Assembly (NCBI GenBank): GCA_030672365.1
Contig: DAOVGM010000046.1
Coordinates: 1 to 52,457, forward strand
Length of the DNA stretch: 52,457 bases
Reading direction: 5' to 3'
DNA from: Methanomassiliicoccales archaeon
GTDB lineage: Archaea > Thermoplasmatota > Thermoplasmata > SG8-5 > JAGLSY01
The notes under the pieces are model-generated. The model saw only the letters and a list, made by a program, of their open reading frames with translations, was not told the origin of the DNA and did not search any database. How positions within the stretch are numbered: the stretch's first letter is position 1; every line of letters starts with the position of its first letter. Position numbers and translations under genes: made by a program. This document shows, in pieces, positions 1 through 52,457 of the stretch.

Positions 1-2750
1 CCAAGGTCTTCGCCGTGAACAAGGCCGGGTTGTTGATGGCAGAAGCCTCTTCGGAGGAAGCTGACATGGACGCGGACATCTTCGCCGGCATGCTCTCCGC
101 GGTGCAGGATTTTGTCAGGGACAGTTTCGACCAGACAGGGGATAAAAAGGCAGGACTCGGCAGGCTCGAGTACGGGGACATGAAAATCCTCATAGAGCAC
201 GGGGACCAGCTGTTTCTCGCCGCGGTCTTCGACGGTGCGGAGCATGAGGACATGAAAAACCTCCTGAAACGCACAATCCGGAGCATGGAGGAGGAACACG
301 GGCAGGCGCTCGAATCCTGGTCCGGGATGATGGAGGAAGTTACGGGAATTCAGGAAGAGGTCGACCACCTCACCGAGTCCAAATTCATCGTGAAAAAGAA
401 CCTGGAAGGCGTGAAGCTGGACAACGAGAGGGTGAGGATATCCGATAAAGCACTGGAGAGCCTGAAAAGATTGTCAGAAGACTGCGCGATTGCCGTTATT
501 CTCGAGGACCTTCACTGGGCTGATGAATCCAGCCTATTCGTTCTCAGATACCTGGCCAGGAACATCTGCGACGAGAAGATCCTCTTGATAGGCACGTTCA
601 GACCGGGCGAGAGTGACCTGTTCCTGACTGCGTTGGAGGAAATGACGGGGGAGCGGACCGTCGAAGAACTGACCCTGGAAAAACTGGGAGAGGACAGCGT
701 TTCCTCCCTTACTGAGGAGCTGTATCCCGGCCACGAGTTCCCGTCGAAATTGATAGAAAACCTGTCCACGAGGTGCAACGGAAATCCGTTATTTATCAAG
801 GAGATGCTCTGGCAGATGGGAGAGGAAGGGAACATTGCCATGCAAGACGGGAAGTACGTGCTCGTCAGCGAGGACTATTCGGTTCCGGATTCTGTTCAGG
901 AGGTTGTGGAAAAACGTCTCGGTCGTCTGGATGCGGGGACAATGGCGCTCGCGGAGTACGTCTCGTGCATAGGAAAGGAGTTCGATGAAAGCCTGGCCCT
1001 GTCCTACGAGTACGGAACCGATACCGCCGAAGCTCTCGGTATCCTTAAAGACCACGGCATCCTGCAACCGATGGGAGACGTCATGCAGTTCAGCCACGCG
1101 GTCTACCAGGATTTCATTTATACCAGCATTGCCGGGCGATGGAAGATAACCTATCACAAGAACCTGGGCGAGTACTACGAGAAATCATACCGCAGCAATC
1201 CCGACGCGGTAATGTACGAGCTGGCCAGACACTTCTCAAGGAGCGGTGATTTCGAGAAGGGGTTCGATTATTCCACAAGGGCCGGTGAGAAAGCTGTCGC
1301 GTCCTTCGCCACCGAGAAAGCTACGGAGTTGTACGAAAGCTCTCTGACCCTTGCTGAGAAGATTGTGGGGAACTCGGAAGTGGAATCGAAGGTTCCTGTC
1401 GTGATGGAGAGGTTGGGCGACCTCTACACTATTAGCGGAATCTACGAGAAGGCCTTGGCCAGTTATACCTCATCTTACCAGCGGATTGAGGAAAGCTATG
1501 ACAAAGCGAGGATGCACCGTAAGCGTGCTGATGTCTTGGAAAAATGCAGCAAGTATGACGAGGCTTTCTCGCAACTGGACGCGGCCGAGTCCCTGCTCCC
1601 CGCAAAGGACTCTCTCGAGACGGGTAGGATATCGATTCAGCGCGCTTTCCTACACACTAGGAAGGGAGAGTATGCGGATGCCATCAAACTCGCTTCTGAG
1701 TCATGTGATTTACTGGCAGGAAATGCGGACATAAGTCACGAGAAGGAGATCGCGAAAGCATTGCACATAATCGGTCTGTGTTATTGGTATGAAGGCAAAT
1801 ATTCCAGTTCCCTGGAACATAACTACAAGTCTCTGGAATTGAATGAGAAGAGCGGAGATCTGCGGGGCGTCGCTTCTTCATGCAACAGCATCGGGCTCAT
1901 CCATACAGAGAAGGCAGAGTATGCGGAAGCCATTAAATGGTTCGAGAAGGCATTGGCTCTTCGGAAGAGCACGGGCGACATTCAAGGGTATGGCATGACT
2001 TATAGCAACATAGGGAGGGTGCATGTCAGGAAAGGGGACTATTCGTCAGGTTTGAAATACTACAAGGAAGCATTGAGCATCGGAGAGAGAATCGGGGACC
2101 GGTTCTTTGTGGCAACTGTTTACAACAACCTCGGGATAATGTGCCTGGGAAAGGAGGATTACACGGAAGCGCAGCAGTATTTCGAATCATCTCTCGCAAC
2201 CAGGTTGAAGCTCGGAGACCAGGAAGGCATCGCTACCTCGTATAACAACATCGCAAACGTTCTGACCGGACTCGGCGAACATACTCAGGCCATTGAAGCT
2301 CACAACAGGTCGATGGAGATTTGCCGGGCCATCGGAAATGACGACACAATAACCTACAACCTTTACGGGCTGGCAGAGACATATCTCGACATGGGGCAGG
2401 TCGACGAGGCGGAGAACAATTGTCTCGAAGGATATGGGCTGGCCAAGGAAATCGGCGCAAAAGAGATGGAGTTGTGTTTTCAACATCTCATGGGAGTCAT
2501 CGAGCGGGAAAGGGGGAACTGGGAAGGATCTGAGGAGAAATTCAAAGCTGCACTTGACGGGTTGATCGAATATGGGAAGGAATCCGACGCCGCGGAGACG
2601 AAATACGAGTACGGCGTGCTGCTATTCAGGATGGGAGACAGAGATGGGGCGAAGCTAATGATACAGGAAGCAAGGGAGGTTTTCCTGCAATGTGGTTTTT
2701 CAAATTTGACGCACAAGTGCAACAGGATGCTGGAGGAGTTGGATGAATGA
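1..2750 (+). CDS. STAND-like P-loop NTPase (AAA_16 type) with roadblock/longin-like insert and C-terminal TPR array, paralog A; 5' end truncated by window edge
   Basis: The frame is open to base 1. The first residues KVFAVNKAGLLMAE align with KLFAVNMAGMLVAE about 110 aa into paralog C, so Walker A lies upstream of the window. Walker B-like AVILEDLHWADESS is present, followed by C-terminal TPRs of about 40-aa period. Stop TGA 2748-2750 overlaps the next ATG (ATGA). Confidence 0.8.
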   Translation, partial: KVFAVNKAGLLMAEASSEEADMDADIFAGMLSAVQDFVRDSFDQTGDKKAGLGRLEYGDMKILIEHGDQLFLAAVFDGAEHEDMKNLLKRTIRSMEEEHGQALESWSGMMEEVTGIQEEVDHLTESKFIVKKNLEGVKLDNERVRISDKALESLKRLSEDCAIAVILEDLHWADESSLFVLRYLARNICDEKILLIGTFRPGESDLFLTALEEMTGERTVEELTLEKLGEDSVSSLTEELYPGHEFPSKLIENLSTRCNGNPLFIKEMLWQMGEEGNIAMQDGKYVLVSEDYSVPDSVQEVVEKRLGRLDAGTMALAEYVSCIGKEFDESLALSYEYGTDTAEALGILKDHGILQPMGDVMQFSHAVYQDFIYTSIAGRWKITYHKNLGEYYEKSYRSNPDAVMYELARHFSRSGDFEKGFDYSTRAGEKAVASFATEKATELYESSLTLAEKIVGNSEVESKVPVVMERLGDLYTISGIYEKALASYTSSYQRIEESYDKARMHRKRADVLEKCSKYDEAFSQLDAAESLLPAKDSLETGRISIQRAFLHTRKGEYADAIKLASESCDLLAGNADISHEKEIAKALHIIGLCYWYEGKYSSSLEHNYKSLELNEKSGDLRGVASSCNSIGLIHTEKAEYAEAIKWFEKALALRKSTGDIQGYGMTYSNIGRVHVRKGDYSSGLKYYKEALSIGERIGDRFFVATVYNNLGIMCLGKEDYTEAQQYFESSLATRLKLGDQEGIATSYNNIANVLTGLGEHTQAIEAHNRSMEICRAIGNDDTITYNLYGLAETYLDMGQVDEAENNCLEGYGLAKEIGAKEMELCFQHLMGVIERERGNWEGSEEKFKAALDGLIEYGKESDAAETKYEYGVLLFRMGDRDGAKLMIQEAREVFLQCGFSNLTHKCNRMLEELDE

Positions 2751-5700
2751 ATGAACTGGCTCTGCAACAGCCGGAACTTATCGGTCGGGAGGATGAATTG
2801 GATAAACTCAGCCGATCTCTGGATAATGCAATCGAGGGCAATGGTTCGACGATTTTCATAGGCGGAGAAGCAGGCATTGGAAAAACCAGGCTCGTTTGCG
2901 AATTAATGAAGGATGCAGAATCCAAAGGTGTCCATATGATACAGGGTTGGTGCCTTGCGGAGAGCCTCGAGCCACTTATGCCCATCAAGACCGCCCTGAG
3001 GGAAGCCAGGATGTTTCACCTGGTATCTGGGGATCCGCCCCCGAAGGTTGTCTCGGCTTATCTCATTGACGATGCAGGCATGCTTATGAACAAGGCCGAG
3101 AGGGAAGAATCCGGTTTGGACCCGGACATTTTCGCCTCAATGTTGCAGGCGGTCGGGAACTTCATAAAGGACTCGCTCTCAATGATGGATAGCGACTCCG
3201 GTGCTCACCTTCACTCTCTGGGGTACGGAGAATACACCATCCTGCTCCAGTCCCATGGCACGTTATCCCTGGTCACCGTTATCAAGGGCACGAACAGCGA
3301 GTTCCTGATTGACGACATGAAGCAGGTTCTTGCCGAAACAGGAAGCAAATTCGATGACTGGTCTGGGGACATTTCCAAAACCGAGGAGCTCCAGCCCAAA
3401 ATCTCATGGTTCGTCGACTCAGGAAAATATGACGGCAGATTCCTTGTGGACGATGCAAAGATCAAGCAGGAAAATTTGTTTGATAATATCCTGTTGGGCA
3501 TACAGAGGGCATCCCTGGAAAAGCCAGTGCTTCTGTTTCTGGATGATTTACAGTGGTCTGACCCCAGTTCCCTGAACCTTATCCATTACCTTGCCAGGAA
3601 CAGCAGGAATAACAGGGTTCTTATTCTAGGAACCTACAGGCCGGAGGATATCTTAGAAGCCCATGACGGGAAGACTCATCAGTTGGAAATCGCCTTGCAG
3701 GGCATGAGCAGAGAGGACCTTCTCCATAAAATGGAACTGAAAAGGCTGGGACCAGAGGAAACTAAGAGGATAGTCGAATCAATGCTCGGCCAGACCGCCT
3801 TTGAGAAAGATTTCTTCGATAAGATATTCAAGGACACTGACGGCTCTCCCTTCTTCATCCTAGAAGTCATCAAGATGCTGGCGGAGGACAAGGCCATCGA
3901 GCAGGATGAAGATGCCTGGCGATTGAAGAAAGAGCTGGATGAGATCGATGTTCCATCCAAGGTCTACGACGTCGTAAAACGACGACTGGACAGATTGATG
4001 AAGGAACAAAGAAGAATGCTTGACTGTGCCAGTGTAGTTGGTCAAGAGTTTCAATCCGAGATTGTCGGCCGGGTCATGGGAGTGAACAAGTTACAACTTC
4101 TGGAGAATCTTAGCGAAATCGAGAAAGTCCACCGTCTGATTCACTATCTGAAAGACAAATATAAATTTGACCATGCAAAGATTCAGGAAGTGTTATACAA
4201 CAGTATAGGGGAGGAACTTAGAAAAGAGTATCACAAGATTATTGCTGACACGATAGTGGAACTACACGAGGACAATCCGGATGACGTTGTAAATGAACTG
4301 GCCTATCATTATTGTGAGGCCAGAGATGAGAGAGCTGGAGGATATCTTGTTATGGCAGGCGACAAAGCAAAGGAAGAGTTTGCGAATGAGGAATCAATCA
4401 AGTTATACGCAAATGCTGTCGTCCTGATAAAGAATGAGGAAAGAGTGGAAGTCCTAGAGAAGCTTGGAGATGTCCAGTCGCTCATCGGTGATTTTGATAA
4501 GGCTATCGAGAACTTTGAAAAAGCAAAAGGAACAGCCGAGGACAAAGAGACCAAGGCCAGGATGCTGAGGAAGAGCAGCGATGTCTATGAGAGGATGGGC
4601 GAGTATGACAAATCCTTAGAGTTGTTGGCCAGGGCGAAGAAATTAATAGAAGAAGGGATGGCAGAGTATGGCAAGATATGTTTTGGCGAAGGATATGTCC
4701 ACTGGAAAAAGGGAGATTACGACAATGGCCTGCCCCTCTTCAGGACAGCCCTGAAGATATTCGAGGAGACGGGAGACGACCAGAAGGATATTGGCAATGC
4801 GCTCCGAGCGGTCGGCAACATTCACACAAGCAAAGGAGGTTACGACGAAGGTGTCCAATACTATGAAAAGAGTCTGGCCGTGATGGAGAAGATAGGGGAT
4901 CAATATGGTATCGCGACCGCACTCAACAACATCGGCATCGTGCATAAACACAAGGGCGAGTTTGACAGGGCGCTAGAGTTCCAGGAGCGCAGTCTGGAGA
5001 TTCTGGAGAAGATCGGGGATAAGCAGGGCATAGCGATGTCGCTGTACAACATCGGTGTCGCGCACTATGAGAAGGGCGAGCCGGTGAGTGTGCTGGAGTT
5101 CTATGGGCGCAGTCTGGAGATTCTGGAGAAGATCGGGGACAAGCAGGGCATAGCGATGTCGCTGTACAACATCGGTGTCGTCTACCATGACAGGGGCGAG
5201 CTGGAGAAGGCGCTGGAGTTCCACGAGCGTGGCCTGGAGATTCTGGAGAAGATCGGGGACAAGTGGGGCATAATGATCTCGCTCAGCAACAGCGCCGCCG
5301 TCTACCATGACAGGGGCGAGCTGGAGAAGGCGCTGGAGTTCTACGAGCGCGGCCTAGAGATATGTTTAGAGATTGGTGAAAAGCGTGTGTCTATCCACCA
5401 CCACTGCGGGCTGGCAGAGGTCAAACTTGAAATGGGCGACGTGCAAATTGCGTTCGAACACGCGGAAAAGGCGATCAGGGTTGCCATCGATATCGGCGCA
5501 AAATCCGAAGAAGGCATGAGCCATCGGGTCCTGGGGATGGTGTATCGGGAGAAGAAAGACAGGGACAACGCAATTGAAGAGTTCGAGAAGGCCAGGATTA
5601 TTCTTGATGAGTTTGGCGAGAAAATTGAGCTGGCCAAGGTGTTCTATGAGCATGGTCTATTGTTCAAGGTCAAAGGCGAACCCGCCAAAGCCCGTGAGTA

Positions 5701-5791
5701 TCTCAAAAAAGCTCACTCCGAGTTCGAGCGCATGGGCATGAAGCTGAGGGAAGAGAAGTGCAGGAAGGCGCTGGGGGAGTTGGAGGGATGA
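2747..5791 (+). CDS. STAND-like P-loop NTPase (AAA_16 type) with roadblock/longin-like insert and C-terminal TPR array, paralog B
   Basis: The N-terminus is ELIGREDELDKL...GGEAGIGKTRL (Walker A). Walker B-like LLFLDDLQWSDPSS comes about 220 aa later. The insert reads DPDIFASMLQAVGNFIKDSL...GYGEYTILLQSHGTLSLVTVIKG. A long TPR array follows. GGAGG lies upstream and there are ATGA overlaps at both ends. Confidence 0.85.
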   Translation: MNELALQQPELIGREDELDKLSRSLDNAIEGNGSTIFIGGEAGIGKTRLVCELMKDAESKGVHMIQGWCLAESLEPLMPIKTALREARMFHLVSGDPPPKVVSAYLIDDAGMLMNKAEREESGLDPDIFASMLQAVGNFIKDSLSMMDSDSGAHLHSLGYGEYTILLQSHGTLSLVTVIKGTNSEFLIDDMKQVLAETGSKFDDWSGDISKTEELQPKISWFVDSGKYDGRFLVDDAKIKQENLFDNILLGIQRASLEKPVLLFLDDLQWSDPSSLNLIHYLARNSRNNRVLILGTYRPEDILEAHDGKTHQLEIALQGMSREDLLHKMELKRLGPEETKRIVESMLGQTAFEKDFFDKIFKDTDGSPFFILEVIKMLAEDKAIEQDEDAWRLKKELDEIDVPSKVYDVVKRRLDRLMKEQRRMLDCASVVGQEFQSEIVGRVMGVNKLQLLENLSEIEKVHRLIHYLKDKYKFDHAKIQEVLYNSIGEELRKEYHKIIADTIVELHEDNPDDVVNELAYHYCEARDERAGGYLVMAGDKAKEEFANEESIKLYANAVVLIKNEERVEVLEKLGDVQSLIGDFDKAIENFEKAKGTAEDKETKARMLRKSSDVYERMGEYDKSLELLARAKKLIEEGMAEYGKICFGEGYVHWKKGDYDNGLPLFRTALKIFEETGDDQKDIGNALRAVGNIHTSKGGYDEGVQYYEKSLAVMEKIGDQYGIATALNNIGIVHKHKGEFDRALEFQERSLEILEKIGDKQGIAMSLYNIGVAHYEKGEPVSVLEFYGRSLEILEKIGDKQGIAMSLYNIGVVYHDRGELEKALEFHERGLEILEKIGDKWGIMISLSNSAAVYHDRGELEKALEFYERGLEICLEIGEKRVSIHHHCGLAEVKLEMGDVQIAFEHAEKAIRVAIDIGAKSEEGMSHRVLGMVYREKKDRDNAIEEFEKARIILDEFGEKIELAKVFYEHGLLFKVKGEPAKAREYLKKAHSEFERMGMKLREEKCRKALGELEG
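4975..5360 (+). repeat. Intragenic tandem repeat, 120-bp unit (about 3 copies); each unit encodes one 40-aa TPR of paralog B
   Basis: Rows 4981-5040, 5101-5160 and 5221-5280 are near-identical (gcagtctggagattctggagaagatcgggga[tc]aagcagggcatagcgatgtc). The peptide LEILEKIGDKQGIAMSLYNIGV is repeated verbatim. Confidence 0.9.
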
Positions 5792-8583
5792 CTGAACTGG
5801 CCCTTCAACAAACGGAACTCATTGGCAGGGATGAAGAGCTGAATAAACTCAAGTCATGTTTAGATAATGCCATCAATGGTGAGGGGTCCACGATATTCAT
5901 CTCCGGAGAGGCAGGCATTGGAAAAACTAGGCTGGTCGATGCCTTTCGGGAATTTGCCGCGACACAGAATGTCACGGTCTTGACGGGCGCTGGGTCTGCA
6001 GATATCAGCCAGCCGTTTTTGATATTCTCCAAGGCATTTGGGGAAGTTATGGAGAAACCGCTGTTCGAGGAGCAGGAATACAAGGGATTCGCCAAGCTCT
6101 TCGCGGTGAACATGGCAGGGATGCTGGTTGCCGAAACCTCGGCCGAGGAAGAGGACTTGGATGCGGACATCTTTGCCGGTATGCTGTCGGCTGTCCAGGA
6201 CTTTGTGCGCGACAGTTTCGACCAGGCAGGAACGCAAAAAGCCAGCTTAGGGCGCCTCGAGTACGGGAACATGAAGATTCTTATCGAGCACGGTGCGCAA
6301 ATCTTTCTCACGGCAGTCTTTGCCGGCGAGGAGCACCCGGATATGAAACGTCTTCTGAGACGAACGCTGGAAGACATCGAGGAAAAGCACGCCCCAGTCC
6401 TCGAATCCTGGTCCGGGCAGATGAAGGACACTGCCCCCATACAGCAAGAAATCGCTAAGCTGGCCGATGTGCAGTTTCTTGTTCGAAGAAATCTCGAGGG
6501 CATAAGCATCGAAACCGAGAGGCTCAGGATTGCGGATGAAATCCTTGAAGTTTTGAAACGTTTATCAGCCGAAAAACCCATGATAATCTTTCTGGAGGAC
6601 CTTCACTGGACCGACGAGTCCTCACTGTTCGTCATCAATTACCTGGCAAGGAACATACGGAATTACTCCATCCTCCTGGCGGGGACCTTAAGACCCAGAG
6701 AATCAGCTTCACTTCAGAAAGCCATCGATAACATGAATAACGAGGAGATTCTGGATGAGATGGCCCTTGAACAGTTGGACTTCAAGAACACGATTAGGGT
6801 GATTGACAAAACATTTCCTCACAATGATTTTCCCGTTACACTGGCGGAACGGCTGTACGAACAATCAAAAGGCAATCCTCTCTTTGTCATAGAAATGCTC
6901 AAGGGGATGCATGACGATGGCAGTATTGCAAAACAGGATGGGGCATACACATTGGTATCAGAGTCATATCAGATTCCAGCTACCGTAGAGGAGGTGGTCA
7001 ACCGCAGATTGGAGACTCTCGACCCGGACACCATGGCCATGGTGGAATATGCTTCCTGCATCGGACAGAGGTTCGACATGTCCCTTGCGGCATCCAATCG
7101 ATTGATGAAGGAACCGTATGCATCACTAGAAAAATTGCTGGCATCGGGCATTCTTTTGAAAAAGAACGGGACCATAGAGTTCAGCCATGCGGTGTTCCAA
7201 AGTGTGATATACAATGGCATAGGGGAGAGATGGAAAAACGGGCATCACAGGAACCTTGGCGAGTACCTTGAAATGACCTACGTAGATAGACTGGACGAGG
7301 TCATTTACGATCTGGCAAGGCATTTCTCCAGAACAAAGGAATATAAGAAATGTACCGATTATTGCACAAAGGCAGGGGAGAAGGCTGAGGGCTCCTATGC
7401 AATGGAGCAGGCATTAGAATTCTACAGAGAGGCCCTGGATGCGCTTTCCAGACTGGACCAAACCTATGCCCACGATATAACTTTGGATATACTGGAGAGA
7501 ATCGGGGACATCCAGGCCATCATGGGGGACTTCGATGGGGCCACCGGGGAATTCCGAAAGGCAGTAGATATCGCTGATGACAAAGAAACCAAGGCCAGGC
7601 TGCTGAGGAAGGTCGGCAGTATGCATGAAAGGAAAGGAGAATACGACAAGTCCCTGGAGATTCTGGCAGAGGCCAAGGGATTGGTGGATGCAGATAAAGC
7701 CGAGTACGGCAGGATACTCCGTATTGAAGGGGGAATATACTGGCGAAAGGGAGAATACGACAAAGCCATGCCCCTCTTTTTAAAGTCTATAGAGATAGCT
7801 GAAAAAATCGGCGCAGACAAGAAGGATATCGGTAACGCACTCAGAACGGTTGGTATCATCCACCATAGCAGGGAAGAATATACTCTCGCCATGCAGTATT
7901 ACCAAAAAAGTCTGGCCATTATGGAGGATATCGGAGAATTGAATGGCATCGCGGCGGTGCTGAACAACATTGGTGTCGTGCACTATGAGAAGGGCGAGCT
8001 GGACAGGGCACTGGAGTTCCACGGGCGCAGCTTGGAGATAAAGGAAAAAATAGGGAACAAACAAGGAATTGCGACGTCGCTGAACAACATTGGTATCGTG
8101 CACGCAGATATGGGCAATCAGGATAGAGCAGTGGAGCACTATGAAAAATGTTTGGCCATAAGCCTTGAGATTGGGGATAAAAGTGGGGCAATTTATGTTT
8201 ATTACGGTCTGGCAAAAGTCAAACTTGGGAAGGGCGATGCCCGGGCAGCCTTTGAAAATGGGGAAAAGGCAAGAAGGATTGCTGTGAAGATTGGTGCCAA
8301 GATGGAAGAAGGCATGAGTCGCCGGATATTGGGCATGGCACATCGGGAGATGAAGGATTGGGACAGGGCGACCGAGGAATTCGGAAAGGCCCAAAAAATC
8401 TTGCAAGAGGTCGGCGAAAAGAATGAACTGGTAATATTATCCTACGAGCTCGCCCTCCTCTTCAAAGCCAAAGGCGAACCCGCCAAAGCAAAGCCACACA
8501 TTGAAAAGGCCCTGGCCATGTTCGAGGAAATGGGCATGAAGCTGTGGATTGAGAAGTGTGAGAAGGCGCTGGCTGAACTGTAA
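5788..8583 (+). CDS. STAND-like P-loop NTPase (AAA_16 type) with roadblock/longin-like insert and C-terminal TPR array, paralog C
   Basis: I prefer start ATG 5788 (MTELALQQTELIGRDEEL) over track start 5758. It parallels the paralog B N-terminus, makes an ATGA overlap with the upstream stop and has GGAGGG immediately upstream. Motifs: SGEAGIGKTRL, IIFLEDLHWTDESS, and a TPR array homologous to paralog B. Confidence 0.85.
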   Translation: MTELALQQTELIGRDEELNKLKSCLDNAINGEGSTIFISGEAGIGKTRLVDAFREFAATQNVTVLTGAGSADISQPFLIFSKAFGEVMEKPLFEEQEYKGFAKLFAVNMAGMLVAETSAEEEDLDADIFAGMLSAVQDFVRDSFDQAGTQKASLGRLEYGNMKILIEHGAQIFLTAVFAGEEHPDMKRLLRRTLEDIEEKHAPVLESWSGQMKDTAPIQQEIAKLADVQFLVRRNLEGISIETERLRIADEILEVLKRLSAEKPMIIFLEDLHWTDESSLFVINYLARNIRNYSILLAGTLRPRESASLQKAIDNMNNEEILDEMALEQLDFKNTIRVIDKTFPHNDFPVTLAERLYEQSKGNPLFVIEMLKGMHDDGSIAKQDGAYTLVSESYQIPATVEEVVNRRLETLDPDTMAMVEYASCIGQRFDMSLAASNRLMKEPYASLEKLLASGILLKKNGTIEFSHAVFQSVIYNGIGERWKNGHHRNLGEYLEMTYVDRLDEVIYDLARHFSRTKEYKKCTDYCTKAGEKAEGSYAMEQALEFYREALDALSRLDQTYAHDITLDILERIGDIQAIMGDFDGATGEFRKAVDIADDKETKARLLRKVGSMHERKGEYDKSLEILAEAKGLVDADKAEYGRILRIEGGIYWRKGEYDKAMPLFLKSIEIAEKIGADKKDIGNALRTVGIIHHSREEYTLAMQYYQKSLAIMEDIGELNGIAAVLNNIGVVHYEKGELDRALEFHGRSLEIKEKIGNKQGIATSLNNIGIVHADMGNQDRAVEHYEKCLAISLEIGDKSGAIYVYYGLAKVKLGKGDARAAFENGEKARRIAVKIGAKMEEGMSRRILGMAHREMKDWDRATEEFGKAQKILQEVGEKNELVILSYELALLFKAKGEPAKAKPHIEKALAMFEEMGMKLWIEKCEKALAEL

Positions 8584-8610
8584 TAAGCTTCCCGGAATTA
8601 TGATTACGTA

Positions 8611-9612
8611 TCACAATTTTTTCCTGAAGGTGAAGAATGTCTTATCGACCTTAAACCCCATCGCCTCGTAGAGCCGAAGTGCACCCGTAGGGTTCTCGGC
8701 GTCCACGCCCAGGCAGGCCTCTTTCATTCCCAGATCACGGAGTAAAACAAAGCTTCTGGCTATCAGTGCCTTGGCGACCCCGCGCCCGCGCCACTCGCGC
8801 CCCACATGGATGAACTCCGAGTACCCTCGCAGGCGGTCGTACTTCTTGTTCTCCTCCTCGTTGATGAACGGCAGGACTGCTCCAGCGACCTTATCTCCGT
8901 CCCAGGCGACCTGCCACTTCTCGGGCTGGAACTCAGGATGCTCGAGCCAGTGCTTGTACCGCTCCTCGGAGATCTCCGTCATTTCCCACCCGTCCTTCGA
9001 TGCCTCGTTGTCGGCCTCCCAGACCTTTCTGTAATGGTCGGGTGTGGCTGGCCTGACCTCCAGTCCTTCGGGAAGCGGCATGTCCGGAAGCTCTCCGGTA
9101 ATGGGGCGGGTCATGAAGTAACCGTACCTGACCTTCGAATAGCCCGATGATTCTATGATGGATATCCAGAGGTCTTCGTTGCTCATCGACCATGTCTGGA
9201 ATTCCTTGGTCTCGGTGTCGGGATGCTGCTTTGCGACCTCCCTCCCTCTTTTTTCATTCCAGGCGATGATCGCCTTTCTGATTCCCTTTCCGTACCAATC
9301 CGGGTCCAGGACCACGAAGTGATTGTAGTTGTAGCCGGACTGTTGCTTCCTCGACCAGTAAACTCTGGAATAGCCAATGACCGACCAGTCTAACTCGGCA
9401 ACTAAAATGTCTTTGAAGGGATCACAATTGACAAGATGTTTGTATGACAATTTGAATTCGTCCAGTGTTTGGAGCATGTCGAAATCCAAGACCACATTTT
9501 CTTTCAAGTGGATATTGTGAAAGAACGGCAGGTCATCTTCTCCCCTGTAGCCGCGAAAGCGTAACCCACGAACGTCGGGCATGTCCTGAATCTCAAAGTA
9601 TTCACTGCTCAT
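8611..9612 (-). CDS. GNAT family N-acetyltransferase, two-domain (MshD-like layout)
   Basis: The C-terminal half has a GNAT acetyl-CoA motif, REWRGRGVAKALIARS...LRLYEAMGFKV. The N-terminal half has WYGKGIRKAIIAW. The ATG is at 9612. Confidence 0.8.
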   Translation of the reverse strand: MSSEYFEIQDMPDVRGLRFRGYRGEDDLPFFHNIHLKENVVLDFDMLQTLDEFKLSYKHLVNCDPFKDILVAELDWSVIGYSRVYWSRKQQSGYNYNHFVVLDPDWYGKGIRKAIIAWNEKRGREVAKQHPDTETKEFQTWSMSNEDLWISIIESSGYSKVRYGYFMTRPITGELPDMPLPEGLEVRPATPDHYRKVWEADNEASKDGWEMTEISEERYKHWLEHPEFQPEKWQVAWDGDKVAGAVLPFINEEENKKYDRLRGYSEFIHVGREWRGRGVAKALIARSFVLLRDLGMKEACLGVDAENPTGALRLYEAMGFKVDKTFFTFRKKL

Positions 9613-9666
9613 GACAAACCACTGGCAAACATAACCAATAAAAGAACTTTTTCATCGACCCGGAGC

Positions 9667-10362
9667 TCAGACTATCTCGAATCCGTCCTTATCGAATATC
9701 AGCGGGTAATAACCGCGCTTGTGATTGGTCTGGCGCATCTTGACGATGCTGAGGAAAAGGTTGACACTCTTTCCGCTCCTGTGCATATCCAGGTGCATGA
9801 TCCCGTCTGCCAGAAAATCCTCTCCGTACTTGCAGAACTCGTCGGAGCCTTGGGTCATCTCGGTGATGACAAACGTGGTCACATCCAGGTCTTTGAGCCA
9901 TTCGAAGAGGAAAAATAATTCCTCTCTTGGATTGGTGAACTTCGCCATGACCTCCAGAGCTGCCAGGGAATCTATGACCAGCAGGTTCATGTTCATGTTA
10001 TTATTGAGGTTATCGAGGTACATCCTGAGGGTTTCCATCCAGGTTTGGTTGCTCAGCTGGGTGAGTTTTTTCCTTATCATCCCCATGTCCAGAATGCTGA
10101 GCTCCTTTCCCATAAGGGACTGGATATCGCTCATTCCAAGACTTTCCATGTTCGCGGTCAGGCTTTTTCGACCCTGCTCCAAGGTCACAAAGACCCCGTT
10201 CAGGTCCTTCTGGCAGGCATTTTGGTACAATATATTGAAAGCGAAGGAAGATTTCATCGTGCCGGGTTTTCCGGCCACCATAACCATGCTTCCCGCTGGA
10301 ATACCGCCCTGCATCTCCTTGTCCAGACCCTTTACGTAGGTCTTGATCCTCTTGACTTTCAT
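9667..10362 (-). CDS. KaiC-like / RecA-superfamily single-domain ATPase (COG0467-like), deviant Walker A
   Basis: GLDKEMQGGIPAGSMVMVAGKPGTMKSS carries Walker A with Met where the GK[ST] Gly is expected. LLVIDSLAAL is the Walker B. I prefer ATG 10362 (MKVKRIKTYVKGLD, parallel to the paralog at 26010) over track GTG 10395. Confidence 0.8.
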   Translation of the reverse strand: MKVKRIKTYVKGLDKEMQGGIPAGSMVMVAGKPGTMKSSFAFNILYQNACQKDLNGVFVTLEQGRKSLTANMESLGMSDIQSLMGKELSILDMGMIRKKLTQLSNQTWMETLRMYLDNLNNNMNMNLLVIDSLAALEVMAKFTNPREELFFLFEWLKDLDVTTFVITEMTQGSDEFCKYGEDFLADGIMHLDMHRSGKSVNLFLSIVKMRQTNHKRGYYPLIFDKDGFEIV

Positions 10363-10514
10363 AACACTCACACAAGGTTCATTCCCTGAGTTCACTAAGA
10401 CAATAAAAGACTATCGGTATGCGAGATATTCTTCTATTTCCTTCTCCATTACCCATCCTGCCCCCGGGTCTTAATATCATTTTCGATGGAAATCCCGGAA
10501 GTGCCCAACAAAAC

Positions 10515-11639
10515 TCAACTCTTCACCAGTTCCTTCACGTCGTCGACCAAATCCTTCGAGCCGGCCCTCGTCAAAACATCAATTGCCTTGTGGATCATGT
10601 CGACTGCCAGGTCCACCCTGCCCATCTTCAAATAGACCTGGGCCAGTTCGTACCTGAAGACCCCGAGGTCATACGGAACACCGAGATGCTCCATCCTGCG
10701 CTCCGCCTTCACGAGCCATTCCATTCCATTATCTGTCCTCCCGTGGGCGTCCTCGAGCAGTCCCCTGACGAACCACGTGCAGGCCACTGCGTACTTGTCC
10801 TCTGAATCCTTCAGAACTTCCCGGGCTTTCGCGAACTCCTCCTCCGCGACGTCCAGCTCCCCCTTGCGGGCATGGCATTCGGCCAGGTTCGTGTAGAGGT
10901 ATCCGAGGCGCTTCACGTCCTTGCCGACAACGGACACGCCTTCTTCATAGGTCTCGATGGCCTTGTCGAAATCGTGCATTCGTTTGTACACTTCCCCCTG
11001 ATTATTCAGCGCCCTGGCCATGTCTGATGTGTTTCCCGCGTTCCTGTAAGTTTCGACAGACAGCTTCGCGGCCTTCAAAGCCTCATCGAATTCACCACGT
11101 TCAAACCATGCCGATGAAATTATACTGGCGGCACCGCCGGCCAACACGTACTCTTCGTTCTCCAGGCCTATTCCCAGAACCTTCCCGGCGGTTTCGATGG
11201 CCTTCCTGTTCTCACCGCTTCTCCAGAAGATGTTGGCCTTTCCGGCCAGGACATAACCGTACTGCACCCGGTTTTTAAAATTCTTGACGATGGCCTCGGC
11301 CTCGTCGAACATCACCATCGCCTTTTCTCGCTTGCCCATCTTGTTGAAGACGAAACCCGCGCGTGTCAAACCGGTAGCCAGCGTCTCGTGGTCGTTGATG
11401 GCTCGCGCACCGTCTATCACCTGGTTAATGTACATCAGGTTGTCGAAGAGCCTGCCCTGATTCTTCAGAACGTCGGTCATGGTCACGAGCAGTTCCAGAC
11501 GGTCCTTAACCTCCCGCTCGTCCAGTGTCTTACTTTCGCTGTCCTTCAACGCGGCCAGGCAGATGTCATGGGCATTGTCGTAATCCTTCGCGTCCAGGGC
11601 CTCCTTGGCCAAATTTATCTCGGTCTGAATGTCGACCAT
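10515..11639 (-). CDS. TPR repeat protein
   Basis: The 374-aa protein is made almost entirely of TPR-like helical pairs of about 40-aa period (..YVLAGKANIFWRSGENRKAIE.., ..ARALNNQGEVYKRMHDFDKAIETYEEG..). The ATG is at 11639. Confidence 0.8.
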   Translation of the reverse strand: MVDIQTEINLAKEALDAKDYDNAHDICLAALKDSESKTLDEREVKDRLELLVTMTDVLKNQGRLFDNLMYINQVIDGARAINDHETLATGLTRAGFVFNKMGKREKAMVMFDEAEAIVKNFKNRVQYGYVLAGKANIFWRSGENRKAIETAGKVLGIGLENEEYVLAGGAASIISSAWFERGEFDEALKAAKLSVETYRNAGNTSDMARALNNQGEVYKRMHDFDKAIETYEEGVSVVGKDVKRLGYLYTNLAECHARKGELDVAEEEFAKAREVLKDSEDKYAVACTWFVRGLLEDAHGRTDNGMEWLVKAERRMEHLGVPYDLGVFRYELAQVYLKMGRVDLAVDMIHKAIDVLTRAGSKDLVDDVKELVKS

Positions 11640-11674
11640 GGCAACAATATTTGATAGACATATATTATTTAACT

Positions 11675-12208
11675 TTATCCAAAGACCGTCTCCATCACGC
11701 GTTTGTGCACGGCCAGGTCTCCCTCGGAATACAAAACAAAACGAATCAACTTCACGCTCTGAAGCTCCGGAATGGCAGCTTGAATCGTCGAGAAGGCCAC
11801 CTGTGTGGCCTCCTCCTTCGGATAGCCGAACGCACCTGTGGAAATAGAGGGAAACGCGATCGATGAAAGGCCGTTCGAGTCAGCAAGCCGCAAAGCATTC
11901 CGATAGCAGTCGGCCAGCAGTTCTCCCTCCGGTTTATCTCGGCCGTAAATGGGACCGAGGCAATGGATGACGTGCGGGTTCGGCAGGTTGTGGCCCGAAG
12001 TGATGACAGCTTCCCCCGGTTCAATGGGGGCCAGCGGCGCACACTCCTTCTCCAGGCCGGGCCCCGCGGCGCGGTGAATCGCACCGGCGACCCCGCCGCC
12101 CATCCTGAGCATGGCATTGGCTGCATTGACAATCGCATCGATGCCCACCTGGTCCGCGATGTTGCCCTGAATGCAATCGACAACAATACCCGATAACTCG
12201 ACCTCCAT
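11675..12208 (-). CDS. Macrodomain protein (ADP-ribose binding / O-acetyl-ADP-ribose deacetylase-like, YmdB/Af1521 type)
   Basis: GNIADQVGIDAIVNAANAMLRMGGGVAGAIHRAAG and IAFPSISTGAFGYP are canonical macrodomain motifs. Confidence 0.85.
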   Translation of the reverse strand: MEVELSGIVVDCIQGNIADQVGIDAIVNAANAMLRMGGGVAGAIHRAAGPGLEKECAPLAPIEPGEAVITSGHNLPNPHVIHCLGPIYGRDKPEGELLADCYRNALRLADSNGLSSIAFPSISTGAFGYPKEEATQVAFSTIQAAIPELQSVKLIRFVLYSEGDLAVHKRVMETVFG

Positions 12209-12214
12209 GCCAAA

Positions 12215-12979
12215 CTACCTCCTGCGTTGCAGGTTCTGCATCGCCTGCTGATACTGCTGTGCTGTAATCTGTCCGCTCTGATAGGCCACCTGCACCTTCT
12301 CTATCTTCAGCATGTTGTCGACGTCGGCATTGCACCCGGGACAGTAGTCATCGTCATCCGCGACGAACTCGCCGCAGTTCGGGCAGTCGACGCCCTCCAC
12401 TTCCTCGTACTCATCGTCGTCCAGCTCGCGGACACCGGGCCTGTAAGCCGGGGCCTTGGATTTCTTTTTGTGCCTCTCCCTCAAAATCGGGTGGCGGTCG
12501 ATGTGCGCCTCCAGAATTCTCTGCTGAAGCCTGGGTGTCGGGAACTCCCTCTCGCCCTTGACGGCCAGAACGAGCGCAGACAGCGTGCAAACGAAAGTGA
12601 TGAATGTAAGTGTCGGCCAGAGAACGCTGTTGAACAGATTAATGACAGAAACGCCCAGAGCCAGTGCCATGAAAGTCATGATAAGGGGGAAGTTGCGTCG
12701 TGTATGTAGGAGATAGAATATTACCAGGCCGGCAACGAAAATCAGGAGGTTCATCAGGGCGTTCCAGATGAATTCCAGATTCCATTCTTGTGACAAACCG
12801 TGCCAATCGAATGCCCATAAAATCGCGTCTATGAAGATGAATAAAAAGAAAATCGACGTGACGATTATAAGGTACATGCCAGCATACTGGAAATTGCTCC
12901 TATCCTCTCGTTGCAGAAACCAATCTTCCGAACTATCCTCGGTCATTTTTACCACAAATCTGTAAGTTCCCCACGGCAT
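12215..12979 (-). CDS. Membrane protein with cytoplasmic zinc ribbon and SHOCT-like C-terminus
   Basis: The first ~150 aa contain several hydrophobic helices. CPNCGEFVADDDDYCPGCN is a zinc ribbon. The tail LKIEKVQVAYQSGQITAQQYQQAMQNL resembles the SHOCT short C-terminal domain. The stop lies 6 nt from the macrodomain start. Confidence 0.6.
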   Translation of the reverse strand: MPWGTYRFVVKMTEDSSEDWFLQREDRSNFQYAGMYLIIVTSIFFLFIFIDAILWAFDWHGLSQEWNLEFIWNALMNLLIFVAGLVIFYLLHTRRNFPLIMTFMALALGVSVINLFNSVLWPTLTFITFVCTLSALVLAVKGEREFPTPRLQQRILEAHIDRHPILRERHKKKSKAPAYRPGVRELDDDEYEEVEGVDCPNCGEFVADDDDYCPGCNADVDNMLKIEKVQVAYQSGQITAQQYQQAMQNLQRRR

Positions 12980-13039
12980 ATAAGTTTTTCAATCGTTGCT
13001 CAGGATGTTTTATTACTTCGAAATTAATATCTCAACCGC

Positions 13040-14089
13040 ATGCCCAAGCAATTCAAGTGCCAGAACTGCTCCGCAATCGTCCGGTACGACCCGTCCAGCC
13101 ACGGCCTCAAGTGCGAGTACTGCGGCTCGGTGGAAGTCCTGGAAGTGAAGCTGGAAAGGCCGGAGGAGCACGACCTGTTCTCCGCCCCCGCGCATCTCGG
13201 CTGGGACGCCGATGTCAAGATAATGAAATGCGACTCGTGCGGAGCCGCACTGGCCTCGGAGGGTAAGATATCCGGAAAGTGCGCGTTCTGCGGTTCGAAC
13301 TTTGTCAAGGAACAAAAACCGAACCCGGACATAATCCGCCCCGAAAGCACGGTGCCATTCAAGATCGATTTGAACGGAGCAACCCAGAGATTCAAACGCT
13401 GGCTGGGCAAGGGATTTTTTCGTCCCGGGGACCTGAAGAAGATCAGCCGCCTTCAACTTCTTCAAGGCATCTACACGCCCTTCTGGACTTACGATTGCAG
13501 CGCCCACTCGGACTGGTGGGCGATGAGCGGTTATTATTACTACGTCTCGAAGCGGGTCAAGACCAGCCAGGGATGGAGGACCACTCAGGAGCGAAAGGTC
13601 AGGTGGGTGCCGTCGTCGGGCTCGCGAAACGGCGCGTACAACGATGTTCTGATCATCGCGTCGAAAGGTCTGGACGAGGGCATGACAAAGAGCATCTACC
13701 CATTCGAACTGTACGCCCTCGAGGCATACCGCCCCGAATTTCTGAGCGGCTGGCTGGCGGAGGAATATTCCGTCACCCTTCCCAAAGGTTGGCTCAAGGC
13801 CAGACGCCACGTCGAGAGCCGGGAATACCAGCAGTGCAAGTTCGTGGTTCCGGGAGACACGCACCGCTCTCTGAGTGTTAACACAACGCTCAGCGACGTC
13901 ACCTACAAGCACATGCTCCTGCCAATCTGGGTCGCGGCCTACCAGTACAAAAAGAAAACTTACCACTTCCTCATAAACGGGCAGACCGGCAAGGACAGGG
14001 GCGAGGCCCCTATATCCTGGCTGAAGGTCGCGGCTGTCGCGCTGGCCATCGCCGCATCGGTCATTGCCGTCTACTTCTTCGCGCGTTGA
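13040..14089 (+). CDS. Double zinc-ribbon protein with C-terminal transmembrane anchor (function unknown)
   Basis: CQNC..CEYC and CDSC..CAFC form two ribbons. The C-terminal TM is LKVAAVALAIAASVIAVYFF. The ATG is at 13040. The opposite-strand 317-aa ORF is judged a shadow. Confidence 0.65.
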   Translation: MPKQFKCQNCSAIVRYDPSSHGLKCEYCGSVEVLEVKLERPEEHDLFSAPAHLGWDADVKIMKCDSCGAALASEGKISGKCAFCGSNFVKEQKPNPDIIRPESTVPFKIDLNGATQRFKRWLGKGFFRPGDLKKISRLQLLQGIYTPFWTYDCSAHSDWWAMSGYYYYVSKRVKTSQGWRTTQERKVRWVPSSGSRNGAYNDVLIIASKGLDEGMTKSIYPFELYALEAYRPEFLSGWLAEEYSVTLPKGWLKARRHVESREYQQCKFVVPGDTHRSLSVNTTLSDVTYKHMLLPIWVAAYQYKKKTYHFLINGQTGKDRGEAPISWLKVAAVALAIAASVIAVYFFAR

Positions 14090-14095
14090 TATCTA

Positions 14096-14320
14096 CTAAT
14101 GCTTGTGGCCAGTAAATACAAATGAGCTTCTTCGCAATCTGATAATCTGGCCGTCGACCTTGCCAATCACATTACCGCACTTGCACTTCGCCTTCCCGTC
14201 CTCGTAGACGGCCAGGTCTTCCGCGATCCGGTCCCTGTGGCATTTGATGAGCTGCCCCTGCCCTATCTTGACATATTTAAAAACCCGCGATTTGCATTTG
14301 GCGCACTTGATGGTCAACAT
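14096..14320 (-). CDS. Small Cys-rich (zinc-finger-like) protein
   Basis: The 74-aa protein has CAKC near the N-terminus and CKC near residue 46. It starts 4 nt downstream of the flavodoxin stop, so it is likely co-transcribed. Confidence 0.5.
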   Translation of the reverse strand: MLTIKCAKCKSRVFKYVKIGQGQLIKCHRDRIAEDLAVYEDGKAKCKCGNVIGKVDGQIIRLRRSSFVFTGHKH

Positions 14321-14324
14321 GAAG

Positions 14325-14801
14325 TTACTTCGTTCCGCAGCCCAGCATCACCAGCTGCGCGAACCTCTCCCCGAACCTGCGGCACGATTCTCGCTCCGGC
14401 CCCTCTGGCTCTCCGATAGACACCGGCCCGTAATGATTTCCCGACGGATCGCCCTGGATGACCATCCCGTGAATCAGCATGGCGTCGTGGATGCCCCTTA
14501 TCGTGGTCTCGAAACCGGAGACGGCGGCAGTCGCGAAAGCGCCCCCTACCTTACCATCCAGCTTGCCGTGGACCGCAACGCTCCTGTCGAACAGATACTT
14601 GAGCTCGCCGCCCATCACGCCGTAATACGTCGGAGAGCCGACGATTATTCCGTCGGCTGCCCTCATGTCCTCGGGGGTAGTGTCCTTCGCGATCTTAATT
14701 TCGACGTGGAGTCCCTCTCCTTCGACGGCCTCGCCGATCATCTTCGCCATCTTTTCAGTGTTGCCGGACTTCGATTGATAGACTATCAGAACCTTGGCCA
14801 T
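14325..14801 (-). CDS. Flavodoxin-like FMN protein (WrbA / NAD(P)H-FMN reductase-like)
   Basis: MAKVLIVYQSKSGNTEKMA ... DGIIVGSPTYYG is the flavodoxin-fold FMN-binding signature. Confidence 0.85.
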   Translation of the reverse strand: MAKVLIVYQSKSGNTEKMAKMIGEAVEGEGLHVEIKIAKDTTPEDMRAADGIIVGSPTYYGVMGGELKYLFDRSVAVHGKLDGKVGGAFATAAVSGFETTIRGIHDAMLIHGMVIQGDPSGNHYGPVSIGEPEGPERESCRRFGERFAQLVMLGCGTK

Positions 14802-14967
14802 TTGTTTCCCTCGTCACGGGCATACGCAGGTCGGTAAATGAACTTTTCTCCTAATTTCAATTGATTTTGAAGCAGTCATCCCCTTAACTTGATTATAATT
14901 CTCCCGAAATTCTTAAAAGCAATGTCCCGATAACCTGAGATATCATAATCCCCAGGGGAGGCATTGT
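14802..14967. promoter_or_regulatory. Divergent intergenic region with TATA-like boxes
   Basis: This AT-rich spacer sits between divergent genes. It contains ttcttaaaagc and gattataattc TATA-like strings. A GGGGAGG Shine-Dalgarno lies 6 nt before ATG 14968. Confidence 0.3.
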
Positions 14968-16221
14968 ATGAGAGACAAATTGGTAATAACTCAGGACCGC
15001 TTGCAGAAGATGAACGACTTTTTGCTCGACCCGGGCAACCCGCTCGTCGGGGACCTGCTGGCCGTCATCGATAAATATGGCGGTGTAAATGATATAAACC
15101 GGAAGGCGGAGGAGGCCGGCAAGCTCGAGAACCTCGTCGCGAAGCTGGATGCCAAAGGCTCAAGTTTTGTCCAAGATTTAGAATGGCTGAGCCAACAGCG
15201 TGAAGCCGGCGCGTTCATCCCGATGGAGGATTATCGCAGAAAAATCCTCGGAGACAACGTAGGCCAGTTCGCATTCGACGATGCCTTCGCGGTAACCCTG
15301 GAAATCTCCGCCTGCCAGTACTTCTCGTTCTTCATGGAGCAGGCCCGCCAGGCAATAGAAAAACAGGAACTGATGCCAGGTCGTTTCATCCGCGTGAGAG
15401 CCATGAAGGAACAGGAGGCGGACCTGGACCTGATGGCGGTACAGGCGGCGATGAAGATAATCGATGCCAGCGTGTGCGAAACACTCGATACAAGAGGTAC
15501 GGACGGCTCTAACATCCATCTCGGAGGCCCTGACACCATTACGGGCTACTTCGGAGGCGTGGGCCAGCCGAACGACCACCCCATCCAGTGGGTTGATGAA
15601 TTCCTGTATTACTACACGAACTACGGCGTCCAGCAGGTGCTGAATGTCAATCCGGGGACTGTGTTCATCGCCTACATGCTGCACAAGCTCGGCGTGAATA
15701 TCGAGTTCAAGATATCGGTCTACATGGGCAACGACAATCCGTACGCGATTTTATGGACACTCATGGCGGCCAGCCTGTTCTCGAGGGACGATGGAACCAC
15801 ACCTCTCATCGGCTTCAACTACGCGAACTCGGTGAACAACAAGACGATAGAGGTTTCGGCCAAAATCAGAAAGGCCTTCGACCTTGAAGATATCGTCAGG
15901 TTCGAGCATCACATCACGGAGACTTACAAATCCATAGTCATCCAGCCGTACGACCGCAGGGAGGAATTGGTCGAAATCGCCCCGAAGGTGAAGAACATAA
16001 GCGCGAAGCACGAGGGCGCAATCCCGGAGATCGACAAAGCCAGGGAGCATCCTTCGGACATATTGGAATATTTCCTGCCGCGGGCGGATGTAGAAGCACA
16101 GGGGCTCATGCCGGCTCTGACCCGCAACTATCTGGACAAGCACGAGGCTCTGAACAGCTCGGCAAAGATGCTGACCGAGAAGGGCGTGAGCGTTATCGCG
16201 GCGAGGAATTTGCACAAGTAA
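14968..16221 (+). CDS. Hypothetical protein (417 aa), no family recognised
   Basis: This is a long ORF with a strong SD (GGGGAGG) and composition like its neighbours. I recognise no motif. Confidence 0.6.
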   Translation: MRDKLVITQDRLQKMNDFLLDPGNPLVGDLLAVIDKYGGVNDINRKAEEAGKLENLVAKLDAKGSSFVQDLEWLSQQREAGAFIPMEDYRRKILGDNVGQFAFDDAFAVTLEISACQYFSFFMEQARQAIEKQELMPGRFIRVRAMKEQEADLDLMAVQAAMKIIDASVCETLDTRGTDGSNIHLGGPDTITGYFGGVGQPNDHPIQWVDEFLYYYTNYGVQQVLNVNPGTVFIAYMLHKLGVNIEFKISVYMGNDNPYAILWTLMAASLFSRDDGTTPLIGFNYANSVNNKTIEVSAKIRKAFDLEDIVRFEHHITETYKSIVIQPYDRREELVEIAPKVKNISAKHEGAIPEIDKAREHPSDILEYFLPRADVEAQGLMPALTRNYLDKHEALNSSAKMLTEKGVSVIAARNLHK

Positions 16222-16243
16222 TGACTGATGGTCCAGATGGCTA

Positions 16244-16395
16244 GTGGGTGGGTTGTTACCCACCACCATGCCAGTATTTGTTTTTTTGCCCGCCCCAACC
16301 ATTGGGTGGGCCCCCCCACCCTTCCGCGTCTGCGCTGGGTGCACCCGCCCCCCTGCACCCTGCTCGACGCGGCCTGGCCTGCTCGGGACGCTTGA
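16244..16395 (+). repeat. C-rich structured intergenic repeat, copy 1 (core two-stem hairpin 16324-16372)
   Basis: The core is CCGCGTC-TGCGCT-GGGTGCA-CCCGCCCCCC-TGCACCC-TGCTC-GACGCGG. The upstream module is CCCGCCCCAACCATTGGGTGGGCCCCCCCACCC. The element is homologous to copies at 47352, 49518 and 52313. Confidence 0.85.
16247..16287 (+). terminator. Hairpin plus T-tract downstream of 14968..16221
   Basis: The hairpin is GGTGGGT-TGTT-ACCCACC (16247-16264), followed by tatttgttttttt ending at 16287. Confidence 0.4.
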
Positions 16396-16420
16396 AAATG
16401 ATTAGGATAAACGCCCGAAT

Positions 16421-16612
16421 CTATTCCTCGATAAATATCCACATCAATAAGCCGATGATGAGAAATGCAATACCGCCCAGTATCATTGTGGACTGCTCGG
16501 AAAAAGTACTGCGGAATTGCGTGGCTACAGCCATGTAAGTTCCCCCAGCCGCACCTATTATTCCGATGAATGCCAGTATCAATCCGAAGTATTTCAAATT
16601 CGCGTTTCTCAT
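16421..16612 (-). CDS. Small membrane protein (63 aa, 2 TM)
   Basis: I prefer ATG 16612 (MRNANLKYFGLILAFIGIIGAAGG...), which has a GGAG upstream. The longer track ORF adds an Arg-rich non-membrane extension that overlaps the upstream gene. Confidence 0.45.
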   Translation of the reverse strand: MRNANLKYFGLILAFIGIIGAAGGTYMAVATQFRSTFSEQSTMILGGIAFLIIGLLMWIFIEE

Positions 16613-16692
16613 TCTTTTCTCCGCTCCTAGTATCGGGATGTTGATTTGAGTATTTAAACAAATCTTGGGAATGCCCAGCGTAGCCAATACAA

Positions 16693-17019
16693 CTATTCCT
16701 CTTCGACAATCTTCTTCTCTTTCTTCTCGAACTTCAGCTTGACCCCGTGGGGCAGAAATATGGCAGCCAGTATGATTATAGCGAAGCAGATGGCGGCGCC
16801 CCATATTATCATGTCCATGACAGGCGGGTAGCTGACGATGCTGATCACGTACCAGAGCATCAGGAACAGCACCAGGAAGATGATGACTGTGATGAGGAGC
16901 GAGAAGGTCTCGTGCCTGTCCTTTTGCCAGTCCTTCTTCGTCCTCGGGAACTTGAGGCCCCAGGCAGCCAGTATTATGAAAAGAATGATCGACAGCAGCA
17001 CCAAAAGGTAGGCGTTCAT
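16693..17019 (-). CDS. Small membrane protein (108 aa, about 3 TM, Lys/Glu tail)
   Basis: Three hydrophobic helices are present. ATG 17019 lies 1 nt after the AAA+ stop codon (17021-17023), so translational coupling is likely. Confidence 0.6.
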   Translation of the reverse strand: MNAYLLVLLSIILFIILAAWGLKFPRTKKDWQKDRHETFSLLITVIIFLVLFLMLWYVISIVSYPPVMDMIIWGAAICFAIIILAAIFLPHGVKLKFEKKEKKIVEEE

Positions 17020-17020
17020 C

Positions 17021-19660
17021 CTACTTCCTCACCTTGAACGTCTTCATGAACTGCTCGGCAGAATCGATGTACTCTGACCGGATAGAGGACTCGACCAGTG
17101 CCAGCGCCTTGATGAGATGCTCTTTCTCCACCTTTTTGTCGTGGTCTCTGTTCCCGACCACCGCCATCAACTTCGCCTCGTCGACGATGGCCTCGATGTC
17201 GTTCGCCGAGTGGCCGTCGGTCTGATCGGCCAGCTGGTCCAGGAGGTCTGCATCGACATCCTCGTTTCGCGGGATGTCGGTCAGGTAGAGCTGGAAGAGC
17301 ATCCTGCGCGCTTCCAGGTCCGGCGGAGGCACATAGAACATCTTGTCGAACCTGCCCGGTCTCAGCATTACCGGATGAAGGCTGGCAGGGTCGTTCGTCG
17401 TAACTGCCACGAGCACGTGCTCCTTCGCCTCGAGGTTGTCTATCTCGTTGAGTATCTGGCTGATGGCCTTCCCTGCCTCCTGGCTCTCGATTGCGGTGCG
17501 TGAGCCGATGACATCGATGTCCTCGATTAGCAGGATAGATGGAGTATTCTCCCTGGCCCTGTAAAACACATCTCTGACAGGAAGTGAGCCGGTTGATGCG
17601 GTTCCGACGAATTCGGTCGCGGAAATCGTCTGCATCGGGATCTTGAGGTCCGTGGCAGCCGCGTGAAGGATATTGGACTTGCCGCAGCCGGGCGGTCCGA
17701 AGAGAAGGACACCGCGGCCTGTTTTCAGCTTGAAATCCGAAAGAACGTCCGGCTCCTTCACGAGGATCTCGATGTAGCCCATGATGACGCTCTTGACTCT
17801 GTCCAGGTGAACGAGTTCGTCCCAACTCACGACCCACTCGTCCTTGTCGCGCTTCTTGTGGTGCATTTTTCTTTCGAAATCGAGCTTGAGCATTTCGTAC
17901 TCCTTCAGCATGGCCAGTGATATGCTCGGCTTGACCGCCGCGGCGATTTTGAACAGGTCGTCGTTGGTAATTTCGGAATCTTTTCCGGACTTCATCGCCC
18001 TCTTCATGGCCAGCACGGCGGCTTCCTTGGCGACGTTCGCCAGGTCCGCGCCGGAAAACCTGTCCAACTGGGCGGCGACCGTTTCCAGTCCCAGGTTGTC
18101 GGCCAGAGGTCTGTTCCTGAGGTGAACTTTCAGGATATCGACGCGCTCCCGCACGTCCGGCGGCGGCACGTAGATTATCTTGTCAAACCTGCCCGGTCTC
18201 AGAAGGGCGGGGTCTATCAACTCCGGTTTGTTCGTCGTTCCCACCAAGATTATTCCGGCGGCGCTGTCCATTCCATCGAGTTCGGCCAGCATGATACTGA
18301 GAAGCCTGGGCGTCACGTCGTCGCCCGCGTAAAGGTCGCGGTGCTTCGCCATCGCTTCCAGGTCGTCGAAGAAGATGATGCTCGGCCTGCGCTCCTTCGC
18401 CGTTTCGAAGAGCTCGGACAGCTTGGTCTCGGACTCGCCGTACCACTTGGACATGATGTCGGAACATTTGACTGTCACCATTTCCACTTTTAATTCGTTA
18501 GCCAGCGCCTTCATGAGCAGTGTCTTGCCACAGCCAGGCGGTCCGAAGAGAAGAATTCCGTGCGGTGCTTCGACGCCGTACTTGTCAGAAATCTCGCTGG
18601 CCAGCAGCGGTATCATAATCGATTCTTTAATGTCCTCCTTGACGTCGTCCAATCCGCCAATCAATTGAAAACTGGACTCGCCCAGGCTGTCCATCTGCGA
18701 GATCCGCGTGCCGATACCCCTCTCCATCTCCAGGTTCTTGAAGTAGGTGAAGAAGAACTCGTTGGCCGCGCGGCCTACCAAAATCGAGGAAATAACAATC
18801 GGGATGATGAGAAGTCCCGTAACGATGCCCTCCGCGGTCGGCGTGAGCAACAGAAACAGCGGAATGAAATACGAGCCAGCAAAGATTCCCGCAGGAATCA
18901 ATGACTGCTCGAATCTGAATTTAAGCGATTTATTCTCCCGATTAAAGAATAGGTAGACGAAGTAAACGGCCAGGCCCCACAGGATTATCTGCATCAGGGG
19001 GGCGACATGAAGCCCCAGGTTGTTGACGATGACGTCACCCATCACTGTCAGGTCAGCACCGGTCATCTCTCCCAGCGCGCTGCCCAGGTGTCCGGGGTTG
19101 AACCAGGTCAATGCCGGCTTGTAGAATATCATGAAGCTCGTTTCGTGCACAGGGCCGACGAACATGCCGGCAACCGTAAGGTTGCCACATGTCACCATGA
19201 ACGTGAGGAATACGCCCGACACAACCACGACCGACAGCGAAAGCAGGAGCGGAAGCATGCTGGCCGATATGACGGGAACGATCATCGAAAGACCGAATCT
19301 GGACAAGAAGATCGTTATAAAGACGAGGTAGCCCACCTTCCATTCGAAGAGCGATATCATGAGGATGACGAGCGAGAACAGCATCATGAAGAGGCCGAAC
19401 TCGGGCGTTTGATAACCCGCCGCTCCGATGACGAAGATGCTGAGCAACACCATGGCCAGATACGGAAATCTATATGCCACGATTGCGATGATGAACGCGA
19501 TCGTGATGGCCATCCAGATAGGGTAGAAAGGTATCCATGTAGAGCCCAGAAGCGCGAGAATGAAGAACAAAAGCACAATCACAAGCTTCGGCTCGCGGGA
19601 CTCCTGCGCGACCATCTGGCTCATGGTTTTCGGCATGACCTTCCGCATGAGGTCATTCAT
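17021..19660 (-). CDS. Polytopic-membrane-anchored double AAA+ ATPase (classic-clade, CDC48/FtsH-like modules)
   Basis: The N-terminal ~300 aa carries about 9 hydrophobic helices. D1 has GPPGCGKT, IIFFDDLE and PALLRPGRFD. D2 has GPPGCGKS, ILLIEDID and PVMLRPGRFD. ATG 19660 overlaps the upstream stop (ATGAATGA). Confidence 0.85.
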   Translation of the reverse strand: MNDLMRKVMPKTMSQMVAQESREPKLVIVLLFFILALLGSTWIPFYPIWMAITIAFIIAIVAYRFPYLAMVLLSIFVIGAAGYQTPEFGLFMMLFSLVILMISLFEWKVGYLVFITIFLSRFGLSMIVPVISASMLPLLLSLSVVVVSGVFLTFMVTCGNLTVAGMFVGPVHETSFMIFYKPALTWFNPGHLGSALGEMTGADLTVMGDVIVNNLGLHVAPLMQIILWGLAVYFVYLFFNRENKSLKFRFEQSLIPAGIFAGSYFIPLFLLLTPTAEGIVTGLLIIPIVISSILVGRAANEFFFTYFKNLEMERGIGTRISQMDSLGESSFQLIGGLDDVKEDIKESIMIPLLASEISDKYGVEAPHGILLFGPPGCGKTLLMKALANELKVEMVTVKCSDIMSKWYGESETKLSELFETAKERRPSIIFFDDLEAMAKHRDLYAGDDVTPRLLSIMLAELDGMDSAAGIILVGTTNKPELIDPALLRPGRFDKIIYVPPPDVRERVDILKVHLRNRPLADNLGLETVAAQLDRFSGADLANVAKEAAVLAMKRAMKSGKDSEITNDDLFKIAAAVKPSISLAMLKEYEMLKLDFERKMHHKKRDKDEWVVSWDELVHLDRVKSVIMGYIEILVKEPDVLSDFKLKTGRGVLLFGPPGCGKSNILHAAATDLKIPMQTISATEFVGTASTGSLPVRDVFYRARENTPSILLIEDIDVIGSRTAIESQEAGKAISQILNEIDNLEAKEHVLVAVTTNDPASLHPVMLRPGRFDKMFYVPPPDLEARRMLFQLYLTDIPRNEDVDADLLDQLADQTDGHSANDIEAIVDEAKLMAVVGNRDHDKKVEKEHLIKALALVESSIRSEYIDSAEQFMKTFKVRK

Positions 19661-20822
19661 TCTTTCCCACCTCCTTCTTCGAGTCCTCGATTGCTTTCTT
19701 CTTCATCGATTCGTCTGCAGAACGTCTCTTTACGAGCCGCCTGGTGTCCTTCGGCGGTTCGGGAACTTCCTCAGCCTCCGGAGTATCTTTCGTTTCCGGC
19801 CCGGAGGATGCCCCGGCCTCCGGAATGACTGGCTTGCCCGAGGTAATGGATTCAACCATGTCAGGGCTCAGGATGAGCTCGTCCTTCCTCTCCTCCCTCT
19901 GTCTTTCCTCGTTCAGAACGTATGCGAACGCCGGTATGGCCAGCGCACTAATGACTATCATCGAGACCAGTATCGCCGTATCGGGATACCATTTCGAGTT
20001 GTCCCTGACCCCTTCCTCGTCGCGCGTGTAATCGAAAGGATACTTGAACTGGACTATGCCGGCAAGGCTGTAATCGACGCTCTCGGACTTCGTCAGGCTG
20101 CTGTATTCATCCCAGGCGATGACCCAGAATGAGATGTTCGTACCCGCGGCGTGAAAGTTGCCGGGAATCTCGCGCTCCATTGCCGTCAGATTAATCCTGT
20201 CAAAGGTCCAGCCGCCGGATTCCGTTATCCCGTTGCTGGGTGTGTACAAGAAATAAAGGTTTGCGCCCTCGATGGGCACTCCCTCTATTGATTCTATCGC
20301 AACGGTCATCGGCTCCGTCGCATTGGGAACGGTCGGCTCCCAGTTCATGCGGATGTTCTCCTCGAAATCGTCGTGCACCCAGCCGCCGGTCCTCTCCTCG
20401 CCCACAACTGTCAATACGACGTCAGGCGAAAGCATGGGCACGTTGTTGTAGTCCAGCACGTTCAGGTAGAACTTCACGACCGTGCCGTTATACATGTAGG
20501 GCCCGATGCTCGTCCTCATGACAGTCTCGTTGATACGCTGGAACGTCCGTCCCCCTGTGGAAATCGCACCGCCGGGATAAGTGATCTCGATTTCAGCATA
20601 CGCGATTTGAATAGTGACATCTGGCTCCCTCGAGGTAACTGTGATGACAATCGGCTCGGAAGGTTTCGGCACGACAGGGCTGTAATCGAGCTCGATGTTG
20701 TCCTCGAAATCGGAGTGCTGCCATCCGATGGAGGTCTGCTGGCCCAAACCGAAAAAACAAAACAAGGGCATCGAGAGCATGACAACGATGAAAGCGATTG
20801 TGAACACTCTGGCTGTCTTCAT
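19653..20822 (-). CDS. Type I membrane protein with signal peptide, two tandem ~115-aa extracellular repeats, TM and acidic/basic cytoplasmic tail
   Basis: I prefer ATG 20822 (MKTARVFTIAFIVVMLSMPLFCFFGLG, a signal peptide). The repeats begin WQHSDFEDNIELDYSPVVPKPSEPIVITV and WVHDDFEENIRMNWEPTVPNATEPMTVAI. The TM is TAILVSMIVISALAIPAFAYVL. Confidence 0.65.
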   Translation of the reverse strand: MKTARVFTIAFIVVMLSMPLFCFFGLGQQTSIGWQHSDFEDNIELDYSPVVPKPSEPIVITVTSREPDVTIQIAYAEIEITYPGGAISTGGRTFQRINETVMRTSIGPYMYNGTVVKFYLNVLDYNNVPMLSPDVVLTVVGEERTGGWVHDDFEENIRMNWEPTVPNATEPMTVAIESIEGVPIEGANLYFLYTPSNGITESGGWTFDRINLTAMEREIPGNFHAAGTNISFWVIAWDEYSSLTKSESVDYSLAGIVQFKYPFDYTRDEEGVRDNSKWYPDTAILVSMIVISALAIPAFAYVLNEERQREERKDELILSPDMVESITSGKPVIPEAGASSGPETKDTPEAEEVPEPPKDTRRLVKRRSADESMKKKAIEDSKKEVGKNE

Positions 20823-20830
20823 TTGAAACC

Positions 20831-22135
20831 TCACGTGCTTACCTTGATGGCCTGTCTGATGGCGACCTTCGGTTTAACTCTTGTCCTTATTCTGTCTCCC
20901 AATGCCAGTCCCGCGAAACCTGCGAAGAGGTATTGGGCGGGAATCGCCGTGGCCAGCGGGATGCTGGGCGGCGGAGGCGGCGGAGGCGGTGGCGGAGGCG
21001 GCAGTGTCGGTGCCGGCGTCGGCATGCTGGACGGCGCCATCGGTAACGGCGGGTCCAACGGGGCCGGGGGCGCCTGGACAAACCTGTTCCCCAGGAAAAT
21101 CGAAGCCATCTCGAACATCTCGCCTGTTTGGTCCTGTGGCAAGTACGAGAACAACTCAACGGTTCCCTTACCGAATCTGAAATAAGATGCAAACAGGATC
21201 TGACAGTCTGACTCGGATGCGGTCAGCATGACCTTCATGCTCGAGGTGGCCGGCGTCGATGCCACGACCTCACTGCCCTCAACAACTATCTGACTCGAAC
21301 CATAATACTGTGAAAGCGATTCCCCGACATTCGTGAAATTGGCAGTGTAGCTGTCAGACCTCGGAACGTGCGTGCTGACCATACCGGGGAACACCGCTTT
21401 CACATCTTTAATTGCCTTTCCAATGAATATCACATTCCGCCCGCTGGCTACCGCGGTTTTGATGGCAGCCTTCAACCCATAATACTTGTACATTTCACCG
21501 TTGGTACCCGGGTCTTCAAAGATTATCAGGTCATTATCCAAAATAGGAGATGGGTCCCAGTCTAAATGGTATATTTGTTTCGTCGTATGTGGTATATCCA
21601 TCCTATCCAGCAAAACCTTCGAAAGACTTCTCTGCTCGTAAGCTTCTGGCTTAGCAACAATCAAAACTTTCGTTGGCTCCTCGATTTTATAAACCCTGTT
21701 CCACATGAACGTGGCACTGAGAGTATGAATGGTTACTTCGGTGAAATGTGCGCTCACGTCATTCACCACGGTTTCGTTATAGCCAGTAAGAATGATCGGG
21801 CCGCCATAGTAATACACCCCTTCCGGATGAACATCGGTCTGCATGAAGGCGTTGCCGTCCATATCCTCCGATTCGATGAGTCGATAGCAGGTCGTTTCAT
21901 TTCTCAGAAGCGCGTGCATGAATCCAAACACGAGAAGCCTGTCGTTCTGTTTGTCGTCCATAGGAAGCACCAAATCGCCGGGATTAAAGGGCAGGGACTC
22001 ATATCTCTCCTGGGCAGCCACGATTGCCTGGACGTTACTCGGCATGGCTGATAGAACGAGAACTAAGACCAGCAGAACGAGCCCGAAGCAGGAGTAAAAT
22101 CTCCCGATTCTTGTGACTCCCCTCTTTCGAAACAT
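20831..22135 (-). CDS. Secreted protein with Pro-rich stalk (12 consecutive Pro) and short C-terminal hydrophobic anchor
   Basis: I prefer ATG 22135 (MFRKRGVTRIGRFYSCFGLVLLVLVLVLSAMPSNVQA, a signal peptide). The C-terminus reads APPAPLDPPLPMAPSSMPTPAPTLPPPPPPPPPPPPSIP...YLFAGFAGLALGDRIRTRVK. Confidence 0.65.
   Translation of the reverse strand: MFRKRGVTRIGRFYSCFGLVLLVLVLVLSAMPSNVQAIVAAQERYESLPFNPGDLVLPMDDKQNDRLLVFGFMHALLRNETTCYRLIESEDMDGNAFMQTDVHPEGVYYYGGPIILTGYNETVVNDVSAHFTEVTIHTLSATFMWNRVYKIEEPTKVLIVAKPEAYEQRSLSKVLLDRMDIPHTTKQIYHLDWDPSPILDNDLIIFEDPGTNGEMYKYYGLKAAIKTAVASGRNVIFIGKAIKDVKAVFPGMVSTHVPRSDSYTANFTNVGESLSQYYGSSQIVVEGSEVVASTPATSSMKVMLTASESDCQILFASYFRFGKGTVELFSYLPQDQTGEMFEMASIFLGNRFVQAPPAPLDPPLPMAPSSMPTPAPTLPPPPPPPPPPPPSIPLATAIPAQYLFAGFAGLALGDRIRTRVKPKVAIRQAIKVST
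20966..21001 (-). repeat. (CGG CGG AGG)-type 9-nt microsatellite encoding Pro12
   Basis: The plus strand reads gggcggcggaggcggcggaggcggtggcggaggcgg. Its reverse complement encodes 12 CCN codons. Confidence 0.85.
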
Positions 22136-22277
22136 TTCTTTTGCTCCTGGCCAATAATTATAAGACCCCTTATATATCATTTTCCCAACAAAATAGTAAC
22201 AATAAATATATTTACCTTGAACTGTATATGTGGACGATACCAACACGAGGGGTGAGTGAACGCCTATAGATATTGGC
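22136..22277. promoter_or_regulatory. AT-rich divergent promoter region
   Basis: There are several TATA-like boxes: cttatatatca at about 22168-22178 for the minus operon, and aataaatatattta at about 22200-22214 for the plus gene. Confidence 0.35.
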
Positions 22278-23969
22278 TTGAACTATCTTATTTACGAGGA
22301 GAGGACAGACGAGACCTTCAAATTATTCGACGAAGTAGTCAAATCTGGAGTGCCTGGCCTCTGCATTACGACGGTATATCCCAAGAAGCTGAAAAAAATG
22401 TACGGCCTGGACGAAAAGGCGAAGATTTACTGGCTGTCGGATTCCAGCAACGAGCCAGACACGTTAGTGCCCACTAGACTCGACTTCGAAATCACGAGGG
22501 TCATAAACAAGTTCATTAAGGACAATGAAGAATCGATTCTCCTCCTCGACGGATTCGCTTATCTCACGCTCGAGAACGAGTATGACAAGGTTCGGAAATT
22601 TGTCAAGCGAACGAATGACCTGGCTTCCGTGAATAATGGCACAATTATTGTCGTGGTGAACCCGCAGTCATTCAACAAGGAAACCGTTACGACGCTCTCG
22701 CGTGATTTCGACAAGGTTGGTGATGTCGGCGACTTTTCAGGGAAGCCGGCGGCGCAACCGCAACCCGCGGCGCCGCAGCCAGCTACCCCGCAACCGATGG
22801 CAGCCCCCCAGACACCCACCTCGCCGCATGACCTCAGAATCGACGCAGGCGTCGACGAACTGGTGGGCCCCCCTGTAGTGGAAGAAGAACCCGAGGATGA
22901 CCTGCCGGACCTTGAAATCGAGGATATATATCTCATTCATCGAAGCACCGGCACCCTTATTCAAAGAAGGACATGGCGTGACCAGGACCTAATAGACCCC
23001 GACCTCGTGGGCGGTATGTTCCAGGCTATCCTGGACTTCATCAACAACTCGTTCGCCGCTGGCGAGGTATCAGACTTCAGCAGAATCGACGTCAAAGGAT
23101 ATATCATTCTCATTGCGGACGGCGATTTCGTATCTGTGGCTCTTGTTTTCTCCGGCAAGGTCGAAGAGTACATCAACAAGGCCATGAAGGATATCAAAAA
23201 GGCACTCAAGTCCAACATCGGCGATGTCGAGGTCAGCTACAAGAACATCCTCGCGGAATACGACGGGGACGTGAGCAAACTTCGCGGCACCAGAAAGAAC
23301 CTGGACTCCCTGTCAATGGACATCAACGCCGCCCTTGAAGAACATCTCAAGGGCAGAATTAGGAAGAGAAAATTATCACAGATGGAAAAGAAACAGGTCA
23401 GCGATAAGTTCTCCCAGGCCGTGAGTATGGGCCGTCAGAAGAAATTCGATGAAGCCATTAAACTTTATGACTCAGCTTTGGGCATAGACCCGACCCACAC
23501 CGAATCCCTGTTCAACAAAGGTGTTATTTTACAGATACTGGGCAGAATCGACAACGCACTGGAATGCTATGATACGGTCATTCAAATCAACCCAAATGAT
23601 AGTGAGGTCTGGGGAAACCGCGGAATAGCCCTCAGGTCAATCGGCCAGGTCGACGAGGCAATCGATTCATACGACCAGGGCCTTCAGATAAATCCCGGCG
23701 ATTCCAGTCTGTGGAGCAACAGGGGCATCGCGCTCAGAAGCGTTGGGAGGATCAAGGAGGCGATAGAGTCTTATGACAACGCACTTGAAATCAATCCGCG
23801 GGACGCCGGCGTTTGGAGCAATAAAGGGGTAGTACTAGGAAGCATGGGTCTTATGAAAGAGGCAATCGAGTGCTACGACAAGGCGCTTTCCATCGACCCG
23901 GGCAGACGACTAGCTTCGAAGAACAGAGAAATTGCCATCAAGGAGATCGAAAGGAGGGGACTGACATAG
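22278..23969 (+). CDS. DUF835 domain - roadblock/longin-like module - TPR protein
   Basis: The start is TTG; there is no in-frame ATG before residue 40. The DUF835 pattern is YLIYEE..GLCITTVYPKKL..IYWLS..ILLLDGFAYL..IIVVVNP. A Pro/Ala/Gln linker follows. The roadblock-like module is IYLIHRSTGTLI..DPDLVGGMFQAILDFINNSF..GYIILIADGDFVSVALVFSG. Then come 34-aa TPRs (INPNDSEVWGNRGIAL etc.). Confidence 0.8.
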   Translation: MNYLIYEERTDETFKLFDEVVKSGVPGLCITTVYPKKLKKMYGLDEKAKIYWLSDSSNEPDTLVPTRLDFEITRVINKFIKDNEESILLLDGFAYLTLENEYDKVRKFVKRTNDLASVNNGTIIVVVNPQSFNKETVTTLSRDFDKVGDVGDFSGKPAAQPQPAAPQPATPQPMAAPQTPTSPHDLRIDAGVDELVGPPVVEEEPEDDLPDLEIEDIYLIHRSTGTLIQRRTWRDQDLIDPDLVGGMFQAILDFINNSFAAGEVSDFSRIDVKGYIILIADGDFVSVALVFSGKVEEYINKAMKDIKKALKSNIGDVEVSYKNILAEYDGDVSKLRGTRKNLDSLSMDINAALEEHLKGRIRKRKLSQMEKKQVSDKFSQAVSMGRQKKFDEAIKLYDSALGIDPTHTESLFNKGVILQILGRIDNALECYDTVIQINPNDSEVWGNRGIALRSIGQVDEAIDSYDQGLQINPGDSSLWSNRGIALRSVGRIKEAIESYDNALEINPRDAGVWSNKGVVLGSMGLMKEAIECYDKALSIDPGRRLASKNREIAIKEIERRGLT

Positions 23970-23979
23970 GTGATGTCAC

Positions 23980-25302
23980 ATGATTGAGAAGGGGAAGAAT
24001 CATTTGATTTTTGAGTCCAGCACGAATTACACGATGGAAATGTTTACCGAATTCGACAAACACGGGACACCGTGCATCATGGTCACGACAAATCTGCCGA
24101 AGAAGATAAAAAAGGAATTCAATCTCAAACAGGTTGAATTTATCTGGCTCACAGAAGCGGACGACCCGAAGGCCCTGAAAGGACCCATAACCGATGAGCT
24201 ACGGGATTTTGTCAGGAACAACAAAGGCTCGGTCATTTTTATCGATGAAGTCGAGTACTTGATTCTCGAGAACGGCTATGAAGTCGTCGAGGAGTTTTTG
24301 GTGGGATTGGGGAATATAACTCATGAGTTCGGAGGAACACTCATAGTTCCGCTCGACCCCAATTCGATTACCGAAGAGATTTCAAAAGCCCTATCCAAGA
24401 AGTTTGACCAGATAAAGGATGTGAGGAACATTATGCTAACAGGGAACAAGGTAGAATGCCCGGAGTGCGGGGCGATGTGGCATACCAACATCCCAGTCTG
24501 CGACATCTGCGGTTATGAATTCAAGGCCGACAGGGTAAAACCGTCGCTGGCTTCGGAGGAGAAGAAGATCCCGCGTATCGAGGCGAAGATATCCGGTAAA
24601 CTTCGCTCCGGGATGCCCGTGCCCGAACCAATGCCAGAACCAATACCAGAATCAATGCCTGAACCGGTACGAGAACCGGAGCCGGAACGCGAACCCGTGG
24701 ACAAACCCGCAGCGTACGACCATGCCGTCAGACCGCAGGACGACTCCTGGTTTAATAGAGGCGTCGCCCTTGAAAAAATGGGCAAGAGCGAGCAGGCGAT
24801 CGAGTGCTTCGACAAGGCGCTGGATGAGAACCCGAATGACTCCTGGGCCTGGTTTAACAAGGGCGTGTCATTGCACCGTCTTGGTTTGCTGGGCGAGGCC
24901 CTTTTCTGTTATGATAAAGCTCTGACCTACAACCCGAACGACTCGGACCTGATGTCCAACAAGGGCATTCTTCTCAGAACGCTGGGCAAGACCGACGAGG
25001 CACTGGAATGCTACGAACGCGCCCTCGAGCTGAGCCCGCACGACCCCGGTATCTGGTCAAATCTGGGAGTCACATATCGTGTTCTGGGCATGGTCGACAA
25101 GGCTTTGGAGGCTTACAATAAAGCCCTGGAGATCGACAGCCAGGACGTAGGTGTCTGGCTGAATAAAGCGGCGGCACTGCAGTCCGAGGGAAGATTCGAT
25201 GAAGCCATCCAGTGCTATGAATCCATACTCAAGATCAATCCATATCATCCGGTCGCATTGCGAAACAAGGAATTCGCAATGGGGCGGTCGCTTCGCAGCT
25301 AA
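23980..25302 (+). CDS. DUF835 domain - zinc ribbon - TPR protein
   Basis: The DUF835 pattern is HLIFES..PCIMVTTNLPKK..FIWLTE..VIFIDEVEYL..LIVPLDP. CPECG..CDICG is a zinc ribbon. The linker is Pro/Glu-rich (PVPEPMPEPIPESMPEPVREPEPEREP). Five to six 34-aa TPRs follow. Confidence 0.8.
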   Translation: MIEKGKNHLIFESSTNYTMEMFTEFDKHGTPCIMVTTNLPKKIKKEFNLKQVEFIWLTEADDPKALKGPITDELRDFVRNNKGSVIFIDEVEYLILENGYEVVEEFLVGLGNITHEFGGTLIVPLDPNSITEEISKALSKKFDQIKDVRNIMLTGNKVECPECGAMWHTNIPVCDICGYEFKADRVKPSLASEEKKIPRIEAKISGKLRSGMPVPEPMPEPIPESMPEPVREPEPEREPVDKPAAYDHAVRPQDDSWFNRGVALEKMGKSEQAIECFDKALDENPNDSWAWFNKGVSLHRLGLLGEALFCYDKALTYNPNDSDLMSNKGILLRTLGKTDEALECYERALELSPHDPGIWSNLGVTYRVLGMVDKALEAYNKALEIDSQDVGVWLNKAAALQSEGRFDEAIQCYESILKINPYHPVALRNKEFAMGRSLRS

Positions 25303-25353
25303 AACAATCATCCTTCGGCTGAATGTTTTATTCAAGCAGCCATATGCTCAAAT

Positions 25354-25917
25354 TTATTCGAGGATGAAGACGGCCGTGGATATTACGGTCGTCCATAGAC
25401 CAGTCTTGTCGCAAATCCCTGATTGAGTGTTATTTCTGGTCTTGATTATCCTTCCATCGATTTTAAAAAAATCCTTTTTTTCGTTATAACTGGCATCGAT
25501 GTCAAAATCAATTCCGTAAGTGGAAGCCAGCATTTCGGCCGCGAGGTCTTCGGCATACTCACCGGCAACGGCTTCCTTCTGTCCGAACGAGTGGTGCTCG
25601 CTGAGGTATCCGTAGTGCTCCGGGTTTTTCGGTATAGCAACTCCGATGGATGCCGCCATAAGTCGATTGGGCTCGTTCGAAGAGTTCTGGGCCATAACGC
25701 AATAAACTATCTGGCCCGGTTTCAGATACTCCAGTCCCTTCTGCTTCGGAATGATTTTGCATTTCGGGGGTAAAATCGAGGAAACCAGCACCAAATTAAA
25801 TTTTTCGATGCCAGCACTTCTCAACGCAAGCTCGAAGCTGCTCAATTTTTCCTTATGTTTTCCAATCCCTTTGGTAAGAAACATATTCTTCGGCAGGAAA
25901 GGGCAGTCTTCGGTCAT
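25354..25917 (-). CDS. pdaD: Pyruvoyl-dependent arginine decarboxylase
   Basis: FLTKGIGKHKEKLSSFELALRSAGIEKFNLVLVSSILPP matches the PdaD family, including the self-cleavage Ser region. Confidence 0.85.
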   Translation of the reverse strand: MTEDCPFLPKNMFLTKGIGKHKEKLSSFELALRSAGIEKFNLVLVSSILPPKCKIIPKQKGLEYLKPGQIVYCVMAQNSSNEPNRLMAASIGVAIPKNPEHYGYLSEHHSFGQKEAVAGEYAEDLAAEMLASTYGIDFDIDASYNEKKDFFKIDGRIIKTRNNTQSGICDKTGLWTTVISTAVFILE

Positions 25918-26009
25918 AACCGGCGGATTGGGGATTCAAATAAAAGGTTTTCCCCCCCATCTTTTATACTTAAACTTCCATTATGATACTGAATAAATAT
26001 CTGGAGGGC

Positions 26010-26720
26010 ATGGGAATGGTCGAGAAAATTAAGACTTATATCGAGGGTTTTGACGAGATTTTAGGCGGCGGTATACCTACTGGCCACGTAGTATTGGTAT
26101 GCGGCACCCCGGGCACAATGAAGACATCGCTCACGTTCAGCATGATGTACGAGAACGCCCGTCGGGAGGGTCGTCGAGGCCTCTACATTTCCCTCGAGGA
26201 AGGGTATGAAGGTCTCAAGGGGGCAATGGAAGACCTCGGGATGACTGGCATCGACGAGTTGGAAGTATACATGGTGGACGTCGGAAAGATCCGCATAACC
26301 CACAAGGAAGAGGAGCACGGCCGCAACTGGCTCCAGATTATCGAGAAGTACATCAGGAAGAGGGTTCAGGAGGACGAGTTCGACATTCTGGTAATCGATT
26401 CGCTGGCTGCCCTTTATTCACTGACCGAATTGAAGCATCCCAGGGTCGAGTTGTTCCATTTTGTCCGATTTCTGAAAGAGCTGAAATCTACTGTAGTTCT
26501 CATTTCGGAGATAAGCCATGGCAGTGTCCAGATGGTCGCCAATGACGAGGATTTTCTTGTCGATGGAATTCTGTATCTCAAGCTGCACGAAGTCGGGGAG
26601 GCCGATATACAATTGAGGATATCATGCGTCAAGATGAGGCGGACCCAACACGACAGGGGCTGGCTCAGGCTGATACACAGGGTCGACAAGTTTGTGGCTC
26701 ATCCAGTCATCTCAGAATAA
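26010..26720 (+). CDS. KaiC-like / RecA-superfamily single-domain ATPase, paralog 2, deviant Walker A
   Basis: GGAGG lies 4 nt before ATG 26010. GFDEILGGGIPTGHVVLVCGTPGTMKTS carries the deviant Walker A. ILVIDSLAAL is the Walker B. It is collinear with 9667..10362. Confidence 0.8.
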   Translation: MGMVEKIKTYIEGFDEILGGGIPTGHVVLVCGTPGTMKTSLTFSMMYENARREGRRGLYISLEEGYEGLKGAMEDLGMTGIDELEVYMVDVGKIRITHKEEEHGRNWLQIIEKYIRKRVQEDEFDILVIDSLAALYSLTELKHPRVELFHFVRFLKELKSTVVLISEISHGSVQMVANDEDFLVDGILYLKLHEVGEADIQLRISCVKMRRTQHDRGWLRLIHRVDKFVAHPVISE

Positions 26721-26805
26721 TATGTCCGAAAGGAATATATATTAGATAAGGATAGTATCGAAGTGCTTGGGATGCACCCAGCATATACTTAGATGGTTGT
26801 TGTAA

Positions 26806-27477
26806 ATGAAACAGATGAACATTACCGTCAGGGACGTATGGAAATCTTACGATGACAGACGTCAGGTTTTGCGAGGCATAAATCTGGAGATTGAACCGAA
26901 CGAGGTAATTCTCATCAAGGGACGGTCCGGAAGCGGTAAGAGCACGCTTCTGAACCTTTTGGGATGCATCGATAAGCCGTCACGCGGTGAAATATTCCTC
27001 AACGGATACAACACGAATGAACTCTCCGACAAGGAGCTGGCCAACATCCGGCTGCATAAAATCGGCATAGTTTTTCAAACCCACAATCTGATAAAAGACC
27101 TCACCGTTTTCGAGAACGTACTGCTGCCGATGAAGATCGCGAAATGGCACGACGGCGAATGGAAGGTCAGCGAGTTGTTGAAGACCTTTGACCTCAAAGA
27201 ATACGGTGACAAATATCCCGATGAAATAAGCGGCGGTGAAAGGCAGAGGGTGGCTGTTGCCAGGGCACTAGCCAACAGTCCGACGGTGCTTCTAGCCGAT
27301 GAGCCCACAGCATCACTCGACATTGATAATTGTGCGGTTGTTATGGAAGCATTCAAGAAAGCGAATAAAGAGTTTGGAGCCACGGTCGTTATCGCTTCAC
27401 ATGACCCTGCCATCGAAGACTACGTTGCTAAAAAATATTATCTGAATCGGGGAGTTTTGACGGAGGGAACAAACTGA
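26806..27477 (+). CDS. ABC transporter ATP-binding protein (MacB/LolD/FtsE-like)
   Basis: GRSGSGKSTLLN is the Walker A, ISGGERQRVAVARAL the ABC signature, and LLADEPTASLD the Walker B. Confidence 0.9.
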   Translation: MKQMNITVRDVWKSYDDRRQVLRGINLEIEPNEVILIKGRSGSGKSTLLNLLGCIDKPSRGEIFLNGYNTNELSDKELANIRLHKIGIVFQTHNLIKDLTVFENVLLPMKIAKWHDGEWKVSELLKTFDLKEYGDKYPDEISGGERQRVAVARALANSPTVLLADEPTASLDIDNCAVVMEAFKKANKEFGATVVIASHDPAIEDYVAKKYYLNRGVLTEGTN

Positions 27478-27560
27478 GTTCCAATAATCCCAAAAGTCTG
27501 TTAGAGGGCAAGGAATATCCGACAGATTTAATCATCGTATTATTATGGTCTATTGCAACA

Positions 27561-28418
27561 GTGATTTTCGTTTTTGTACTTCCAGACGGCAATATTGTGA
27601 GAATTATATTCGGCATACCTATGCTTTTGTTCATACCTGGCTATGCCCTCGTATCGGTATTATGGCCCGAGAAACGTACAAATTTAAACGAGGACATCGA
27701 CGAAAACCTAGAACGGTTTGCCCTAAGTTTTGGTTTGAGTATAGCAATAGTCTCAATAATTGGTCTGGCTCTTAATTTTACATCTGCCGGCATAAATTTG
27801 ATGACCACGGTCTTCGCAAATTTCGGCATAATCTTTCTCCTGTCATTATTCGCATTTTACAGAAGGCAGCAATTGCCGGTCGAAAGGAGATATAATATCG
27901 ACCTCACCTTTAAAACGGCCAGGATGCCGGAAGATAAAACGGAAAGAGTTTTTATTGTGGCCATTACCGTGGTTTTAATTTTATCGGGAATTGTATTGGC
28001 TTACGTTCTTGTTACGCCAGGAGTCGAGGACAAATACACGGTGATGTACATTCTGGACCACAACGGTACGGCAGTTGATTATGTCTCCGACATTACAATA
28101 AACGAGACAGCTGAAGTGATAGTCGGTTTCGAATCCCATCAATTTGAAACAACATTGTATTCGTTCTATACTGGAATAATCAGCCTCGACGGTATTGATA
28201 ATTATGTATATTGGAACAGCTGGAATCAAACCGACGATTTGACGAATGTTTCTGGTGGTGGTCAGGCAATCCAGCTGGAACACGGAGAATCTTATGAGAG
28301 AAATTTCGAGTTCAACATAAGAACGTCAGGGACGTATCAAATTATCTGGCAACTCCACACCGAAGGAACGGATAATTATTACGAGGTTCGCATAAGGGTG
28401 AACATAAATGCTGCTTAA
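27561..28418 (+). CDS. DUF1616 family membrane protein (minimal coordinates; true start probably upstream)
   Basis: IFGIPMLLFIPGYALVSVLWPEK and LERFALSFGLSIAIVSIIGLALNF are DUF1616-like. The frame is open from 27432 and encodes a further TM helix (PTDLIIVLLWSIATV) before the first canonical start, GTG 27561. Confidence 0.7.
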   Translation: MIFVFVLPDGNIVRIIFGIPMLLFIPGYALVSVLWPEKRTNLNEDIDENLERFALSFGLSIAIVSIIGLALNFTSAGINLMTTVFANFGIIFLLSLFAFYRRQQLPVERRYNIDLTFKTARMPEDKTERVFIVAITVVLILSGIVLAYVLVTPGVEDKYTVMYILDHNGTAVDYVSDITINETAEVIVGFESHQFETTLYSFYTGIISLDGIDNYVYWNSWNQTDDLTNVSGGGQAIQLEHGESYERNFEFNIRTSGTYQIIWQLHTEGTDNYYEVRIRVNINAA

Positions 28419-29709
28419 CGATGCCTTTGCCGTTCGTAAAACACACAAGTTTTTGATGAAGAGCCAATACTGGCCTCGGGAGGAACTTGAAAAATATCAA
28501 AATACGAAACTCAGAGTACTCGTACAAAATTCCTACGACAATGTACCATATTATCACGACATTTTTAAAAAACTAAACCTGAAACCAGATAATATTAAAA
28601 CAAAGGCGGATTTGCATAAACTTCCCATTCTCACAAAAGATGACTTACGCCAGCATCTGGACAAAATGCTGGCTTCCAACCTGAAAAACAAGGCGATGCC
28701 GTCCCAAACCGGGGGTTCGACAGGCGAACCTTTGAAATTCTACGTTCAGAGGGAGATGTGGACATGGGCTAACGGAGCCAGGTACAGAGGATGGAACTGG
28801 GCGGGTTACGAGTTCAGAGACAGGATGGTGGACTTATGGGGCGCCAGTTTCGAAATTGAACAACTCGAAAAAATGAGCACAAGTTTTCGTCACAAGCTCC
28901 TTCGCAGATTGACACTCAATACCTTCAGAATGTCCGATGAAGATATGGGCCAGTATGCCCGACAAATCATTGATTTCAAGCCGAAAATAATTCGTTCATT
29001 TTCGGGAGCGATGTACGTTTTCGCGAAATTCGTCAGTGAGCACGACATTAAAGGCATCGAACCCGAGTCCATTATCACCACGGCGGAGAACCTCTTCGAC
29101 TTCCAGCGCAAGAAAATCGAAGATACGTTCGGTTGCAGTGTTTATGATGGTTACGGCAGCCGAGAGACCTCGCTGATAGCCCACGAATGCGAGCATCACA
29201 GGGGGTATCACATTTCCGATGAGAACTCCATCGTCGAGTTTCTGAAAAACGATAAGCCAGTAACTTTTGGGGAAAGCGGTGAGATTATCATCACCGACCT
29301 GCACAATCTGGTGATGCCGTGGCTCAGGTATTCCATCGGTGACATGGGAACTCCCAAAGACGAAAAATGCAGCTGTGGTCGAGCCCTTTCGATGATGACC
29401 TCGATTGACGGTCGCGTTCACGATTTCATAGTCACACCGTCGGGTCAACGGTTGCCCGGTGAATTCTTCCCGCACCTTTTCAAAGACGTCAACGGCATCA
29501 GGGAATATCGCATCGTGCAGAAAAAAATCGAGGAGCTGGAAGTTGAAATTGTCAGAACCTCTGATTTCACCGATTCAGATTTCCAATACCTGCTGACGCA
29601 TTTCCATGAGTACCTGGGCGATGACATTGATATCGAGGTCAAATTTCCGAATTCAATCGACTGGCCTGAATCTGGAAAGCGCAGGTTCACGATATCGGAG
29701 GTGGCCTGA
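28408..29709 (+). CDS. Adenylate-forming ligase, PaaK / CapK / F390-synthetase family
   Basis: QTGGSTGEPLKFY is the AMP-binding motif. The length and the C-terminal RFTISE-type tail are typical of capsule CapK-like proteins. Confidence 0.8.
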   Translation: MLLNDAFAVRKTHKFLMKSQYWPREELEKYQNTKLRVLVQNSYDNVPYYHDIFKKLNLKPDNIKTKADLHKLPILTKDDLRQHLDKMLASNLKNKAMPSQTGGSTGEPLKFYVQREMWTWANGARYRGWNWAGYEFRDRMVDLWGASFEIEQLEKMSTSFRHKLLRRLTLNTFRMSDEDMGQYARQIIDFKPKIIRSFSGAMYVFAKFVSEHDIKGIEPESIITTAENLFDFQRKKIEDTFGCSVYDGYGSRETSLIAHECEHHRGYHISDENSIVEFLKNDKPVTFGESGEIIITDLHNLVMPWLRYSIGDMGTPKDEKCSCGRALSMMTSIDGRVHDFIVTPSGQRLPGEFFPHLFKDVNGIREYRIVQKKIEELEVEIVRTSDFTDSDFQYLLTHFHEYLGDDIDIEVKFPNSIDWPESGKRRFTISEVA

Positions 29710-30893
29710 TGCGGATAATGATAGTCGGCAACGTGTATTCGATTCACGTCAGAAAATGGGCAGAATATTTCACAGCCAGACACGAAGTTTATCTGGCCTA
29801 TCTCCCTAAGAATTCAATCGATGAAGTGAAAAAGTTATTCGAGAACGACAAGATCAATCTCGTGCCCCTAGGAAGCCCGACGATAACCAACGTCAAACGA
29901 ATACCCAGAAAGGTGTCGATGAGTGCCTTCGGCGGCAAGCATTATATGACACTGGGTCTCAAAGAATTAAAGGTCGCAATCGCGGAAATAAAGCCAGATT
30001 TGATTCACGCCCATTATCTGCCGGATTATGGCTGGCTGGCCTCTCAAACAGGTTTCAGACCGCTGTTTCTCTCGGCCTGGGGATTCACACTGGCCTACAA
30101 GGGCGGAGGTGAGGATAAGAAATACACCAAGCAAATGTTTGCCTCGGCAGATACGGTCTTTGCAGGAGATGAATCGGCAAAAGCCCGGCTTGTCGAATAC
30201 GGTTGCGATCCCGAGAAGATATTCATTCAGCCCTGGGGAGTTGATACAGCTAGATTCTCGCCCGATGTTAAAGTGCCCGAACTAAAAATACACCTTTTCG
30301 GCAACCAAAACTATCGTGTCGTGACACTAGTCAGGCATCTGGTCGACATCTGTGACATTTCCACTCTGGTCGAAGCAATTCCTTTAATATCAAGGGATAT
30401 CACGGATGCCAGATTCCTGATTGTCGGGGACGGTCCCGAAAAGGCGAACCTTGAAAAATTGTCGAAACGCCTAGACGTGGCAGATAAAATCGTTTTTACC
30501 GGAAATGTGCCCAATGATGAACTCCATAAATACCTGGCAGCCTCCGACCTGTATGTTGATACACCGCATCCTACAAAAGCGGGAGGAGGCATCGGGGTCG
30601 CTCTGATGGAGGCCATGAGTTCGGGGCTTCCGTGCCTTGTGGCCGAAAGACCGGGCGCCGAATATGGGGTTCGTACGGGACTCAACGGCGAAATCTTCGT
30701 GGGCGGCGATTCCGACGACCTGGCCAGGAAAGCGATCGAAATTTTGAAAGACAATCGGAAAATGGAGCTGTACGGAAAAAACAGCAGGGAATTGGCCCTT
30801 GAAATCGGCGACTTCGCGAAAAATATGAGGGATATTCTTCGTTTGTACGAGAAATATCTGAACACAACGGAAAAGTTATTTACAGAACAGTGA
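29709..30893 (+). CDS. Glycosyltransferase, GT-B fold (GT4-like)
   Basis: The N-terminus is MRIMIVGNVYS. The C-terminal region GGGIGVALMEAMSSGLPCLVAE is present. The ATG overlaps the upstream stop by 1 nt (TGATG). Confidence 0.8.
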   Translation: MRIMIVGNVYSIHVRKWAEYFTARHEVYLAYLPKNSIDEVKKLFENDKINLVPLGSPTITNVKRIPRKVSMSAFGGKHYMTLGLKELKVAIAEIKPDLIHAHYLPDYGWLASQTGFRPLFLSAWGFTLAYKGGGEDKKYTKQMFASADTVFAGDESAKARLVEYGCDPEKIFIQPWGVDTARFSPDVKVPELKIHLFGNQNYRVVTLVRHLVDICDISTLVEAIPLISRDITDARFLIVGDGPEKANLEKLSKRLDVADKIVFTGNVPNDELHKYLAASDLYVDTPHPTKAGGGIGVALMEAMSSGLPCLVAERPGAEYGVRTGLNGEIFVGGDSDDLARKAIEILKDNRKMELYGKNSRELALEIGDFAKNMRDILRLYEKYLNTTEKLFTEQ

Positions 30894-30906
30894 AATAGGG
30901 GGGTTA

Positions 30907-32034
30907 ATGAGCATCAAGATTCCGCTTCTCAGACCGTATTTTGATTCCGAAGAGATGGAGGAGATAAAAAAGGTTCTGGATTCAGGCTGGGTTTCTCAGG
31001 GTCCAGAGGTTAAGAAATTCGAGCGAATGACCTCTGAGTATCTTAACGCAAAGAACACCATCGCAGTTTCCAATTGCACATCTGCACTTCACCTTTCTCT
31101 TCTGGCTCTTGGAATCGAAAAGGGTGATGAGGTGCTAGTCGCCGATTTTACTTACCCCGCAACCGGCCATTCGGTCCTCTATTGTCAGGCGAACCCGGTC
31201 TTTGTTGACATCAAACCAGACACATACAACATGGACCCAGAGGATTTAAATTCAAAGATCACGGACAAATCTAAAACCGTGATTCCGGTACACACTTTCG
31301 GCCAGCCGGCGGACATGGATGAAATCATGAAGATAGCGTCTGAAAACAACTTAAAAGTAATTGAGGACGCGGCATGTTCTTTCGGAGCAAAATATAAAGA
31401 TAAGTTCTCTGGCACAATCGGTGATACCGGTTGCTATTCCTTTCATGCCAGGAAAGGTTTGACAACGGGCGAGGGAGGTATGATCGTTACCGAAGACGAT
31501 AGACTGGCCGCCCGAATGAGAAAGTTATCTGTTTTCGGCATCTCCGGGACCTGGGACCGTGAAAGCAGTGATAGTTTTCACGTCCCGGAATTCACCGAGG
31601 TCGGTTACAATTACAAGATGAGTGACATACTGGCTGCCGTCGGCGTTGTGCAACTTAAAAGACAGGACTTGATAATCAAACGGAAGAGAGAACTGGCAAA
31701 ACATTGGGATGATCTGTTGAATGAAATGGATGATATTCAACCGCCGGCGATATCGAAATATTCCATACACGTTTATCAAAGCTACGTGCCGATACTGGAC
31801 AGAGGATTAAACAGGAATCGGGTTATTCAGAAACTCCGGAAGAAGGGCATTCAAGCGAATATCGGGACATATGCATCCCATGTCCAACCTGTTTACGCTT
31901 CACCTAAGAATTGTCCCACTTCTGTGGACATATTCGAGAGAACGATTGCCTTGCCCATGTATTATGGCCTGGAAGAGGAAGAAATCAACGAAATGTCCGC
32001 CTTCTTACGCTCGACTATCGCGGAGGTGAGATGA
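30907..32034 (+). CDS. DegT/DnrJ/EryC1/StrS family PLP-dependent sugar aminotransferase
   Basis: IPLLRPYFDSEEMEEIKKVLDSGWVSQGPEVKKFE is the family N-terminus. YSFHARKGLTTGEGGMIV is the PLP-Lys region. Confidence 0.9.
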   Translation: MSIKIPLLRPYFDSEEMEEIKKVLDSGWVSQGPEVKKFERMTSEYLNAKNTIAVSNCTSALHLSLLALGIEKGDEVLVADFTYPATGHSVLYCQANPVFVDIKPDTYNMDPEDLNSKITDKSKTVIPVHTFGQPADMDEIMKIASENNLKVIEDAACSFGAKYKDKFSGTIGDTGCYSFHARKGLTTGEGGMIVTEDDRLAARMRKLSVFGISGTWDRESSDSFHVPEFTEVGYNYKMSDILAAVGVVQLKRQDLIIKRKRELAKHWDDLLNEMDDIQPPAISKYSIHVYQSYVPILDRGLNRNRVIQKLRKKGIQANIGTYASHVQPVYASPKNCPTSVDIFERTIALPMYYGLEEEEINEMSAFLRSTIAEVR

Positions 32035-32777
32035 TCCCAGAACCAGATTTCACTTACGGTTATTATCAGAAGCTACTTTCCAAGGCCATGACCATCGCAC
32101 CCATCACACCGTTCAGAGGGCAGCCAGAAGGACCGTGTATCATCCTGAGACATGATGTTGATTTCGACATATTCCCAGCATACGCGATGGCCCAAATTGA
32201 AAGAACCTCGGAGGTAAATTCCACTTATTTCATAATGACCACGTGCCATTTGTACAATCCATCATCGTCTGGAAACAGGGAAATGCTCAGGTCGATGTCA
32301 GACGACGGTCAAGAAATCGGCCTTCATTTCGACCCCACAGTTTATGCCGCAGAGGACGAGAATTTACTGATCGAACACGTACGCGATGAATGCCGAATTC
32401 TCGAACGCATTGTTGGCCAGGATATAAATTCAATAAGTCTTCACAACCCTTCCGTAACAGGTAAGTATCCGCTCTTTGAAGGTTATAACAACGCATATTC
32501 CCCGGAATTGTTTACAGACGAATTCTATATCAGCGATTCGTGCATGGACTTCAGACAAAAAGACCCCATGAAATTCGTCGAGAAAGCAAAGACCAAGTCA
32601 ATTCAAATGGTATTCCATCCCTTGCATTGGTTCGATACCAAATCAAATTATTTGGATTTGATATACAGGTCAATGAGAAGGCACATTGAATTTACGGACA
32701 AGGTCTTCCATATCAACTCAACATATATAGCTCACTTGGGCGGCCGAAAACTCTTGGATGAGATAAAAAGAAGGTGA
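32031..32777 (+). CDS. Polysaccharide deacetylase-like protein (WbmS-like)
   Basis: I prefer ATG 32031, which makes an ATGA overlap with the DegT stop. The ILRHDVDFDI and IGLHFD motifs are present. Confidence 0.55.
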   Translation: MIPEPDFTYGYYQKLLSKAMTIAPITPFRGQPEGPCIILRHDVDFDIFPAYAMAQIERTSEVNSTYFIMTTCHLYNPSSSGNREMLRSMSDDGQEIGLHFDPTVYAAEDENLLIEHVRDECRILERIVGQDINSISLHNPSVTGKYPLFEGYNNAYSPELFTDEFYISDSCMDFRQKDPMKFVEKAKTKSIQMVFHPLHWFDTKSNYLDLIYRSMRRHIEFTDKVFHINSTYIAHLGGRKLLDEIKRR

Positions 32778-32781
32778 ATAA

Positions 32782-33741
32782 ATGGAGAAGAAATTTACAG
32801 TGACTGAACTCTGTGCTTCATTAGATGAGTCGTATGAGGTGACCGGCCCGAAAGATACCCTAGTCACAAATCTAATGCCAATTGACAAATCTACGGAATC
32901 CTCCATAACATTCTGTAGCAATACAGATAAAGATGATGCAAAGAAGATGATATCATCTTCAAAGGCCTACGTTGTGATATGTTCTTATTCCTGCGGATTC
33001 GGAAATTCCGATTTTCAGAATAAGACCATAATCTCTGTTGAAAATCCGAGAAAAACCTTCATTAAACTGATGAAAAACCTCTTTATTGAAGAAGTCCAGT
33101 ATGAAATTTCTTCGAATGCAATAATCGAGAAAGGGGCAGAGATCCACCCAGAAGTTTTCATCGGCCCGAATACATACATCGGCGGCCAAGTAAAGATCGG
33201 CCCCCGAACCATCATTCATGCCAACGTTAGCATCTATGACGGCACGAAGATAGGAACTAATGTCGTAATTCATTCTGGCACTGTAATCGGGGCATCTGGT
33301 TTCGGATATGAAAGGGAGGACAATGGCGAATTTCTGGCATTCCCTCATATGGGTGGTGTTCTGATAGAGGATGATGTTGAAATCGGGGCTAACACATGCA
33401 TAGATAGGGGTACGCTGGGCGATACAACAATCGGCAAAGGCACTAAGATAGACAACCTGTGCCACATTGCCCACAACGTGGAAATCGGCAAGCACTCCGC
33501 AATAATCGCACTCACCCTTATTGGCGGTAGCACAAAGATAGGAGATTATTCTTGGGTAGCCCCCTGTGCTTGTGTCAGGGACGGCTTGAGAATAGGCAAA
33601 AACACAATATTAGGCATGGGGACCGTGGTTACCAAGGATGTGGAGGACAACGCTATCGTCTTGGGCATACCCGGGAAAAAGGTAAAGGATAATCCAATTC
33701 CTACTTACTTATCAAATAAAAAATCGGAGGAAATCGAATGA
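32782..33741 (+). CDS. LpxD-like hexapeptide-repeat sugar N-acyltransferase
   Basis: A non-repeat N-domain is followed by left-handed beta-helix repeats: [50 protein letters not shown] ... [16 protein letters not shown]. Confidence 0.8.
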
Positions 33742-34703
33742 GTTTAAAAGACAAAAGAATCGTGGTAACAGGCGGGGCTGGATTCATAGGCAGTCATCTG
33801 GTGGACCGCTTGATTAAAGAGGAGCCGGAGAAGATAATCGTTGTGGACAATTTTTTCCTGGGAAAACACAGAAACATCGAGGAAGCATTCAGAAAGTTCA
33901 GTGCTCTCAAACTCTACTATCAGGACGCGTCCCATTACGAGAAGATGAAAAACATCTTCAAGATAGAAAGACCAGATGTTGTCTTTAATCTGGCTGTCGT
34001 TCCGCTTTTAACATCTCATGAGCTTCCGAAAATTACCTGCGAAGATAATATTTCGATCACGCTTTCCGTCCTTGAACTGCTCAAAGATGAATTGTACGAC
34101 ACACTCATTCATTGTTCTTCCTCTGAGGCTTATGGCACCGCCACGGAGTCCATAATGGATGAAAACCACCCATTACATCCGACGACACCTTATGCTGCCA
34201 GCAAAGCGGCTTCAGATCTTCTTGTCGAATCATATTCGAATACATTCGATTTGGACACGGCAATCGTTCGGCCGTTCAACAACTACGGTCCCCGACAGAA
34301 CGAAGGAAGCTATGCCGGCGTGATTCCTATCACGATACAAAGAATAATGAACGGCCAGAAACCGGTTATTCACGGTGACGGTCTTCAGACCCGCGACTAC
34401 ATCTACGTTAAAGATGTGGTGGAGGCATTCGTGGACATTTACAATCACGAATCCACGCGTGGTAAGGTGATGAACATAGCTACGGGCAAGGAAATCACCA
34501 TCCTGGATATGGTCACGGCCATAGCTCGGGAACTGGAATATGGGGGTGAGTTCATCTTTGAGGATGAGCGGCCGGCCGACGTGCGAAGGCACAGGGGCGA
34601 CATAACATTGGCCCAGAAGTCATTCGGCTTCGAAGCGAAAACGAGCTTCGACGAAGGAATCAAAATGACGGTTGAATGGTATCTGGAAACCACCCATAAT
34701 TGA
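33738..34703 (+). CDS. NAD-dependent sugar epimerase/dehydratase (extended SDR)
   Basis: [16 protein letters not shown] is the Rossmann motif and YAASKAASD the YxxxK motif. The start makes an ATGA overlap with the upstream gene. Confidence 0.85.
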
Positions 34704-34712
34704 GGTATACTA

Positions 34713-35564
34713 ATGGATGATGATAGGAAAAAGGCAGTGACTGAAGCGAACATCCGCTTTCATTCCCATTACGCCGACACTTACGACGAGGTTCAGCCAC
34801 ATTTCAAGCCCGAAAACGTCGAGCAAGTGGTTGCCAAGTTGAAAACACTGGCCCGAAAAACAGGCGGGAACAGGCTGTTGGACATCGGATGCGGGACTGG
34901 GTTCATATCGCATCTGGCTGTGCCGTTTTTCACCGAGATTTGCGGTGTTGATATAACCGAGGCAATGCTGGACAATGCCAGAGCGAAGTTTGAAAAAGAT
35001 AAAATCAAGAATGTCAAGTTGTTTTTGGCCTCGAGCGAGAAACTTCCCTTCCCAGACGGCCATTTCGATGTCGTCACGGCATACGGATTCTTGCACCATC
35101 TGCCAACCCTGGAGCCGACCTTAAAAGAAGTAAGCCGCGTTCTGAAAGAAGGTGGAATTCTTTACACCGATCAGGACCCGAATTTCTACTTCAGGGAATC
35201 GATGAAATCGCTGCCACAGAATGGTGAGGGATTATCGGAATTGTTGGAAATCGAGCGGAAGTCGGTTTGCGAGATGGTGAGCGAGGTGAAAAAGGCAGCC
35301 GGAGAGACACTAGACGCCGAGACAATCCAGATGGCGGAATACCAGATGACTGAGGGGGGCTTGAAGGAAGAGGAGCTTGTTTCTTTATTGAAAAACCTCG
35401 AATTCCGGGACATCGATTTCGGATATACCTGGTTCTGGCAACAGGGAAGGGTCGTTCATGACATCTCGCCGGAAACAGCCATATATGTCGAAAACCATCT
35501 TCGGGCCGCGCTTCCGCTGACCAAATCCTTTTTCAAATATGTCAGGCTGGAGGCTGTAAAATGA
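34713..35564 (+). CDS. Class I SAM-dependent methyltransferase
   Basis: LLDIGCGTGF is motif I. Also present are FDVVTAYGFLHH and GGILYT. Confidence 0.8.
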   Translation: MDDDRKKAVTEANIRFHSHYADTYDEVQPHFKPENVEQVVAKLKTLARKTGGNRLLDIGCGTGFISHLAVPFFTEICGVDITEAMLDNARAKFEKDKIKNVKLFLASSEKLPFPDGHFDVVTAYGFLHHLPTLEPTLKEVSRVLKEGGILYTDQDPNFYFRESMKSLPQNGEGLSELLEIERKSVCEMVSEVKKAAGETLDAETIQMAEYQMTEGGLKEEELVSLLKNLEFRDIDFGYTWFWQQGRVVHDISPETAIYVENHLRAALPLTKSFFKYVRLEAVK

Positions 35565-35579
35565 TATTGATCTGCGTGA

Positions 35580-36146
35580 ATGTGGGGTGTTTTTATGCCT
35601 TTTGACGAGAAGACGGAACAGAAATTGAGAAAACAGATTTTGACGTACAAAATCAGCGAATTGATGACAGACCGAGAGCGAGCTAGATTACTGGGATTGC
35701 CTAAAGGCTGTCGCATCCGGGAGAACGCGAAGATAATATCTCCGGAGAACTTCGATTGCGGCAAGAACCTGTGGATAGGCGAAGGCGTGATTCTCGACGC
35801 CTCAGGCGGTCTGATGATTGGAGACAACACGCACATCGGTTCTTATTCAATGATATGGACGCACACGGCCAGGGAGCAGGCGCTGGCTGGTGAAACCGAA
35901 ATCTCTCGTGACAAAATAAAACGGGCTCCCACAAAAATCGGTGAGAATTGCTGGATAGGTGGGCCCAGCGTAATATATCCTGGTGTAACAATCGGAGACA
36001 GGGTGACGGTTCTTCCGATGTCCGTTGTTATCAAGGATGTTGCGGACGACGCGATTGTCGCTGGGAGCCCCGTCGGCAAGTTGAAAAACCTCGAGCAGAA
36101 GGTAAGCCAGCTCGAAGAAAGAATAAAGGAATTAGAGGACAAATAA
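35580..36146 (+). CDS. Hexapeptide-repeat O-acetyltransferase with C-terminal coiled coil
   Basis: The hexapeptide repeats are IGEGVILDASGGLMIGDNTHIGSYSMIW and IGENCWIGGPSVIYPGVTIGDRVTV. The tail is KNLEQKVSQLEERIKELEDK. An alternative ATG is at 35595. Confidence 0.75.
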   Translation: MWGVFMPFDEKTEQKLRKQILTYKISELMTDRERARLLGLPKGCRIRENAKIISPENFDCGKNLWIGEGVILDASGGLMIGDNTHIGSYSMIWTHTAREQALAGETEISRDKIKRAPTKIGENCWIGGPSVIYPGVTIGDRVTVLPMSVVIKDVADDAIVAGSPVGKLKNLEQKVSQLEERIKELEDK

Positions 36147-36157
36147 TCGGTGATATT

Positions 36158-36456
36158 ATGACAAAAGTGGCTTTGATTACAGGTGCAAACGGTGGAATCG
36201 GAAGCGCCACGGCATTCGCATTGGAAAAAAAGCTCTCGACATAATCTTTTCAGATTTTTTTGACGAATCAGAAATCACCAATGACAATCTAAAAATAATA
36301 TTCGTCAAGCAGAACAAAGACAATCATCGTCTTGAAAAAGCGACTATTTTTGATATTTCCTCAAAGAAATATACTAAAAAAAGGACAGATATCGAAATAA
36401 AATTAATGAAATTTCTTATAAGCACCAAAGCAAGATTTTACCCATTATCTGGCTAA
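36158..36456 (+). pseudogene. Truncated, frameshifted short-chain dehydrogenase (SDR) remnant
   Basis: MTKVALITGANGGIGSATAFALEKK is an SDR Rossmann N-terminus. It stops at 36242-36244 just after an A7 run (36225-36231). Moving to the frame beginning at 36229 continues as ALDIIFSDFFDESE... to TAA 36454-36456. Even when joined, the product is only about 100 aa. Confidence 0.55.
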
Positions 36457-36480
36457 TTTTTCAAGGCCAAACATAAGGTT

Positions 36481-37998
36481 CTACCGCGGTTCGGCAGATG
36501 AACGCTTGCCAATTACCATTTTAGCCATGGTGAAGAAATCCTTTGATAAAATTTTAGAACCATAAAGGACTCCAATATACAAAGGAATTATAATCAAACC
36601 CAGAATATTTTCTTGAACATTGGCACAATGACTCAGGACAACGGTAATTCCAAGGAAGATGAAGAAAATCATCAGTCCAATCCAGATTCTTCTGATCTTC
36701 AAACGGATTTTCAGACACGGTTTCAGGTAAAGAAACGTCAAAAATATGCTGGCTATAAAATTACCGCCCAGAGCGAGGGCAGCTCCGTTCAAGCCACCGA
36801 TGTTGAAACCCCATAGAGCAAGACCGGTCATCGGAATCAAAGCAATCGCAATTCCGATATTCGTGACTGTTCTTGCAACGGAAATCTTCAAAGGTATGTC
36901 CGCCCGCCCGGCGGAGGCGAATATGGCACCCACTGGTACTATTACACCGAACGGCACTCCGGCGACAGCCATAATTTTTAAGGGATTCACCGCCAACAGA
37001 AAGGCTTCTTTTCCTGGAAATATTAACGTTATTATATCATCAATATAGAATATCAAAAAAAGGCAACCCAGTGACATCAGGATGAAGGAAAATCTCATAA
37101 TCAATTTCATCATTTTCACAACCAGGGCTTTCCTTTTTTTGGCGAAATGGGTTGAAAACGCGGGATATGTGACTTTCTGAATTGCTTGCGGAACCATTAT
37201 CATGAAGTTGAAGAACATAAGCGCAGCCGCGTAAATTCCGACATCGGTATCAGTCAGATAAAAACCGATGAGTAGGGTAGCAGCCTGAGCATTCAGCAAA
37301 CTAACACTGCTGGCAAAATACAATTTTCCTCCAAATCCAACAAGACGCCTCGTATATTTCTTGAAATTTTTGAATCGGAAACGGAAATATTTTTTATGGA
37401 TTGTCAACATGGTTACAGTAACAGACAAAGGCGATAAGACCAAAGCCACAACGGCGCCCTCAATCCCCATACCCATCCATATGAAAACGAGAGTAAAAAC
37501 GAGAACCAAGCCCCGTCTGAACATCTCCAATAGTGCGTAATTCCTCATTTTTCTCAGGGCGTTCAGAGTGCCCGAGAACACCTCATTAATCACAATGAAC
37601 GGGAATGAAAATGACACGATTCTTAAAAGGTGACCCAGATCAGGAATGTTGAAGATATCTTCTACAAAAGGAGATAGCAAATAAAGGACCGCGGTCGCAA
37701 AAAGACCGATTAAACAACCTGACAACATGGCTGATGAGACCAGACTGTTCCAGATTCGCGGCCTGTCCTTGTACTGGGCAACATATTTTATGACTGCCAG
37801 CGGGATACCTAATCCTGCGGTTAGAGCGGCGATTGTCCAGATGGTCAAAACCATCGAGTAAGCACCGAGACCACTCGCATCGAAATAATTACCAAGGAGA
37901 ACTCCCAGTATGAATCCGACGCCCATCATTGCAGCCAAACTTGTCGTGGCCCATCCCACGTCGAACGTAAACTTCCTCGCATTCTCGACCTCGCTCAT
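36481..37998 (-). CDS. Polysaccharide/oligosaccharide flippase (Wzx-like, MOP superfamily)
   Basis: The 505-aa protein has about 12-14 hydrophobic helices. Its layout is typical of polysaccharide biosynthesis flippases, and it sits in a glycan-cluster context. Confidence 0.75.
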   Translation of the reverse strand: MSEVENARKFTFDVGWATTSLAAMMGVGFILGVLLGNYFDASGLGAYSMVLTIWTIAALTAGLGIPLAVIKYVAQYKDRPRIWNSLVSSAMLSGCLIGLFATAVLYLLSPFVEDIFNIPDLGHLLRIVSFSFPFIVINEVFSGTLNALRKMRNYALLEMFRRGLVLVFTLVFIWMGMGIEGAVVALVLSPLSVTVTMLTIHKKYFRFRFKNFKKYTRRLVGFGGKLYFASSVSLLNAQAATLLIGFYLTDTDVGIYAAALMFFNFMIMVPQAIQKVTYPAFSTHFAKKRKALVVKMMKLIMRFSFILMSLGCLFLIFYIDDIITLIFPGKEAFLLAVNPLKIMAVAGVPFGVIVPVGAIFASAGRADIPLKISVARTVTNIGIAIALIPMTGLALWGFNIGGLNGAALALGGNFIASIFLTFLYLKPCLKIRLKIRRIWIGLMIFFIFLGITVVLSHCANVQENILGLIIIPLYIGVLYGSKILSKDFFTMAKMVIGKRSSAEPR

Positions 37999-38069
37999 AA
38001 GATTACCCGAAGTACTTGTAATTTTTATAACCTTGTGTCATTACCGTAGCTGAAGTGTGGAGAATTTCT

Positions 38070-39269
38070 ATGAGGATAATGATAATGAGCCAGTATTACC
38101 CACCCAATTACACGGCAGCCGGCACCCGTGTTTATGAAATGGCCAAATATTTCGCGGCCCGCGATGAAATCAGCCGCATCGACATCGTGGTTTGGAATCC
38201 ACTTTTCAACAGAAAAAAGCCGATACCCCAGCATCCGAAAGTTGAGGTTCACGAAATACAGATAGGCAAACACAGCCAGCTTCTCCTCAAATATCAAGAC
38301 CCGAATCCGATATATGCCTCGGTCTGGCTGGGGCTGACCGCAAAATTCTGCAAGGAAAAAAATCCGGATATCGTGATTTTCTCAACGCCGCCGGGTGTGA
38401 TGCTGGCCGGCACCGTCTGGTGCCGCATTTCCGGAATCAAATATGCCATCGATTACAGAGACAATTGGGTGGCGGTCAACGAAAACATAATCGGGCAACA
38501 CGGCATCGTCGCCCGAATCGTCGCAACTCCGTTGCACCGGCTCTCACATCTCATCGCCAAATGCGCCAATAAAAGAGCGGCATTTATCTCGACTGTTCAT
38601 CACAGCATCACTGACTTTCTTGGTGTTGACCGGAAGAGGATAGTCGAAGTCCGCAACGGAATCGACGTCAACAAGGTGAAACGGGTCAAGCCAGACGATT
38701 CAAACTGGTTTGGCAAGGACAGCAAATACATAGCTTATGTCGGCAACCTTTCGACCCCTTATTATTCGCCTGAGATTCTCATCCCCGCGCTTCGGAAGAA
38801 CCGGAATTATAAACTGCTCGTGTTCTCGACGAGCAGTAGCTTGCGCTTCATCAGAGCAGTAAAAAAAGCGGGTTTGAAATCACAGATATCAATAATAGAG
38901 GCCGAGCGTGACAAACTTCTCTCCGTTCTGAAAAGATGCGATGCCGGTTTGTTAATATTCCAGAAGAACGACCCCCAAGGCAGCTATGCCATTCCCTCAA
39001 AATTCTACGATTATATCAGCTGCGGTCTGCCGGTTCTGGTCGTCGCCGACAGAACTTCGTACGTTCACAGGTTCATCAAAAAGCATGGGAACGGCATTGC
39101 TTTGGACTGGTCGGAAAAAAAGAGAATATACAAAACGCTGGCTGCCCTTTTAGACAACCCTGATTATAGAAAAAATGCGGCTAAAATCGTGCCGATGGTC
39201 TTGGAAACATTCGATAGGGAACGGCAGATCTCCCGTTTTCTGAAAAAACTGTGGGAAATCCACGGCTAA
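38070..39269 (+). CDS. Glycosyltransferase, GT-B fold (GT4-like)
   Basis: I prefer ATG 38070. MRIMIMSQYYPPNYTAAGTRVYEMAKYF is a typical GT4 N-terminus. The C-terminal nucleotide-sugar half includes IPSKFYDYISCGLPVLV. Confidence 0.75.
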   Translation: MRIMIMSQYYPPNYTAAGTRVYEMAKYFAARDEISRIDIVVWNPLFNRKKPIPQHPKVEVHEIQIGKHSQLLLKYQDPNPIYASVWLGLTAKFCKEKNPDIVIFSTPPGVMLAGTVWCRISGIKYAIDYRDNWVAVNENIIGQHGIVARIVATPLHRLSHLIAKCANKRAAFISTVHHSITDFLGVDRKRIVEVRNGIDVNKVKRVKPDDSNWFGKDSKYIAYVGNLSTPYYSPEILIPALRKNRNYKLLVFSTSSSLRFIRAVKKAGLKSQISIIEAERDKLLSVLKRCDAGLLIFQKNDPQGSYAIPSKFYDYISCGLPVLVVADRTSYVHRFIKKHGNGIALDWSEKKRIYKTLAALLDNPDYRKNAAKIVPMVLETFDRERQISRFLKKLWEIHG

Positions 39270-41152
39270 CCGACATATTTGTATATCTGGCAATCGGGCG
39301 AATCGAATATTTTTATGTAGTCATCCCCAGCGATTTTGTTTTTCAGAAAGTCAATATAAACCGTGTTTTCGTGGTACCACAGAGAGAAATATTCGTCTGA
39401 GGAGCAATAGATAATATAAAGGTCACGGCCCGAATCTTCGAAAAAATCTACCTCGGAATATGAAATTCGACGGTAGTTTTCAACATACTGGCCCCGATCT
39501 ACTGGATTGCCCCCCAATATGACCGACCCAATAGGCATGTTGTCGAATACGAACTCCGCCCCGCCGACCTGTGACGGCGGAGTGTAGTCAATCTTCTCGT
39601 TGCCATACATTGTCAGGATATGAAGAGGAACAGCGATGAATGAAAATACAAGCACAATTGCCAGAAATTTTTTCTTATCCAGGCCGAGCGAAATCAGAAC
39701 AGCCAACGGCAGTCCGCAGAACAAGAACGCTCGCTGGACAATTTCGACCTCGTAATAGAAGAGGAATATCGGGACTATGGCGGAAAGAATTATGATGTAC
39801 AACATTCTGTTATTTCTTTTGTCCCGAGCCAGCTTTCCACCCCAAATGGCCAATATTGCGATGGTGAGGGAAAACACCATTCGAATCAACACAAGGTTGC
39901 CGTGAGCATCGGAGCCAGAATAGAGTTTATTGATATATGCGGATGCCAGTGCAGGTAGAAGGCTCAGATCGATTCCCCAGTTCGCATATCTGACCCAGTT
40001 CCCCGCGAACGAGAACCAGAAAATCAAACCGCCGATGCCAATTGCGGCCAGCAATCCAAGTATGCGCCTGCTGACCACAAGAGATTTAATTCTCTTTTTC
40101 AGGACCTTATGCCAGTAAGCTTTCCAGAATTTCTTTTTGACAAGCCATTTGAGCCTGAATTTCTTTTTCCTTCGTTTTCTGCGGGCTTTGGGCTTTGGCC
40201 AAAATATTTGATACAGGACAAACAACCCTAGGAAAAGGCAAGCCACAAAAGCCGTCAAAAGGTGAGTTAGTATAAGGACGATGACCATTAATCCCAGCAA
40301 AATCAACATCTTGAGGTTTTCTTTTTTAAGGTAGAAAACGACGAGGTAGATGACGAACAGCAACAGTAAAAATCCGAACAGCTGGGGTGCGAAGTGGAAC
40401 TGATTTTCCCAGGTGACTAGAAAAAATAAAATAATTCCGATGAAGCGTATTCTGTTGTCCTTGAAAAACCTGAAGAAAAACAGTATTATAACAGAGAATA
40501 TTATCATGTCCAGTATCAAGGGGAATATAAGGGGAAAGGTCACTGGGTCGATGCCCGTAATCTGTACGGTCTGGGCGGAGAAGATGAACGGAAGCGGCCA
40601 GTTGTGATAATGTGTGAGACTTTGAGAGATGTGCCCCGTTCTGACGATGTAATCCACGTACCCGTATTTCGACCAGCTGTGGGGCGACCTGGCATAACCT
40701 TCAATAATAGATGGTGTGAACAATAAGAACACCATGAGGAGGAATGACTGGAAAAGCAGTGCCTTCATCAGATATCCCTCTCCACAATTCTTGGCAATGA
40801 AAATCGTGAAGAACATGGAGGTCAGCAGAACATAAACGGCCAGGTAATAAGTAAAAGGCAGAACCGAAAAAATCCCGTACTCCTCTATCGCAACTCCCTT
40901 AGCCTGGATCAGGGAGATTGCCCATATGAGCAGCGATATGGAGGGCATCAAATAAATCACATATTTGTCATACCTGGTGCTCAATTTAGACAAAGCACCG
41001 GTACTGCTCCGCCAAGTGCCTACGTTTTCAGTGGCTGTATTCATTAAGCCAATTATAATGCCATGAGATATAAAGTTTAGCCATTTCTGGTCATTTATCA
41101 GATTTGGAAAAAGTGGACAGTACATAACCGAGCACGACCGCCGCCATGACAA
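39266..41152 (-). CDS. Large polytopic membrane protein (possible GT-C / polymerase-like or DUF2206-like), start uncertain
   Basis: There are more than 12 hydrophobic helices, a polybasic loop PKPKARRKRRKKKFRLKWLVKKKFWKAYWHKVLKKRIK, and a soluble C-terminal domain of about 120 aa. I saw no WWDxG motif. Confidence 0.6.
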   Translation of the reverse strand: MSWRRSCSVMYCPLFPNLINDQKWLNFISHGIIIGLMNTATENVGTWRSSTGALSKLSTRYDKYVIYLMPSISLLIWAISLIQAKGVAIEEYGIFSVLPFTYYLAVYVLLTSMFFTIFIAKNCGEGYLMKALLFQSFLLMVFLLFTPSIIEGYARSPHSWSKYGYVDYIVRTGHISQSLTHYHNWPLPFIFSAQTVQITGIDPVTFPLIFPLILDMIIFSVIILFFFRFFKDNRIRFIGIILFFLVTWENQFHFAPQLFGFLLLLFVIYLVVFYLKKENLKMLILLGLMVIVLILTHLLTAFVACLFLGLFVLYQIFWPKPKARRKRRKKKFRLKWLVKKKFWKAYWHKVLKKRIKSLVVSRRILGLLAAIGIGGLIFWFSFAGNWVRYANWGIDLSLLPALASAYINKLYSGSDAHGNLVLIRMVFSLTIAILAIWGGKLARDKRNNRMLYIIILSAIVPIFLFYYEVEIVQRAFLFCGLPLAVLISLGLDKKKFLAIVLVFSFIAVPLHILTMYGNEKIDYTPPSQVGGAEFVFDNMPIGSVILGGNPVDRGQYVENYRRISYSEVDFFEDSGRDLYIIYCSSDEYFSLWYHENTVYIDFLKNKIAGDDYIKIFDSPDCQIYKYVG

Positions 41153-41171
41153 AATCGTTTCTGGCGGATAT

Positions 41172-42113
41172 TCAACGGCTAGTCAGTTTGAATTTCCCAT
41201 ATCCGAACATCACCACTGCCAGCACAAAACCTGTCATAGCGTACATCCTGATTTTATCTACCAGTCCGCAGGTGTTATGGGGTTTGTGAAGGTTCGAAAA
41301 CAAACCTGCTAGATAATTCTGCTCGGTCGAGAGGGCAGCCTCGCCTTCTTTCTTCGGGAATCGGTTCTCTATGTAGCCCTTCGAGTAGCCCTCCCAGTAG
41401 GCTCGGTCCAGCAGGTTTTTGAAGACCACACGGTAAGGGTAGACCTTGTGGTTGATGGCCACTTCCGGCGAATGCACAATCAGGTAGCCAGCCTTCCTGA
41501 ACTTAAGGCAAAGGTGCCTCTCCTCGCCCACCAATCCGGTTTTCGTCACCCATTTTCCCTTGATCTTCTTCCACTTCTGGACGGCGCCCAACTTGGTGTG
41601 GAATCCGCCCAATCCAACCAGAATTTCGCGCCTGAAAGCCATGTTCGTGCCGAAGGCGGTGTCGACAAAGGCCCCGTCCTCGATGTCGGAATAGGTGCAG
41701 CTTATCATCCAGTTCAATTCCTTGGGAAACCACTTCTGCTCCTCGCCCAGCCATTCGGGGAAAATCGGGCCAGTGCAAGCCCCGATTTTCGGGTCGCCGG
41801 AAAGCGCGGAGCGTATGCCTTCCACCCATCCATCGCACGCGGTTGCATCGTCGTCAATAAATGCGACGATATCGCCTTTTGCATGTTTGACACCGAGATT
41901 CCTGGCTCTAGACAGCCCTTTTTTGTCGCTGACAACGATCCTAATAGCATCGCCGAAGTGTTCTCTCAGAATGGCTACCAGTTCCGCATTCCTGTCAATA
42001 ACTACTAAAATTTCGGAGTCGGAATCTTTCTGTCCCAGTATGGAATTGACGGACTGGAATGTGTCTTCTATCCTGTCCATTCCATAAGTGGAAATAATGA
42101 CCGAAATACGCAT
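41172..42113 (-). CDS. Glycosyltransferase family 2
   Basis: I prefer ATG 42113. The motifs are MRISVIISTYG...ILVVIDRN...VAFIDDDA (DxD). Confidence 0.8.
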   Translation of the reverse strand: MRISVIISTYGMDRIEDTFQSVNSILGQKDSDSEILVVIDRNAELVAILREHFGDAIRIVVSDKKGLSRARNLGVKHAKGDIVAFIDDDATACDGWVEGIRSALSGDPKIGACTGPIFPEWLGEEQKWFPKELNWMISCTYSDIEDGAFVDTAFGTNMAFRREILVGLGGFHTKLGAVQKWKKIKGKWVTKTGLVGEERHLCLKFRKAGYLIVHSPEVAINHKVYPYRVVFKNLLDRAYWEGYSKGYIENRFPKKEGEAALSTEQNYLAGLFSNLHKPHNTCGLVDKIRMYAMTGFVLAVVMFGYGKFKLTSR

Positions 42114-42199
42114 CAGATAGGCGAGATGTTTTCCATATAAAAGATATTCGTCGCCATAATAAAATCTATATACTGTCACCATTTCGTGCCATTGATATC

Positions 42200-43144
42200 A
42201 TGAAATATCTAGTAACCGGAGGAGCGGGATTCATCGGCAGCCATCTCGTCGACAGGCTTGTGGAGGTGGGAGAGGTCGTCGTGTTCGACAACCTCTCCAG
42301 CGGAAAGGAAAAATTCATCCAGCATCATTTTGGAAAAGACAATTTCGAATTCATCAACGCGGACCTTCTCGATAAAGATGCCGTGCAGGCTGCCATGGCA
42401 GGAGTGGACATGGTCTACCACATCGCCGCCAACCCCGACATTCGCTACGGAATTGAGTACACCGATGTGGACCTGAAGCAGGGCACGATCGCCACTTACA
42501 ACGTTCTCGAATCAATGAGACTGGCCGGCATCGGGAAAATCGCGTTTTCGTCCAGCTCGACAATATACGGCGAGCCCACCGAAGTGCCTGTGCCGGAGGA
42601 CTACGGCCCGTCGCTCCCGATTTCGCTCTACGGCGCTTCGAAACTGGCCGGAGAAGGCCTGATTTCCAGCTTTGCCAGCACATTCGACATGCAGGTCTGG
42701 ATTTACCGCTTTGCCAACATCATCGGCTCCCGCGGGACGCACGGCGTGATATTCGATTTCATCGAGAAGTTGAAGAAAAACCCGGCCGAACTGGAGATAT
42801 TGGGCGACGGCAGCCAGAGTAAGTCCTACCTGTTGGTACAGGAGTGCGTTGATGCCATGATTTTCGGCGTTGAAAATGCCGACGAAAATGTCAATGTTTT
42901 CAACCTGGGCTGCGATGACTGGATAAATGTTTCGAGGATAGCCGAGGTTCTGGTCGAGGAACTGCCGCTGGACGATGTGAAATTCAATTATACCGGCGGA
43001 GACCGCGGCTGGAAGGGCGATGTTCCGAAAATAGTGCTCAGCGCGGCGAAAATCAACACTCTCGGGTGGAAGGCCGGACATAATTCGGAAGAAGCGATGC
43101 GGAAGGCCGTCAAGGTCTCGATCGCCGAATACTGGAACCAATGA
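42200..43144 (+). CDS. NAD-dependent sugar epimerase/dehydratase (UDP-glucose 4-epimerase-like)
   Basis: [20 protein letters not shown] is the Rossmann motif and YGASKLAGE the YxxxK motif. Confidence 0.85.
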   Translation: MKYLVTGGAGFIGSHLVDRLVEVGEVVVFDNLSSGKEKFIQHHFGKDNFEFINADLLDKDAVQAAMAGVDMVYHIAANPDIRYGIEYTDVDLKQGTIATYNVLESMRLAGIGKIAFSSSSTIYGEPTEVPVPEDYGPSLPISLYGASKLAGEGLISSFASTFDMQVWIYRFANIIGSRGTHGVIFDFIEKLKKNPAELEILGDGSQSKSYLLVQECVDAMIFGVENADENVNVFNLGCDDWINVSRIAEVLVEELPLDDVKFNYTGGDRGWKGDVPKIVLSAAKINTLGWKAGHNSEEAMRKAVKVSIAEYWNQ

Positions 43145-43536
43145 TTATCATGAATCCTGACATCTCGATTTCCTTCCCGATACACCCCACCGAGGAAATT
43201 GAAAAATTGAAGACCGCGATTGTCAACATATTTCCCGATGCCAGCGTCTCGGAAACAGAAACTACGATTCAGGCAAAGGCAGCCGACCTTTCCCACTTCA
43301 CCGAGCGCCTGAAGAACCAGCAGATCCGCGACACTGCCAGAAGCATCTTTCTCAGGACTTCAGACGAAGGCAAAATCACGTTCCACTTGAACAAGCAGGC
43401 GGCGACAGTCGACCGCGTTAATTTTACCGATGGAAATTCGGTCCTCGGAGACATCCTGGTCGAGATATCCGGCCCAGACATTTCCGAGGTCATCGAATTC
43501 CTGACATCCAAAAACTCGGGAGGTGATGCAGAATGA
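43141..43536 (+). CDS. UPF0201 / COG1931-like small archaeal protein (predicted RNA-binding)
   Basis: The pattern is PIHPTEEIEKLKTAIVNIFPDA ... LKNQQIRDTARSIF ... FHLNKQAA ... LGDILVEI, as I remember for the family. There are ATGA overlaps at both ends. Confidence 0.55.
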   Translation: MIIMNPDISISFPIHPTEEIEKLKTAIVNIFPDASVSETETTIQAKAADLSHFTERLKNQQIRDTARSIFLRTSDEGKITFHLNKQAATVDRVNFTDGNSVLGDILVEISGPDISEVIEFLTSKNSGGDAE

Positions 43537-44306
43537 TAGGAATTTCGAGCCCAGCGTTCTCCGTCGTGCCGTTCAAAGACGCCTTCGAAGAGATTAGCCA
43601 GCATTTTGATTTGTGGGAGATTCTCTCGGACGCGGACCACGCCCTGCCGTCGATTCGGGACGAGGTTCAAACAGCAATCGAAACCACTGGCATGAAATTC
43701 CAGGTACACGCCCCTTTCAGCGACATCAACCTCGCCGCGCTCGATGCCGGCACAAGAAGGCACGCGATCGACACCACACTGGATGTGATCCGGATTGCGG
43801 ACGAGCTCGAAATGGAGGTAGTGACCATGCATCCGGGCTACATACTGGCCATGGGGTATTACGACAAGCCGCGGGTGCCGAAGCTCACCCGCGAGAGCCT
43901 CAAGATAATTGACAGGGTGGCTGGGGAATTATCAATCCCTGTCGCTCTGGAAAACATGCCGAGCCAGAAGTATTCGTTGTGCCTGGCCGCGGCTCAAATG
44001 GTGGAAATGCTGGACGGCCTCGAACTGGGCATTTGCTTCGACGTGGGGCACGCGAACCTCAACAGCCAGATGGTCGAATTTTTGGAATTGAAGGAGCGCT
44101 TTGTGAACGTCCACCTTCACGACAACATCGGCGAGAAGGACAAGCATATGACCCTGGGCGAAGGGAACATCGATTTCGGAAAAGTCCTGGGCCAGCTGTC
44201 CGGATACCATGGCAATTATATAATCGAATCGAGAGACTTGGCCAGTGGGGTCGAGAGCAAGGCGTATTTGGAGAACCTTGCTTCATCTCATCAGCTTTCT
44301 TTGTAA
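43533..44306 (+). CDS. Xylose isomerase-like TIM-barrel protein (sugar phosphate isomerase/epimerase)
   Basis: The metal-ligand pattern is VVTMHPG, ALENM, FDVGHANL, VHLHDN. Confidence 0.8.
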   Translation: MIGISSPAFSVVPFKDAFEEISQHFDLWEILSDADHALPSIRDEVQTAIETTGMKFQVHAPFSDINLAALDAGTRRHAIDTTLDVIRIADELEMEVVTMHPGYILAMGYYDKPRVPKLTRESLKIIDRVAGELSIPVALENMPSQKYSLCLAAAQMVEMLDGLELGICFDVGHANLNSQMVEFLELKERFVNVHLHDNIGEKDKHMTLGEGNIDFGKVLGQLSGYHGNYIIESRDLASGVESKAYLENLASSHQLSL

Positions 44307-44481
44307 ACTACCAGGCCCTAAAGGACCTGGCGTTAACGCAGGAATATGAACCTGCTAGATTCAGGCCTGGAAGTTCACTTTCAGGCAGCCGTATGCTCGA
44401 TTACTCAAAACCAGAAGTTATTGGCTTTGAGTTTCGATGCATGATTATCGATGAGCATACGGCGGTATCCTCACGTTGAAA

Positions 44482-45663
44482 TCATCCAGGTCGATTCATC
44501 TCAGCCTTGAAAGGCTGAGCGTTCTCGACCTTCAACAGGTAACCGCAGCGGACGCAGACAAGCGCGTGCTCCTCGTACTTCGCCTCGAAGCCGCCGCAGT
44601 TTTTACAGGTATAGCCAGTTCCCATACTTTCGTCGAAAACGGGGGGTTGCTGTCGAAGACGTTCTCTTTCCTCGACCGAATCCCCGACCGATTGCAGCCA
44701 GACAAATGCCCCCTTCGCGTAATGCACGAAGAAGTAGGCGCCCGCCGCGGCCATCAACAGCCAGACCATGACCAGTACGCTGAGTATCATATTATTATCC
44801 GGCCATAGGTCCAGCGAGATGAAAAAGAAATTAGTAGTGAAATGAAAAATAATCGAGGCGAAGAGCCCTTTCTTCACGAACAGGTAGCCCATGACCAGAC
44901 CGCTGAGAAACGTCCCCGGGAACTTGAACGGGTCCCAGCCGCCGCCGATAAAATGAGCTAGCGAGAACATGACCGACGAGAAAACGATCAGCAAAACTGT
45001 AAGCACATTGACAGAAAACCCGCCGCCGAGCACGTATCGCCACAACGGTCTTTTAACCCGCCCCAGCTCGATGAAGAACAGCGGGATTCCGAGGAGCAGT
45101 ACCCTGGTGATAATTTCCTCGTTCACGGACGCGTTCACGAGCCCGTAGATCAGATGGGCTCGCGCCATCGAATCGAAGTCCGGAGAGACTGGCTCTACCC
45201 TGAACAGCGACAGAATGAGCTGATAGAAAAACAGGAAGAACACGGTGGCCATGAACAGTTTCGCCGTGAGCTCGATTCCGCTGTCCTCTCTTTTTCGGGC
45301 GCGCTCGCCGGCCCCCGATTTTAACGAAGCTATCAATCCATAGATACTGCCGGAAAACGAGAGAAGCACGACAACGACGACGAATGTGAACCATGCCTGG
45401 ATCGCGATTCCGCCAGCGTAGAAGCCGACAGGCGCCGGAACTATGGCGACGAAGATGGTCAGTTCTGCGCCCGATGAACCCATCCAGTCAAGCGCCCAGG
45501 GAAACGAAGCGATCAAAATCCCGAGGCTCACAATCAGCATAGCCAAATATGCGGGAAACGATGAATACCAAAGGACTTGCTTCATCGCTTTGATCAGTAA
45601 TTTCAACGGGTCGTCCTGCACTGGCATGGGGCCGAATTGCTGGGGCACAGGTGCGTCTTCCAT
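44482..45663 (-). CDS. CPBP family intramembrane glutamic protease (CAAX/Abi) fused to C-terminal zinc ribbon
   Basis: NEEIITR is the EExxxR motif, FSLAHF the FxxxH motif, and HFTTNF the HxxxN motif. The protein is multi-TM. The C-terminal ribbon is CKNCG...CVRCG. Confidence 0.75.
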   Translation of the reverse strand: MEDAPVPQQFGPMPVQDDPLKLLIKAMKQVLWYSSFPAYLAMLIVSLGILIASFPWALDWMGSSGAELTIFVAIVPAPVGFYAGGIAIQAWFTFVVVVVLLSFSGSIYGLIASLKSGAGERARKREDSGIELTAKLFMATVFFLFFYQLILSLFRVEPVSPDFDSMARAHLIYGLVNASVNEEIITRVLLLGIPLFFIELGRVKRPLWRYVLGGGFSVNVLTVLLIVFSSVMFSLAHFIGGGWDPFKFPGTFLSGLVMGYLFVKKGLFASIIFHFTTNFFFISLDLWPDNNMILSVLVMVWLLMAAAGAYFFVHYAKGAFVWLQSVGDSVEERERLRQQPPVFDESMGTGYTCKNCGGFEAKYEEHALVCVRCGYLLKVENAQPFKAEMNRPG

Positions 45664-45758
45664 GTCTGAAGTGAAGGATACGGCGGCATATAATTATGGT
45701 GTTTAATAATACATTTATATTCGGTGGGCTATCGCACTTCATATTCGGAGGTCGGAAA
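45664..45758. promoter_or_regulatory. Divergent promoter region
   Basis: The region is AT-rich, with catataatta and catttatatt TATA-like strings. GGAGG lies 6 nt before ATG 45759. Confidence 0.3.
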
Positions 45759-47321
45759 ATGAAGACAAAAAGACTGGCTGGCTTAACGCTTGCGATGTTG
45801 GCTATGATGTTCCTTCTCGGGAGCATCATCACGCCGACGGTTTTTGGGGACCAAGCCGATATAAACATTTACTCCCAGGACGACTATGCAAAAGAAGTGG
45901 ACATGGACGAGTCCATCACCTACTTTTGGGGAATATTCAACAGTGGTCTGAATTCCCACGTGGTTATCGTAGAAACGGACTCCACCGATTTTGGCTGGAC
46001 AGCCGAGCCCACGACCACCTACTTTGAGTTGGAGCCAGACGAGTTCATGACCATCGAGCTCGTAGTCACCGCTCCAGATTCCAGAGACCATCCCACACAG
46101 TTGATCGGCGTCAGCGTGAACATCACGGACCTGGCCACCGGTAATTCGTGGGACGAGCCCCTCGACCAGACCACGAGCGAAATCACCGGCGGCGCCTACA
46201 TACCGCCGACGAAAGCGCTGGGATTCATACCGAACTTCTTCGTCGATATGGGCGTAGACGCCCTCGACAACGAATGGGGCGTTTTCATAATTTCCATATT
46301 GTTCTGGCTGCTCATCGGAGCAATAATCTATTTCGTGATGGACCCCTTCGTGAAGAGGCTTACTAGGTCGACGACAACTGAAATCGACGACAAGGTACTG
46401 GCCATCGTGAAAGGCCCTGTCTTTTGGCTGATCGTCGTGTACGGTGTCATATCGTCTCTGGGGGTCCTCGATTTCCCGTGGTCGGTCGTCAATTTACTTC
46501 AATTGATGTTCTCGATACTGGTAATAATTTTCGGATGCTGGATGGCTTATAAGATATTCAGCGACGTGTTGCTCATCTGGGGCAAATCTTACTCCGAGAA
46601 GACAGAGACCTCATTGGACGATGTCATGCTGCCGCTCTTCGAGAAGCTGGGCATGGTCGTTATCTTCATCGTTGCCATGATTCTTTTGCTCAACCTCTTC
46701 GGCATCGACGTGACGATGCTGCTTGCCGGCATGGGTGTCTTGGGATTGGTGATCGCCTTCGCCGCTCAGGACACGCTGGGCAACTTCATAAGCGGCATGT
46801 TCCTTCTTACGGACCGCCCCTTCAAGATCGGCGACCTGGTCTTGATGGAGAACGGCGACTACTGTCGTGTCGAGCACATAGGAATGAGGAGCACAAAGCT
46901 ATACAACACGTTCGACCACGATGTCATCATACTTCCGAACAGCAAGATAGCCAACGAGAAGGTCATCAACCTCACCGAGCCGGATAACAAGATGAAGGTG
47001 AAGGTGACCATTGGTGTGGATTATAAGGCAGATATCCATAAAGCAAAACAGATAATGCTGGACGTTGCGAACGACCATCAGGAGGTCATAGAAGATGACG
47101 ACAGGAAACCCTTTGTCAGACTGGTGGACTTCGGAGATTCGGCCATCAACCTCAAATTGTACACCTGGGTATTCCATCTGGACGATCAATGGCGGGTCGG
47201 CGGAGAGATGCGCGAGGAAATATTCAAGAGGTTCAAGGAAGCCGAAATCGACATTCCGTTCCCGCAACGGGTTGTGCACATGGAAACCTACAGCGACAAC
47301 AAACCCTCAATATCAGGTTAA
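45759..47321 (+). CDS. Mechanosensitive ion channel (MscS family) with N-terminal extracellular domain
   Basis: I prefer ATG 45759 (MKTKRLAGLTLAMLAMMFLLGS, a signal/TM). GMGVLGLVIAFAAQDTLGNFISGMFLLTDRPFKIGDLV is the MscS pore-helix and beta-domain signature. Confidence 0.85.
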   Translation: MKTKRLAGLTLAMLAMMFLLGSIITPTVFGDQADINIYSQDDYAKEVDMDESITYFWGIFNSGLNSHVVIVETDSTDFGWTAEPTTTYFELEPDEFMTIELVVTAPDSRDHPTQLIGVSVNITDLATGNSWDEPLDQTTSEITGGAYIPPTKALGFIPNFFVDMGVDALDNEWGVFIISILFWLLIGAIIYFVMDPFVKRLTRSTTTEIDDKVLAIVKGPVFWLIVVYGVISSLGVLDFPWSVVNLLQLMFSILVIIFGCWMAYKIFSDVLLIWGKSYSEKTETSLDDVMLPLFEKLGMVVIFIVAMILLLNLFGIDVTMLLAGMGVLGLVIAFAAQDTLGNFISGMFLLTDRPFKIGDLVLMENGDYCRVEHIGMRSTKLYNTFDHDVIILPNSKIANEKVINLTEPDNKMKVKVTIGVDYKADIHKAKQIMLDVANDHQEVIEDDDRKPFVRLVDFGDSAINLKLYTWVFHLDDQWRVGGEMREEIFKRFKEAEIDIPFPQRVVHMETYSDNKPSISG

Positions 47322-47351
47322 GCATTCCCATCCCGGCCAGTATTCCTTTCG

Positions 47352-47503
47352 CTGCCCACCCCCAACCAGCGGGTTTTGGGTGGGTTAGCCCCACCCCATA
47401 TAGTGGGTTGGCCCCCCGCCCTTCCGCTCCTGCGCTGGCCATACCCATCCCCCTATGGCCTGCTCGGAGCGGACTGCATTGCCATATTGGGCGGCCTGGC
47501 CTG
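47352..47503 (+). repeat. C-rich structured intergenic repeat, copy 2 (core hairpin 47424-47472)
   Basis: The core is CCGCTCC-TGCGCT-GGCCATA-CCCATCCCCC-TATGGCC-TGCTC-GGAGCGG. The upstream modules are CCCACCCCCAACC, GGGTGGGTTAGCCCCACCC and GTGGGTTGGCCCCCCGCCC. The tail GCGGCCTGGCCTG is shared with copy 1. Confidence 0.85.
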
Positions 47504-47509
47504 TAATTA

Positions 47510-48547
47510 TCAGTCGGTCATGTTCAAACCCAATGAAACAGCATGTTCGTAGGCCTCGGCAAACTCATGCCGTTCCAGACTTCTGTTTATTTCTGGATAG
47601 CGGAAGGCCTTGTACATCGGCCTGTATTGAGCCATCACATTGACCCGAACCGTGTCGCCGAAGGTCTCTGCCAGCCAGCTCAGAATTGGTTTGGAGCAGC
47701 ACTCGATGTGCCCAGGCATTACGAGGTGCCGGACGATGACCTCCGCCTGCTCCTTGGCCAGTACGTGATTTCTGGTTATAATCTCCCAATAATTCTCGAT
47801 GCCCGACAATCTCTTCGCGCAGTCGTCGCTCCCGTATTTGAAGTCCGTGAGGTAGACATCAATCACACCATCCAGCAGTTTCATGCTCTTCTCCGTCAAA
47901 AACATGTTGGAATTCCAGACCTGTGGAATTGCAGAATCCGAGATTGCCAGCACCTCCAAGATAAACGCCAGGTTGGACGTGGGGTCGCCGCCGACCCAGT
48001 TCACGTTCTTGGCGATTTCCTCGCGGCGCTCAATCAGGTGGGCGACCCCTTCCACAGGAAATTTTTCACCTCCCTCCGGGCTCTGGCTGATGTCGAAGTT
48101 CTGGCAAAACACGCAGTTGAACGTGCAGCCCGAGAAGAATATAGTGTAGGACGGCACTAACTCCGGCTCCTCGCCGTAGTGCATGAATTCCGATGAGATA
48201 CGCGGCTCCAGAACGCCGCAGTGACCACGCTGGCCCGATGTCCTATCAACAGCACACCGCCTCTCGCAGAACTCGCATTTCCGCAAGATATCGGAGGCGA
48301 TGCTGGTCTTCAGATCGAGAAGCGAGACATCCGGCTTCCCGGGATCGGCATTTCCATGTCCTCCAGCACTCCCAAAACCATCCCCCGTTCTCAATTCGGC
48401 AACCACCTTATCATGCAATGCCCACTTCTCATCGAGCGAGTCTGGAATTCGCCCGACAGCCACTTTCTTGCAAGCCAGATAGTTAGGCGTCTCATCTCCG
48501 CCCAGAATTTTCACATAACGCCCCAGCGCTTTCGGGATGCCGCTCAT
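47510..48547 (-). CDS. Radical SAM protein, PflX-like (pyruvate formate-lyase activase homolog, COG1313)
   Basis: CTFNCVFCQN is the CxxxCxxC cluster motif. An N-terminal extension carries CEFCERRC. Confidence 0.8.
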   Translation of the reverse strand: MSGIPKALGRYVKILGGDETPNYLACKKVAVGRIPDSLDEKWALHDKVVAELRTGDGFGSAGGHGNADPGKPDVSLLDLKTSIASDILRKCEFCERRCAVDRTSGQRGHCGVLEPRISSEFMHYGEEPELVPSYTIFFSGCTFNCVFCQNFDISQSPEGGEKFPVEGVAHLIERREEIAKNVNWVGGDPTSNLAFILEVLAISDSAIPQVWNSNMFLTEKSMKLLDGVIDVYLTDFKYGSDDCAKRLSGIENYWEIITRNHVLAKEQAEVIVRHLVMPGHIECCSKPILSWLAETFGDTVRVNVMAQYRPMYKAFRYPEINRSLERHEFAEAYEHAVSLGLNMTD

Positions 48548-48589
48548 CGGTGGGCAATCATTTTAAAGCGATAATTACTTTTTGGCCTG

Positions 48590-49501
48590 ATGAAAATCGC
48601 GGTTATGGGAGCAGGCGCCCTGGGAAGCCTCGTCGGCGGATTGCTGGCTCAGAACAACGATGTCACGCTGATAGGTAGCGAAGACCACATGGGCGCAATC
48701 CAAAACCACGGCCTCAAAATAGAGGGGCTCAGCGAGCTGGCCGTCAGCCCGAAGACCGCAACCACAACCCAGGACTGCGAAATCCCGGACCTCATCATTC
48801 TCACAGTAAAATCCTACGACACGGCAACTGCCATAAAACAGGCGGGCCTGCTTATCGGAGAGCACACCGATGTCCTATCGCTCCAGAACGGCCTCGGCAA
48901 TGTGCAAGCCATTGGCTGCCACATCCCAAAACCGCAAATCATCGCAGGTGTCACGAGCCACGGCGCGACGTTTGTCGAGAACGGAATTATCAGGCATGCC
49001 GGCCTCGGCGACACGATTATAGGGCGCCCCTTTGCTGAGAACGATGCGAAAGTCTGGGAACTGGCTATACAGCTGAGTGATGCCGGGATCGAGACAACCG
49101 CCTCTATCGAAATCATGAGCGAGATATGGGCGAAGACACTGGTCAACGCGGCCATAAATCCGCTGACTGCCATAATCCAGGCGAAGAACGGCTTCCTTTT
49201 GCACAACGAGAAGATGCTGGCCACGATGAAGGACATAGTCTCGGAGGGCGTGAGAATTGCCAACGCCCACGGCATTGCTTTGGAGGAGGGCCAGATGTAC
49301 GAAAAGACCCTGGAAGTGGCCAGGCGAACAGCGGACAACAAGTCCAGTATGCTCCAGGACATCGAGAAGGGCAGAAAGACCGAAATCGAATCCATCAACG
49401 GAGCACTCGTCCGCCTGGGAAAAGAAAAAGGCCAGCTAGCACCCAAAAATCAGTCGATGGTAACGCTCGTCAAGGCACTTGAGGAGCACAGTCGGTCGTA
49501 A
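48590..49501 (+). CDS. panE: 2-dehydropantoate 2-reductase (ketopantoate reductase)
   Basis: MKIAVMGAGALGSLVGGLLA is the Rossmann motif. SSMLQDIEKGRKTEIESINGALV is the family signature. Confidence 0.85.
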   Translation: MKIAVMGAGALGSLVGGLLAQNNDVTLIGSEDHMGAIQNHGLKIEGLSELAVSPKTATTTQDCEIPDLIILTVKSYDTATAIKQAGLLIGEHTDVLSLQNGLGNVQAIGCHIPKPQIIAGVTSHGATFVENGIIRHAGLGDTIIGRPFAENDAKVWELAIQLSDAGIETTASIEIMSEIWAKTLVNAAINPLTAIIQAKNGFLLHNEKMLATMKDIVSEGVRIANAHGIALEEGQMYEKTLEVARRTADNKSSMLQDIEKGRKTEIESINGALVRLGKEKGQLAPKNQSMVTLVKALEEHSRS

Positions 49502-49517
49502 TTATTTTTATTTATTG

Positions 49518-49653
49518 ACCCGCCCCAGCCTATGGGTGGGCCCCCCACTCCTCTGGCCGCCCTTTTTTGTCCCGCCCCATTCAATTCACACTCCCCCCTC
49601 CCTTCCGCGTCTGCGCTGGGCAGACCCTTCCCCCTCTGCCCTGCTCGACGCGG
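49518..49653 (+). repeat. C-rich structured intergenic repeat, copy 3 (core hairpin 49605-49653)
   Basis: The core is CCGCGTC-TGCGCT-GGGCAGA-CCCTTCCCCC-TCTGCCC-TGCTC-GACGCGG. The upstream module is CCCGCCCCAGCCTATGGGTGGGCCCCCCACTCC plus a second CCCGCCCCA half-module. Confidence 0.85.
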
Positions 49654-49689
49654 ACAATACATTTTTATCCTGAGCCCAGTTGTACTTTC

Positions 49690-50520
49690 ATGGTCAAGAT
49701 TGCACTTGTTCAACTGCAGCCAGTTCTCGGCGATAAGTCGGCGAACATCGAGCTGATTAGGAAGGCGGTGGCGTCGACTGATGCGCCGTTGGTTATCTTT
49801 CCGGAGATGTTCCTGACCGGCTACATGGTCAGGGACAAGCTCCAGCCCCTGGCCGAGACACTGGACGGCCTGTCTGTTCGGGCGGTTTGCGAGATTGCCA
49901 GGTCTGAGAACAGGTGCATTATCGTCGGCATGCCGGAGAAGGATTCAGTGCGCGACGGCATCCTGTATAACAGCGCGGTTGTCGTGCAGCCAGACGGTTC
50001 TGTCGGGACATACCACAAGATGCATTTGGTTAATTTCGGGCCATTCGAAGAGTATACTTACTTCGCCAAGGGGGCCAGGATGCCGCTCTTCGACACCCCG
50101 GCAGGCAAGGTGGGCATCATAATCTGCTTCGACATTTTCTTTCCCGAGCTCTGCAAGTACTACGCTCTGGAAGGCGCGGACATGATCGTTTGCATCTCGG
50201 CCAGCCCCTCCGTTACCCGCGAGTTCTTCGAGAAGGTCATGGTGGCCCGGGCAATCGAGAACACGGTGTTCTTCGCCTACGTGAACTTCGTCGGCCCGGA
50301 GAAGAATCTGATATTCTGGGGCGGCGACGCCCTCGTCAGTCCGCGCGGGGATATAATCGCGCGCGGCGGATACTACGAGGAAGGCATAGTCGAGGTCGAT
50401 GTGGACCTGAAAGAGCTGGAGGTGGCCAGACAGTTCAGGCCGACCATCCGGGAATCGCGGGAAGATGTGTTGAGGGCGGTGTGCGACCGATTTGCGCTGG
50501 GACCGAAGCCAGACGATTAA
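49690..50520 (+). CDS. Carbon-nitrogen hydrolase (nitrilase superfamily)
   Basis: I prefer ATG 49690 (MVKIALVQLQP). The Glu-Lys-Cys triad context is IFPEMF, YHKMHL, IIICFD. The track extension 49567-49689 runs through the repeat element. Confidence 0.85.
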   Translation: MVKIALVQLQPVLGDKSANIELIRKAVASTDAPLVIFPEMFLTGYMVRDKLQPLAETLDGLSVRAVCEIARSENRCIIVGMPEKDSVRDGILYNSAVVVQPDGSVGTYHKMHLVNFGPFEEYTYFAKGARMPLFDTPAGKVGIIICFDIFFPELCKYYALEGADMIVCISASPSVTREFFEKVMVARAIENTVFFAYVNFVGPEKNLIFWGGDALVSPRGDIIARGGYYEEGIVEVDVDLKELEVARQFRPTIRESREDVLRAVCDRFALGPKPDD

Positions 50521-50636
50521 ACCCCGGGCAATAGGAATAGGACCCCGACCAGCCTATTTTACATAGGGCCAGTCAGGTAATATTAAATCTCGCAAAAGGT
50601 ATTTAAGGCTGGACGCCTTGCCGAGAAATGGGATAG

Positions 50637-52289
50637 ATGGCACTCAACGTTTTACTTGTGTTCGCCGGGATCGGGGCAATCATTTTCGTAGGATTTCTAG
50701 GCTCGATGCTCTTCGATAGAACGAAGATACCGGATGTTCTCATCCTCATATTCATCGGTCTGTTCCTGGGCCCGATTCTCGGCATGTACAATAAGGGATT
50801 GCTGGACATGCCCGAATTCGCGACAGGCCTCAGGCAAATAGCGCCCTACTTCACATCGCTGGCACTCGTCATAATTCTTTTTGACGGCGGTCTCAATCTG
50901 AAACTCGAGAAGGTCATGAGCTCGCTCGGCGTTTCAATCCTGCACACCGGCATAGCGTTCATCGGCACGATGTTCGTGACAGCAGTTCTCTGTTACTACT
51001 TCCTCGGAATCACAAACGTCGTAATCGGGCTGTTGCTGGGCTGCATACTCGGCGGCATCAGCAGCGCGGTCGTGCTTCCCATCTTGGGCGGTATCAGCGC
51101 GAAGGATGAGACCAAAACAATTCTCACGCTGGAGTCCGTTCTTTCGGACGTTCTGTGCATTGTCACCGCGTTGATCCTCATCGAGGTATTGAAGGGCAGC
51201 ACAACGGACACCGGAGGACTAATCCAGGACCTTCTCAGCACGTTCATACTGGCAGGCGTCATCGGACTGCTTTTCGGCATAGCCTGGCTGGGTGTCCTCA
51301 AGCGAGTTCACGGCAGACCGTTTTCCTTCATGGTGACGATTGCCGCACTTCTGATTCTATATGCCGGGGTGGAGTACATCCAGGTCAGCGGGGCGATAGC
51401 GGCACTGGTTTTCGGCCTCGTCCTGAGTAACAAGGACGAGATAGCCAGAATGTTTAAGATTCAGACAAAATTTGTGTTCGACGAGAAGATCAAGGAGTTT
51501 CACTCGGAGGTGTCGTTTCTCATTCGAACATTCTTCTTTGTTTATCTGGGTATCACGTTCGTCTTCACGTTTACGACATGGGATTACACGACGCTTCTGC
51601 CCTTCAACCTGACACTTCCCGTGGCCATCACCGGCACCCCAATAGTATACTTTGTTTTCATTCTCATCCTGATATTCATCGGTATCTTCGTCGTGAGGTA
51701 TATCGCATCGACCGTGACAACGCGAATCAGGGAAGAACTCAAGCCCGACAAGTCGTTCCTCTACGCCATGTTGCCGAGAGGTCTGGCCGCTGCGGTTCTG
51801 GCTGCACTTCCATTCGCGATTTCCGAGTTCAATCCCGCGTCGTCGGATTTCAACCTGGCCTATGCGAACACCATAGGCCCGCACCAGGAATTGTACATCA
51901 ACGTCGCTTTCTGCATGATTGTGATAACCGTCATCGGAACCACCATCGGCGTATCGAGCATCGAGCGCTCGCGCAAGAAGGCCCTTGAAGCCGAGCAAAA
52001 TGGGGAGCCAGAATGGTCAGAGAGGTCGCGCATGTTCAGGAAGCACGGTGGCGATGTGCCGCCTCCAGAGACTGAAGAATGGCGTCCCGCGGAGAAGAAG
52101 AAAGCGACCTCGAAAAAACCGATTATCAGGGTTCACCCCCAGCCGCCCTCATCTCCGCCACCCCAGAAGAACCAGCGATTTGCAAAGGTACCCATCGCGC
52201 GACAGGCCAAGCCATCGAAGCCGCACCCGCTCGCCAAGCGCGCGGATGAGACCAAGGCGAAGAAGCCAGTATTGAGAAAGAAACCATAG
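50637..52289 (+). CDS. Cation:proton antiporter (Na+/H+ exchanger, CPA1/NhaP-like) with Lys/Pro-rich C-terminal tail
   Basis: There are about 12 TM helices and the motif ILFDGGLNLKL. The tail reads KKKATSKKPIIRVHPQPPSSPPPQ...KAKKPVLRKKP. Confidence 0.8.
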   Translation: MALNVLLVFAGIGAIIFVGFLGSMLFDRTKIPDVLILIFIGLFLGPILGMYNKGLLDMPEFATGLRQIAPYFTSLALVIILFDGGLNLKLEKVMSSLGVSILHTGIAFIGTMFVTAVLCYYFLGITNVVIGLLLGCILGGISSAVVLPILGGISAKDETKTILTLESVLSDVLCIVTALILIEVLKGSTTDTGGLIQDLLSTFILAGVIGLLFGIAWLGVLKRVHGRPFSFMVTIAALLILYAGVEYIQVSGAIAALVFGLVLSNKDEIARMFKIQTKFVFDEKIKEFHSEVSFLIRTFFFVYLGITFVFTFTTWDYTTLLPFNLTLPVAITGTPIVYFVFILILIFIGIFVVRYIASTVTTRIREELKPDKSFLYAMLPRGLAAAVLAALPFAISEFNPASSDFNLAYANTIGPHQELYINVAFCMIVITVIGTTIGVSSIERSRKKALEAEQNGEPEWSERSRMFRKHGGDVPPPETEEWRPAEKKKATSKKPIIRVHPQPPSSPPPQKNQRFAKVPIARQAKPSKPHPLAKRADETKAKKPVLRKKP

Positions 52290-52312
52290 TTGGAAAGTCC
52301 GCAATTTTACAA

Positions 52313-52430
52313 ACCCACCCCACATCGCATTATTTTTTCCCACCCCAGCCAGTCCACGCGCCCCCCACCCTTTCCGGCCATCGCGGGGCAAACACATCCC
52401 CCAAAGCCCAACACCGAGCCAAAGGCATGG
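52313..52430 (+). repeat. C-rich intergenic repeat, copy 4 (degenerate; stems not preserved)
   Basis: CCCACCCCAGCCAGTCCACGCGCCCCCCACCCTTTCCGG aligns with the upstream module of copies 1-3. The following ccggccatcgcggggcaaacacatcccccaaagccc keeps the spacing and the C-rich loop but not the complementarity. Confidence 0.45.
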
Positions 52431-52457
52431 ATTTTACAAGAAGAACACAAAAAACAA

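Follow-up and report, generated by a model that had tools for sequence, protein, structure and literature searches.

The three tandem ATPase genes that open the stretch of archaeal DNA analysed here carry, between the Walker A and Walker B motifs of a STAND-type nucleotide-binding core, an additional segment that is predicted to fold as a domain of the longin/Roadblock superfamily. We give an even chance to the reading that this domain is a platform for a small GTPase, for a paralogous protomer or for both, coupled to the ATP switch of the STAND protein. The window, that is, the whole stretch of 52,457 nt from a Methanomassiliicoccales archaeon, was compared with homologous loci, and the evidence comes from the predicted structure of the domain, its distribution and the genes that accompany it.

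Organization of the trio

The genes, called here A, B and C, are as follows:

3..2750, + strand: paralog A; 915 aa in a frame that runs off the window start; 5'-truncated, beginning inside the insert. In translation it runs from an insert remnant to Walker B, a helical/winged-helix part and a TPR array (Pfam: C-terminal piece of AAA_16 plus TPR_12)
2747..5791, + strand: paralog B; complete at 1014 aa; insert-bearing AAA_16 NTPase, followed by a helical domain, a winged-helix domain and TPR repeats
5788..8583, + strand: paralog C; complete, 931 aa; architecture as in B

They are old paralogs belonging to a Thermoplasmatota-centred family of STAND-type NTPases: their mutual identity is 30-39%, and A and C form one divergent subfamily. 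The sequence-only reading had described a co-directional trio joined by ATGA start/stop overlaps, with a GGAGG just upstream of each junction. The overlaps are found exactly, at 2747-2750 and 5788-5791, and so is the GGAGG ahead of B (2732-2736, 10 nt before its ATG); the one ahead of C is present at 5782-5786, yet lies merely 1 nt from the ATG, and a better-spaced GGGGGAG occurs at 5773-5779. Both GGAGG motifs fall within the C-terminal codons of the preceding gene. For C, ORF calling gave a GTG start at 5758, whereas alignment with B and homologs favours the ATG at 5788. The overlaps suggest that translation of the three genes may be coupled.

A STAND core with a TPR array

The conserved elements of the ATPase core and the repeat arrays were located at these positions:

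2864..2887, + strand: Walker A of B, GEAGIGKT, invariant in 47 homologs
5905..5928, + strand: Walker A of C, GEAGIGKT
492..518, + strand: Walker B of A, AVILEDLHW
3530..3556, + strand: Walker B of B, LLFLDDLQW, aa 262-270 (motif and AlphaFold model)
6583..6609, + strand: Walker B of C, IIFLEDLHW, aa 266-274
4334..5788, + strand: TPR array of B (Pfam TPR_12 and others; PDB sequence matches to TPR proteins)
7366..8580, + strand: TPR array of C (Pfam)

The AAA_16-style heads read from the sequence are there, ELIGREDEL with GGEAGIGKTRL in B and ELIGRDEEL with SGEAGIGKTRL in C, and both proteins fit the Walker A pattern GxxGxGK[ST] of P-loop nucleotide-binding domains, while all three paralogs fit the Walker B pattern hhhhD[DE]. 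Comparison of 47 homologs shows no variation in the Walker A residues or in Arg298, and almost none in Asp267 of Walker B. Pfam scores AAA_16 at 79.8 bits against a cut-off of 32.6 and NB-ARC at 25.3 bits against 23.5, and TPR_MalT was also matched. The AAA_16 match is broken in two: residues 10-96 of B correspond to model positions 1-85, and the second piece, the only one that A retains, covers the stretch preceding Walker B and corresponds to model positions 103-164. In the AlphaFold model of B residues 1-560 (mean pLDDT 84), helices at 312-380 precede β-hairpin/helix units at 384-474, so that the predicted order of nucleotide-binding, helical and winged-helix domains is that of a NOD; Foldseek matched this model to the STAND protein PH0952, Apaf-1, CED-4, MalT, ORC/Cdc6 and RuvBL. 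The C-terminal repeats were recognized by TPR_12 in all three proteins (E-values of 1.6e-64 in B, 3.7e-49 in C and 4.3e-55 in A).

As the first reading had noticed, the proteins lack a visible output domain, whether effector, HTH or enzyme, and none appeared in Pfam, NCBIfam or PADLOC searches: Pfam and NCBIfam found AAA_16 and TPR-type domains and no fused effector, and the NCBIfam hits were generic AAA_16/TPR-containing models (for example, TOMM kinase/cyclase) that leave the insert uncovered.

A longin/Roadblock-like domain between Walker A and Walker B

The unusual distance between the two Walker motifs, which had been put at about 220 aa, was borne out by measurement from Lys46 to the acidic pair of Walker B. 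Across 120 homologs the spacing is 222-227 aa in insert-bearing proteins versus 113-134 aa in insert-less relatives. An insert of about 135 aa takes the place of a short linker from strand β2 to the helix leading into the Walker B strand:

3..413, + strand: insert remnant of A, aa 1-137, including the helix DADIFAGMLSAVQDFVRDSF; insert HMM match at aa 1-117
3032..3436, + strand: insert of B, aa ~96-230, order β-β-α-β-β-β-α-α (AlphaFold, Foldseek)
6079..6504, + strand: insert of C, aa ~98-239 (insert HMM match, alignments)

Conservation of this segment in all three paralogs, claimed from the start, extends well beyond the trio: 501 cluster representatives match it at E<=1e-3 and, within this set, 38 reach E<=1e-30, which puts its conservation far beyond chance.

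Two lines of structural evidence bear on the fold. (i) Modelled alone, residues 95-228 of B reach a pLDDT of 89 and a pTM of 0.84; the 560-residue model assigns low confidence to the insert's central helix (pLDDT 52-62), and hence to its placement against the ATPase, while strands β1, β2, β4 (the sensor strand) and β5 and the strand of Walker B all stand at a pLDDT of ~90 or more, in keeping with an intact P-loop sheet, and the insert forms a unit of its own. (ii) Foldseek returned 66 PDB matches at E<=1e-3, and all 50 of those listed are longin or Roadblock proteins. The top match is a longin subunit of TRAPP (7b6d_C, E 1.3e-5, TM 0.66, 142 columns); LAMTOR2/3 (LAMTOR2/p14-MP1), LC7, Mon1-Ccz1 and AP sigma are among those listed, as are 5y39_G and 5ldd_B. 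The Roadblock-type matches (LAMTOR2/3, MglB, LC7, the Streptomyces Robl 3kye and the Asgard Roadblock 7yh1) have E-values of 3e-5 to 7e-4 and TM scores of 0.5-0.65, with 0.61 for MglB 6izw_C. On these models the original proposal holds: the insert would fold on its own as a member of the Roadblock/longin superfamily and would leave the P-loop core undisturbed.

The proposed β-β-α-β-β order needs revision. Its β-β-α start agrees with the models, but the helix is followed by three predicted strands, not two, and by two closing helices. Of the Roadblock fold (α-β-β-α-β-β-β) the model shows the sheet of five antiparallel strands, covered on one side by the central helix, and lacks the N-terminal helix; both AlphaFold models show the longin order β-β-α-β-β-β-α-α. 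Given that longin domains are distinguished by having no N-terminal helix and an extra C-terminal one (PMC10933270), the predicted topology, with no N-terminal and two C-terminal helices, is nearer to longin than to classical Roadblock.

Profile methods recognize little of this. The inserts of B and C on their own gave no Pfam match even at E<=10; among 49 diverse members, Robl_LC7 was matched in six (best E 0.0063, below the Pfam threshold) and Fuz_longin_1 in two (best E 0.0084), which leaves the longin assignment without a qualifying Pfam match. A profile of the 49 inserts searched against PDB sequences returned nothing but spurious helical matches (SlmA, apolipoprotein), so sequence by itself cannot identify the fold. 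The name given by JGI to one member (P0090) is 'regulator of Ras-like GTPase activity (Roadblock/LC7/MglB family)'. Since no Pfam model detects the domain, it merits a family model of its own.

Distribution of the domain

The first reading had suggested looking for the split architecture in other archaea, and the homolog search found it mainly in Thermoplasmatota bins. The insert family comprises ~500 clusters, chiefly from Thermoplasmatota genome bins, and mostly keeps the same site in the ATPase. Literature searches for a Roadblock domain within a STAND protein found none, in agreement with the first reading, which knew of no such family. Tandem arrays of 2-4 genes occur at nine loci and most members are solitary; one locus (L021) repeats the order of a B-type followed by a C-type gene, at 40-65% identity. 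Whether the domain was gained once was approached with neighbour-joining trees, one of the insert and one of the NOD without it; the two disagree and carry no support values.

The domain also exists outside the STAND proteins. Giant surface-type CARDB/DUF5915 proteins have two or three copies of it, another protein (P0259) has copies in tandem, and the window itself encodes a fourth carrier:

22278..23969, + strand: DUF835 (inactivated KaiC-like) at aa 7-144, then the domain, then TPR (Pfam)
22914..23294, + strand: the domain of this fourth carrier, aa ~213-339 (insert HMM match)

Profile comparison by hhalign aligned this copy with the insert at a probability of 98.5% (E 3.8e-15). A search at E<=1 that covered the CARDB protein beside the GTPase of locus L085 and every remaining gene called in the first 84 loci, DUF835 neighbours included, found no further carriers. 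The window also contains two genes for KaiC-like ATPases (9667-10395 and 25983-26720).

Ras-family GTPases in the neighbourhood

When the neighbouring genes of 84 loci were clustered, the Ras-family small GTPase ranked first, with 20 genes in 14 loci. In raw counts, a Ras-family GTPase is adjacent at 12 of 80 independent loci, 10 of them with a gap of <=105 bp; locus L084 is a further case. There are seven arrangements of a GTPase with an insert-bearing gene, across several deep clades, and DUF835 proteins are located inside the GTPase clusters of insert-bearing loci. The neighbour GTPases score 101-123 bits with the Pfam model Ras (cut-off 21.6), which is their best-scoring model, and keep the DxxG motif in G3; from these features we take them as Ras/Rab-like rather than MglA-type.

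Among insert-less controls, none of three relatives and none of 80 AAA_16 loci has a GTPase neighbour, the 80 loci being a weak control of mostly soil-metagenome, probably bacterial, origin. They are the product of a metagenome scan for the A/C subfamily, in which the generic Walker B pattern dominated and which yielded insert-less AAA_16 loci only. No small GTPase gene lies within the 52-kb window, which starts inside A and thus has the upstream side of the trio outside it. At 68 of the 80 independent loci the examined flank has no GTPase; if the link is real, it therefore does not require a GTPase in cis. Some longin/Roadblock proteins function without GTPases, as do dynein LC7 and the longin domains of SNAREs.

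What the domain may do

PMC10933270 (citing Levine 2013 and Miertzschke 2011) and PMC4316618 describe Roadblock and longin domains as platforms that work as dimers, hold small GTPases in a conserved orientation and have GEF or GAP roles. A partner in trans, in line with the known mode of action of these domains, is suggested for the insert, because the domain also exists outside NTPases and the Ras-family GTPase is its commonest conserved neighbour. The favoured explanation, the one we put at an even chance, is that the insert serves as a protein-protein platform, normally dimeric like longin/Roadblock domains elsewhere, that would dock a Ras-family small GTPase, which many genomes encode close by, and/or pair STAND protomers two by two, B and C perhaps among them as co-translated paralogs. 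Since the platform is attached directly to the nucleotide-binding domain, we propose that partner binding is coupled to the ADP/ATP-dependent switch of the STAND core from a closed to an open, oligomerizing form. The coupling could run either way: the state of the GTPase may gate the STAND protein, or the latter may act on the GTPase in a regulated manner, as its GAP, GEF or scaffold. In this view the TPR array would be a sensor or scaffold for a further partner and, as there is no built-in effector, the output would have to come from the assembly as such or from a protein that is recruited.

A bolder version, credible to us although it falls somewhat short of an even chance, is a fused pair of nucleotide switches, in which the STAND-borne platform binds a Ras-like GTPase whose GTP/GDP state controls oligomerization, or for which the STAND protein is a GEF, GAP or scaffold. 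This would be a non-Asgard archaeal counterpart of Ragulator and TRAPP, arranged as a multi-paralog network together with the inactivated-KaiC and TPR proteins.

The first reading had instead proposed a regulator or sensor in cis. On such a view the insert would gate nucleotide exchange or hydrolysis by its host ATPase, or sense a small ligand, in the manner of a lid or autoinhibitor within the protein, with no external GTPase involved. The predicted position of the insert in the connection from β2 to Walker B, beside the nucleotide site, fits this idea, as does the lack of an adjacent GTPase at most loci, this window included; intramolecular autoinhibition is known in the STAND-TPR protein PH0952 (PMC6468293), and the Roadblock family has classically been described as 'NTPase regulators' (Koonin and Aravind 2000, as quoted in PMC4316618). 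However, the domain is also found without an active NTPase (in the CARDB/DUF5915 giants, in P0259 and in the inactivated KaiC-TPR protein), known Roadblock/longin domains act on Ras-like GTPases and not on AAA+/STAND ATPases, and the recurrent close adjacency of GTPases is left unaccounted for. The comparative data do not favour this reading, which we regard as unlikely.

Alternatively, the insert could be purely a pairing module that zips STAND protomers together through the edge of its β-sheet, so that constitutive homo- or heterodimers of A, B and C assemble on a TPR ligand, with GTPases not as direct partners. Nearly all solved complexes show Roadblock/longin domains as obligate dimers (PMC10933270), the structures matched by Foldseek (LAMTOR, MglB, LC7, TRAPP C1/C4) are dimeric, each protomer has one copy of the domain, and arrays of 2-4 paralogs recur, with the B-type and C-type order kept at one other locus and coupled translation suggested by the overlaps in the trio. 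Yet this leaves the GTPase/DUF835 neighbourhood unexplained and, as most family members are solitary, hetero-pairing cannot be general; we consider it distinctly unlikely as a complete account. Because dimerization and GTPase docking usually coincide in this fold, pairing is better seen as a subset of the favoured explanation. Finally, an antiviral, Avs-like receptor, whose TPR array would sense a phage protein, whose arrays and expansion would reflect an arms race and whose insert would be a lineage-specific decoration, is highly improbable: STAND and TPR are frequently combined in defence architectures (PMC13581612), the expansion is lineage-specific with many paralogs per genome, an AbiEii gene adjoins one member and a Macro-domain gene lies near the trio, but there is no N- or C-terminal effector, PADLOC matched generic TPR models only, the neighbourhoods are mostly housekeeping or signalling rather than defence islands, and the insert, central helix included, is strongly conserved, unlike a diversifying sensor.

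Among nucleotide-driven signalling switches, the two great families are the STAND NTPases and the Ras-like GTPases, and we know of no system that joins them through a built-in adaptor. If the insert docks the neighbouring GTPases, these adjacent genes would provide a simple prokaryotic model of how platforms read or set the state of a GTPase. Longin/Roadblock-GTPase modules are usually framed as Asgard precursors of the eukaryotic trafficking regulators; if the docking is real, such modules would have been elaborated independently in Thermoplasmatota. Names such as 'AAA family ATPase', 'tetratricopeptide repeat protein' or 'adenylate cyclase', at present carried by hundreds of these proteins, could also give way to a proper annotation.

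Relationship to known systems

The trio shares features with several known systems. (i) RuvBL1 and RuvBL2 (TIP49), the top Foldseek matches of the 560-aa model, likewise have a whole domain between Walker A and Walker B. Domain II of RuvBL is an OB-fold, and the RuvBL proteins are ring hexamers of the classical AAA+ clade. Membership of the RuvBL/TIP49 group was rejected, the insert being of longin/Roadblock type, the core of AAA_16/STAND type and the TM scores 0.28-0.32; the likeness is an analogy of design, not kinship. (ii) PH0952 from Pyrococcus (PDB 6mfv) and MalT from E. coli have in common with the trio the Walker A/B domain, the helical domain and winged helix after it and TPR repeats at the C-terminus, and the Foldseek matches 6mfv_A and 8bob_C support this likeness to AAA_16/MalT/LAL proteins. 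However, where the insert family has a folded domain of 135 aa, STANDs of the PH0952/MalT type have a short helical linker, and MalT has a DNA-binding output that the trio lacks. (iii) In MglB-MglA and the Streptomyces conservon CvnA-D, a Roadblock-superfamily domain is linked genomically to a Ras-superfamily GTPase and to an ATPase or kinase of a signalling type, and some insert-bearing genes have a Ras-family GTPase beside them. Both MglB and CvnB stand alone as small proteins and possess an N-terminal helix, whereas the domain of the trio is predicted to have no such helix and two C-terminal ones, and resides inside a STAND protein. (iv) The TRAPP core (TRAPPC1/C4), Ragulator LAMTOR2/3 with the Rag GTPases, and Mon1-Ccz1 are the best structural matches of the insert and equal it in longin topology. 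All three are dimeric docking surfaces for small GTPases. They are multi-subunit complexes of free-standing domains, none of them embedded in an ATPase, and their identity to the insert is 8-19%, a likeness at the level of the fold only. (v) The archaeal KaiC-like and inactivated KaiC (DUF835) proteins (Makarova, Galperin and Koonin 2017, as cited in PMC5847659) are connected to the insert family by their position, DUF835 proteins being neighbours of insert-bearing STANDs and GTPases. KaiC belongs to the RecA superfamily (PMC11680916), and its ATPase fold thus differs from that of STAND proteins; in the fourth carrier of the window, DUF835 is nonetheless fused with the same domain and with TPR.

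A longin/Roadblock-like domain inside the STAND nucleotide-binding domain

Over its first 8.6 kb the window holds three ORFs in series, all running in one direction:

3-2750, + strand: paralog A, ORF open at the window edge
2747-5791, + strand: paralog B, ORF
5788-8583, + strand: paralog C, ORF

ATGA start/stop overlaps join A to B and B to C exactly where a sequence-only reading of this DNA had placed them, and the GGAGG that it reported upstream of each start is present, with only 1 nt between it and the ATG in the case of C; both motifs fall within the last codons of the preceding gene. B and C begin with the heads read earlier (ELIGR..EL, then GEAGIGKTRL), and the Walker B motifs (LLFLDDLQW in B, IIFLEDLHW in C and AVILEDLHW in A) come ~220 residues past the Walker A lysine, the head of A being outside the window because A starts within the intervening segment. 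Pfam splits AAA_16 into two separate matches: residues 10-96 of B correspond to model positions 1-85, and the stretch just before Walker B, read from paralog A, to positions 103-164. TPR families cover the C-terminal half of the trio proteins (Pfam), and, as had been remarked, neither Pfam nor NCBIfam reveals an effector domain beside the TPR array. The mutual identity of A, B and C is only 30-39%, and the trio is therefore old and not the product of a recent duplication.

In the 120 homologs compared, Walker A and Walker B are 222-227 aa apart where the intervening segment is present and 113-134 aa apart in the nearest relatives that lack it, namely Bathyarchaeia-type AAA_16-TPR proteins and AAA_16-α/β-hydrolase fusions, so that the spacing is indeed atypical, as first suspected. 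These insert-less relatives have a 40-60-aa linker between the post-β2 helix and the pre-Walker B helix, and in the alignment a ~135-aa domain occupies this position in the A/B/C-type proteins. The segment is therefore a true domain insertion, and not a normal feature of AAA_16.

An AlphaFold model of residues 1-560 of B, built from 47 sequences (mean pLDDT 84), places the following elements:

P-loop core of B: β1 34-39, Walker A helix, β2 63-68, Walker B strand 261-266, β4 291-297, β5 327-330
Insert of B: strands 100-108 and 113-118, helix 126-147, strands 155-160, 163-170 and 173-180
Closing helices of the insert: 185-202 and 209-224

The core is kept at high confidence and the insert forms a separate unit, so the model would answer in the affirmative the earlier question of whether the insert leaves the P-loop fold intact. 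Modelled alone (B aa 95-228; pLDDT 89, pTM 0.84), the insert gave 66 Foldseek matches in the PDB at E<=1e-3, and longin or Roadblock proteins account for 50 of the 50 among the matches listed. They include a TRAPP subunit (7b6d_C; E 1.3e-5, TM 0.66), MglB (TM 0.61), LAMTOR2/3 (p14/MP1), dynein LC7, a Streptomyces Roadblock protein, Asgard Roadblock proteins, AP sigma subunits and Mon1-Ccz1. The roadblock/longin likeness proposed from the sequence is thus upheld by the predicted structure, and the proposed β-β-α-β-β order stands as the start of a longer one, β-β-α-β-β-β-α-α. As modelled, this is the longin variant, a Roadblock without the N-terminal helix and with an extra C-terminal helix (PMC10933270).

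In primary sequence the longin/Roadblock signal is weak yet consistent. Robl_LC7 is matched by 6 of 49 diverse members and Fuz_longin_1 by 2 (Pfam), and the JGI pipeline labels one member a Roadblock/LC7/MglB-family regulator; the inserts of B and C go unmatched in Pfam, and the insert is covered by neither a Pfam nor an NCBIfam model. A helix of the insert with the pattern D-x-D-I-F-A-x-M-L is conserved. One homolog, P0031, has an extra ~70-aa insertion within the central helix of the insert. On the predicted structures, proteins of the A/B/C type are intact, probably active STAND NTPases with a longin/Roadblock-fold domain next to the nucleotide site.

Distribution and mobility of the insert

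Exhaustive phmmer searching with the insert as query gave, at E<=1e-3, 501 cluster representatives. The architecture is shared by most of these, with the insert at residues ~90-245 of ~1000-aa proteins. Scanning one genome per GTDB species gave 78 loci, with many paralogs per genome; almost every one bears a Thermoplasmata or Thermoplasmatota label (Methanomassiliicoccales, DHVE2, Proteinoplasmatales and haloalkaliphilic lineages are represented), and a few carry just 'Methanobacteriota archaeon' or 'archaeon'. Two protein-database matches bear Heimdall-/Hodarchaeales labels. Nine loci contain tandem arrays of two to four insert-bearing genes. B belongs to the main clade, and the full-length proteins closest to it are 57-66% identical, while A, C and one gene of locus L021 form a deep, separate clade; in L021 a B-type gene is followed by a C-type gene, the order seen in the window.

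Judged from sequence, the insert domain is mobile. Two or three copies occur in giant proteins of 1100-2200 aa that also contain CARDB and DUF5915 domains, a 572-aa protein has two in tandem, and in some members the domain lies behind NosD/β-helix/fn3/cadherin-like regions that precede the AAA_16 head. The window itself holds a copy outside the STAND context:

22278-23969, + strand: DUF835 - longin/Roadblock-like domain - TPR protein, matched by the insert (hhalign probability 98.5%)

DUF835 is an inactivated KaiC-like domain (PMC5847659). This gene is the first of two in tandem (22278-25302, +), both with DUF835 at the start and TPR repeats at the end; the second (23980-25302) lacks the longin/Roadblock-like domain, and the two offer a natural comparison, outside STAND proteins, between presence and absence of the domain. 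Two successive copies are also found in P0201 (694 aa; aa 88-238 and 279-425). Long NosD/β-helix, fn3, cadherin-like or Ig-like front regions occur in P0177, P0163, P0204, P0232, P0244 and P0196, and members of this kind may be receptor-like versions of the module.

In a neighbour-joining tree without support values, the inserts of A and C cluster with non-STAND copies and not with that of B, perhaps because of a domain swap or because the domain was inserted a second time. The A and C inserts (3-413 and 6079-6504) carry the motif KILIEHG..IFLTA, and their companions are copies from giant CARDB/DUF5915 and DUF835-TPR proteins (P0164, P0192, P0211, P0236, P0243 and P0249). A second such tree, of the insert-free NOD (nucleotide-binding, helical and winged-helix domains) and likewise without support values, nests insert-less relatives among insert-bearing lineages, which hints at insert loss or several gains; the nested proteins are Bathyarchaeia AAA_16-hydrolase and AAA_16-TPR proteins.

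Other genes of the window

8611-12208, - strand: four genes directly after the trio (GNAT acetyltransferase, KaiC-like ATPase, 374-aa TPR protein, Macro-domain protein)
9667-10395, - strand, and 25983-26720, + strand: KaiC-like single-domain ATPases (Pfam 'ATPase' 1.4e-44 and 5e-40)
12215-12979, - strand: weak zinc-ribbon match only
13013-13966, - strand; 14244-14837, + strand; 14968-16221, + strand: ORFs without Pfam match
17021-19660, - strand: 879-aa protein, two AAA domains and AAA_lid_3 (CDC48/VCP-like), ~360-aa N-terminal region without Pfam match
~27500-43200: DUF1616, glycosyltransferases, DegT aminotransferase, hexapeptide acyltransferase, epimerase/dehydratase, methyltransferase, polysaccharide flippase

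In the neighbour clustering, none of the GNAT, KaiC-like ATPase, TPR and Macro-domain neighbours is conserved across loci. The GNAT protein has a ~180-aa N-terminal extension without strong Pfam match; a GNAT gene also follows a family member in L002, with no detectable similarity to that of the window. A DZR/zinc-ribbon protein of L004 has a longin/Roadblock-like domain, which the window zinc-ribbon protein lacks. With the two KaiC-like ATPase genes, which flank the region, and its DUF835 and TPR genes, the window is rich in archaeal KaiC-type signalling components. The region ~27500-43200 (GC 0.43-0.49 versus 0.50-0.55 elsewhere) is a gene cluster for the biosynthesis of surface glycans and may have been acquired horizontally.

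Ras-family GTPases beside the insert-bearing genes

When all called genes of 84 loci were clustered, the largest non-self neighbour family was a ~230-320-aa Ras-family GTPase (20 genes, 14 loci), with Pfam Ras scores of 101 and 123 bits and retained G1 (GDxAVGKT), G3 (DxxG) and G4 (NKxD) motifs. After removal of duplicate loci, 12 of 80 have such a gene, in 10 of the 12 at <=105 bp from the insert-bearing gene, in seven arrangements overall:

Arrangements of GTPase and insert-bearing STAND genes
GTPase(s) upstream, same strand: L002, L081
GTPase downstream, same strand, 5-nt gap: L084
Convergent, abutting GTPase: L019, L038, L048, L057
Single GTPase gene, divergent, upstream: L050
Divergent cluster, two GTPases with a DUF835 gene between: L045, L056, L076
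Variant of that cluster, DUF835 gene nearest the STAND gene: L009
GTPase beside a giant two-copy protein, itself divergent from the STAND gene: L036

In the family tree these loci come from several deep clades. The insert-bearing STAND gene and its adjacent GTPase gene lie at 8001-10673 and 10678-11553 in L084, at 2371-5412 and 5404-6288 in L038, and at 6535-9519 and 5499-6470 in L081. No GTPase neighbours were found for three insert-less relatives, nor in 80 insert-less AAA_16 metagenome loci (647 kb), a weak control since they are taxonomically remote; the window has no GTPase gene either, and it starts inside A, leaving the region upstream of A uncovered. In L002, L009, L019, L036, L038, L045, L048, L056, L057, L076, L081 and L084, the adjacent GTPases are often ~270-320 aa long, with a C-terminal extension of ~100 aa without Pfam match, and several have Arg or Glu for the catalytic Gln of G3 DxxGQ (e.g. 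WDVMGR, NDIMGE).

Possible roles and known systems

Longin/Roadblock domains serve as dimeric platforms on which small GTPases dock in a conserved orientation, and they have GEF or GAP functions, as in MglB, Ragulator, TRAPP and Mon1-Ccz1 (PMC10933270, PMC4316618). From these roles, together with the architecture, the tandem paralogs and the recurrent tight linkage of insert-bearing STAND genes to Ras-family GTPases and DUF835 proteins, we infer, at about an even chance of being right, that the insert offers a surface for docking and pairing. A small GTPase would be recruited in trans, two protomers would be held together, or both, and occupancy of this surface would be coupled to the STAND ADP/ATP conformational switch and to oligomerisation. 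That the domain instead regulates its own NTPase in cis, as first proposed, seems unlikely, since this leaves unexplained both the GTPase linkage and the occurrence of the domain outside ATPases. A purely dimerising role, itself a subset of the docking and pairing reading, we regard as rather improbable, and an antiviral STAND role as very improbable, there being no effector domain (Pfam, NCBIfam), no defence-model match (PADLOC) and no defence-island context.

The searchable literature yielded no case of a STAND nucleotide-binding domain with an internal longin/Roadblock domain and with linkage to Ras-like GTPases outside the Asgard archaea, and no described family with the split architecture, in line with the sequence-only reading. 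The module is of solid interest for work on prokaryotic signalling and on how GTPase regulators arose. Taken separately, there are precedents for STAND-TPR proteins, for Roadblock/longin-GTPase pairs and for the insertion of domains into AAA+ cores. The top Foldseek match of the whole 560-aa model is RuvBL1/2, an AAA+ ATPase whose Walker A and Walker B are separated by a foreign domain, and the model also matches the STAND proteins PH0952, Apaf-1, CED-4 and MalT, as well as ORC/Cdc6.

Follow-up and report, generated by a model that had tools for sequence, protein, structure and literature searches.

A family of C-rich intergenic repeats with a covarying irregular hairpin in uncultured Thermoplasmata archaea

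Described structured repeats and the C-rich repeats

Bacteria have well-studied families of dispersed structured repeats (REP, BIME and REPIN elements), but to our knowledge such repeats have barely been described in archaea, and we know of none from the Thermoplasmata/Methanomassiliicoccales branch. The bacterial elements are short, GC-rich imperfect palindromes that are confined to intergenic sites and numerous in each genome; they lie after genes and between cistrons, keep their stems by compensatory change and are patchily distributed between relatives. The C-rich repeats described here share these properties. They differ from REP elements and their relatives in being archaeal and without sequence similarity to them, in lacking a 5′ GTAG-type tetranucleotide, in occurring singly or as direct tandems and never as the inverted pairs of REPINs and BIMEs, in carrying a further C-tract module, about 32 nt long, 5′ of the hairpin, and in combining invariant loops and mismatches with hypervariable stems. 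Unlike RAYT-linked REP elements, they have no RAYT gene in the analyzed DNA or beside the copies examined.

A literature search by topic and by motif strings found nothing on a C-rich hairpin repeat, and its sole analogue was a set of recurrent quadruplex-prone intergenic repeats of Methanomicrobiaceae, which form a G-quadruplex (G4) in vitro in competition with a hairpin (Chashchina et al. 2021, PMC8044849). Both sets of repeats are archaeal, dispersed and strictly intergenic, with paired G-runs one base apart, a variable central loop and an adjoining hairpin-forming segment. Taxon and sequence differ, and the central loop is 9 to 14 nt here against 3 to 5 nt there; the Methanomicrobiaceae G-runs pair with an adjacent C-tract, whereas the C-rich family has a separate covarying two-stem hairpin with no complementary tract following, and orientation follows gene direction here but did not in the Methanomicrobiaceae (PMC8044849).

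The C-rich repeats also resemble attC sites and the hairpins of IS200/IS605 and PATE elements, in that structure and conserved extrahelical or mismatched bases, not stem sequence, define the hairpin, and their copies are co-oriented and often just after genes, like folded single-strand recombination sites. Each unit of the C-rich family has a single hairpin, and no integrase or TnpA/TnpB gene lies close to the copies examined. An integron attC site was rejected: the R″/R′ core sites (RYYYAAC/GTTRRRY) are absent from every copy and the flanking genes are not cassettes, their order existing without the element in a relative (L016). With MITEs the repeats share small size, lack of coding capacity, multiple intergenic copies and presence/absence polymorphism; unlike MITEs, they lack terminal inverted repeats and show no detectable target-site duplication, and their palindrome is internal, at the 3′ end only.

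Copies in the window and extent of the family

The window, the whole 52,457-nt stretch of DNA analyzed here, is an entire archaeal contig. It contains three intact copies and one decayed copy of the repeat, all on the + strand, together with partial copies:

16281..16287, + strand: T7 tract directly 5′ of copy 1
16289..16297, + strand: copy 1 A box, CCCGCCCCA; the A-box string CCCRCCCC is kept in 16 of 17 family members
16298..16310, + strand: copy 1 spacer, 13 nt, containing GGGTGGG
16311..16321, + strand: copy 1 B box, CCCCCCCACCC
16324..16372, + strand: copy 1 irregular hairpin (66.8 bits, hairpin-only model)
16373..16391, + strand: orphan 3′ half-hairpin CCTGGCC-TGCTC-GGGACGC, abutting copy 1
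47390..47398, + strand: copy 2 A box, CCCACCCCA
47412..47421, + strand: copy 2 B box, CCCCCCGCCC
47424..47472, + strand: copy 2 hairpin, outer stem CCGCTCC/GGAGCGG, inner stem GGCCATA/TATGGCC (73.9 bits, hairpin-only model)
49519..49551, + strand: hairpin-less half copy upstream of copy 3
49571..49602, + strand: copy 3 A box (49571-49579), spacer and B box CCCCCCTCCC (49593-49602)
49605..49653, + strand: copy 3 hairpin, sharing the outer stem of copy 1, with inner stem GGGCAGA/TCTGCCC
52314..52322, + strand: solo A box upstream of copy 4
52339..52420, + strand: copy 4, with A box (52339-52347) and B box (52361-52370) intact and the hairpin decayed

The sequences and core coordinates given in a preliminary description of this DNA proved exact, as did the stop codons ending at 16221, 47321, 49501 and 52289. 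That description counted four copies; three are intact and the fourth is a relic, with a covariance-model score of 27.3 bits against 79 to 89 for the others and a fold no better than that of shuffled sequence (z +0.3). The intact copies all fold into the same two-stem hairpin (z −3.8 to −6.2 as RNA and −5.0 to −5.9 as DNA). In copy 1 this hairpin has the outer stem CCGCGTC/GACGCGG, the inner stem GGGTGCA/TGCACCC, a C-rich 10-nt loop and, between the stems, the invariant UGCGCU/UGCUC region. The orphan half-hairpin that follows is of a different stem type, and its outer 3′ arm is the same as that of a full copy at another locus (L004). The half copy upstream of copy 3 consists of an A box, a 13-nt spacer with GGGTGGG and the B-like box CCCCCCACTCC, and the copy 3 hairpin lies 36 nt upstream of a co-oriented CN-hydrolase start at 49690. 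T6 tracts stand before copies 3 and 4 as the T7 tract does before copy 1; this tract may terminate the upstream gene as an oligo-T signal or mark a favored context for insertion. Beyond the model match of copy 4 (52332-52424), 33 nt of the contig remain.

A degenerate core pattern matched the + strand of the window three times with no mismatch, against none expected (100 shuffles). Among 185,579 species genomes it found 10 loci, all in four Thermoplasmata/Methanomassiliicoccales MAGs. The pattern scan of JGI metagenomes gave one true copy, three further matches being chance matches within GC-rich genes, and no copy was matched in viral contigs. Pattern scans and a covariance model together yielded 17 distinct full copies, plus relics, from at least five Thermoplasmata/Methanomassiliicoccales-like genomes, counts that come from fragmentary MAGs throughout. 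The density is roughly one copy per 13 to 20 kb overall (four per 52 kb in the window, one per 19 kb and one per 15 kb elsewhere), and each element is a non-coding intergenic unit of about 80 nt (about 75 to 86 nt).

Searches of Rfam 15 across the whole window gave no match at the gathering score, and at E ≤ 10 the copy 1 region returned only noise, at 6 to 13 bits against gathering scores of 36 to 70; the earlier view that this is not a known RNA family stands at both thresholds. K-turn, H/ACA, BHB, archaeal SECIS and ribozyme structures were ruled out by inspection and Rfam: on inspection of both strands the invariant region shows neither a tandem G·A next to a bulge nor a fixed ACA nor a 3-4-3 geometry, and the upstream genes do not encode selenoproteins. 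A coding explanation was also rejected; ORFs cross the C-rich stretch merely because stop codons are rare there, and covariation and the variable spacer speak against it. The copies are neither randomly oriented nor inside genes, their stems covary and they match no known Rfam family or MITE. The C-rich repeats are thus a real and undescribed family, restricted to a few uncultured Thermoplasmata archaea.

Architecture and covariation of the hairpin

Each element consists of the A box CCCRCCCCA, a spacer of 9 to 13 nt whose sequence varies across the family, the B box CCCCCCACCC and an irregular hairpin of about 16 bp, the stem sequences of which are free provided that the arms pair. Every stem difference among the three intact window copies is compensated, as originally noted, and the pattern extends to the family: when the 17 copies, drawn from at least five genomes, are compared, 91.9% of cells pair, against 64.1% in shuffled controls and 34 to 49% with partners slid. 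Both stems covary (both partners vary in 10 of 13 pairs; covariation score 0.73 versus 0.18), and RNAalifold independently recovers the same two stems. Selection clearly keeps the base pairing of the hairpin and not the sequence of its stems, which bears out what had been proposed from the window copies.

The strings between the stems had been described as constant internal loops. They are indeed invariant, but they are not fully open, since RNAalifold places three invariant pairs (G-C, G-C and C-G) within them. The irregularities that remain, a bulged U and C·U and U·U mismatches, are invariant, as is the 10-nt CCCNNCCCCC loop; loop and mismatch columns are identical in 14 to 17 of the 17 copies. 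Wobble pairs are nearly absent, with two G·U in about 207 paired cells, which is unusual for an RNA-selected helix and fits a DNA hairpin or a recently copied sequence equally well. As a test of the functional strand this was uninformative, with two G·U against about four to seven A·C.

The preliminary description further proposed that GGGTGGG forms mutually exclusive helices with the C-tracts on either side of it. In copy 1 this spacer tract can pair with the A or the B box, and it recurs in the hairpin-less half copy and, as GGGTTGG, in copy 2; it is copy-specific, however, since 14 of 17 members have no G-run in the spacer, and hence is not a feature of the family.

A second family in the same organism is built on the same core, CTGYGCTGG...CMTGCTCG, with a quite different, A-rich loop and an inner stem that again covaries. 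The 5′ flank of this sister (A/T-rich) family is the Watson-Crick complement of its apical loop, which suggests that an interaction between flank and loop is a design feature.

Genomic location and the preferred reading

Gene contexts were called in 12 loci beyond the window. The element is intergenic in every case and the neighboring genes are functionally unrelated. The oligomer GCCAGTAW is enriched near the copies, which we attribute to general oligomer bias. No conserved promoter was found upstream of the copies. Two window copies sit between convergent genes, and copy 1 follows the orientation of its upstream gene although most genes in that region face the opposite way. Five of about 13 loci with called neighbors have no co-oriented upstream gene, the element lying between divergent genes in L001, L006, L008 and L010 and beside a divergent gene start in L005, so that read-through, an own promoter or no transcription at all would be required there. 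The repeats are therefore not specific to gene ends, and a 3′-UTR or terminator role was rejected as a general rule. Where the flanking genes are head to tail, the C-rich strand is the sense strand in five of five loci (window copy 3, L002, L003, L007/L017 and L009/L024), a statistic of just five independent loci. The copy in L017 lies within a haem-biosynthesis operon, hemA-hemB-hemL-hemC-[element]-cobA/hemD, separated by 41 nt from hemC and by about 25 nt from the start codon that follows.

The repeats are a lineage-restricted family of dispersed intergenic elements, which we read, with a probability of about 0.42, as functional analogues of bacterial REP elements that would be recognized and act as a folded single strand. 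Among the options raised in the preliminary description, a protein-binding REP-like element is the best fit; a MITE was rejected, for lack of terminal inverted repeats and of a detectable target-site duplication. A candidate protein would read the invariant irregularities and the C-rich loop, with the stems as mere scaffold. Since every head-to-tail locus has the C-rich strand as its sense strand, the active fold is most probably one of C-rich RNA within mRNAs, in an intercistronic, 5′ or 3′ position, rather than of single-stranded DNA. Its effect on transcripts may be one of punctuation, as a barrier to exonucleases or to read-through, or as a site of processing or protein loading.

Gain and loss of copies and alternative readings

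The repeats come and go between close relatives. All three syntenic sites in the relative L016 have the same gene order and no element; at the hemC junction L017 and L021 carry the element and L020, L022 and L023 lack it; and it is missing after an aldehyde dehydrogenase gene in a relative with that protein 89% identical. Presence is thus patchy among relatives 81 to 89% identical in a neighboring protein. The copies of L017 and L021 (HemC 82% identical) still have their site, outer stem and boxes in common, but the spacer has diverged and the inner stem has been re-paired. L003 and L010 have tandem copies, 5′-truncated and internally deleted copies are found too, and an identical hairpin is joined to different spacers at two loci. 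Adjacent copies are always direct tandems (L003, L010, L008 and window copy 3), never inverted pairs. Contig ends fall at or close to the element in the window, L004, L005, L006 and L015. Spread and decay of the family proceed through local duplication, insertion, module exchange and deletion.

The patchy presence, the empty syntenic sites, the tandem, truncated and deleted copies, the identical hairpin modules at different loci and the assembly breaks would also be expected of a purely DNA-level mobile or recombining element, a reading that we consider unlikely overall. The hairpin would here be the single-stranded DNA substrate of a transposase or recombinase, like REP/RAYT elements, the ends of IS200/IS605 and the PATEs derived from them, or integron attC sites; the bulge and mismatches would be recognition marks for the enzyme, and covariation would reflect mobilization and not service to the host. 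IS608 TnpA and IntI recognize conserved extrahelical or mismatched bases in hairpins with otherwise free stems, and the C-rich hairpins share this design; almost every pair in them is Watson-Crick, the few wobbles favor neither strand, and all four window copies are on one strand. On the other hand, no transposase, integrase or TnpB-like gene was found in the 52-kb window (about 45 ORFs scanned) or beside the copies examined, and none of the proteins scanned matched OrfB_IS605 or Y1_Tnp. There is no conserved tetranucleotide 5′ of the outer stem or of the A box, and no terminal inverted repeat, the 5′ A box and the 3′ outer stem arm not being complementary. We detected no target-site duplication, the longest direct word common to the two flanks averaging 4.9 nt, as compared with 4.8 nt in mismatched flank pairs, a test in which the exact element ends are uncertain and a short duplication might escape. 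Each element has one hairpin and not one per end, and nearly every copy keeps a perfect hairpin despite differing stems, unlike dead transposon copies. The orthologous copies of L017 and L021 have been kept across about 18% protein divergence, and the way in which copy 1 tracks its upstream gene argues against a simple replication-strand bias.

Rather less probable is a reading that takes in the sister family, in which the invariant helix CTGYGCTGG...CMTGCTCG would be a portable recognition chassis common to at least two families of elements, in each of which the 5′ module and the apical loop would interact. The repeat would then be a two-state switch, between the hairpin and a flank-loop structure, that punctuates transcription units. 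Flank and loop would interact by Watson-Crick pairing in the A/T-rich family and as a tetraplex (G4 or i-motif) in the C-rich family, and the reader would be an archaeal single-strand DNA recombinase or an RNA-binding or RNA-processing factor.

It is improbable, by a small further step, that the repeat is in essence a G-quadruplex or i-motif switch, in DNA or RNA, with a tetraplex that competes with the hairpin and might, for example, block RNA polymerase strand-specifically from the template strand. In this model the A and B boxes of the G-rich strand form a four-run motif, to which the hairpin loop adds two runs. The quadruplex potential that had been noticed on the complementary strand is a conserved trait: GGG-N-G6-N(9-14)-G4-Y-GGG occurs on the minus strand in 15 of 17 copies, with a G4Hunter maximum of 1.4 to 1.9. 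The runs and their single-base loops are conserved while the central spacer is free in sequence and constrained in length, the distance from A to B being 22 nt in 11 of 15 copies, and the G-rich strand is always the template strand in head-to-tail loci. The flank-loop complementarity of the sister family and the precedent of the Methanomicrobiaceae repeats (PMC8044849) point the same way. A tetraplex nevertheless leaves the strong covariation of both stems and the invariant bulge and mismatches unexplained, a central loop of 9 to 14 nt is long for a stable G4, and the L012 copy keeps its hairpin without the four-run motif. C-rich RNA, moreover, does not readily form i-motifs near neutral pH.

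The copies might, with low probability, be independently transcribed small RNA genes whose C-rich single-stranded regions pair with G-rich targets such as ribosome-binding sites, as the C-rich loops of some bacterial sRNAs bind Shine-Dalgarno sequences. The copies that stand alone between divergent promoters (L001, L006, L008 and L010) would suit such genes, as would the TATA-like AT-rich words that about six copies carry within 25 nt on the 5′ side of the A box and the T-runs of four or more within 15 nt after the hairpin in about six of 17. However, the AT-rich words stand at no fixed distance and are missing from most copies, the T-tracts in the window lie upstream of the element and not downstream, the L017 copy is embedded in an operon, and tens to hundreds of near-equivalent genes per genome with the same C-rich "seed" would be unusual.

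Least probable of all is the structured 3′-UTR element or intrinsic terminator of the upstream gene that the preliminary description had also considered: each of the four window copies lies 17 to 70 nt behind a co-oriented gene, two of them between convergent genes, and the hairpin is followed by T5 to T6 in L002, L008 and L009, but five loci have no co-oriented upstream gene and are at no gene's 3′ end, the L017 copy requires read-through, the oligo-T on which archaeal termination depends, rather than on a hairpin, precedes the element in the window, and conserved loops and C boxes are not terminator features.

If the C-rich repeat is merely selfish or neutral, its practical value is limited to annotation and assembly. 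The two covariance models and the defined boxes offer a handle for annotating MAGs and explaining assembly breaks, and the same models can serve a search for the partner protein and a test of whether quadruplex-prone repeats of archaea act as DNA or as RNA. Stems that are hypervariable yet always complementary, set around invariant mismatches and loops, are an unusually clean signature, and together with a sister family on the same core they point to a specific candidate binding partner.

Window copies and a common irregular helix

A degenerate core pattern made of the constant letters only matches the plus strand of the window three times with 0 mismatches, where 100 dinucleotide-preserving shuffles gave an expectation of 0 matches. 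The copy sequences quoted in the preliminary description are exact and correctly placed, and ORF calls agree that each copy lies 3' of the stop of a plus-strand gene: the stops before the three pattern matches belong to a 417-aa protein with no Pfam match, an MscS-type channel and a PanE/ApbA ketopantoate reductase, and copy 4 is located after a Na+/H+ exchanger gene. Three of the four copies claimed there have hairpins that fold (z -3.8 to -6.2 as RNA, -5.0 to -5.9 as DNA); the fourth is weaker, scoring 27 bits with the covariance model, and has a decayed hairpin (DNA folding z +0.3).

Element sequences in the window
16324-16372, plus: copy 1 hairpin, core pattern match
16373-16391, plus: orphan 3' half-hairpin directly 3' of copy 1
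47424-47472, plus: copy 2 hairpin, core pattern match
49519-49551, plus: half copy lacking the hairpin
49605-49653, plus: copy 3 hairpin, core pattern match
52314-52322, plus: solo A box
52339-52420, plus: copy 4, both C boxes kept, hairpin decayed

All copies share one plan, in which an A box (CCCRCCCCA), a spacer, a B box (CCCCCCACCC) and a hairpin follow one another; measured from the A box through the hairpin, the element spans 75-86 nt. The spacer is 9-13 nt long and free in sequence, 11 of 15 copies have an A-to-B distance of 22 nt, and 5-8 nt, the outer 5' arm among them, lie between the B box and the hairpin proper. RNAalifold, given no prior structure, recovered the two stems and, within the supposed internal loops, three invariant pairs; the hairpin is thus an irregular helix of ~16 bp, with an invariant bulged U, C·U mismatch and U·U mismatch and a 10-nt apical loop, CCCNNCCCCC. 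A subclass among the related loci (L008, L009, both copies of L010, and L021) has an additional pyrimidine-pyrimidine 2x2 loop in the inner stem. The alternative helices earlier proposed for GGGTGGG do not extend to the family, as this tract is confined to window copies 1 and 2 and the half copy, and 14 of 17 spacers have no G-run.

Scanning 185,579 genomes, one per prokaryotic species, with the core pattern returned 10 loci, all in four MAGs labelled Thermoplasmata, Methanobacteriota or Methanomassiliicoccales archaeon. The window, a complete contig of 52,457 nt, is accordingly archaeal. With a relaxed pattern, JGI metagenomes added one true copy; three other matches there, inside genes, were dismissed as chance, and a pattern scan of viral contigs gave no element match. 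A covariance model trained on 14 copies found 17 distinct full-length copies (70-98 bits) and several relics in the window and the related loci collected. An Rfam search found nothing resembling the element, consistent with its not having been recognised as a known RNA family, and literature searches by topic and by motif strings found no description of it. Apart from an identical copy from a single sequencing run, the window's PanE has no relative above 54% identity. The element is genuine, and new as far as the searched databases and literature go.

Standard pairs fill 91.9% of cells in the 17-copy alignment, compared with 64.1% when 3' partners were shuffled (0 of 500 shuffles came up to the real alignment) and 34-49% after sliding partners by 1-3 columns. 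Both sides have changed in 10 of 13 pairs (62 cells); covariation scores 0.73 versus 0.18, and a MAFFT alignment gave the same picture. Three pairs (GG/CC and C-G) are fixed by the fishing pattern and hence uninformative, the remaining ten being unconstrained. The proposal that structure is kept by compensation is thereby borne out. Of the pairs, 205 are Watson-Crick, 2 are G·U and a few are A·C, wobbles being too rare to tell which strand folds and a strand test based on them therefore uninformative; G·U scarcity argues mildly for DNA-level pairing or recent copying.

A hairpin-only model recovers every copy and gives, in the RS_9_71 organism, three weaker matches besides the element copies, the first three sites listed below. 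A sister family occupies the following sites in this organism (L001, L002 and L006 are loci of the collection); none was found in the window.

Sister-family sites
L001:6435-6511, minus
L002:6549-6625, plus
L006:44-118, plus
L006:2985-3023, minus

The sister family has the same invariant core, CTG[CT]GCTGG ... C[CA]TGCTCG, and its inner stem covaries (GGCTCACC/GGTGAGCC versus GGCCAGG/CCTGGC). A conserved A-rich loop of 37-39 nt replaces the C-rich loop, and a 5' T-rich tract, TTTTTTTCTTTT, the exact complement of part of that A-rich loop, replaces the C boxes. Since the core is common to both families, the irregular helix is their common unit, presumably the recognised one, and the 5' module and apical loop are exchangeable partners.

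Gene context and turnover

Neighbour genes were called by ORF and Pfam, and among loci with called neighbours no copy lies within a gene.

Gene arrangement around the element
Window copies 1 and 2: convergent genes
Window copy 3, L002, L003, L007/L017, L009/L024: head-to-tail genes
L001: divergent TctA and DHH-family genes
L006: divergent Toprim gene and 428-aa ORF
L008: divergent PPIase and CN hydrolase genes
L010: divergent genes
L005: adjoins a divergent amino-acid kinase gene, at the gene's start
L017: within a haem-biosynthesis operon, 41 nt 3' of hemC and ~25 nt 5' of cobA/hemD

The C-rich strand is the sense strand in 5 of 5 head-to-tail loci; neighbouring genes share the element's orientation in ~10 of 12 loci on the downstream side and in ~8 of 13 on the upstream side.

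The syntenic relative L016 keeps the gene order of the window (MscS, radical SAM, PanE, CN hydrolase, Na+/H+ exchanger; PanE 54% identical). The element is missing from all three syntenic sites, and two spacers measure 88 and 25 nt, versus 188 and 188 nt in the window. The flank motif GGCCTGGC adjoining the radical-SAM stop is common to both (47494-47501 in the window), and the convergent MscS/radical-SAM spacer of L016 (8868-8905) carries a different GC hairpin, GGGGTTGTcGCCC...GGGCaACAACCCC. We also compared the hemC junction across five lineages with HemC 79-92% identical.

State of the hemC junction
L017 and L021: carry the element
L020: 119 nt of unrelated spacer; HemC shares 88% identity with that of L021
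L022: no spacer between the genes
L023: spacer of 20 nt with homology to L017's right flank

L017 and L021 have in common a ~45-nt leader, the boxes and the outer stem (AACTC/GAGTT); their spacers differ throughout, and the inner stems, which fall into different classes, remain paired in both. In L020, short ACAATCTA-type repeats (1250-1290) fill the hemC-cobA spacer where relatives have the element. This Methanomassiliicoccales-like MAG also has a multihaem cytochrome gene (4137-5573, minus) adjoining haem (Ahb-type) biosynthesis genes, a hint that these archaea may not be conventional methanogens. Three assemblies of one organism carry the element at an aldehyde dehydrogenase gene; no copy was found in the 54 nt remaining 3' of the gene in an 89% relative, or at the gene in a 74% relative. 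In locus L028 (3150-3240) the last ~35 nt of this gene are tandemly duplicated.

Direct tandem copies occur in L003 and L010, and 5'-truncated hairpins of other stem type stand right behind full copies at window copy 1, L004, L006 and L003.

Orphan 3' hairpin halves beside that of the window
L004:158-192
L006:1790-1808, minus
L003:1075-1093, minus

These halves consist of the loop and/or inner 3' arm, TGCTCG and the outer 3' arm; their stem type is always unlike that of the adjacent full copy, and the same stem types recur across genomes. At L008:876-942 (minus) the A and B boxes and outer arms are intact, but the inner stem-loop is gone through a clean deletion of the kind that hairpin slippage would give. 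L003 and L005 have an identical hairpin and different spacers, and several contigs, the window included, end at or within ~100 nt of the element.

Other features of the window

The word GCCAGTAW occurs at 21 sites (e.g. 16270, 47336, 52265), on either strand, versus 1.4 expected from dinucleotide shuffles; it lies within and between genes, and related loci have it too. With 15 occurrences, however, GCCAGTAT does no more than equal other top 8-mers, such as CAGCCAGA and TTTTTCAA, and the word is probably a composition or codon effect and not a signal.

Gene features and composition
15-8583: three consecutive large TPR-repeat genes (911, 1014 and 941 aa), the second and third also with an AAA_16/STAND NTPase domain
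9667-10395, minus: KaiC-like ATPase gene
11675-12208, minus: Macro-domain gene
22278-25302: two adjacent DUF835-TPR genes
25983-26720, plus: KaiC-like ATPase gene
~26000-42000: lower GC (0.43-0.49 versus 0.53-0.56 elsewhere)
36147-36480: 334-nt AT-rich gap within the low-GC block

The low-GC block is rich in glycosyltransferase, sugar epimerase/dehydratase, aminotransferase and flippase genes and looks like a surface-glycan island.

Possible modes of action

The element is real, lineage-restricted, multi-copy, strictly intergenic and under selection for base pairing, with invariant loops and mismatches; its orientation follows transcription where this can be judged, and turnover is quick between relatives, with occasional long retention. 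We tentatively favour, at a probability of about 0.4, a mechanism in which the C-rich sense transcript would fold, a putative protein would read the bulge, mismatches and C-rich loop, and the mRNA would thereby be punctuated through stability, read-through control or processing. The main rival, to which we give clearly lower odds, is that the hairpin serves as the single-stranded-DNA substrate of a putative recombinase, the element being in essence selfish DNA. The scarcity of wobble pairs and the repeat dynamics speak for it; against it speak the intactness of nearly all copies, the retained ortholog and the lack of any candidate enzyme gene in the window or beside the copies examined. The miniature mobile element (MITE) considered earlier finds no support in the ends, which are not inverted repeats, or in the flanks, which show no target-site duplication; no transposase or integrase genes are encoded in the window.

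That the element is a tetraplex switch seems rather improbable. The complementary strand carries GGG-N-G6-N(9-14)-G4-Y-GGG in 15 of 17 copies, with G4Hunter maxima of 1.4-1.9, in keeping with the quadruplex potential first ascribed to it, and the hairpin loop supplies two further G-runs. Conserved runs, single-base outer loops and a free central loop of constrained length are the pattern expected under a tetraplex constraint. The closest published parallel, a recurrent quadruplex-prone intergenic repeat of Methanomicrobiaceae, forms G4 in vitro in competition with a hairpin and is without assigned function (PMC8044849). It differs from the element in sequence, host and central-loop length and, unlike the element, shows no orientation bias (PMC8044849).

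It is quite unlikely that the copies are independent sRNA genes; in the aligned copies we found no promoter-like word at a fixed distance 5' of the element. Least probable of all is a plain terminator or 3'-UTR element: the T6-T7 tracts immediately 5' of window copies 1, 3 and 4 would serve as archaeal terminators and, if so, place the element beyond the normal transcript end there, and the 3'-end reading of the preliminary description gives way in the wider sample, which includes divergent-gene loci and one intra-operon copy. Elsewhere, T-runs of at least 4 lie within 15 nt 3' of the hairpin in ~6 of 17 copies.

In behaviour the element resembles bacterial REP elements, and we class it as REP-like in function and not as a REP member, the REP tetranucleotide and inverted-pair organisation being absent. 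Its kind, the dispersed structured repeats of prokaryotes, is already known, and the element is a new variant of it; proof of a partner protein or of a hairpin/tetraplex switch would add to its interest.

Follow-up and report, generated by a model that had tools for sequence, protein, structure and literature searches.

The window, a stretch of 52,457 nucleotides from a Thermoplasmata-group archaeon, carries a conserved, translationally coupled four-gene operon, g1-g2-g3-g4, whose range is limited to Thermoplasmata and Methanomassiliicoccales. Its third gene encodes a Cdc48/VAT-type tandem AAA+ ATPase that has a new membrane module of about ten helices where such enzymes usually have a soluble N-domain. 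The operon looks like an undescribed cell-envelope machine, and we infer that its products assemble into an AAA+ translocase complex embedded in the membrane.

A conserved, translationally coupled operon

ORF calling and translation confirmed five minus-strand ORFs, g1 to g5, exactly where the first-pass annotation had placed them. The features are listed here in gene order, with the basis of each in brackets:

22136 to 22277, no strand: divergent, AT-rich intergenic region between g1 and a DUF835-TPR gene (direct sequence reading)
20831 to 22135, minus strand: g1, stalked surface protein, 434 aa (ORF and translation)
19653 to 20822, minus strand: g2, type I membrane subunit, 389 aa (ORF, hydropathy)
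18770 to 19660, minus strand: g3, N-terminal membrane module, aa 1-297 (hydropathy, alignments)
17861 to 18658, minus strand: g3, AAA module D1 with lid, aa ~335-600 (PF00004 and PF17862)
17021 to 17818, minus strand: g3, AAA module D2 with lid and C-terminus, aa ~615-879, including the stop codon (PF00004, PDB comparison)
16693 to 17019, minus strand: g4, 108-aa membrane protein with three transmembrane (TM) helices (ORF, hydropathy)
16421 to 16612, minus strand: g5, 63-aa ORF with two TM helices (ORF)

The start of g2 follows the stop of g1 after 8 nt, g2 and g3 overlap by 8 nt (ATGAATGA), and a single nucleotide separates the g3 stop from the g4 start. Related loci were found on five metagenome contigs and in 18 species-representative genomes, all hosts being Thermoplasmata or Methanomassiliicoccales, and the family occurs in 18 of 185,579 species genomes. 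All related loci of sufficient length have the order g1-g2-g3-g4, bearing out the claim that these genes are conserved together as a unit. With a gene order repeated at each related locus, and with two of the genes fused in some of them, the arrangement of g1 to g4 is far beyond chance. A g4 homologue lies directly 3' of g3 in 17 of the 17 loci that extend far enough, the distant clade included (16 loci by tblastn, L022 by ORF calling and clustering).

The tight coupling had been claimed for five genes, and this holds for g1 to g4 but not for g5. An 80-nt spacer containing a TTTAAATA box separates g4 from g5, and tblastn at E<=0.01 yielded no g5 match in 24 related loci, including L009 and L010, which have syntenic flanks and where the gap from g4 to the next downstream gene is only ~140-165 nt. 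Spacer and missing homologues place g5 outside the tightly coupled operon; it is probably not part of the system. Its only family match, to DUF5671, is sub-threshold, and it may be spurious or a small gene specific to this lineage. Upstream, TATA-like boxes and a GGAG precede the g1 ATG within the intergenic region, which is a likely promoter region; a sigma-70 scan of this region is not applicable to archaea.

The surroundings of the operon vary. A gene for a SEC11-like signal peptidase, i.e. a signal peptidase I homologue, precedes g1 in 10-11 loci, and this dedicated enzyme ties the operon to exported proteins. L021, L023, and L024 encode a giant Big_7/Big_13 Ig-repeat protein of 2189-2411 aa on the same strand, M28 and Big_5 proteins are neighbours in nine and five loci, respectively, and NosD/Big_5 proteins are encoded beside the operon in relatives. 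These large neighbours differ between clades and are absent beside the window operon, which is adjoined by DUF835-TPR and KaiC-like genes; the DUF835-TPR neighbourhood is confined to the close relatives L006, L009, and L010 and is not family-wide.

The ATPase g3 and its partner proteins

In g3 (19660-17021, minus strand, 879 aa) two PF00004 AAA modules with lids lie C-terminal to a hydrophobic region of ~300 aa, in which hydropathy analysis showed about ten TM helices. Of the earlier description, about nine TM helices in a polytopic N-terminal domain, the domain stands and the count does not: the number has to be even, since basic N-terminus and AAA modules can only lie on the cytoplasmic side and since the g2-g3 fusions described below need an odd total. 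The predicted topology of the module is N-in, C-in. It contains the conserved turn motifs WIPFYP, FPYL, AAGYQxPEFG, SLFEWxxGY, and GPxH, and an alignment of 36 family members identified Pro, Gly, Trp, and Phe residues at helix turns as well as Q84 and E87 as invariant family-wide. Homologues of the module are rare, with only six among 5.8 billion clusters and only 35 representatives among 1.84 billion proteins. Searches of Pfam and NCBIfam at E<=10 gave no family match, and Foldseek returned nothing (best E 0.46) for an AF2 model that is itself unreliable (pLDDT 45), so that no channel or docking site is visible. We found no description of a TM-AAA-AAA architecture of this kind in the literature. 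In Nezhaarchaeales a KaiC-type ATPase carries a weakly related TM module (E 8e-8) as a fusion, with no g1 or g2 partners; the TM module per se hence does not imply a g1-type client.

D1 begins about 35 aa past the last TM helix, and its best PDB match is Thermoplasma VAT (5vc7), of the D2 type. Its Walker A (GPPGCGKT), pore loop (SKWYGESE), Walker B (IIFFDD), sensor-1 (TTN), and Arg fingers (RPGR) are all invariant in the 36 family members, Walker B excepted (D[E/D]). The window protein has DD at this position, which may slow hydrolysis, and D1 is predicted to be an active motor ring directly under the membrane. D2 has a Walker A (GPPGCGKS), a pore loop (EFVG), a non-canonical Walker B (LLIED), and RPGR, with Walker B, the aromatic pore-loop residue, and sensor-1 being unconserved across the 36 members; D2 is a degenerate ring. 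The first-pass annotation had counted two complete AAA modules, a description that fits D1, canonical save for its DD Walker B, but not D2, with its ED Walker B and family-wide degeneration. Its statement that g3 lacks a protease domain agrees with our family searches, which detected none. The protein ends in FKVRK, with neither an HbYX motif nor a conserved penultimate Tyr, and thus shows no obvious hand-over to the 20S proteasome.

The translation of g1 confirmed a signal peptide (aa 1-38), a Pro12 stalk, and a C-terminal anchor. An alpha/beta head and a beta-sandwich (aa ~43-348) are followed by a GNRFVQ motif and the Pro-rich stalk that includes Pro12 (aa 349-392), a conserved, Gly-rich, weakly hydrophobic TM helix (AIPAQYLFAGFAGLALG, aa ~393-413), and a basic cytosolic tail (DRIRTRVKPKVAIRQAIKVST). 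In an alignment of nine orthologues stalk, TM helix, and tail are 69-74% identical, as compared to 50-52% for the head. The top Foldseek matches of the AF2 model (pLDDT 73) are class I glutamine-amidotransferase-like folds with E-values of 1e-6 to 1e-4, including 2gk3, 1t0b (ThuA-like), 5fmr (IFT52 GIFT), and the GH42 trimerisation domain, so the head on the polyproline stalk has a glutamine-amidotransferase-like (GATase1/GIFT/DUF4350-like) fold. No invariant Cys was present among the nine orthologues, and the head, being without a catalytic Cys, is non-catalytic. In the sister clade a vWA head sits on the same LFAxFxGLxxG(D/E) anchor, with polyproline stalk and cytosolic tail, the two head types being alternatives at one operon position.

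For g2 the proposed type I topology with two duplicated extracellular domains was corroborated by an N-terminal signal sequence, a single TM helix at 284-302, and two beta-rich ectodomains of ~110 aa that share the motif GW.H.DFE.NI...P..P and form an internal repeat (35% identical over 110 aa, E 6e-18). Its cytoplasmic tail of ~85 aa is acidic or basic and variable in length among relatives. The gene lies directly upstream of g3 in all close loci and is fused to it in frame in the sister clade L021-L024, giving single ORFs of 1293-1434 aa, and a g2-type ectodomain is N-terminal in 13-14 family representatives, about half of the family. Because of this fusion and the variable tail we conclude that g2 is a built-in subunit of the machine rather than a client.

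The small protein g4 has a predicted N-out, C-in topology, a conserved cytosolic loop (KFPRxxxDWxKxRxE), and an acidic C-terminus. TM module, g1, g2, and g4 all lack a curated family: g1 has no Pfam or NCBIfam match even at E<=10, g2 none in Pfam, in NCBIfam, or among PDB sequences, and g4 none in Pfam or NCBIfam.

Candidate activities of the complex

In classic-clade tandem enzymes of the Cdc48/VAT type the substrate enters at the D1 face and is threaded toward D2. With an invariant D1 motor ~35 residues past the last TM helix the geometry of g3 fits an extractase, and the most likely activity, in our tentative view, is that ATP is used to pull on the stalked surface protein g1 or to extract it. 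This reading is favoured by synteny, tight coupling, the g2-g3 fusion, the invariant D1 motor, the conserved stalk, TM helix, and tail of g1, their presence with a vWA head in the sister clade, the amidotransferase-like g1 head without catalytic Cys, and the dedicated signal peptidase gene. All four proteins would form one envelope complex, with g4 as small membrane subunit. A g3 hexamer would be held in the membrane by about 60 helices, the Ig-like g2 ectodomains would build an extracellular crown, and the D1 ring would face the membrane while D2, like its counterpart in NSF, would have a structural or regulatory part. With its Gly-rich TM helix g1 might dock in the g3 membrane module so that its cytosolic tail, 20-50 residues long, could reach the D1 pore, a purely conjectural contact, where ATP hydrolysis by D1 would pull on it. 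Either g1 would be extracted and retracted from the surface by a dislocase dedicated to it, in a ubiquitin-free 'ERAD-like' step, or the polyproline stalk, being rigid, would transmit force to the ligand-binding head.

The first-pass annotation had suggested an unfoldase or extractase for both surface proteins. Of this predicted role the fitting geometry remains, and a conserved TM helix and tail, as a client or handle should have, are seen in g1 alone; g2, fused to g3 in about half of the family and with a variable tail, drops out as extracted client. A motor dedicated to the removal of a single protein would be unusual, which counts against g1 extraction, and the giant Ig-repeat surface protein encoded in the same operon of the sister clade could be the real client. 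The DD Walker B of D1, the unreliable model of the TM module, the missing HbYX motif, and the KaiC fusions without g1 or g2 partners weigh in the same direction.

A second possibility, which we consider rather unlikely, is a secretion, assembly, or envelope-remodelling machine whose AAA motor assembles or exports large surface proteins instead of extracting g1. Candidate cargo would be found among the large neighbours (the giant Ig-repeat protein, M28 peptidase, and NosD/Big_5 proteins), and g1, with its flavodoxin-like or vWA head, and the Ig-like g2 would be structural outer parts. Adjacent large secreted proteins (Big_7/Big_13, M28, Big_5) in many loci and the dedicated signal peptidase I homologue in 10-11 loci are in line with this, but threading from D1 to D2 would here, by established knowledge, run from membrane to cytosol, the wrong direction for export, and the large neighbours are clade-dependent, with none next to the window operon. 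The component types also match those of the predicted arCOG01314-MoxR-vWA system (Makarova et al. 2015, PMC5898192), the ATPase of which, however, is a soluble MoxR protein and not Cdc48-like.

The membrane-anchored AAA ring with its intact aromatic pore loop toward the membrane would also suit a general quality-control dislocase, a protease-less FtsH/Msp1 analogue that extracts membrane proteins once these are damaged or mislocalised and passes them on to the proteasome or LonB, with g1, g2, and g4 as adaptors or regulators. The AAA modules resemble VAT, a proteasome-associated unfoldase, and archaea, to our knowledge, have no FtsH. Nevertheless, we judge this role improbable, as the great rarity and lineage restriction of the family, by the genome and protein counts given above, are unlike a housekeeping function, the HbYX proteasome-docking motif is absent, and the surface proteins that co-evolve with g3 are specific to it and bear heads of a ligand-binding type, unlike typical adaptors.

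Slightly more improbable still is a signalling (inside-out or outside-in) or adhesion device in which an integrin-like stalked head is coupled to the ATPase without net translocation, the ATPase setting head conformation or clustering, or the head reporting ligand binding to the ATPase. The vWA/MIDAS-type stalked head of the sister clade with its single TM helix and short conserved tail, the rigid polyproline stalk kept with both head types, the fusion of the weakly related TM module to signalling-type KaiC ATPases, and the DUF835-TPR and KaiC-like genes next to the window operon would all agree with such a device, but the invariant KWYGESE pore loop favours true substrate threading and the DUF835-TPR neighbourhood is limited to three close relatives.

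A final reading, in which the TM module is a polytopic sortase-like (exosortase/archaeosortase-type) transpeptidase or an intramembrane protease that processes the C-terminal g1 anchor while the AAA rings clear the cleaved peptide, is very improbable: R121, C158, and H172 are invariant among the closest homologues, recalling a Cys/Arg/His triad, and the end of g1 resembles a tripartite signal (stalk, weak TM helix, basic tail), but the identity is largely refuted by loss of these candidate catalytic residues (C158 to Ser or Asn and R121 to Pro or Lys in P0034 and P0019, H172 in P0037), no exosortase, rhomboid, CPBP, or S2P match was found even at E<=10, and the family-wide invariants are the helix-turn residues with Q84 and E87.

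Comparison with known systems

Like Cdc48, p97, and VAT (Thermoplasma VAT, PDB 5vc7/5g4f), g3 has two tandem classic-clade AAA modules with lids, and its D1 has the aromatic pore loop KWYG, an SRH with two Arg fingers, and the sensor-1 Asn. VAT is the best PDB sequence match of g3 (E 4e-118) and the closest relative of both modules, each being nearer to VAT D2 than to VAT D1. In contrast to these enzymes, g3 has the ~10-TM membrane module in place of the CDC48 N-domain, a degenerate D2, no HbYX tail, and dedicated surface and membrane partners encoded alongside; it scores 408 bits against TIGR01243, below the 802.65-bit cut-off.

With FtsH, membrane LonB, and Msp1/ATAD1 g3 has in common an AAA ring at the cytoplasmic membrane face with the pore entrance toward the bilayer, in support of the prediction that polypeptides anchored in the membrane are pulled into the cytosol. 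It differs from FtsH and LonB in lacking an M41 or Lon protease domain, and from all three in its second AAA ring, its ~10 TM helices per subunit (1-2 in those enzymes), its narrow phyletic range, and its extracellular domain, which a separate or fused Ig-like g2 provides. NSF (D1 active, D2 structural) and Pex1/Pex6 likewise combine one motor ring with one degenerate oligomerisation or regulatory ring in a tandem AAA enzyme and act on membrane-associated clients, as g3 would, but are soluble and adaptor-recruited, having neither a polytopic membrane domain nor extracellular partners.

The type VII secretion core (EccB/EccC/EccD/EccE/MycP) comprises a membrane ATPase with TM segments, a polytopic membrane protein, single-pass proteins with large ectodomains, small TM subunits, and a membrane-anchored protease. 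The comparison, drawn from general knowledge, is one of analogy only, the processing protease corresponding to the SEC11-like gene of 10-11 loci; EccC is an FtsK/SpoIIIE-type ATPase and not AAA as g3, and no sequence or fold relationship was detected.

The earlier comparison with FtsH and LonB omitted the closest described analogue, the arCOG01314 (DUF4350)-MoxR-vWA 'secretion or membrane remodelling complex' of archaea, itself a prediction only, with which bacterial Bat/MoxR-vWA operons are grouped for comparison. Its parts are a protein that carries a signal peptide, a flavodoxin-like ectodomain resembling GldG or the beta-galactosidase trimerisation domain, and one TM helix at its C-terminus, together with a vWA surface protein, Ig-like and small membrane proteins, and an AAA+ ATPase (PMC5898192). 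The component types are the same as here, but g1 has no sequence match to PF14258/DUF4350, a soluble single-ring MoxR ATPase (COG0714) stands in place of the membrane-fused double-ring Cdc48-like g3, and flavodoxin-like and vWA heads co-occur there whereas they alternate here.

A conserved, translationally coupled four-gene operon

The first-pass annotation had described five tightly coupled minus-strand genes, and all five ORFs were found exactly where it had placed them:

20831-22135, minus strand: g1, stalked surface protein (434 aa)
19653-20822, minus strand: g2, type I membrane protein with two ectodomains (389 aa)
17021-19660, minus strand: g3, N-terminal transmembrane (TM) module (aa 1-297) followed by the AAA modules D1 and D2, each with a lid (879 aa)
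16693-17019, minus strand: g4, small membrane protein (108 aa)
16421-16612, minus strand: g5, small membrane protein

Direct reading of the junctions placed the ATG of g2 8 nt past the g1 stop codon, gave ATGAATGA as the sequence of the g2/g3 overlap and located the start of g4 1 nt past the g3 stop; upstream of g5 lies a spacer of 80 nt, which contains TTTAAATA. A scan of the window for bacterial promoters and terminators was uninformative, the host being an archaeon. Hydropathy analysis yielded a signal peptide in g1, a signal sequence and one TM helix (residues 284-302) in g2, a hydrophobic block comprising aa 25-297 in g3, and three and two TM helices in g4 and g5, respectively.

A database of 5.8 billion clusters contains only six homologues of the g3 TM module, all from Thermoplasmata metagenomes, and an exhaustive profile search of 1.84 billion representatives gave 35 homologues at E ≤ 1e-3. 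Scanning 185,579 species genomes we obtained 18 loci, all in MAGs of Thermoplasmata, Methanomassiliicoccales or 'Proteinoplasmatales'. The order g1-g2-g3-g4 is kept at every locus of sufficient length, bearing out the co-conservation of these genes, and g4 homologues directly follow g3 both in the clade of the window and in a sister clade (L021-L024). No homologue of g5 was found at any related locus, including L009 and L010, two close relatives of the window where the flanking genes are syntenic and the spacer between g4 and the downstream gene is too short for g5; g5 was therefore rejected as a fifth subunit. Thus, of the five-gene operon originally suggested, g1-g2-g3-g4 remain as one unit, shown to be a conserved, translationally coupled four-gene operon, whereas g5 is excluded by its lack of homologues and by its spacer.

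In the sister clade g2 and g3 are joined in one ORF of 1293-1434 aa, the g3 part of which is about 40% identical to g3 of the window. With a g2 profile the g2 ectodomain was detected N-terminally in 13-14 of the long family representatives (E 1e-38 to 1e-82), and this Rosetta-stone fusion shows g2 to be a physical part of the ATPase complex, present either as a fused or as an unfused subunit. On one JGI contig (L001, 1168-3811) the g3 orthologue is split inside D1 into genes of 407 and 468 aa, which is probably due to a frameshift or an assembly error.

Membrane module and AAA modules of g3

In agreement with the first-pass annotation g3 is polytopic, but hydropathy, the helix pattern of the AF2 model and topology argue for about 10 TM helices rather than the 9 proposed, since both the basic N-terminus and the AAA modules have to lie in the cytoplasm and since the natural g2-g3 fusions need an odd helix total. 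The basic loops 62-66, 105-110 and 240-252 fall on the inside in the 10-helix topology. No Pfam or NCBIfam profile matched the TM module even at E ≤ 10, and aligning its two halves with hhalign revealed no internal 5+5 repeat (probability 0.6%). The AF2 model of the module, calculated from seven sequences, had a pLDDT of 45 and was not usable; a Foldseek search with this low-confidence model returned noise only (best E 0.46, TM-score <0.2).

Many polar residues, including R121, C158 and H172, are invariant in close homologues, which suggested a sortase-like (exosortase/archaeosortase) or intramembrane-protease module, but we give this reading almost no credence and rejected it, as these three residues are lost in distant genuine members (C158 and R121 are replaced in the representatives P0019, P0034 and P0042) and no profile matches. 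The residues invariant throughout the family are P44, F45, P47, W49, Q84, E87, F88, G89, W107, G123, P129, F179 and P221, all located at helix turns. Three weak relatives of the TM module carry other cytoplasmic domains: P0044 is fused to a single AAA module, P0042 from Nezhaarchaeales to a KaiC/RAD55-type ATPase, with a second KaiC-like gene upstream, and P0047 to a coiled-coil and Zn-ribbon region. Because of these fusions the TM module appears to be a platform that carries ring ATPases in the membrane. The gene context of P0042 (contig L025) contains no g1 or g2 partners. About 1.5 kb downstream of P0042, on the opposite strand, L025 also carries a Cdv cell-division cluster (11204-13993, minus strand; CdvA, a 265-aa gene and Vps4/CdvC); a link between the two was set aside as coincidence.

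The cytoplasmic part of g3 consists of two tandem classic-clade AAA modules, each with a lid (two matches each to PF00004 and to PF17862, AAA_lid_3). Both modules align to VAT and p97, the nearest relative being Thermoplasma VAT and specifically its D2 module. Motif conservation was taken from an alignment of 36 full-length family members, in which D1 has an invariant Walker A motif (core GxxGCGKT), pore loop (S[K/R]WYGESE), sensor-1 Asn and RPGR arginine fingers; its Walker B motif is D[E/D] family-wide and DD in g3 of the window. In D2 the Walker B motif is ED in the window and variable across the family (E/T/D/S, then D/E/N/H), the pore-loop aromatic position is mostly Leu or Met, and only half of the members retain the sensor-1 Asn. 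Hence, of the two complete AAA modules seen at first pass, both are present with their lids, but D2 is degenerate family-wide in Walker B, pore-loop aromatic and sensor-1. As the motifs of D1 are invariant and those of D2 variable, we predict D1 to be the motor ring, D2 probably being a structural or regulatory ring. D1 starts about 35 residues past the last TM helix, so that its entry face lies against the membrane. Cdc48/VAT enzymes take up their substrate at the D1 face and release it through D2; applied to g3, this threading direction would run from the membrane to the cytosol.

Surface proteins and gene neighbourhood

The AF2 model of g1 had a pLDDT of 73 overall and of 80-94 in its core. 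Foldseek, a search recommended in the first-pass annotation, assigned the head to the class I glutamine-amidotransferase-like (flavodoxin-like) fold, with STM3548 (2gk3), a ThuA-like protein (1t0b), the IFT52 GIFT domain (5fmr) and the trimerisation domain of GH42 β-galactosidase as best matches. A catalytic Cys-His-Glu triad was not found; as the 9 orthologues share no invariant Cys, g1 is, judging from their alignment, not an amidotransferase. Conservation of g1 peaks in the stalk, TM helix and tail and not in the head, the mean pairwise identity being 50-52% for the head, 74% for the GNRFVQ/Pro-rich stalk and 69% each for the Gly-rich TM helix and the basic cytosolic tail, DRIRTRVKPKVAIRQAIKVST. 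In the sister clade (L022-L024) the position of g1 is occupied by a vWA protein (PF00092, E 1e-9 to 1e-13) with the same polyproline stalk, a LFAPFIGLGMGE anchor and a cytosolic tail of 45-50 aa ending in GYxxNER. Two different heads of ligand-binding type thus occur on one conserved stalk, anchor and tail, which argues that this C-terminal part may be what the machine recognises.

The two ectodomains of g2 proved to be the true duplication they had been taken for (35% identity over 110 aa, E 6e-18). A g2 profile matched no PDB sequence below E 0.27 and no Pfam family, and the cytoplasmic tail of g2 varies in length and sequence.

In 10-11 related loci a gene for a protein of about 340 aa (c3), absent from the window, lies directly upstream of g1 on the same strand. 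Its ESGSM, IIHR and GDNN motifs are invariant, its best PDB match is SEC11A (E 0.0036), and TIGR02228 was matched by 9/9 members, all below the cut-off (best E 4e-5). Together these features point to c3 as a putative divergent signal peptidase I of the archaeal/ER type (S26B). The SEC11-like gene (L011 3595-4599, L002 3921-4973 and 8 further loci, all of one clade) encodes an insertion of about 100 aa and a C-terminal TM helix followed by a Pro/Glu-rich tail; next to it lies a divergently transcribed gene for a secreted M28 peptidase of about 1100 aa. The sister clade has a giant surface protein of Big_7/Big_13 Ig repeats (2189-2411 aa; L023 744-7313, L024 76-7311, L021 114-7160); its gene immediately precedes the vWA gene and the g2g3 fusion on their strand. 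The C-terminal TM helix of the giant protein is followed by a cytoplasmic helix-hairpin-helix, RNA-polymerase-alpha-CTD-like domain, an odd pairing for a surface protein. Other related loci are flanked by secreted M28 peptidase and NosD/Big_5 proteins.

The following genes surround the operon in the window:

15-8583, plus strand: three consecutive large genes (911, 1014 and 941 aa), STAND-like AAA_16 NTPase and TPR-repeat proteins
9667-10395, minus strand, and 25983-26720, plus strand: two single-domain KaiC/RecA-like ATPase genes (PF06745), less than 10 kb from the operon
10515-11639: TPR gene, adjoining the zinc-ribbon genes
11675-12208: macro-domain gene, adjoining the zinc-ribbon genes
12215-12979, minus strand, and 13040-14089, plus strand: two uncharacterised zinc-ribbon proteins
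14968-16221, plus strand: 417-aa protein, convergent to the operon, no Pfam or NCBIfam match
22278-23969 and 23980-25302, both plus strand: two tandem DUF835-TPR paralogues, divergent, upstream of g1

Both paralogues comprise an N-terminal DUF835, which weakly matches KaiC-like ArlH/FlaH and DUF7504, a Pro/Gln-rich or Zn-ribbon linker and 5-6 TPR repeats. Their arrangement is common to the window, L006, L009 and L010 only, and other clades of the family have signal peptidase and M28 peptidase genes in place of the DUF835-TPR and KaiC-like neighbours, which we therefore rejected as conserved partners. An ATPase of the KaiC/RecA-like type is also the one fused to P0042, and by this analogy a functional link between the window ATPases and the g3 operon is possible. 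L009 and L010 encode, at the corresponding position, a protein with about 72% identity to the 417-aa protein. In the 349-aa zinc-ribbon protein CxxC pairs lie at the N-terminal end and a TM helix at the C-terminal end. Only TPR matches were found for the first of the three large genes at 15-8583, a region that stands out from the rest of the window by its markedly positive GC and AT skew.

Proposed function and comparison with known systems

Judged by sequence, g1-g2-g3-g4 is a real, conserved and rare system without annotation, whose architecture is testable and whose role we only infer. It defines at least four protein families that lack a current annotation (TM module, g1, g2 and g4) and has a Cdc48-like enzyme built into the membrane via a new 10-helix module and tied, through the operon and through gene fusion, to Ig-like, amidotransferase-like and vWA proteins outside the cell. 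We tentatively propose that the membrane AAA complex pulls on g1 in an ATP-driven manner. g3 would form a hexameric ring in the membrane with g4 as small subunit, g2 may build an extracellular crown, and g1 would dock via its helix so that its tail reaches D1; pulling would then extract or retract g1 or load its stalk with force. Should this hold, the system would offer a simple, ubiquitin-free model of a Cdc48-type motor engaging a membrane-anchored client, bearing on the origin of ERAD-like dislocation, and it would be a new envelope system in Methanomassiliicoccales and other Thermoplasmata, whose cell surfaces are poorly understood and which count gut methanogens among their members. A bolder version, which we consider rather unlikely, is a type of archaeal envelope machine not recognised so far: a membrane ring of 60 helices with a Cdc48-like double AAA ring and a crown of g2 Ig domains would hold in its centre the polyproline stalk, TM helix and tail of g1 as a ligand-binding surface protein, and ATP-driven pulling from inside would draw back an external adhesin or receptor head or put it under tension. 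If true, it would amount to a prokaryotic form of retrotranslocation that needs no ubiquitin or, alternatively, a new trans-envelope force transducer with a logic comparable to TonB-ExbBD.

A role in assembly or secretion, like that of the predicted arCOG01314-MoxR-vWA complex, is suggested by shared component types; with a different class of ATPase in the operon we hold it to be somewhat improbable. We regard the function of a general quality-control dislocase as improbable. The exchangeable ligand-binding-type heads would suit an integrin-like signalling or adhesion device, to which we assign a slightly lower probability still.

Cdc48/p97-type double-ring unfoldases are known as soluble enzymes brought to membranes by adaptors, and the CDC48/VAT family has an N-terminal substrate/adaptor domain made of a double-psi barrel and a beta-clam. 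Pfam and NCBIfam searches confirmed that g3 has no protease domain, as stated at first pass, and the CDC48 N-domain is absent too, with no Pfam match to CDC48_N or CDC48_2 in N-terminal 300 aa that form about 10 hydrophobic helices. g3 scores 408 bits against TIGR01243 (CDC48/VAT; cut-off 802.65). The C-terminal HbYX motif, used by archaeal Cdc48/PAN for docking to the 20S proteasome, is absent: g3 of the window ends in ...FKVRK and the 36 members have no conserved penultimate Tyr. Lacking N-domain and HbYX, scoring under the cut-off and having a degenerate D2, g3 would work like CDC48/VAT proteins, yet is by these features not a member of their family.

To our knowledge, membrane-integral AAA machines of prokaryotes are single-ring proteases, namely FtsH and LonB. 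FtsH combines two TM helices flanking a periplasmic domain with a single AAA module and an M41 zinc protease, whereas in g3 the TIGR01241 match covers only the AAA part (369 bits, cut-off 600) and Peptidase_M41 is missing. In LonB, TM helices are inserted into the AAA+ module and a Lon Ser-Lys protease domain forms the C-terminal part; g3 has no Lon_C or LonB match in Pfam or NCBIfam. Having no protease domain, g3 is neither FtsH nor LonB. In the literature, as far as covered, we found no description of a polytopic-membrane Cdc48-like ATPase in archaea.

By component types the closest described system is the arCOG01314-MoxR-vWA complex predicted by Makarova et al. 2015 (PMC5898192, section 3.2), which comprises a membrane-anchored DUF4350 protein with flavodoxin-like ectodomain, vWA proteins, Ig-like membrane proteins and an AAA+ ATPase. 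arCOG01314/DUF4350 (PF14258) proteins share with g1 the signal peptide, the flavodoxin-like ectodomain (for g1 from AF2 and Foldseek) and the single C-terminal TM helix. Neither g1 nor its 8 orthologues matched any Pfam or NCBIfam profile at E ≤ 10, PF14258 and TIGR03521 included, and membership of g1 in DUF4350, GldG or ThuA was rejected, the likeness being at fold level only. The vWA partner has no equivalent in the window operon, but a vWA protein replaces g1 in L022-L024. The ATPase of the arCOG01314 complex is a soluble MoxR protein (COG0714), whereas the sole ATPase of this operon is the Cdc48-like g3. The g3 system is a variation on the theme of membrane-anchored AAA+ translocases and links the flavodoxin-like and vWA surface heads familiar from MoxR systems to a different ATPase class.

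Follow-up and report, generated by a model that had tools for sequence, protein, structure and literature searches.

Two adjacent genes of a Methanomassiliicoccales archaeon form a two-gene operon that is conserved in Thermoplasmata, and we give an even chance to the reading that this operon encodes a heteromeric scaffold of two paralogous, non-catalytic iKaiC-TPR proteins, in which a longin-like module docks an NTPase. The genes lie in a stretch of 52,457 nt (contig DAOVGM010000046.1, positions 1 to 52,457, hereafter the window), and the evidence consists of domain identities, predicted folds, homology, an operon that is conserved and a module family that is linked to GTPase genes.

A conserved pair of DUF835-TPR genes

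Gene 1 (22278..23969, forward strand) has a product of 563 aa when counted from a TTG codon, with a TAG stop ending at 23969; its true start is probably ATA at 22266 or ATT at 22272, i.e. a few codons 5' of the TTG. The protein consists of a DUF835 (iKaiC) domain (22296..22709, forward strand, aa 7-144), a disordered Pro/Ala/Gln-rich linker (22740..22904, forward strand, about aa 155-209), a module of ~125 aa with a predicted longin/roadblock superfold (22905..23297, forward strand, aa ~210-340), a helical linker and five 34-aa TPRs (23403..23912, forward strand, aa ~376-545; TPR_1 E 4.6e-47 in five stretches). The DUF835 match reaches 98.6 bits and spans positions 2-136 of the 136 in the Pfam profile (PF05763). 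Conservation is unevenly distributed along gene 1: the Pro/Ala/Gln-rich linker shows 23 % mean pairwise identity and no invariant position among 20 orthologs, and the most conserved part is the β1-β2-α1 segment of the module, with 79 % identity versus 65 % for DUF835 and 24 of 51 positions invariant.

Gene 2 (23980..25302, forward strand, 440 aa) follows after a gap of 10 nt, starts with ATG at 23980 just 3' of a GGTGAT sequence, and is a paralog of gene 1 that lacks the module. Its DUF835 domain (24016..24405, forward strand, aa 13-142; 77.2 bits) is 32 % identical to that of gene 1, both being above the Pfam gathering score of 33.1 bits that we used as the cut-off for membership, and its C-terminal part carries again five 34-aa TPRs (24736..25254, forward strand, aa ~253-425; TPR_1 E 4.5e-55), which are 42-47 % identical to those of gene 1. 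The two closely spaced DUF835-TPR genes described in an earlier note on this DNA were borne out by the Pfam scores and by the five TPR_1 repeats of each protein. The same note had a zinc ribbon and a PEP linker taking the place of the module in gene 2, and both can be seen in the sequence, i.e. a putative zinc ribbon CPECGAMWHTNIPVCDICG (24457..24513, forward strand; C160, C163, C174 and C177), followed by an acidic, proline-rich (PEP)n linker GMPVPEPMPEPIPESMPEPVREPEPEREP (24610..24708, forward strand, aa 211-243). As judged from its residues, the ribbon (CPECG-x9-CDICG) consists of two CxxC pairs with a spacing inside the 10-25 residues taken as typical, and its match to the HVO_0416 zinc finger family was weak. 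The pattern CPxCGAxW..C..IC is kept in 19 of 19 gene 2 orthologs; the wider linker region (aa 186-252) shows 23 % identity among the orthologs.

The pair is kept in 19 further Thermoplasmata genomes with intergenic gaps of 3-35 nt and with the same split in every case (19/19), gene 1 possessing the module but lacking the zinc ribbon, and gene 2 the reverse. Moreover, a Rosetta-stone fusion (P0134) combines DUF835, zinc ribbon, module, TPRs and a further DUF835, in this order, in a single protein.

DUF835 as an inactivated KaiC-like domain

Profile alignment of DUF835 with KaiC using hhalign was weak (E 0.0028, probability 11 %) and restricted to the region of the Walker B strand, and we therefore took the structural route, i.e. 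AlphaFold2 (AF2) followed by Foldseek. The NCBIfam FlaH model matched DUF835 with an E value of 1.5e-5, below its family cut-off. The AF2 model of gene 1 aa 1-155, built from a seven-sequence alignment (pLDDT 87.6, pTM 0.86), found FlaH/ArlH (4yds; E 6.4e-6, query TM-score 0.67) as its best match in the PDB, with PH0284 and PH0186 (KaiC-like), KaiC CI and RecA among the other matches, at query-normalised TM-scores of 0.6-0.7. DUF835 is thus predicted to have the RecA-like α/β core fold. A motif scan for Walker A (GxxxxGK[ST]) was negative in both DUF835 proteins of the pair, the equivalent position being occupied by CITTxYPxKLKK in 20 sequences; the LLLLDG strand of gene 1 lies at the Walker B position. 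Since Walker A is missing, 'inactivated KaiC-like' is the correct label and active membership of the family does not apply, which agrees with the degenerate KaiC-like nature proposed in the earlier note, as far as a predicted fold allows.

DUF835 has already been labelled 'iKaiC' by Galperin et al. 2018 (PMC5847659), who reported DUF835 fusions from Thermoplasmata, i.e. REC-DUF835 and REC-PAS-DUF835; KaiC-like proteins appear there as archaeal signalling hubs, with reference to Makarova et al. 2017. The present pair resembles this family in its Pfam scores, in the predicted KaiC/FlaH/RecA-like fold without a P-loop and in its Thermoplasmata lineage, but differs from the published fusions by an N-terminal DUF835 combined with either a zinc ribbon or a longin-like module and with TPRs, as well as by the arrangement as conserved tandem paralogs. 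Standalone DUF835 genes were seen in unrelated housekeeping neighbourhoods that offered no useful linkage.

Two genes 3' of the pair, the window harbours a KaiC-like ATPase gene (25983..26720, forward strand; Pfam KaiC E 5e-40), the product of which is a candidate active partner of the pair. Synteny of this gene with the pair was found in two other loci only (L002 and L003), and outside the closest relatives a KaiC-like gene of any kind accompanied the pair in L019 and L021 only.

A module shared with STAND NTPases

The left part of the window is occupied by three AAA_16-TPR genes of the STAND type (3-2750, 2747-5791 and 5758-8583), and the module of gene 1 is collinear with a segment of each of their products. 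The first, STAND1, is cut by the start of the window within its own module (3..356, forward strand, aa 1-118; E 1.8e-52), so that the window does not include its Walker A region. In STAND2 the module (3044..3397, forward strand, aa 100-217) is located between Walker A (GEAGIGKT, aa 40) and Walker B (VLLFLDD, aa 261), and in STAND3 (6088..6447, forward strand) it follows the identical Walker A motif at aa 50. AAA_16 scores of 79.8 bits for STAND2 and 79.7 bits for STAND3 (cut-off 32.6), together with the Walker motifs and the C-terminal repeats, identify the trio as STAND NTPases, STAND1 being truncated by the window edge. The trio shares Walker A, Walker B, AAA_16 and C-terminal arrays of TPR_12/MalT-type repeats with the MalT/AfsR-like STAND NTPases, but carries in addition the ~120-aa module between Walker A and Walker B.

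Pairwise BLASTP of the gene 1 module against the STAND segments gave an E value of 5e-6. An independent profile HMM, made from 97 foreign STAND inserts, matched the whole module of gene 1 (E 2.7e-18) and picked out four ORFs of the window only, i.e. gene 1 and the three STAND genes. The homology of the gene 1 module to the STAND inserts, as claimed in the earlier note, is thus supported. The gene 1 module is 25-28 % identical to the STAND inserts of the window versus 55 % to P0025, a protein that is neither STAND nor DUF835. The further claim that module and TPRs were reused as one cassette did not hold, since the STAND copies sit inside the NTPase domain, with roughly 330 aa separating module and TPRs in STAND2, and since the STAND repeats are of a different type and only 24 % identical to those of gene 1.

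A profile search with a four-sequence module profile (E<=1e-3) returned a family of 4,874 clusters at 50 % identity; the full-length architectures were taken from a representative library and from the loci analysed. The module-in-STAND layout recurred in about 100 of the top 150 cluster representatives, and in receptor-like proteins the module was found directly on the inner side of the membrane. When the gene 1 module alone served as query, a word-index homology search found nothing; searches of this kind returned only proteins of up to 250 aa. In the module region of gene 1 and the STAND proteins, Pfam gave no match at E<=1, Robl_LC7 (PF03259) included; the module regions of other module proteins were likewise without a Pfam match, and NCBIfam gave no match to the module.

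Predicted fold of the module

The fold assignment comes from one AF2 model, built from a 31-sequence alignment (pLDDT 85, pTM 0.78), in which DSSP assigned the order ββ-α-βββ-αα, opening with β1 (E6-14) and closing with two or three helices (H92-113, H115-119 and H125-143). Nearly all of the top 50 Foldseek matches in the PDB were longin or roadblock domains (E 7e-5 to 4e-3), the former including zeta-COP, AP sigma, Ykt6, VAMP7, Sec22b, TRAPP, SRX and Mon1-Ccz1, and the latter the Rag C-terminal domain, LAMTOR, LC7, MglC and Asgard Rbl2. The top matches included CopZ1 (5mc7; E 6.7e-5), Sec22b (TM-scores 0.57/0.63) and Bet5 (0.58/0.59). The predicted model thus displays the β-β-α-β-β-β-α-α order of longin domains and a likeness to solved ones. 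Considering that the Foldseek TM-scores are moderate (0.43-0.58) and that the model is a prediction, a shared longin fold is the appropriate reading, homology being not proven. No similarity to longin domains was detected at the sequence level, and a PDB sequence search with the module profile returned noise only. Further differences from the known longin domains are the occurrence of the module in bacteria and non-Asgard archaea and its presence, in some proteins, inside a STAND P-loop domain or on iKaiC.

The earlier note had called the module roadblock-like. The assignment to the longin/roadblock superfold stood, while the order of the elements is that of longin: the N-terminal helix of Roadblock/LC7 (α-β-β-α-β-β-β) is absent from the model, two C-terminal helices are present instead, and Robl_LC7 does not match. 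With the superfamily of Roadblock, LC7 and MglB (Koonin and Aravind 2000, cited in PMC4316618; examples are MglB-MglA and Ragulator-Rag) the module shares the same α/β sandwich core, with an rmsd of 3.3-4.3 Å over 85-110 columns, the genomic coupling to Ras-like GTPases and the implied NTPase-regulating role. Among the papers covered by our literature search, none places the module in the longin/roadblock fold.

Link of the module family to Ras-like GTPases

Longin and roadblock domains serve as platforms for small GTPases, and this role fits the gene linkage of the module family. In fact, 26 of the 59 non-STAND module loci with enough downstream sequence harbour a Ras-family GTPase gene directly 3' of the module gene and on the same strand, and all three bacterial contigs examined show a module gene followed by a Ras-family GTPase gene. 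For the pair itself, no small GTPase gene was found in the 52-kb window, nor in the 10 kb on either side of it in the 19 carrier genomes (L001-L020).

An unnamed conserved domain beside Group 1 Rup GTPases was described by Wuichet and Sogaard-Andersen 2014 (PMC4316618), who gave it no assignment ('Unc', no Pfam model) and mentioned no occurrence in STAND ATPases or DUF835 proteins. The bacterial members of our family share the described arrangement, i.e. a coiled-coil protein is followed by a protein that combines an uncharacterised domain, a transmembrane helix and OmpA, then by a Rup-type GTPase, and finally by an output gene (GGDEF/EAL, cyclase or histidine kinase). The matching architecture, as opposed to the sequences of that paper, fits an identity of the module with the unnamed domain. 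The archaeal module-linked GTPases possess a C-terminal extension of ~100 aa, for which a Rag-like roadblock was considered and set aside, since its alignment looks helical by eye and the module HMM gave no match.

For the Rup-type GTPases we know of no GAP, GEF or effector. It is tempting to speculate, with the balance leaning against it, that the module family is a large, prokaryote-wide group of longin type that constitutes the missing regulator of the bacterial and archaeal Rup-type GTPases and was co-opted as an internal regulator of STAND ATPases and on iKaiC scaffolds. Longin-type domains are usually discussed as a feature of Asgard archaea and eukaryotes; if the speculation is true, partnerships between longin-type platforms and small NTPases would be older than both.

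Possible function of the pair and alternative explanations

Beyond the conserved operon, we infer for the scaffold the formation of a heteromer, the docking of an NTPase and a role in signalling. The two paralogs divide the accessory elements between them, gene 1 keeping the longin/roadblock-like module and gene 2 the four-cysteine zinc ribbon; the two iKaiC heads may bind each other and possibly also active KaiC-like ATPases, and the TPR arrays of both proteins could bring in client proteins. By analogy with the role of longin and roadblock domains for small GTPases, the module might be a platform on which a P-loop NTPase is docked or regulated, and our data suggest that it docks onto or regulates NTPases.

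The note had seen the window as a toolkit with one interaction network. Ordinary domain shuffling alone, in which the pair would work in one pathway and the STAND trio in another and both would share the window only incidentally, comes somewhat short of an even chance. The distance of 13.7 kb between pair and trio, filled with unrelated genes (GNAT, macro domain, Cdc48 and others), points in this direction, as does the higher identity of the gene 1 module to P0025 (55 %) than to the STAND inserts nearby (25-28 %). In addition, the genes around the pair keep their arrangement among genomes of ~74 % identity (L001-L004) but not in L005-L020; a STAND trio is missing within 10 kb in L005-L020, and none was found in the 20 other genomes over a range of +/-10 kb around the pair. 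However, both families are typical of Thermoplasmata, they occur together in one other assembly, JAUWNU01 (L020 and L027), and in L021 a STAND-like module protein directly adjoins a DUF835-TPR gene. Context look-ups of further STAND fragments yielded no additional shared assemblies and no useful linkage.

Regarding the module itself, we consider it unlikely that it is a ligand sensor, or a signal transducer that couples conformational changes near the membrane, comparable to GAF, PAS or profilin-like folds, and not a platform for NTPases; in gene 1, a small molecule would then gate TPR-mediated binding via the module. Such a role is consistent with the many proteins that have CARDB or DUF11 domains outside the cell, then a transmembrane helix and, directly after it, the module, with its highly conserved polar motif (D-x-D...GML-AVQDFV-DSF) and with a related DUF835 protein that has the small-molecule-binding V4R domain in its stead, but neither GAF nor PAS appeared among the top 50 Foldseek matches, and the tight operon link to Ras-family GTPases (26/59 loci) as well as the insertion into a P-loop domain are expected of an NTPase partner. 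It is very improbable that the window is an antiviral or conflict locus, in which Avs/NLR-like STAND-TPR proteins would use the DUF835-TPR pair as accessory sensors. Tandem AAA_16-TPR STAND genes and a macro-domain gene are present in the window, and an AbiEi/AbiEii pair adjoins the gene of the P0025 module protein on another contig; yet in a scan with PADLOC-DB 2.0 the pair, the STAND and KaiC-like proteins and their neighbours, which include housekeeping genes (arginine decarboxylase, Cdc48), matched generic TPR models only and no defence-specific family, and in Thermoplasmata the pair shows vertical conservation and a stable architecture, unlike variable defence islands.

If the speculation on the module family is true, the DUF835 pair would connect KaiC-like with small-GTPase signalling in archaea. 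DUF835 proteins and KaiC-like ATPases have been proposed as major archaeal signalling hubs but are, to our knowledge, still uncharacterised, and the locus offers a compact, conserved two-protein system for testing the role of an inactivated KaiC head. The more general result is the module, i.e. an unannotated domain with thousands of members that is tied to NTPase regulation by its predicted fold and its gene neighbourhoods. It is a concrete candidate partner for Rup-type GTPases and a candidate explanation for the unusual insertion in the P-loop domain of a large STAND clade, and its family bears on the origin of longin-type domains.

Two further gene orders were seen among the loci, i.e. a DUF835-module gene followed by a KaiC gene and a DUF835 gene (L100), and a small GTPase gene followed by a V4R-DUF835 gene (L022).

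The gene pair and its DUF835 heads

The genes of the window are archaeal, among them those for a pyruvoyl arginine decarboxylase, DUF1616, Cdc48 and KaiC-like ATPases, and its nearest relatives are MAGs of Thermoplasmata, Methanomassiliicoccales and Proteinoplasmatales. The pair consists of gene 1 (22278-23969, + strand, ORF of 563 aa) and gene 2 (23980-25302, + strand, ORF of 440 aa), separated by 10 nt and with a Shine-Dalgarno-like GGTGAT preceding the gene-2 ATG. Both match DUF835 in Pfam far over threshold and end in five TPR_1 repeats; with 32 % identity between the two DUF835 domains and 42-47 % between the TPR arrays, they are paralogs. Gene 1 continues from DUF835 with a Pro/Ala/Gln linker (aa 155-209) and then a module of around 125 aa (aa ~210-340), which is absent from gene 2; the latter carries a zinc ribbon at aa 160-178, CPECG-x9-CDICG, and a (PEP)n linker spanning aa 211-243.

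The orthologs of gene 1 begin with MIEKG(L/F)NYLIYE, and the in-frame codons past the TGA at 22257-22259 (window 22257-22280) read T-P-I-D-I-G-L-N-Y, with a Shine-Dalgarno-like GGGGTGA around 10 nt upstream of ATA 22266. Therefore, the true start of gene 1 is probably a non-canonical ATA (22266) or ATT (22272), and not TTG 22278.

No Walker A motif was found in either DUF835 protein, the loop at this position reading CITTxYPxKLKK across 20 sequences. Profile comparison of DUF835 with KaiC-like proteins by hhalign was weak (E 0.0028, probability 11 %, with the Walker-B strand alone aligned), and the FlaH/ArlH matches in NCBIfam were sub-threshold. The AlphaFold2 model of gene 1 aa 1-155 (pLDDT 87.6, pTM 0.86), in turn, matched FlaH/ArlH (4yds; E 6.4e-6, TMq 0.67), PH0284, the KaiC-like PH0186, SSO2452, KaiC CI and RecA. 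These matches agree with the label ‘DUF835 (iKaiC)’, i.e. inactivated KaiC-like, of Galperin et al. 2018 (PMC5847659), so that the degenerate KaiC-like chassis described in the earlier note is supported and was already known.

Conservation of the pair

Scanning one genome per species, we found 22 loci, in 19 of which the orthologs of both genes are adjacent, with gaps of 3-35 nt and identities of at least 47 % for gene 1 and 37 % for gene 2; one more gene-1 ortholog lies on a contig that stops before gene 2 (L004). In every ortholog, gene 1 carries the module without the zinc ribbon, and gene 2 carries CPxCGAxW..C..IC without the module. Mean pairwise identities among 20 sequences (the window and 19 orthologs) were 65 % and 45 % for the DUF835 domains of genes 1 and 2, respectively, and for both genes 23 % in the linker and 66 % in the TPRs; the zinc ribbon, absent from gene 1, reached 62 %. 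Within the module, the b1-b2-a1 part showed 79 % (24/51 positions invariant) and the rest 58 %, which makes b1-b2-a1 the most constrained part of gene 1.

A single protein of 831 aa, the cluster representative P0134, has the order DUF835 - zinc ribbon - module - TPR - linker - DUF835. Because it combines both elements, its architecture suggests that the ancestral protein carried the module as well as the zinc ribbon and, read as a Rosetta-stone fusion, that the two DUF835 heads work together.

The flanking genes are common only to the closest relatives (loci L001-L004), i.e. orf471, orf393, Cdc48, arginine decarboxylase, the KaiC-like ATPase gene at 25983-26720 and an ABC ATPase.

The module is shared with the STAND inserts

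The four module copies of the window, i.e. that of gene 1 and those of the three AAA_16-TPR ATPase genes STAND1-3 (1-8583), align collinearly with 16 invariant columns, and BLASTP between copies gave E 5e-6. An HMM was built from 97 inserts of foreign AAA_16-TPR proteins of ~1,000 aa, with the window sequences and DUF835 proteins excluded, and compared with every one of the 511 stop-to-stop window ORFs. It matched STAND1-3 (E 1e-52 to 8e-40) and gene 1 at aa ~214-339 (E 2.7e-18, HMM positions 2-120 of 122), and no other among the 511 ORFs. From these sequence comparisons we take the gene-1 module to be the same domain as the STAND inserts, and the homology claimed in the earlier note holds. 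Its ‘module plus TPR cassette’ is not borne out as one unit: the TPRs of the STAND proteins are of the TPR_12/MalT type, lie ~330 aa beyond the insert and are 24 % identical to those of gene 1.

The STAND2 module, at aa 100-217, is flanked by Walker A on its N-terminal side (GEAGIGKT, aa 40) and by Walker B on the other (VLLFLDD, aa 261), and is therefore an insertion within the P-loop domain. STAND1 (1-2750) continues past the left window edge, its ORF starting within the module (KVFAVNKAGLL...), so that its lack of a Walker A region reflects the window edge and is not a property of the gene. Tandem arrays of insert-bearing AAA_16-TPR STAND genes, as in the window trio, also occur elsewhere (L027 4991-11372 and L029 4468-10724).

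Family and predicted fold of the module

The module matched nothing in Pfam-A, NCBIfam or a PDB sequence search, and other module proteins likewise lack a Pfam match across this region. Among 1.84 billion cluster representatives, a profile search retrieved 4,874 proteins with E<=1e-3, of which 2,720 reached E<=1e-10; the signature of the family is hEEhFLIH..G.L...D.D...GML.AVQDFV+DSF...G...hLIE.G....LA.Vh.G...W.G. Among the best 150 matches, the majority are AAA_16-insert-TPR proteins of ~1,000 aa, accompanied by DUF835-module-TPR orthologs (P0096, P0123, P0134 and P0157), membrane proteins with a CARDB or DUF11 ectodomain, a TM helix and then one to three modules, and bacterial proteins combining the module with a TM helix and an OmpA domain.

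Four representatives (P0028, P0092, P0031 and P0039) are giants of 1,200-2,400 aa in which the unit CARDB - TM - module recurs, giving two or three modules ~505 aa apart, with DUF5915 at the C-terminus. Another, the zinc-finger-rich P0025 (L114/L115 634-3576), with a module 55 % identical to the gene-1 copy, adjoins an AbiEi/AbiEii toxin-antitoxin pair.

The AlphaFold2 model of the module (31-row alignment; pLDDT 85, pTM 0.78) has the element order b1-b2-a1-b3-b4-b5-a2-a3. Nearly all of the top 50 Foldseek matches in the PDB (E 7e-5 to 4e-3, TM 0.4-0.63) were longin domains (zeta-COP, AP sigma subunits, Ykt6, VAMP7, Sec22b, TRAPP, SRX and Mon1-Ccz1) or roadblock domains (Rag C-terminal domains, LAMTOR, dynein LC7, MglC and Asgard Roadblock2). 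The term ‘roadblock-like’ was correct as a superfold, but judging from the model ‘longin-like’ is more precise, because the predicted elements, which lack a helix at the N-terminus and end in two helices, follow the longin order.

Linkage of the module to P-loop NTPases

The module recurs with three kinds of P-loop NTPases: its gene adjoins those of small GTPases, STAND ATPases host it as an insert, and KaiC or iKaiC proteins are fused to it or encoded nearby. For the first kind, three bacterial module proteins were traced to their contigs, and in all three the operon runs from a coiled-coil protein through a module-TM-periplasmic/OmpA protein and a Ras/Arf/Roc-like GTPase to a cyclase, GGDEF-EAL protein or histidine kinase; the same neighbourhood was described for Group 1 Rup GTPases by Wuichet and Sogaard-Andersen (2014). 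A metagenome scan with the module alignment returned 80 loci, 73 non-STAND and seven STAND-type. A Ras-family GTPase gene is present in 32/73 non-STAND loci and in 0/7 STAND-type ones, and lies directly downstream on the same strand in 26 of the 59 non-STAND loci with at least 500 nt downstream; Pfam confirmed these GTPases as Ras (E 1e-29 to 1e-35). In addition, L023 has a Ras-like GTPase between a STAND-module gene and the gene for a 621-aa protein with an N-terminal module.

For the KaiC side, a metagenomic contig (L100 1-2027) has a gene in which DUF835 runs straight into a canonical module, with no TPRs, and after it come the genes for a KaiC-like ATPase and for another DUF835 protein. 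In L019 (2753-4827, - strand), a KaiC-like gene is followed by a codirectional one whose product, a coiled-coil protein of 460 aa rich in Lys and Glu, has a divergent module at its C-terminus (E 5.8e-5); the DUF835 pair of that genome is 5 kb away. In a Methanomassiliicoccales MAG (L022 8964-10441), the ORF of a small Ras-like, Rup-type GTPase (8964-9524) immediately precedes a V4R-DUF835 gene, which links DUF835 itself to small GTPases. However, neither the 52-kb window nor the 10 kb on either side of the pair in L001-L020 holds a small GTPase.

The archaeal module-linked Ras-family GTPases (L039, L050, L063, L068, L072 and others) are ~271 aa long and share a conserved C-terminal extension of ~100 aa (..DFIVQDFCAQYGDLEKAM..), helical-looking by eye and without a Pfam match. 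In the KaiC-like ATPases of the window (9667-10395, - strand, and 25983-26720, + strand) and of L002, Walker A deviates from the consensus and reads G-x-PGTMK[ST], where Met takes the place of the canonical second Gly; the L019 and L100 proteins read GHAGTMKS and GPAGSAKS, respectively.

Proposed mechanism and wider network

We propose that genes 1 and 2 provide non-catalytic iKaiC heads, which probably associate with each other, and perhaps also with KaiC-like ATPases, by packing as KaiC-family subunits do. Client proteins would bind to the five-TPR arrays held out on flexible linkers, an NTPase of the P-loop class might dock onto the longin-like module of gene 1 or be regulated by it, and the gene-2 zinc ribbon could offer a second, different contact. 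We are confident that the parts are correctly identified; the mechanism of the pair as a whole is tentative, and we rate its chances slightly below even.

It may further be hypothesized, as the earlier note did, that the DUF835 pair and the STAND trio form one interaction network. Both families occur together in assembly JAUWNU01 (L020 and L027), and in L021 the gene of a STAND-like module protein adjoins one of the DUF835-TPR type. However, the proximity of the pair and STAND genes on the chromosome is not conserved, and three further assemblies with STAND fragments do not overlap with the 22 of the pair scan. A reading of these genes as a defence system received no support from PADLOC.

Already known are DUF835 as iKaiC, STAND-TPR proteins and the longin/roadblock superfold, and an unnamed domain beside Rup GTPases had been noticed earlier without being assigned. 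Within the literature covered, our search returned no report assigning this Rup-adjacent domain to the longin/roadblock fold, none equating it with the widespread STAND ATPase insert and the middle domain of the conserved DUF835-TPR pair, and none of the strictly complementary split of module and zinc ribbon within such a pair.

Other features of the window

Upstream of the pair and divergent from it are two ORFs without a Pfam match (20831-22246 and 19653-20834, both - strand), conserved only in the closest relatives L001-L004. The former encodes a stretch of 12 prolines, to which a Gly stretch corresponds on the opposite strand, and ortholog alignments suggest that it starts ~50 codons downstream of the listed GTG. 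Further along, 26806-43144 holds a long cell-surface/glycan biosynthesis cluster, i.e. genes for an ABC ATPase, DUF1616, glycosyltransferases, a DegT aminotransferase, a hexapeptide acyltransferase, epimerases and a Polysacc_synt-family polysaccharide biosynthesis protein, with a G+C content of 0.43-0.49 as against 0.50-0.55 in the left half of the window.
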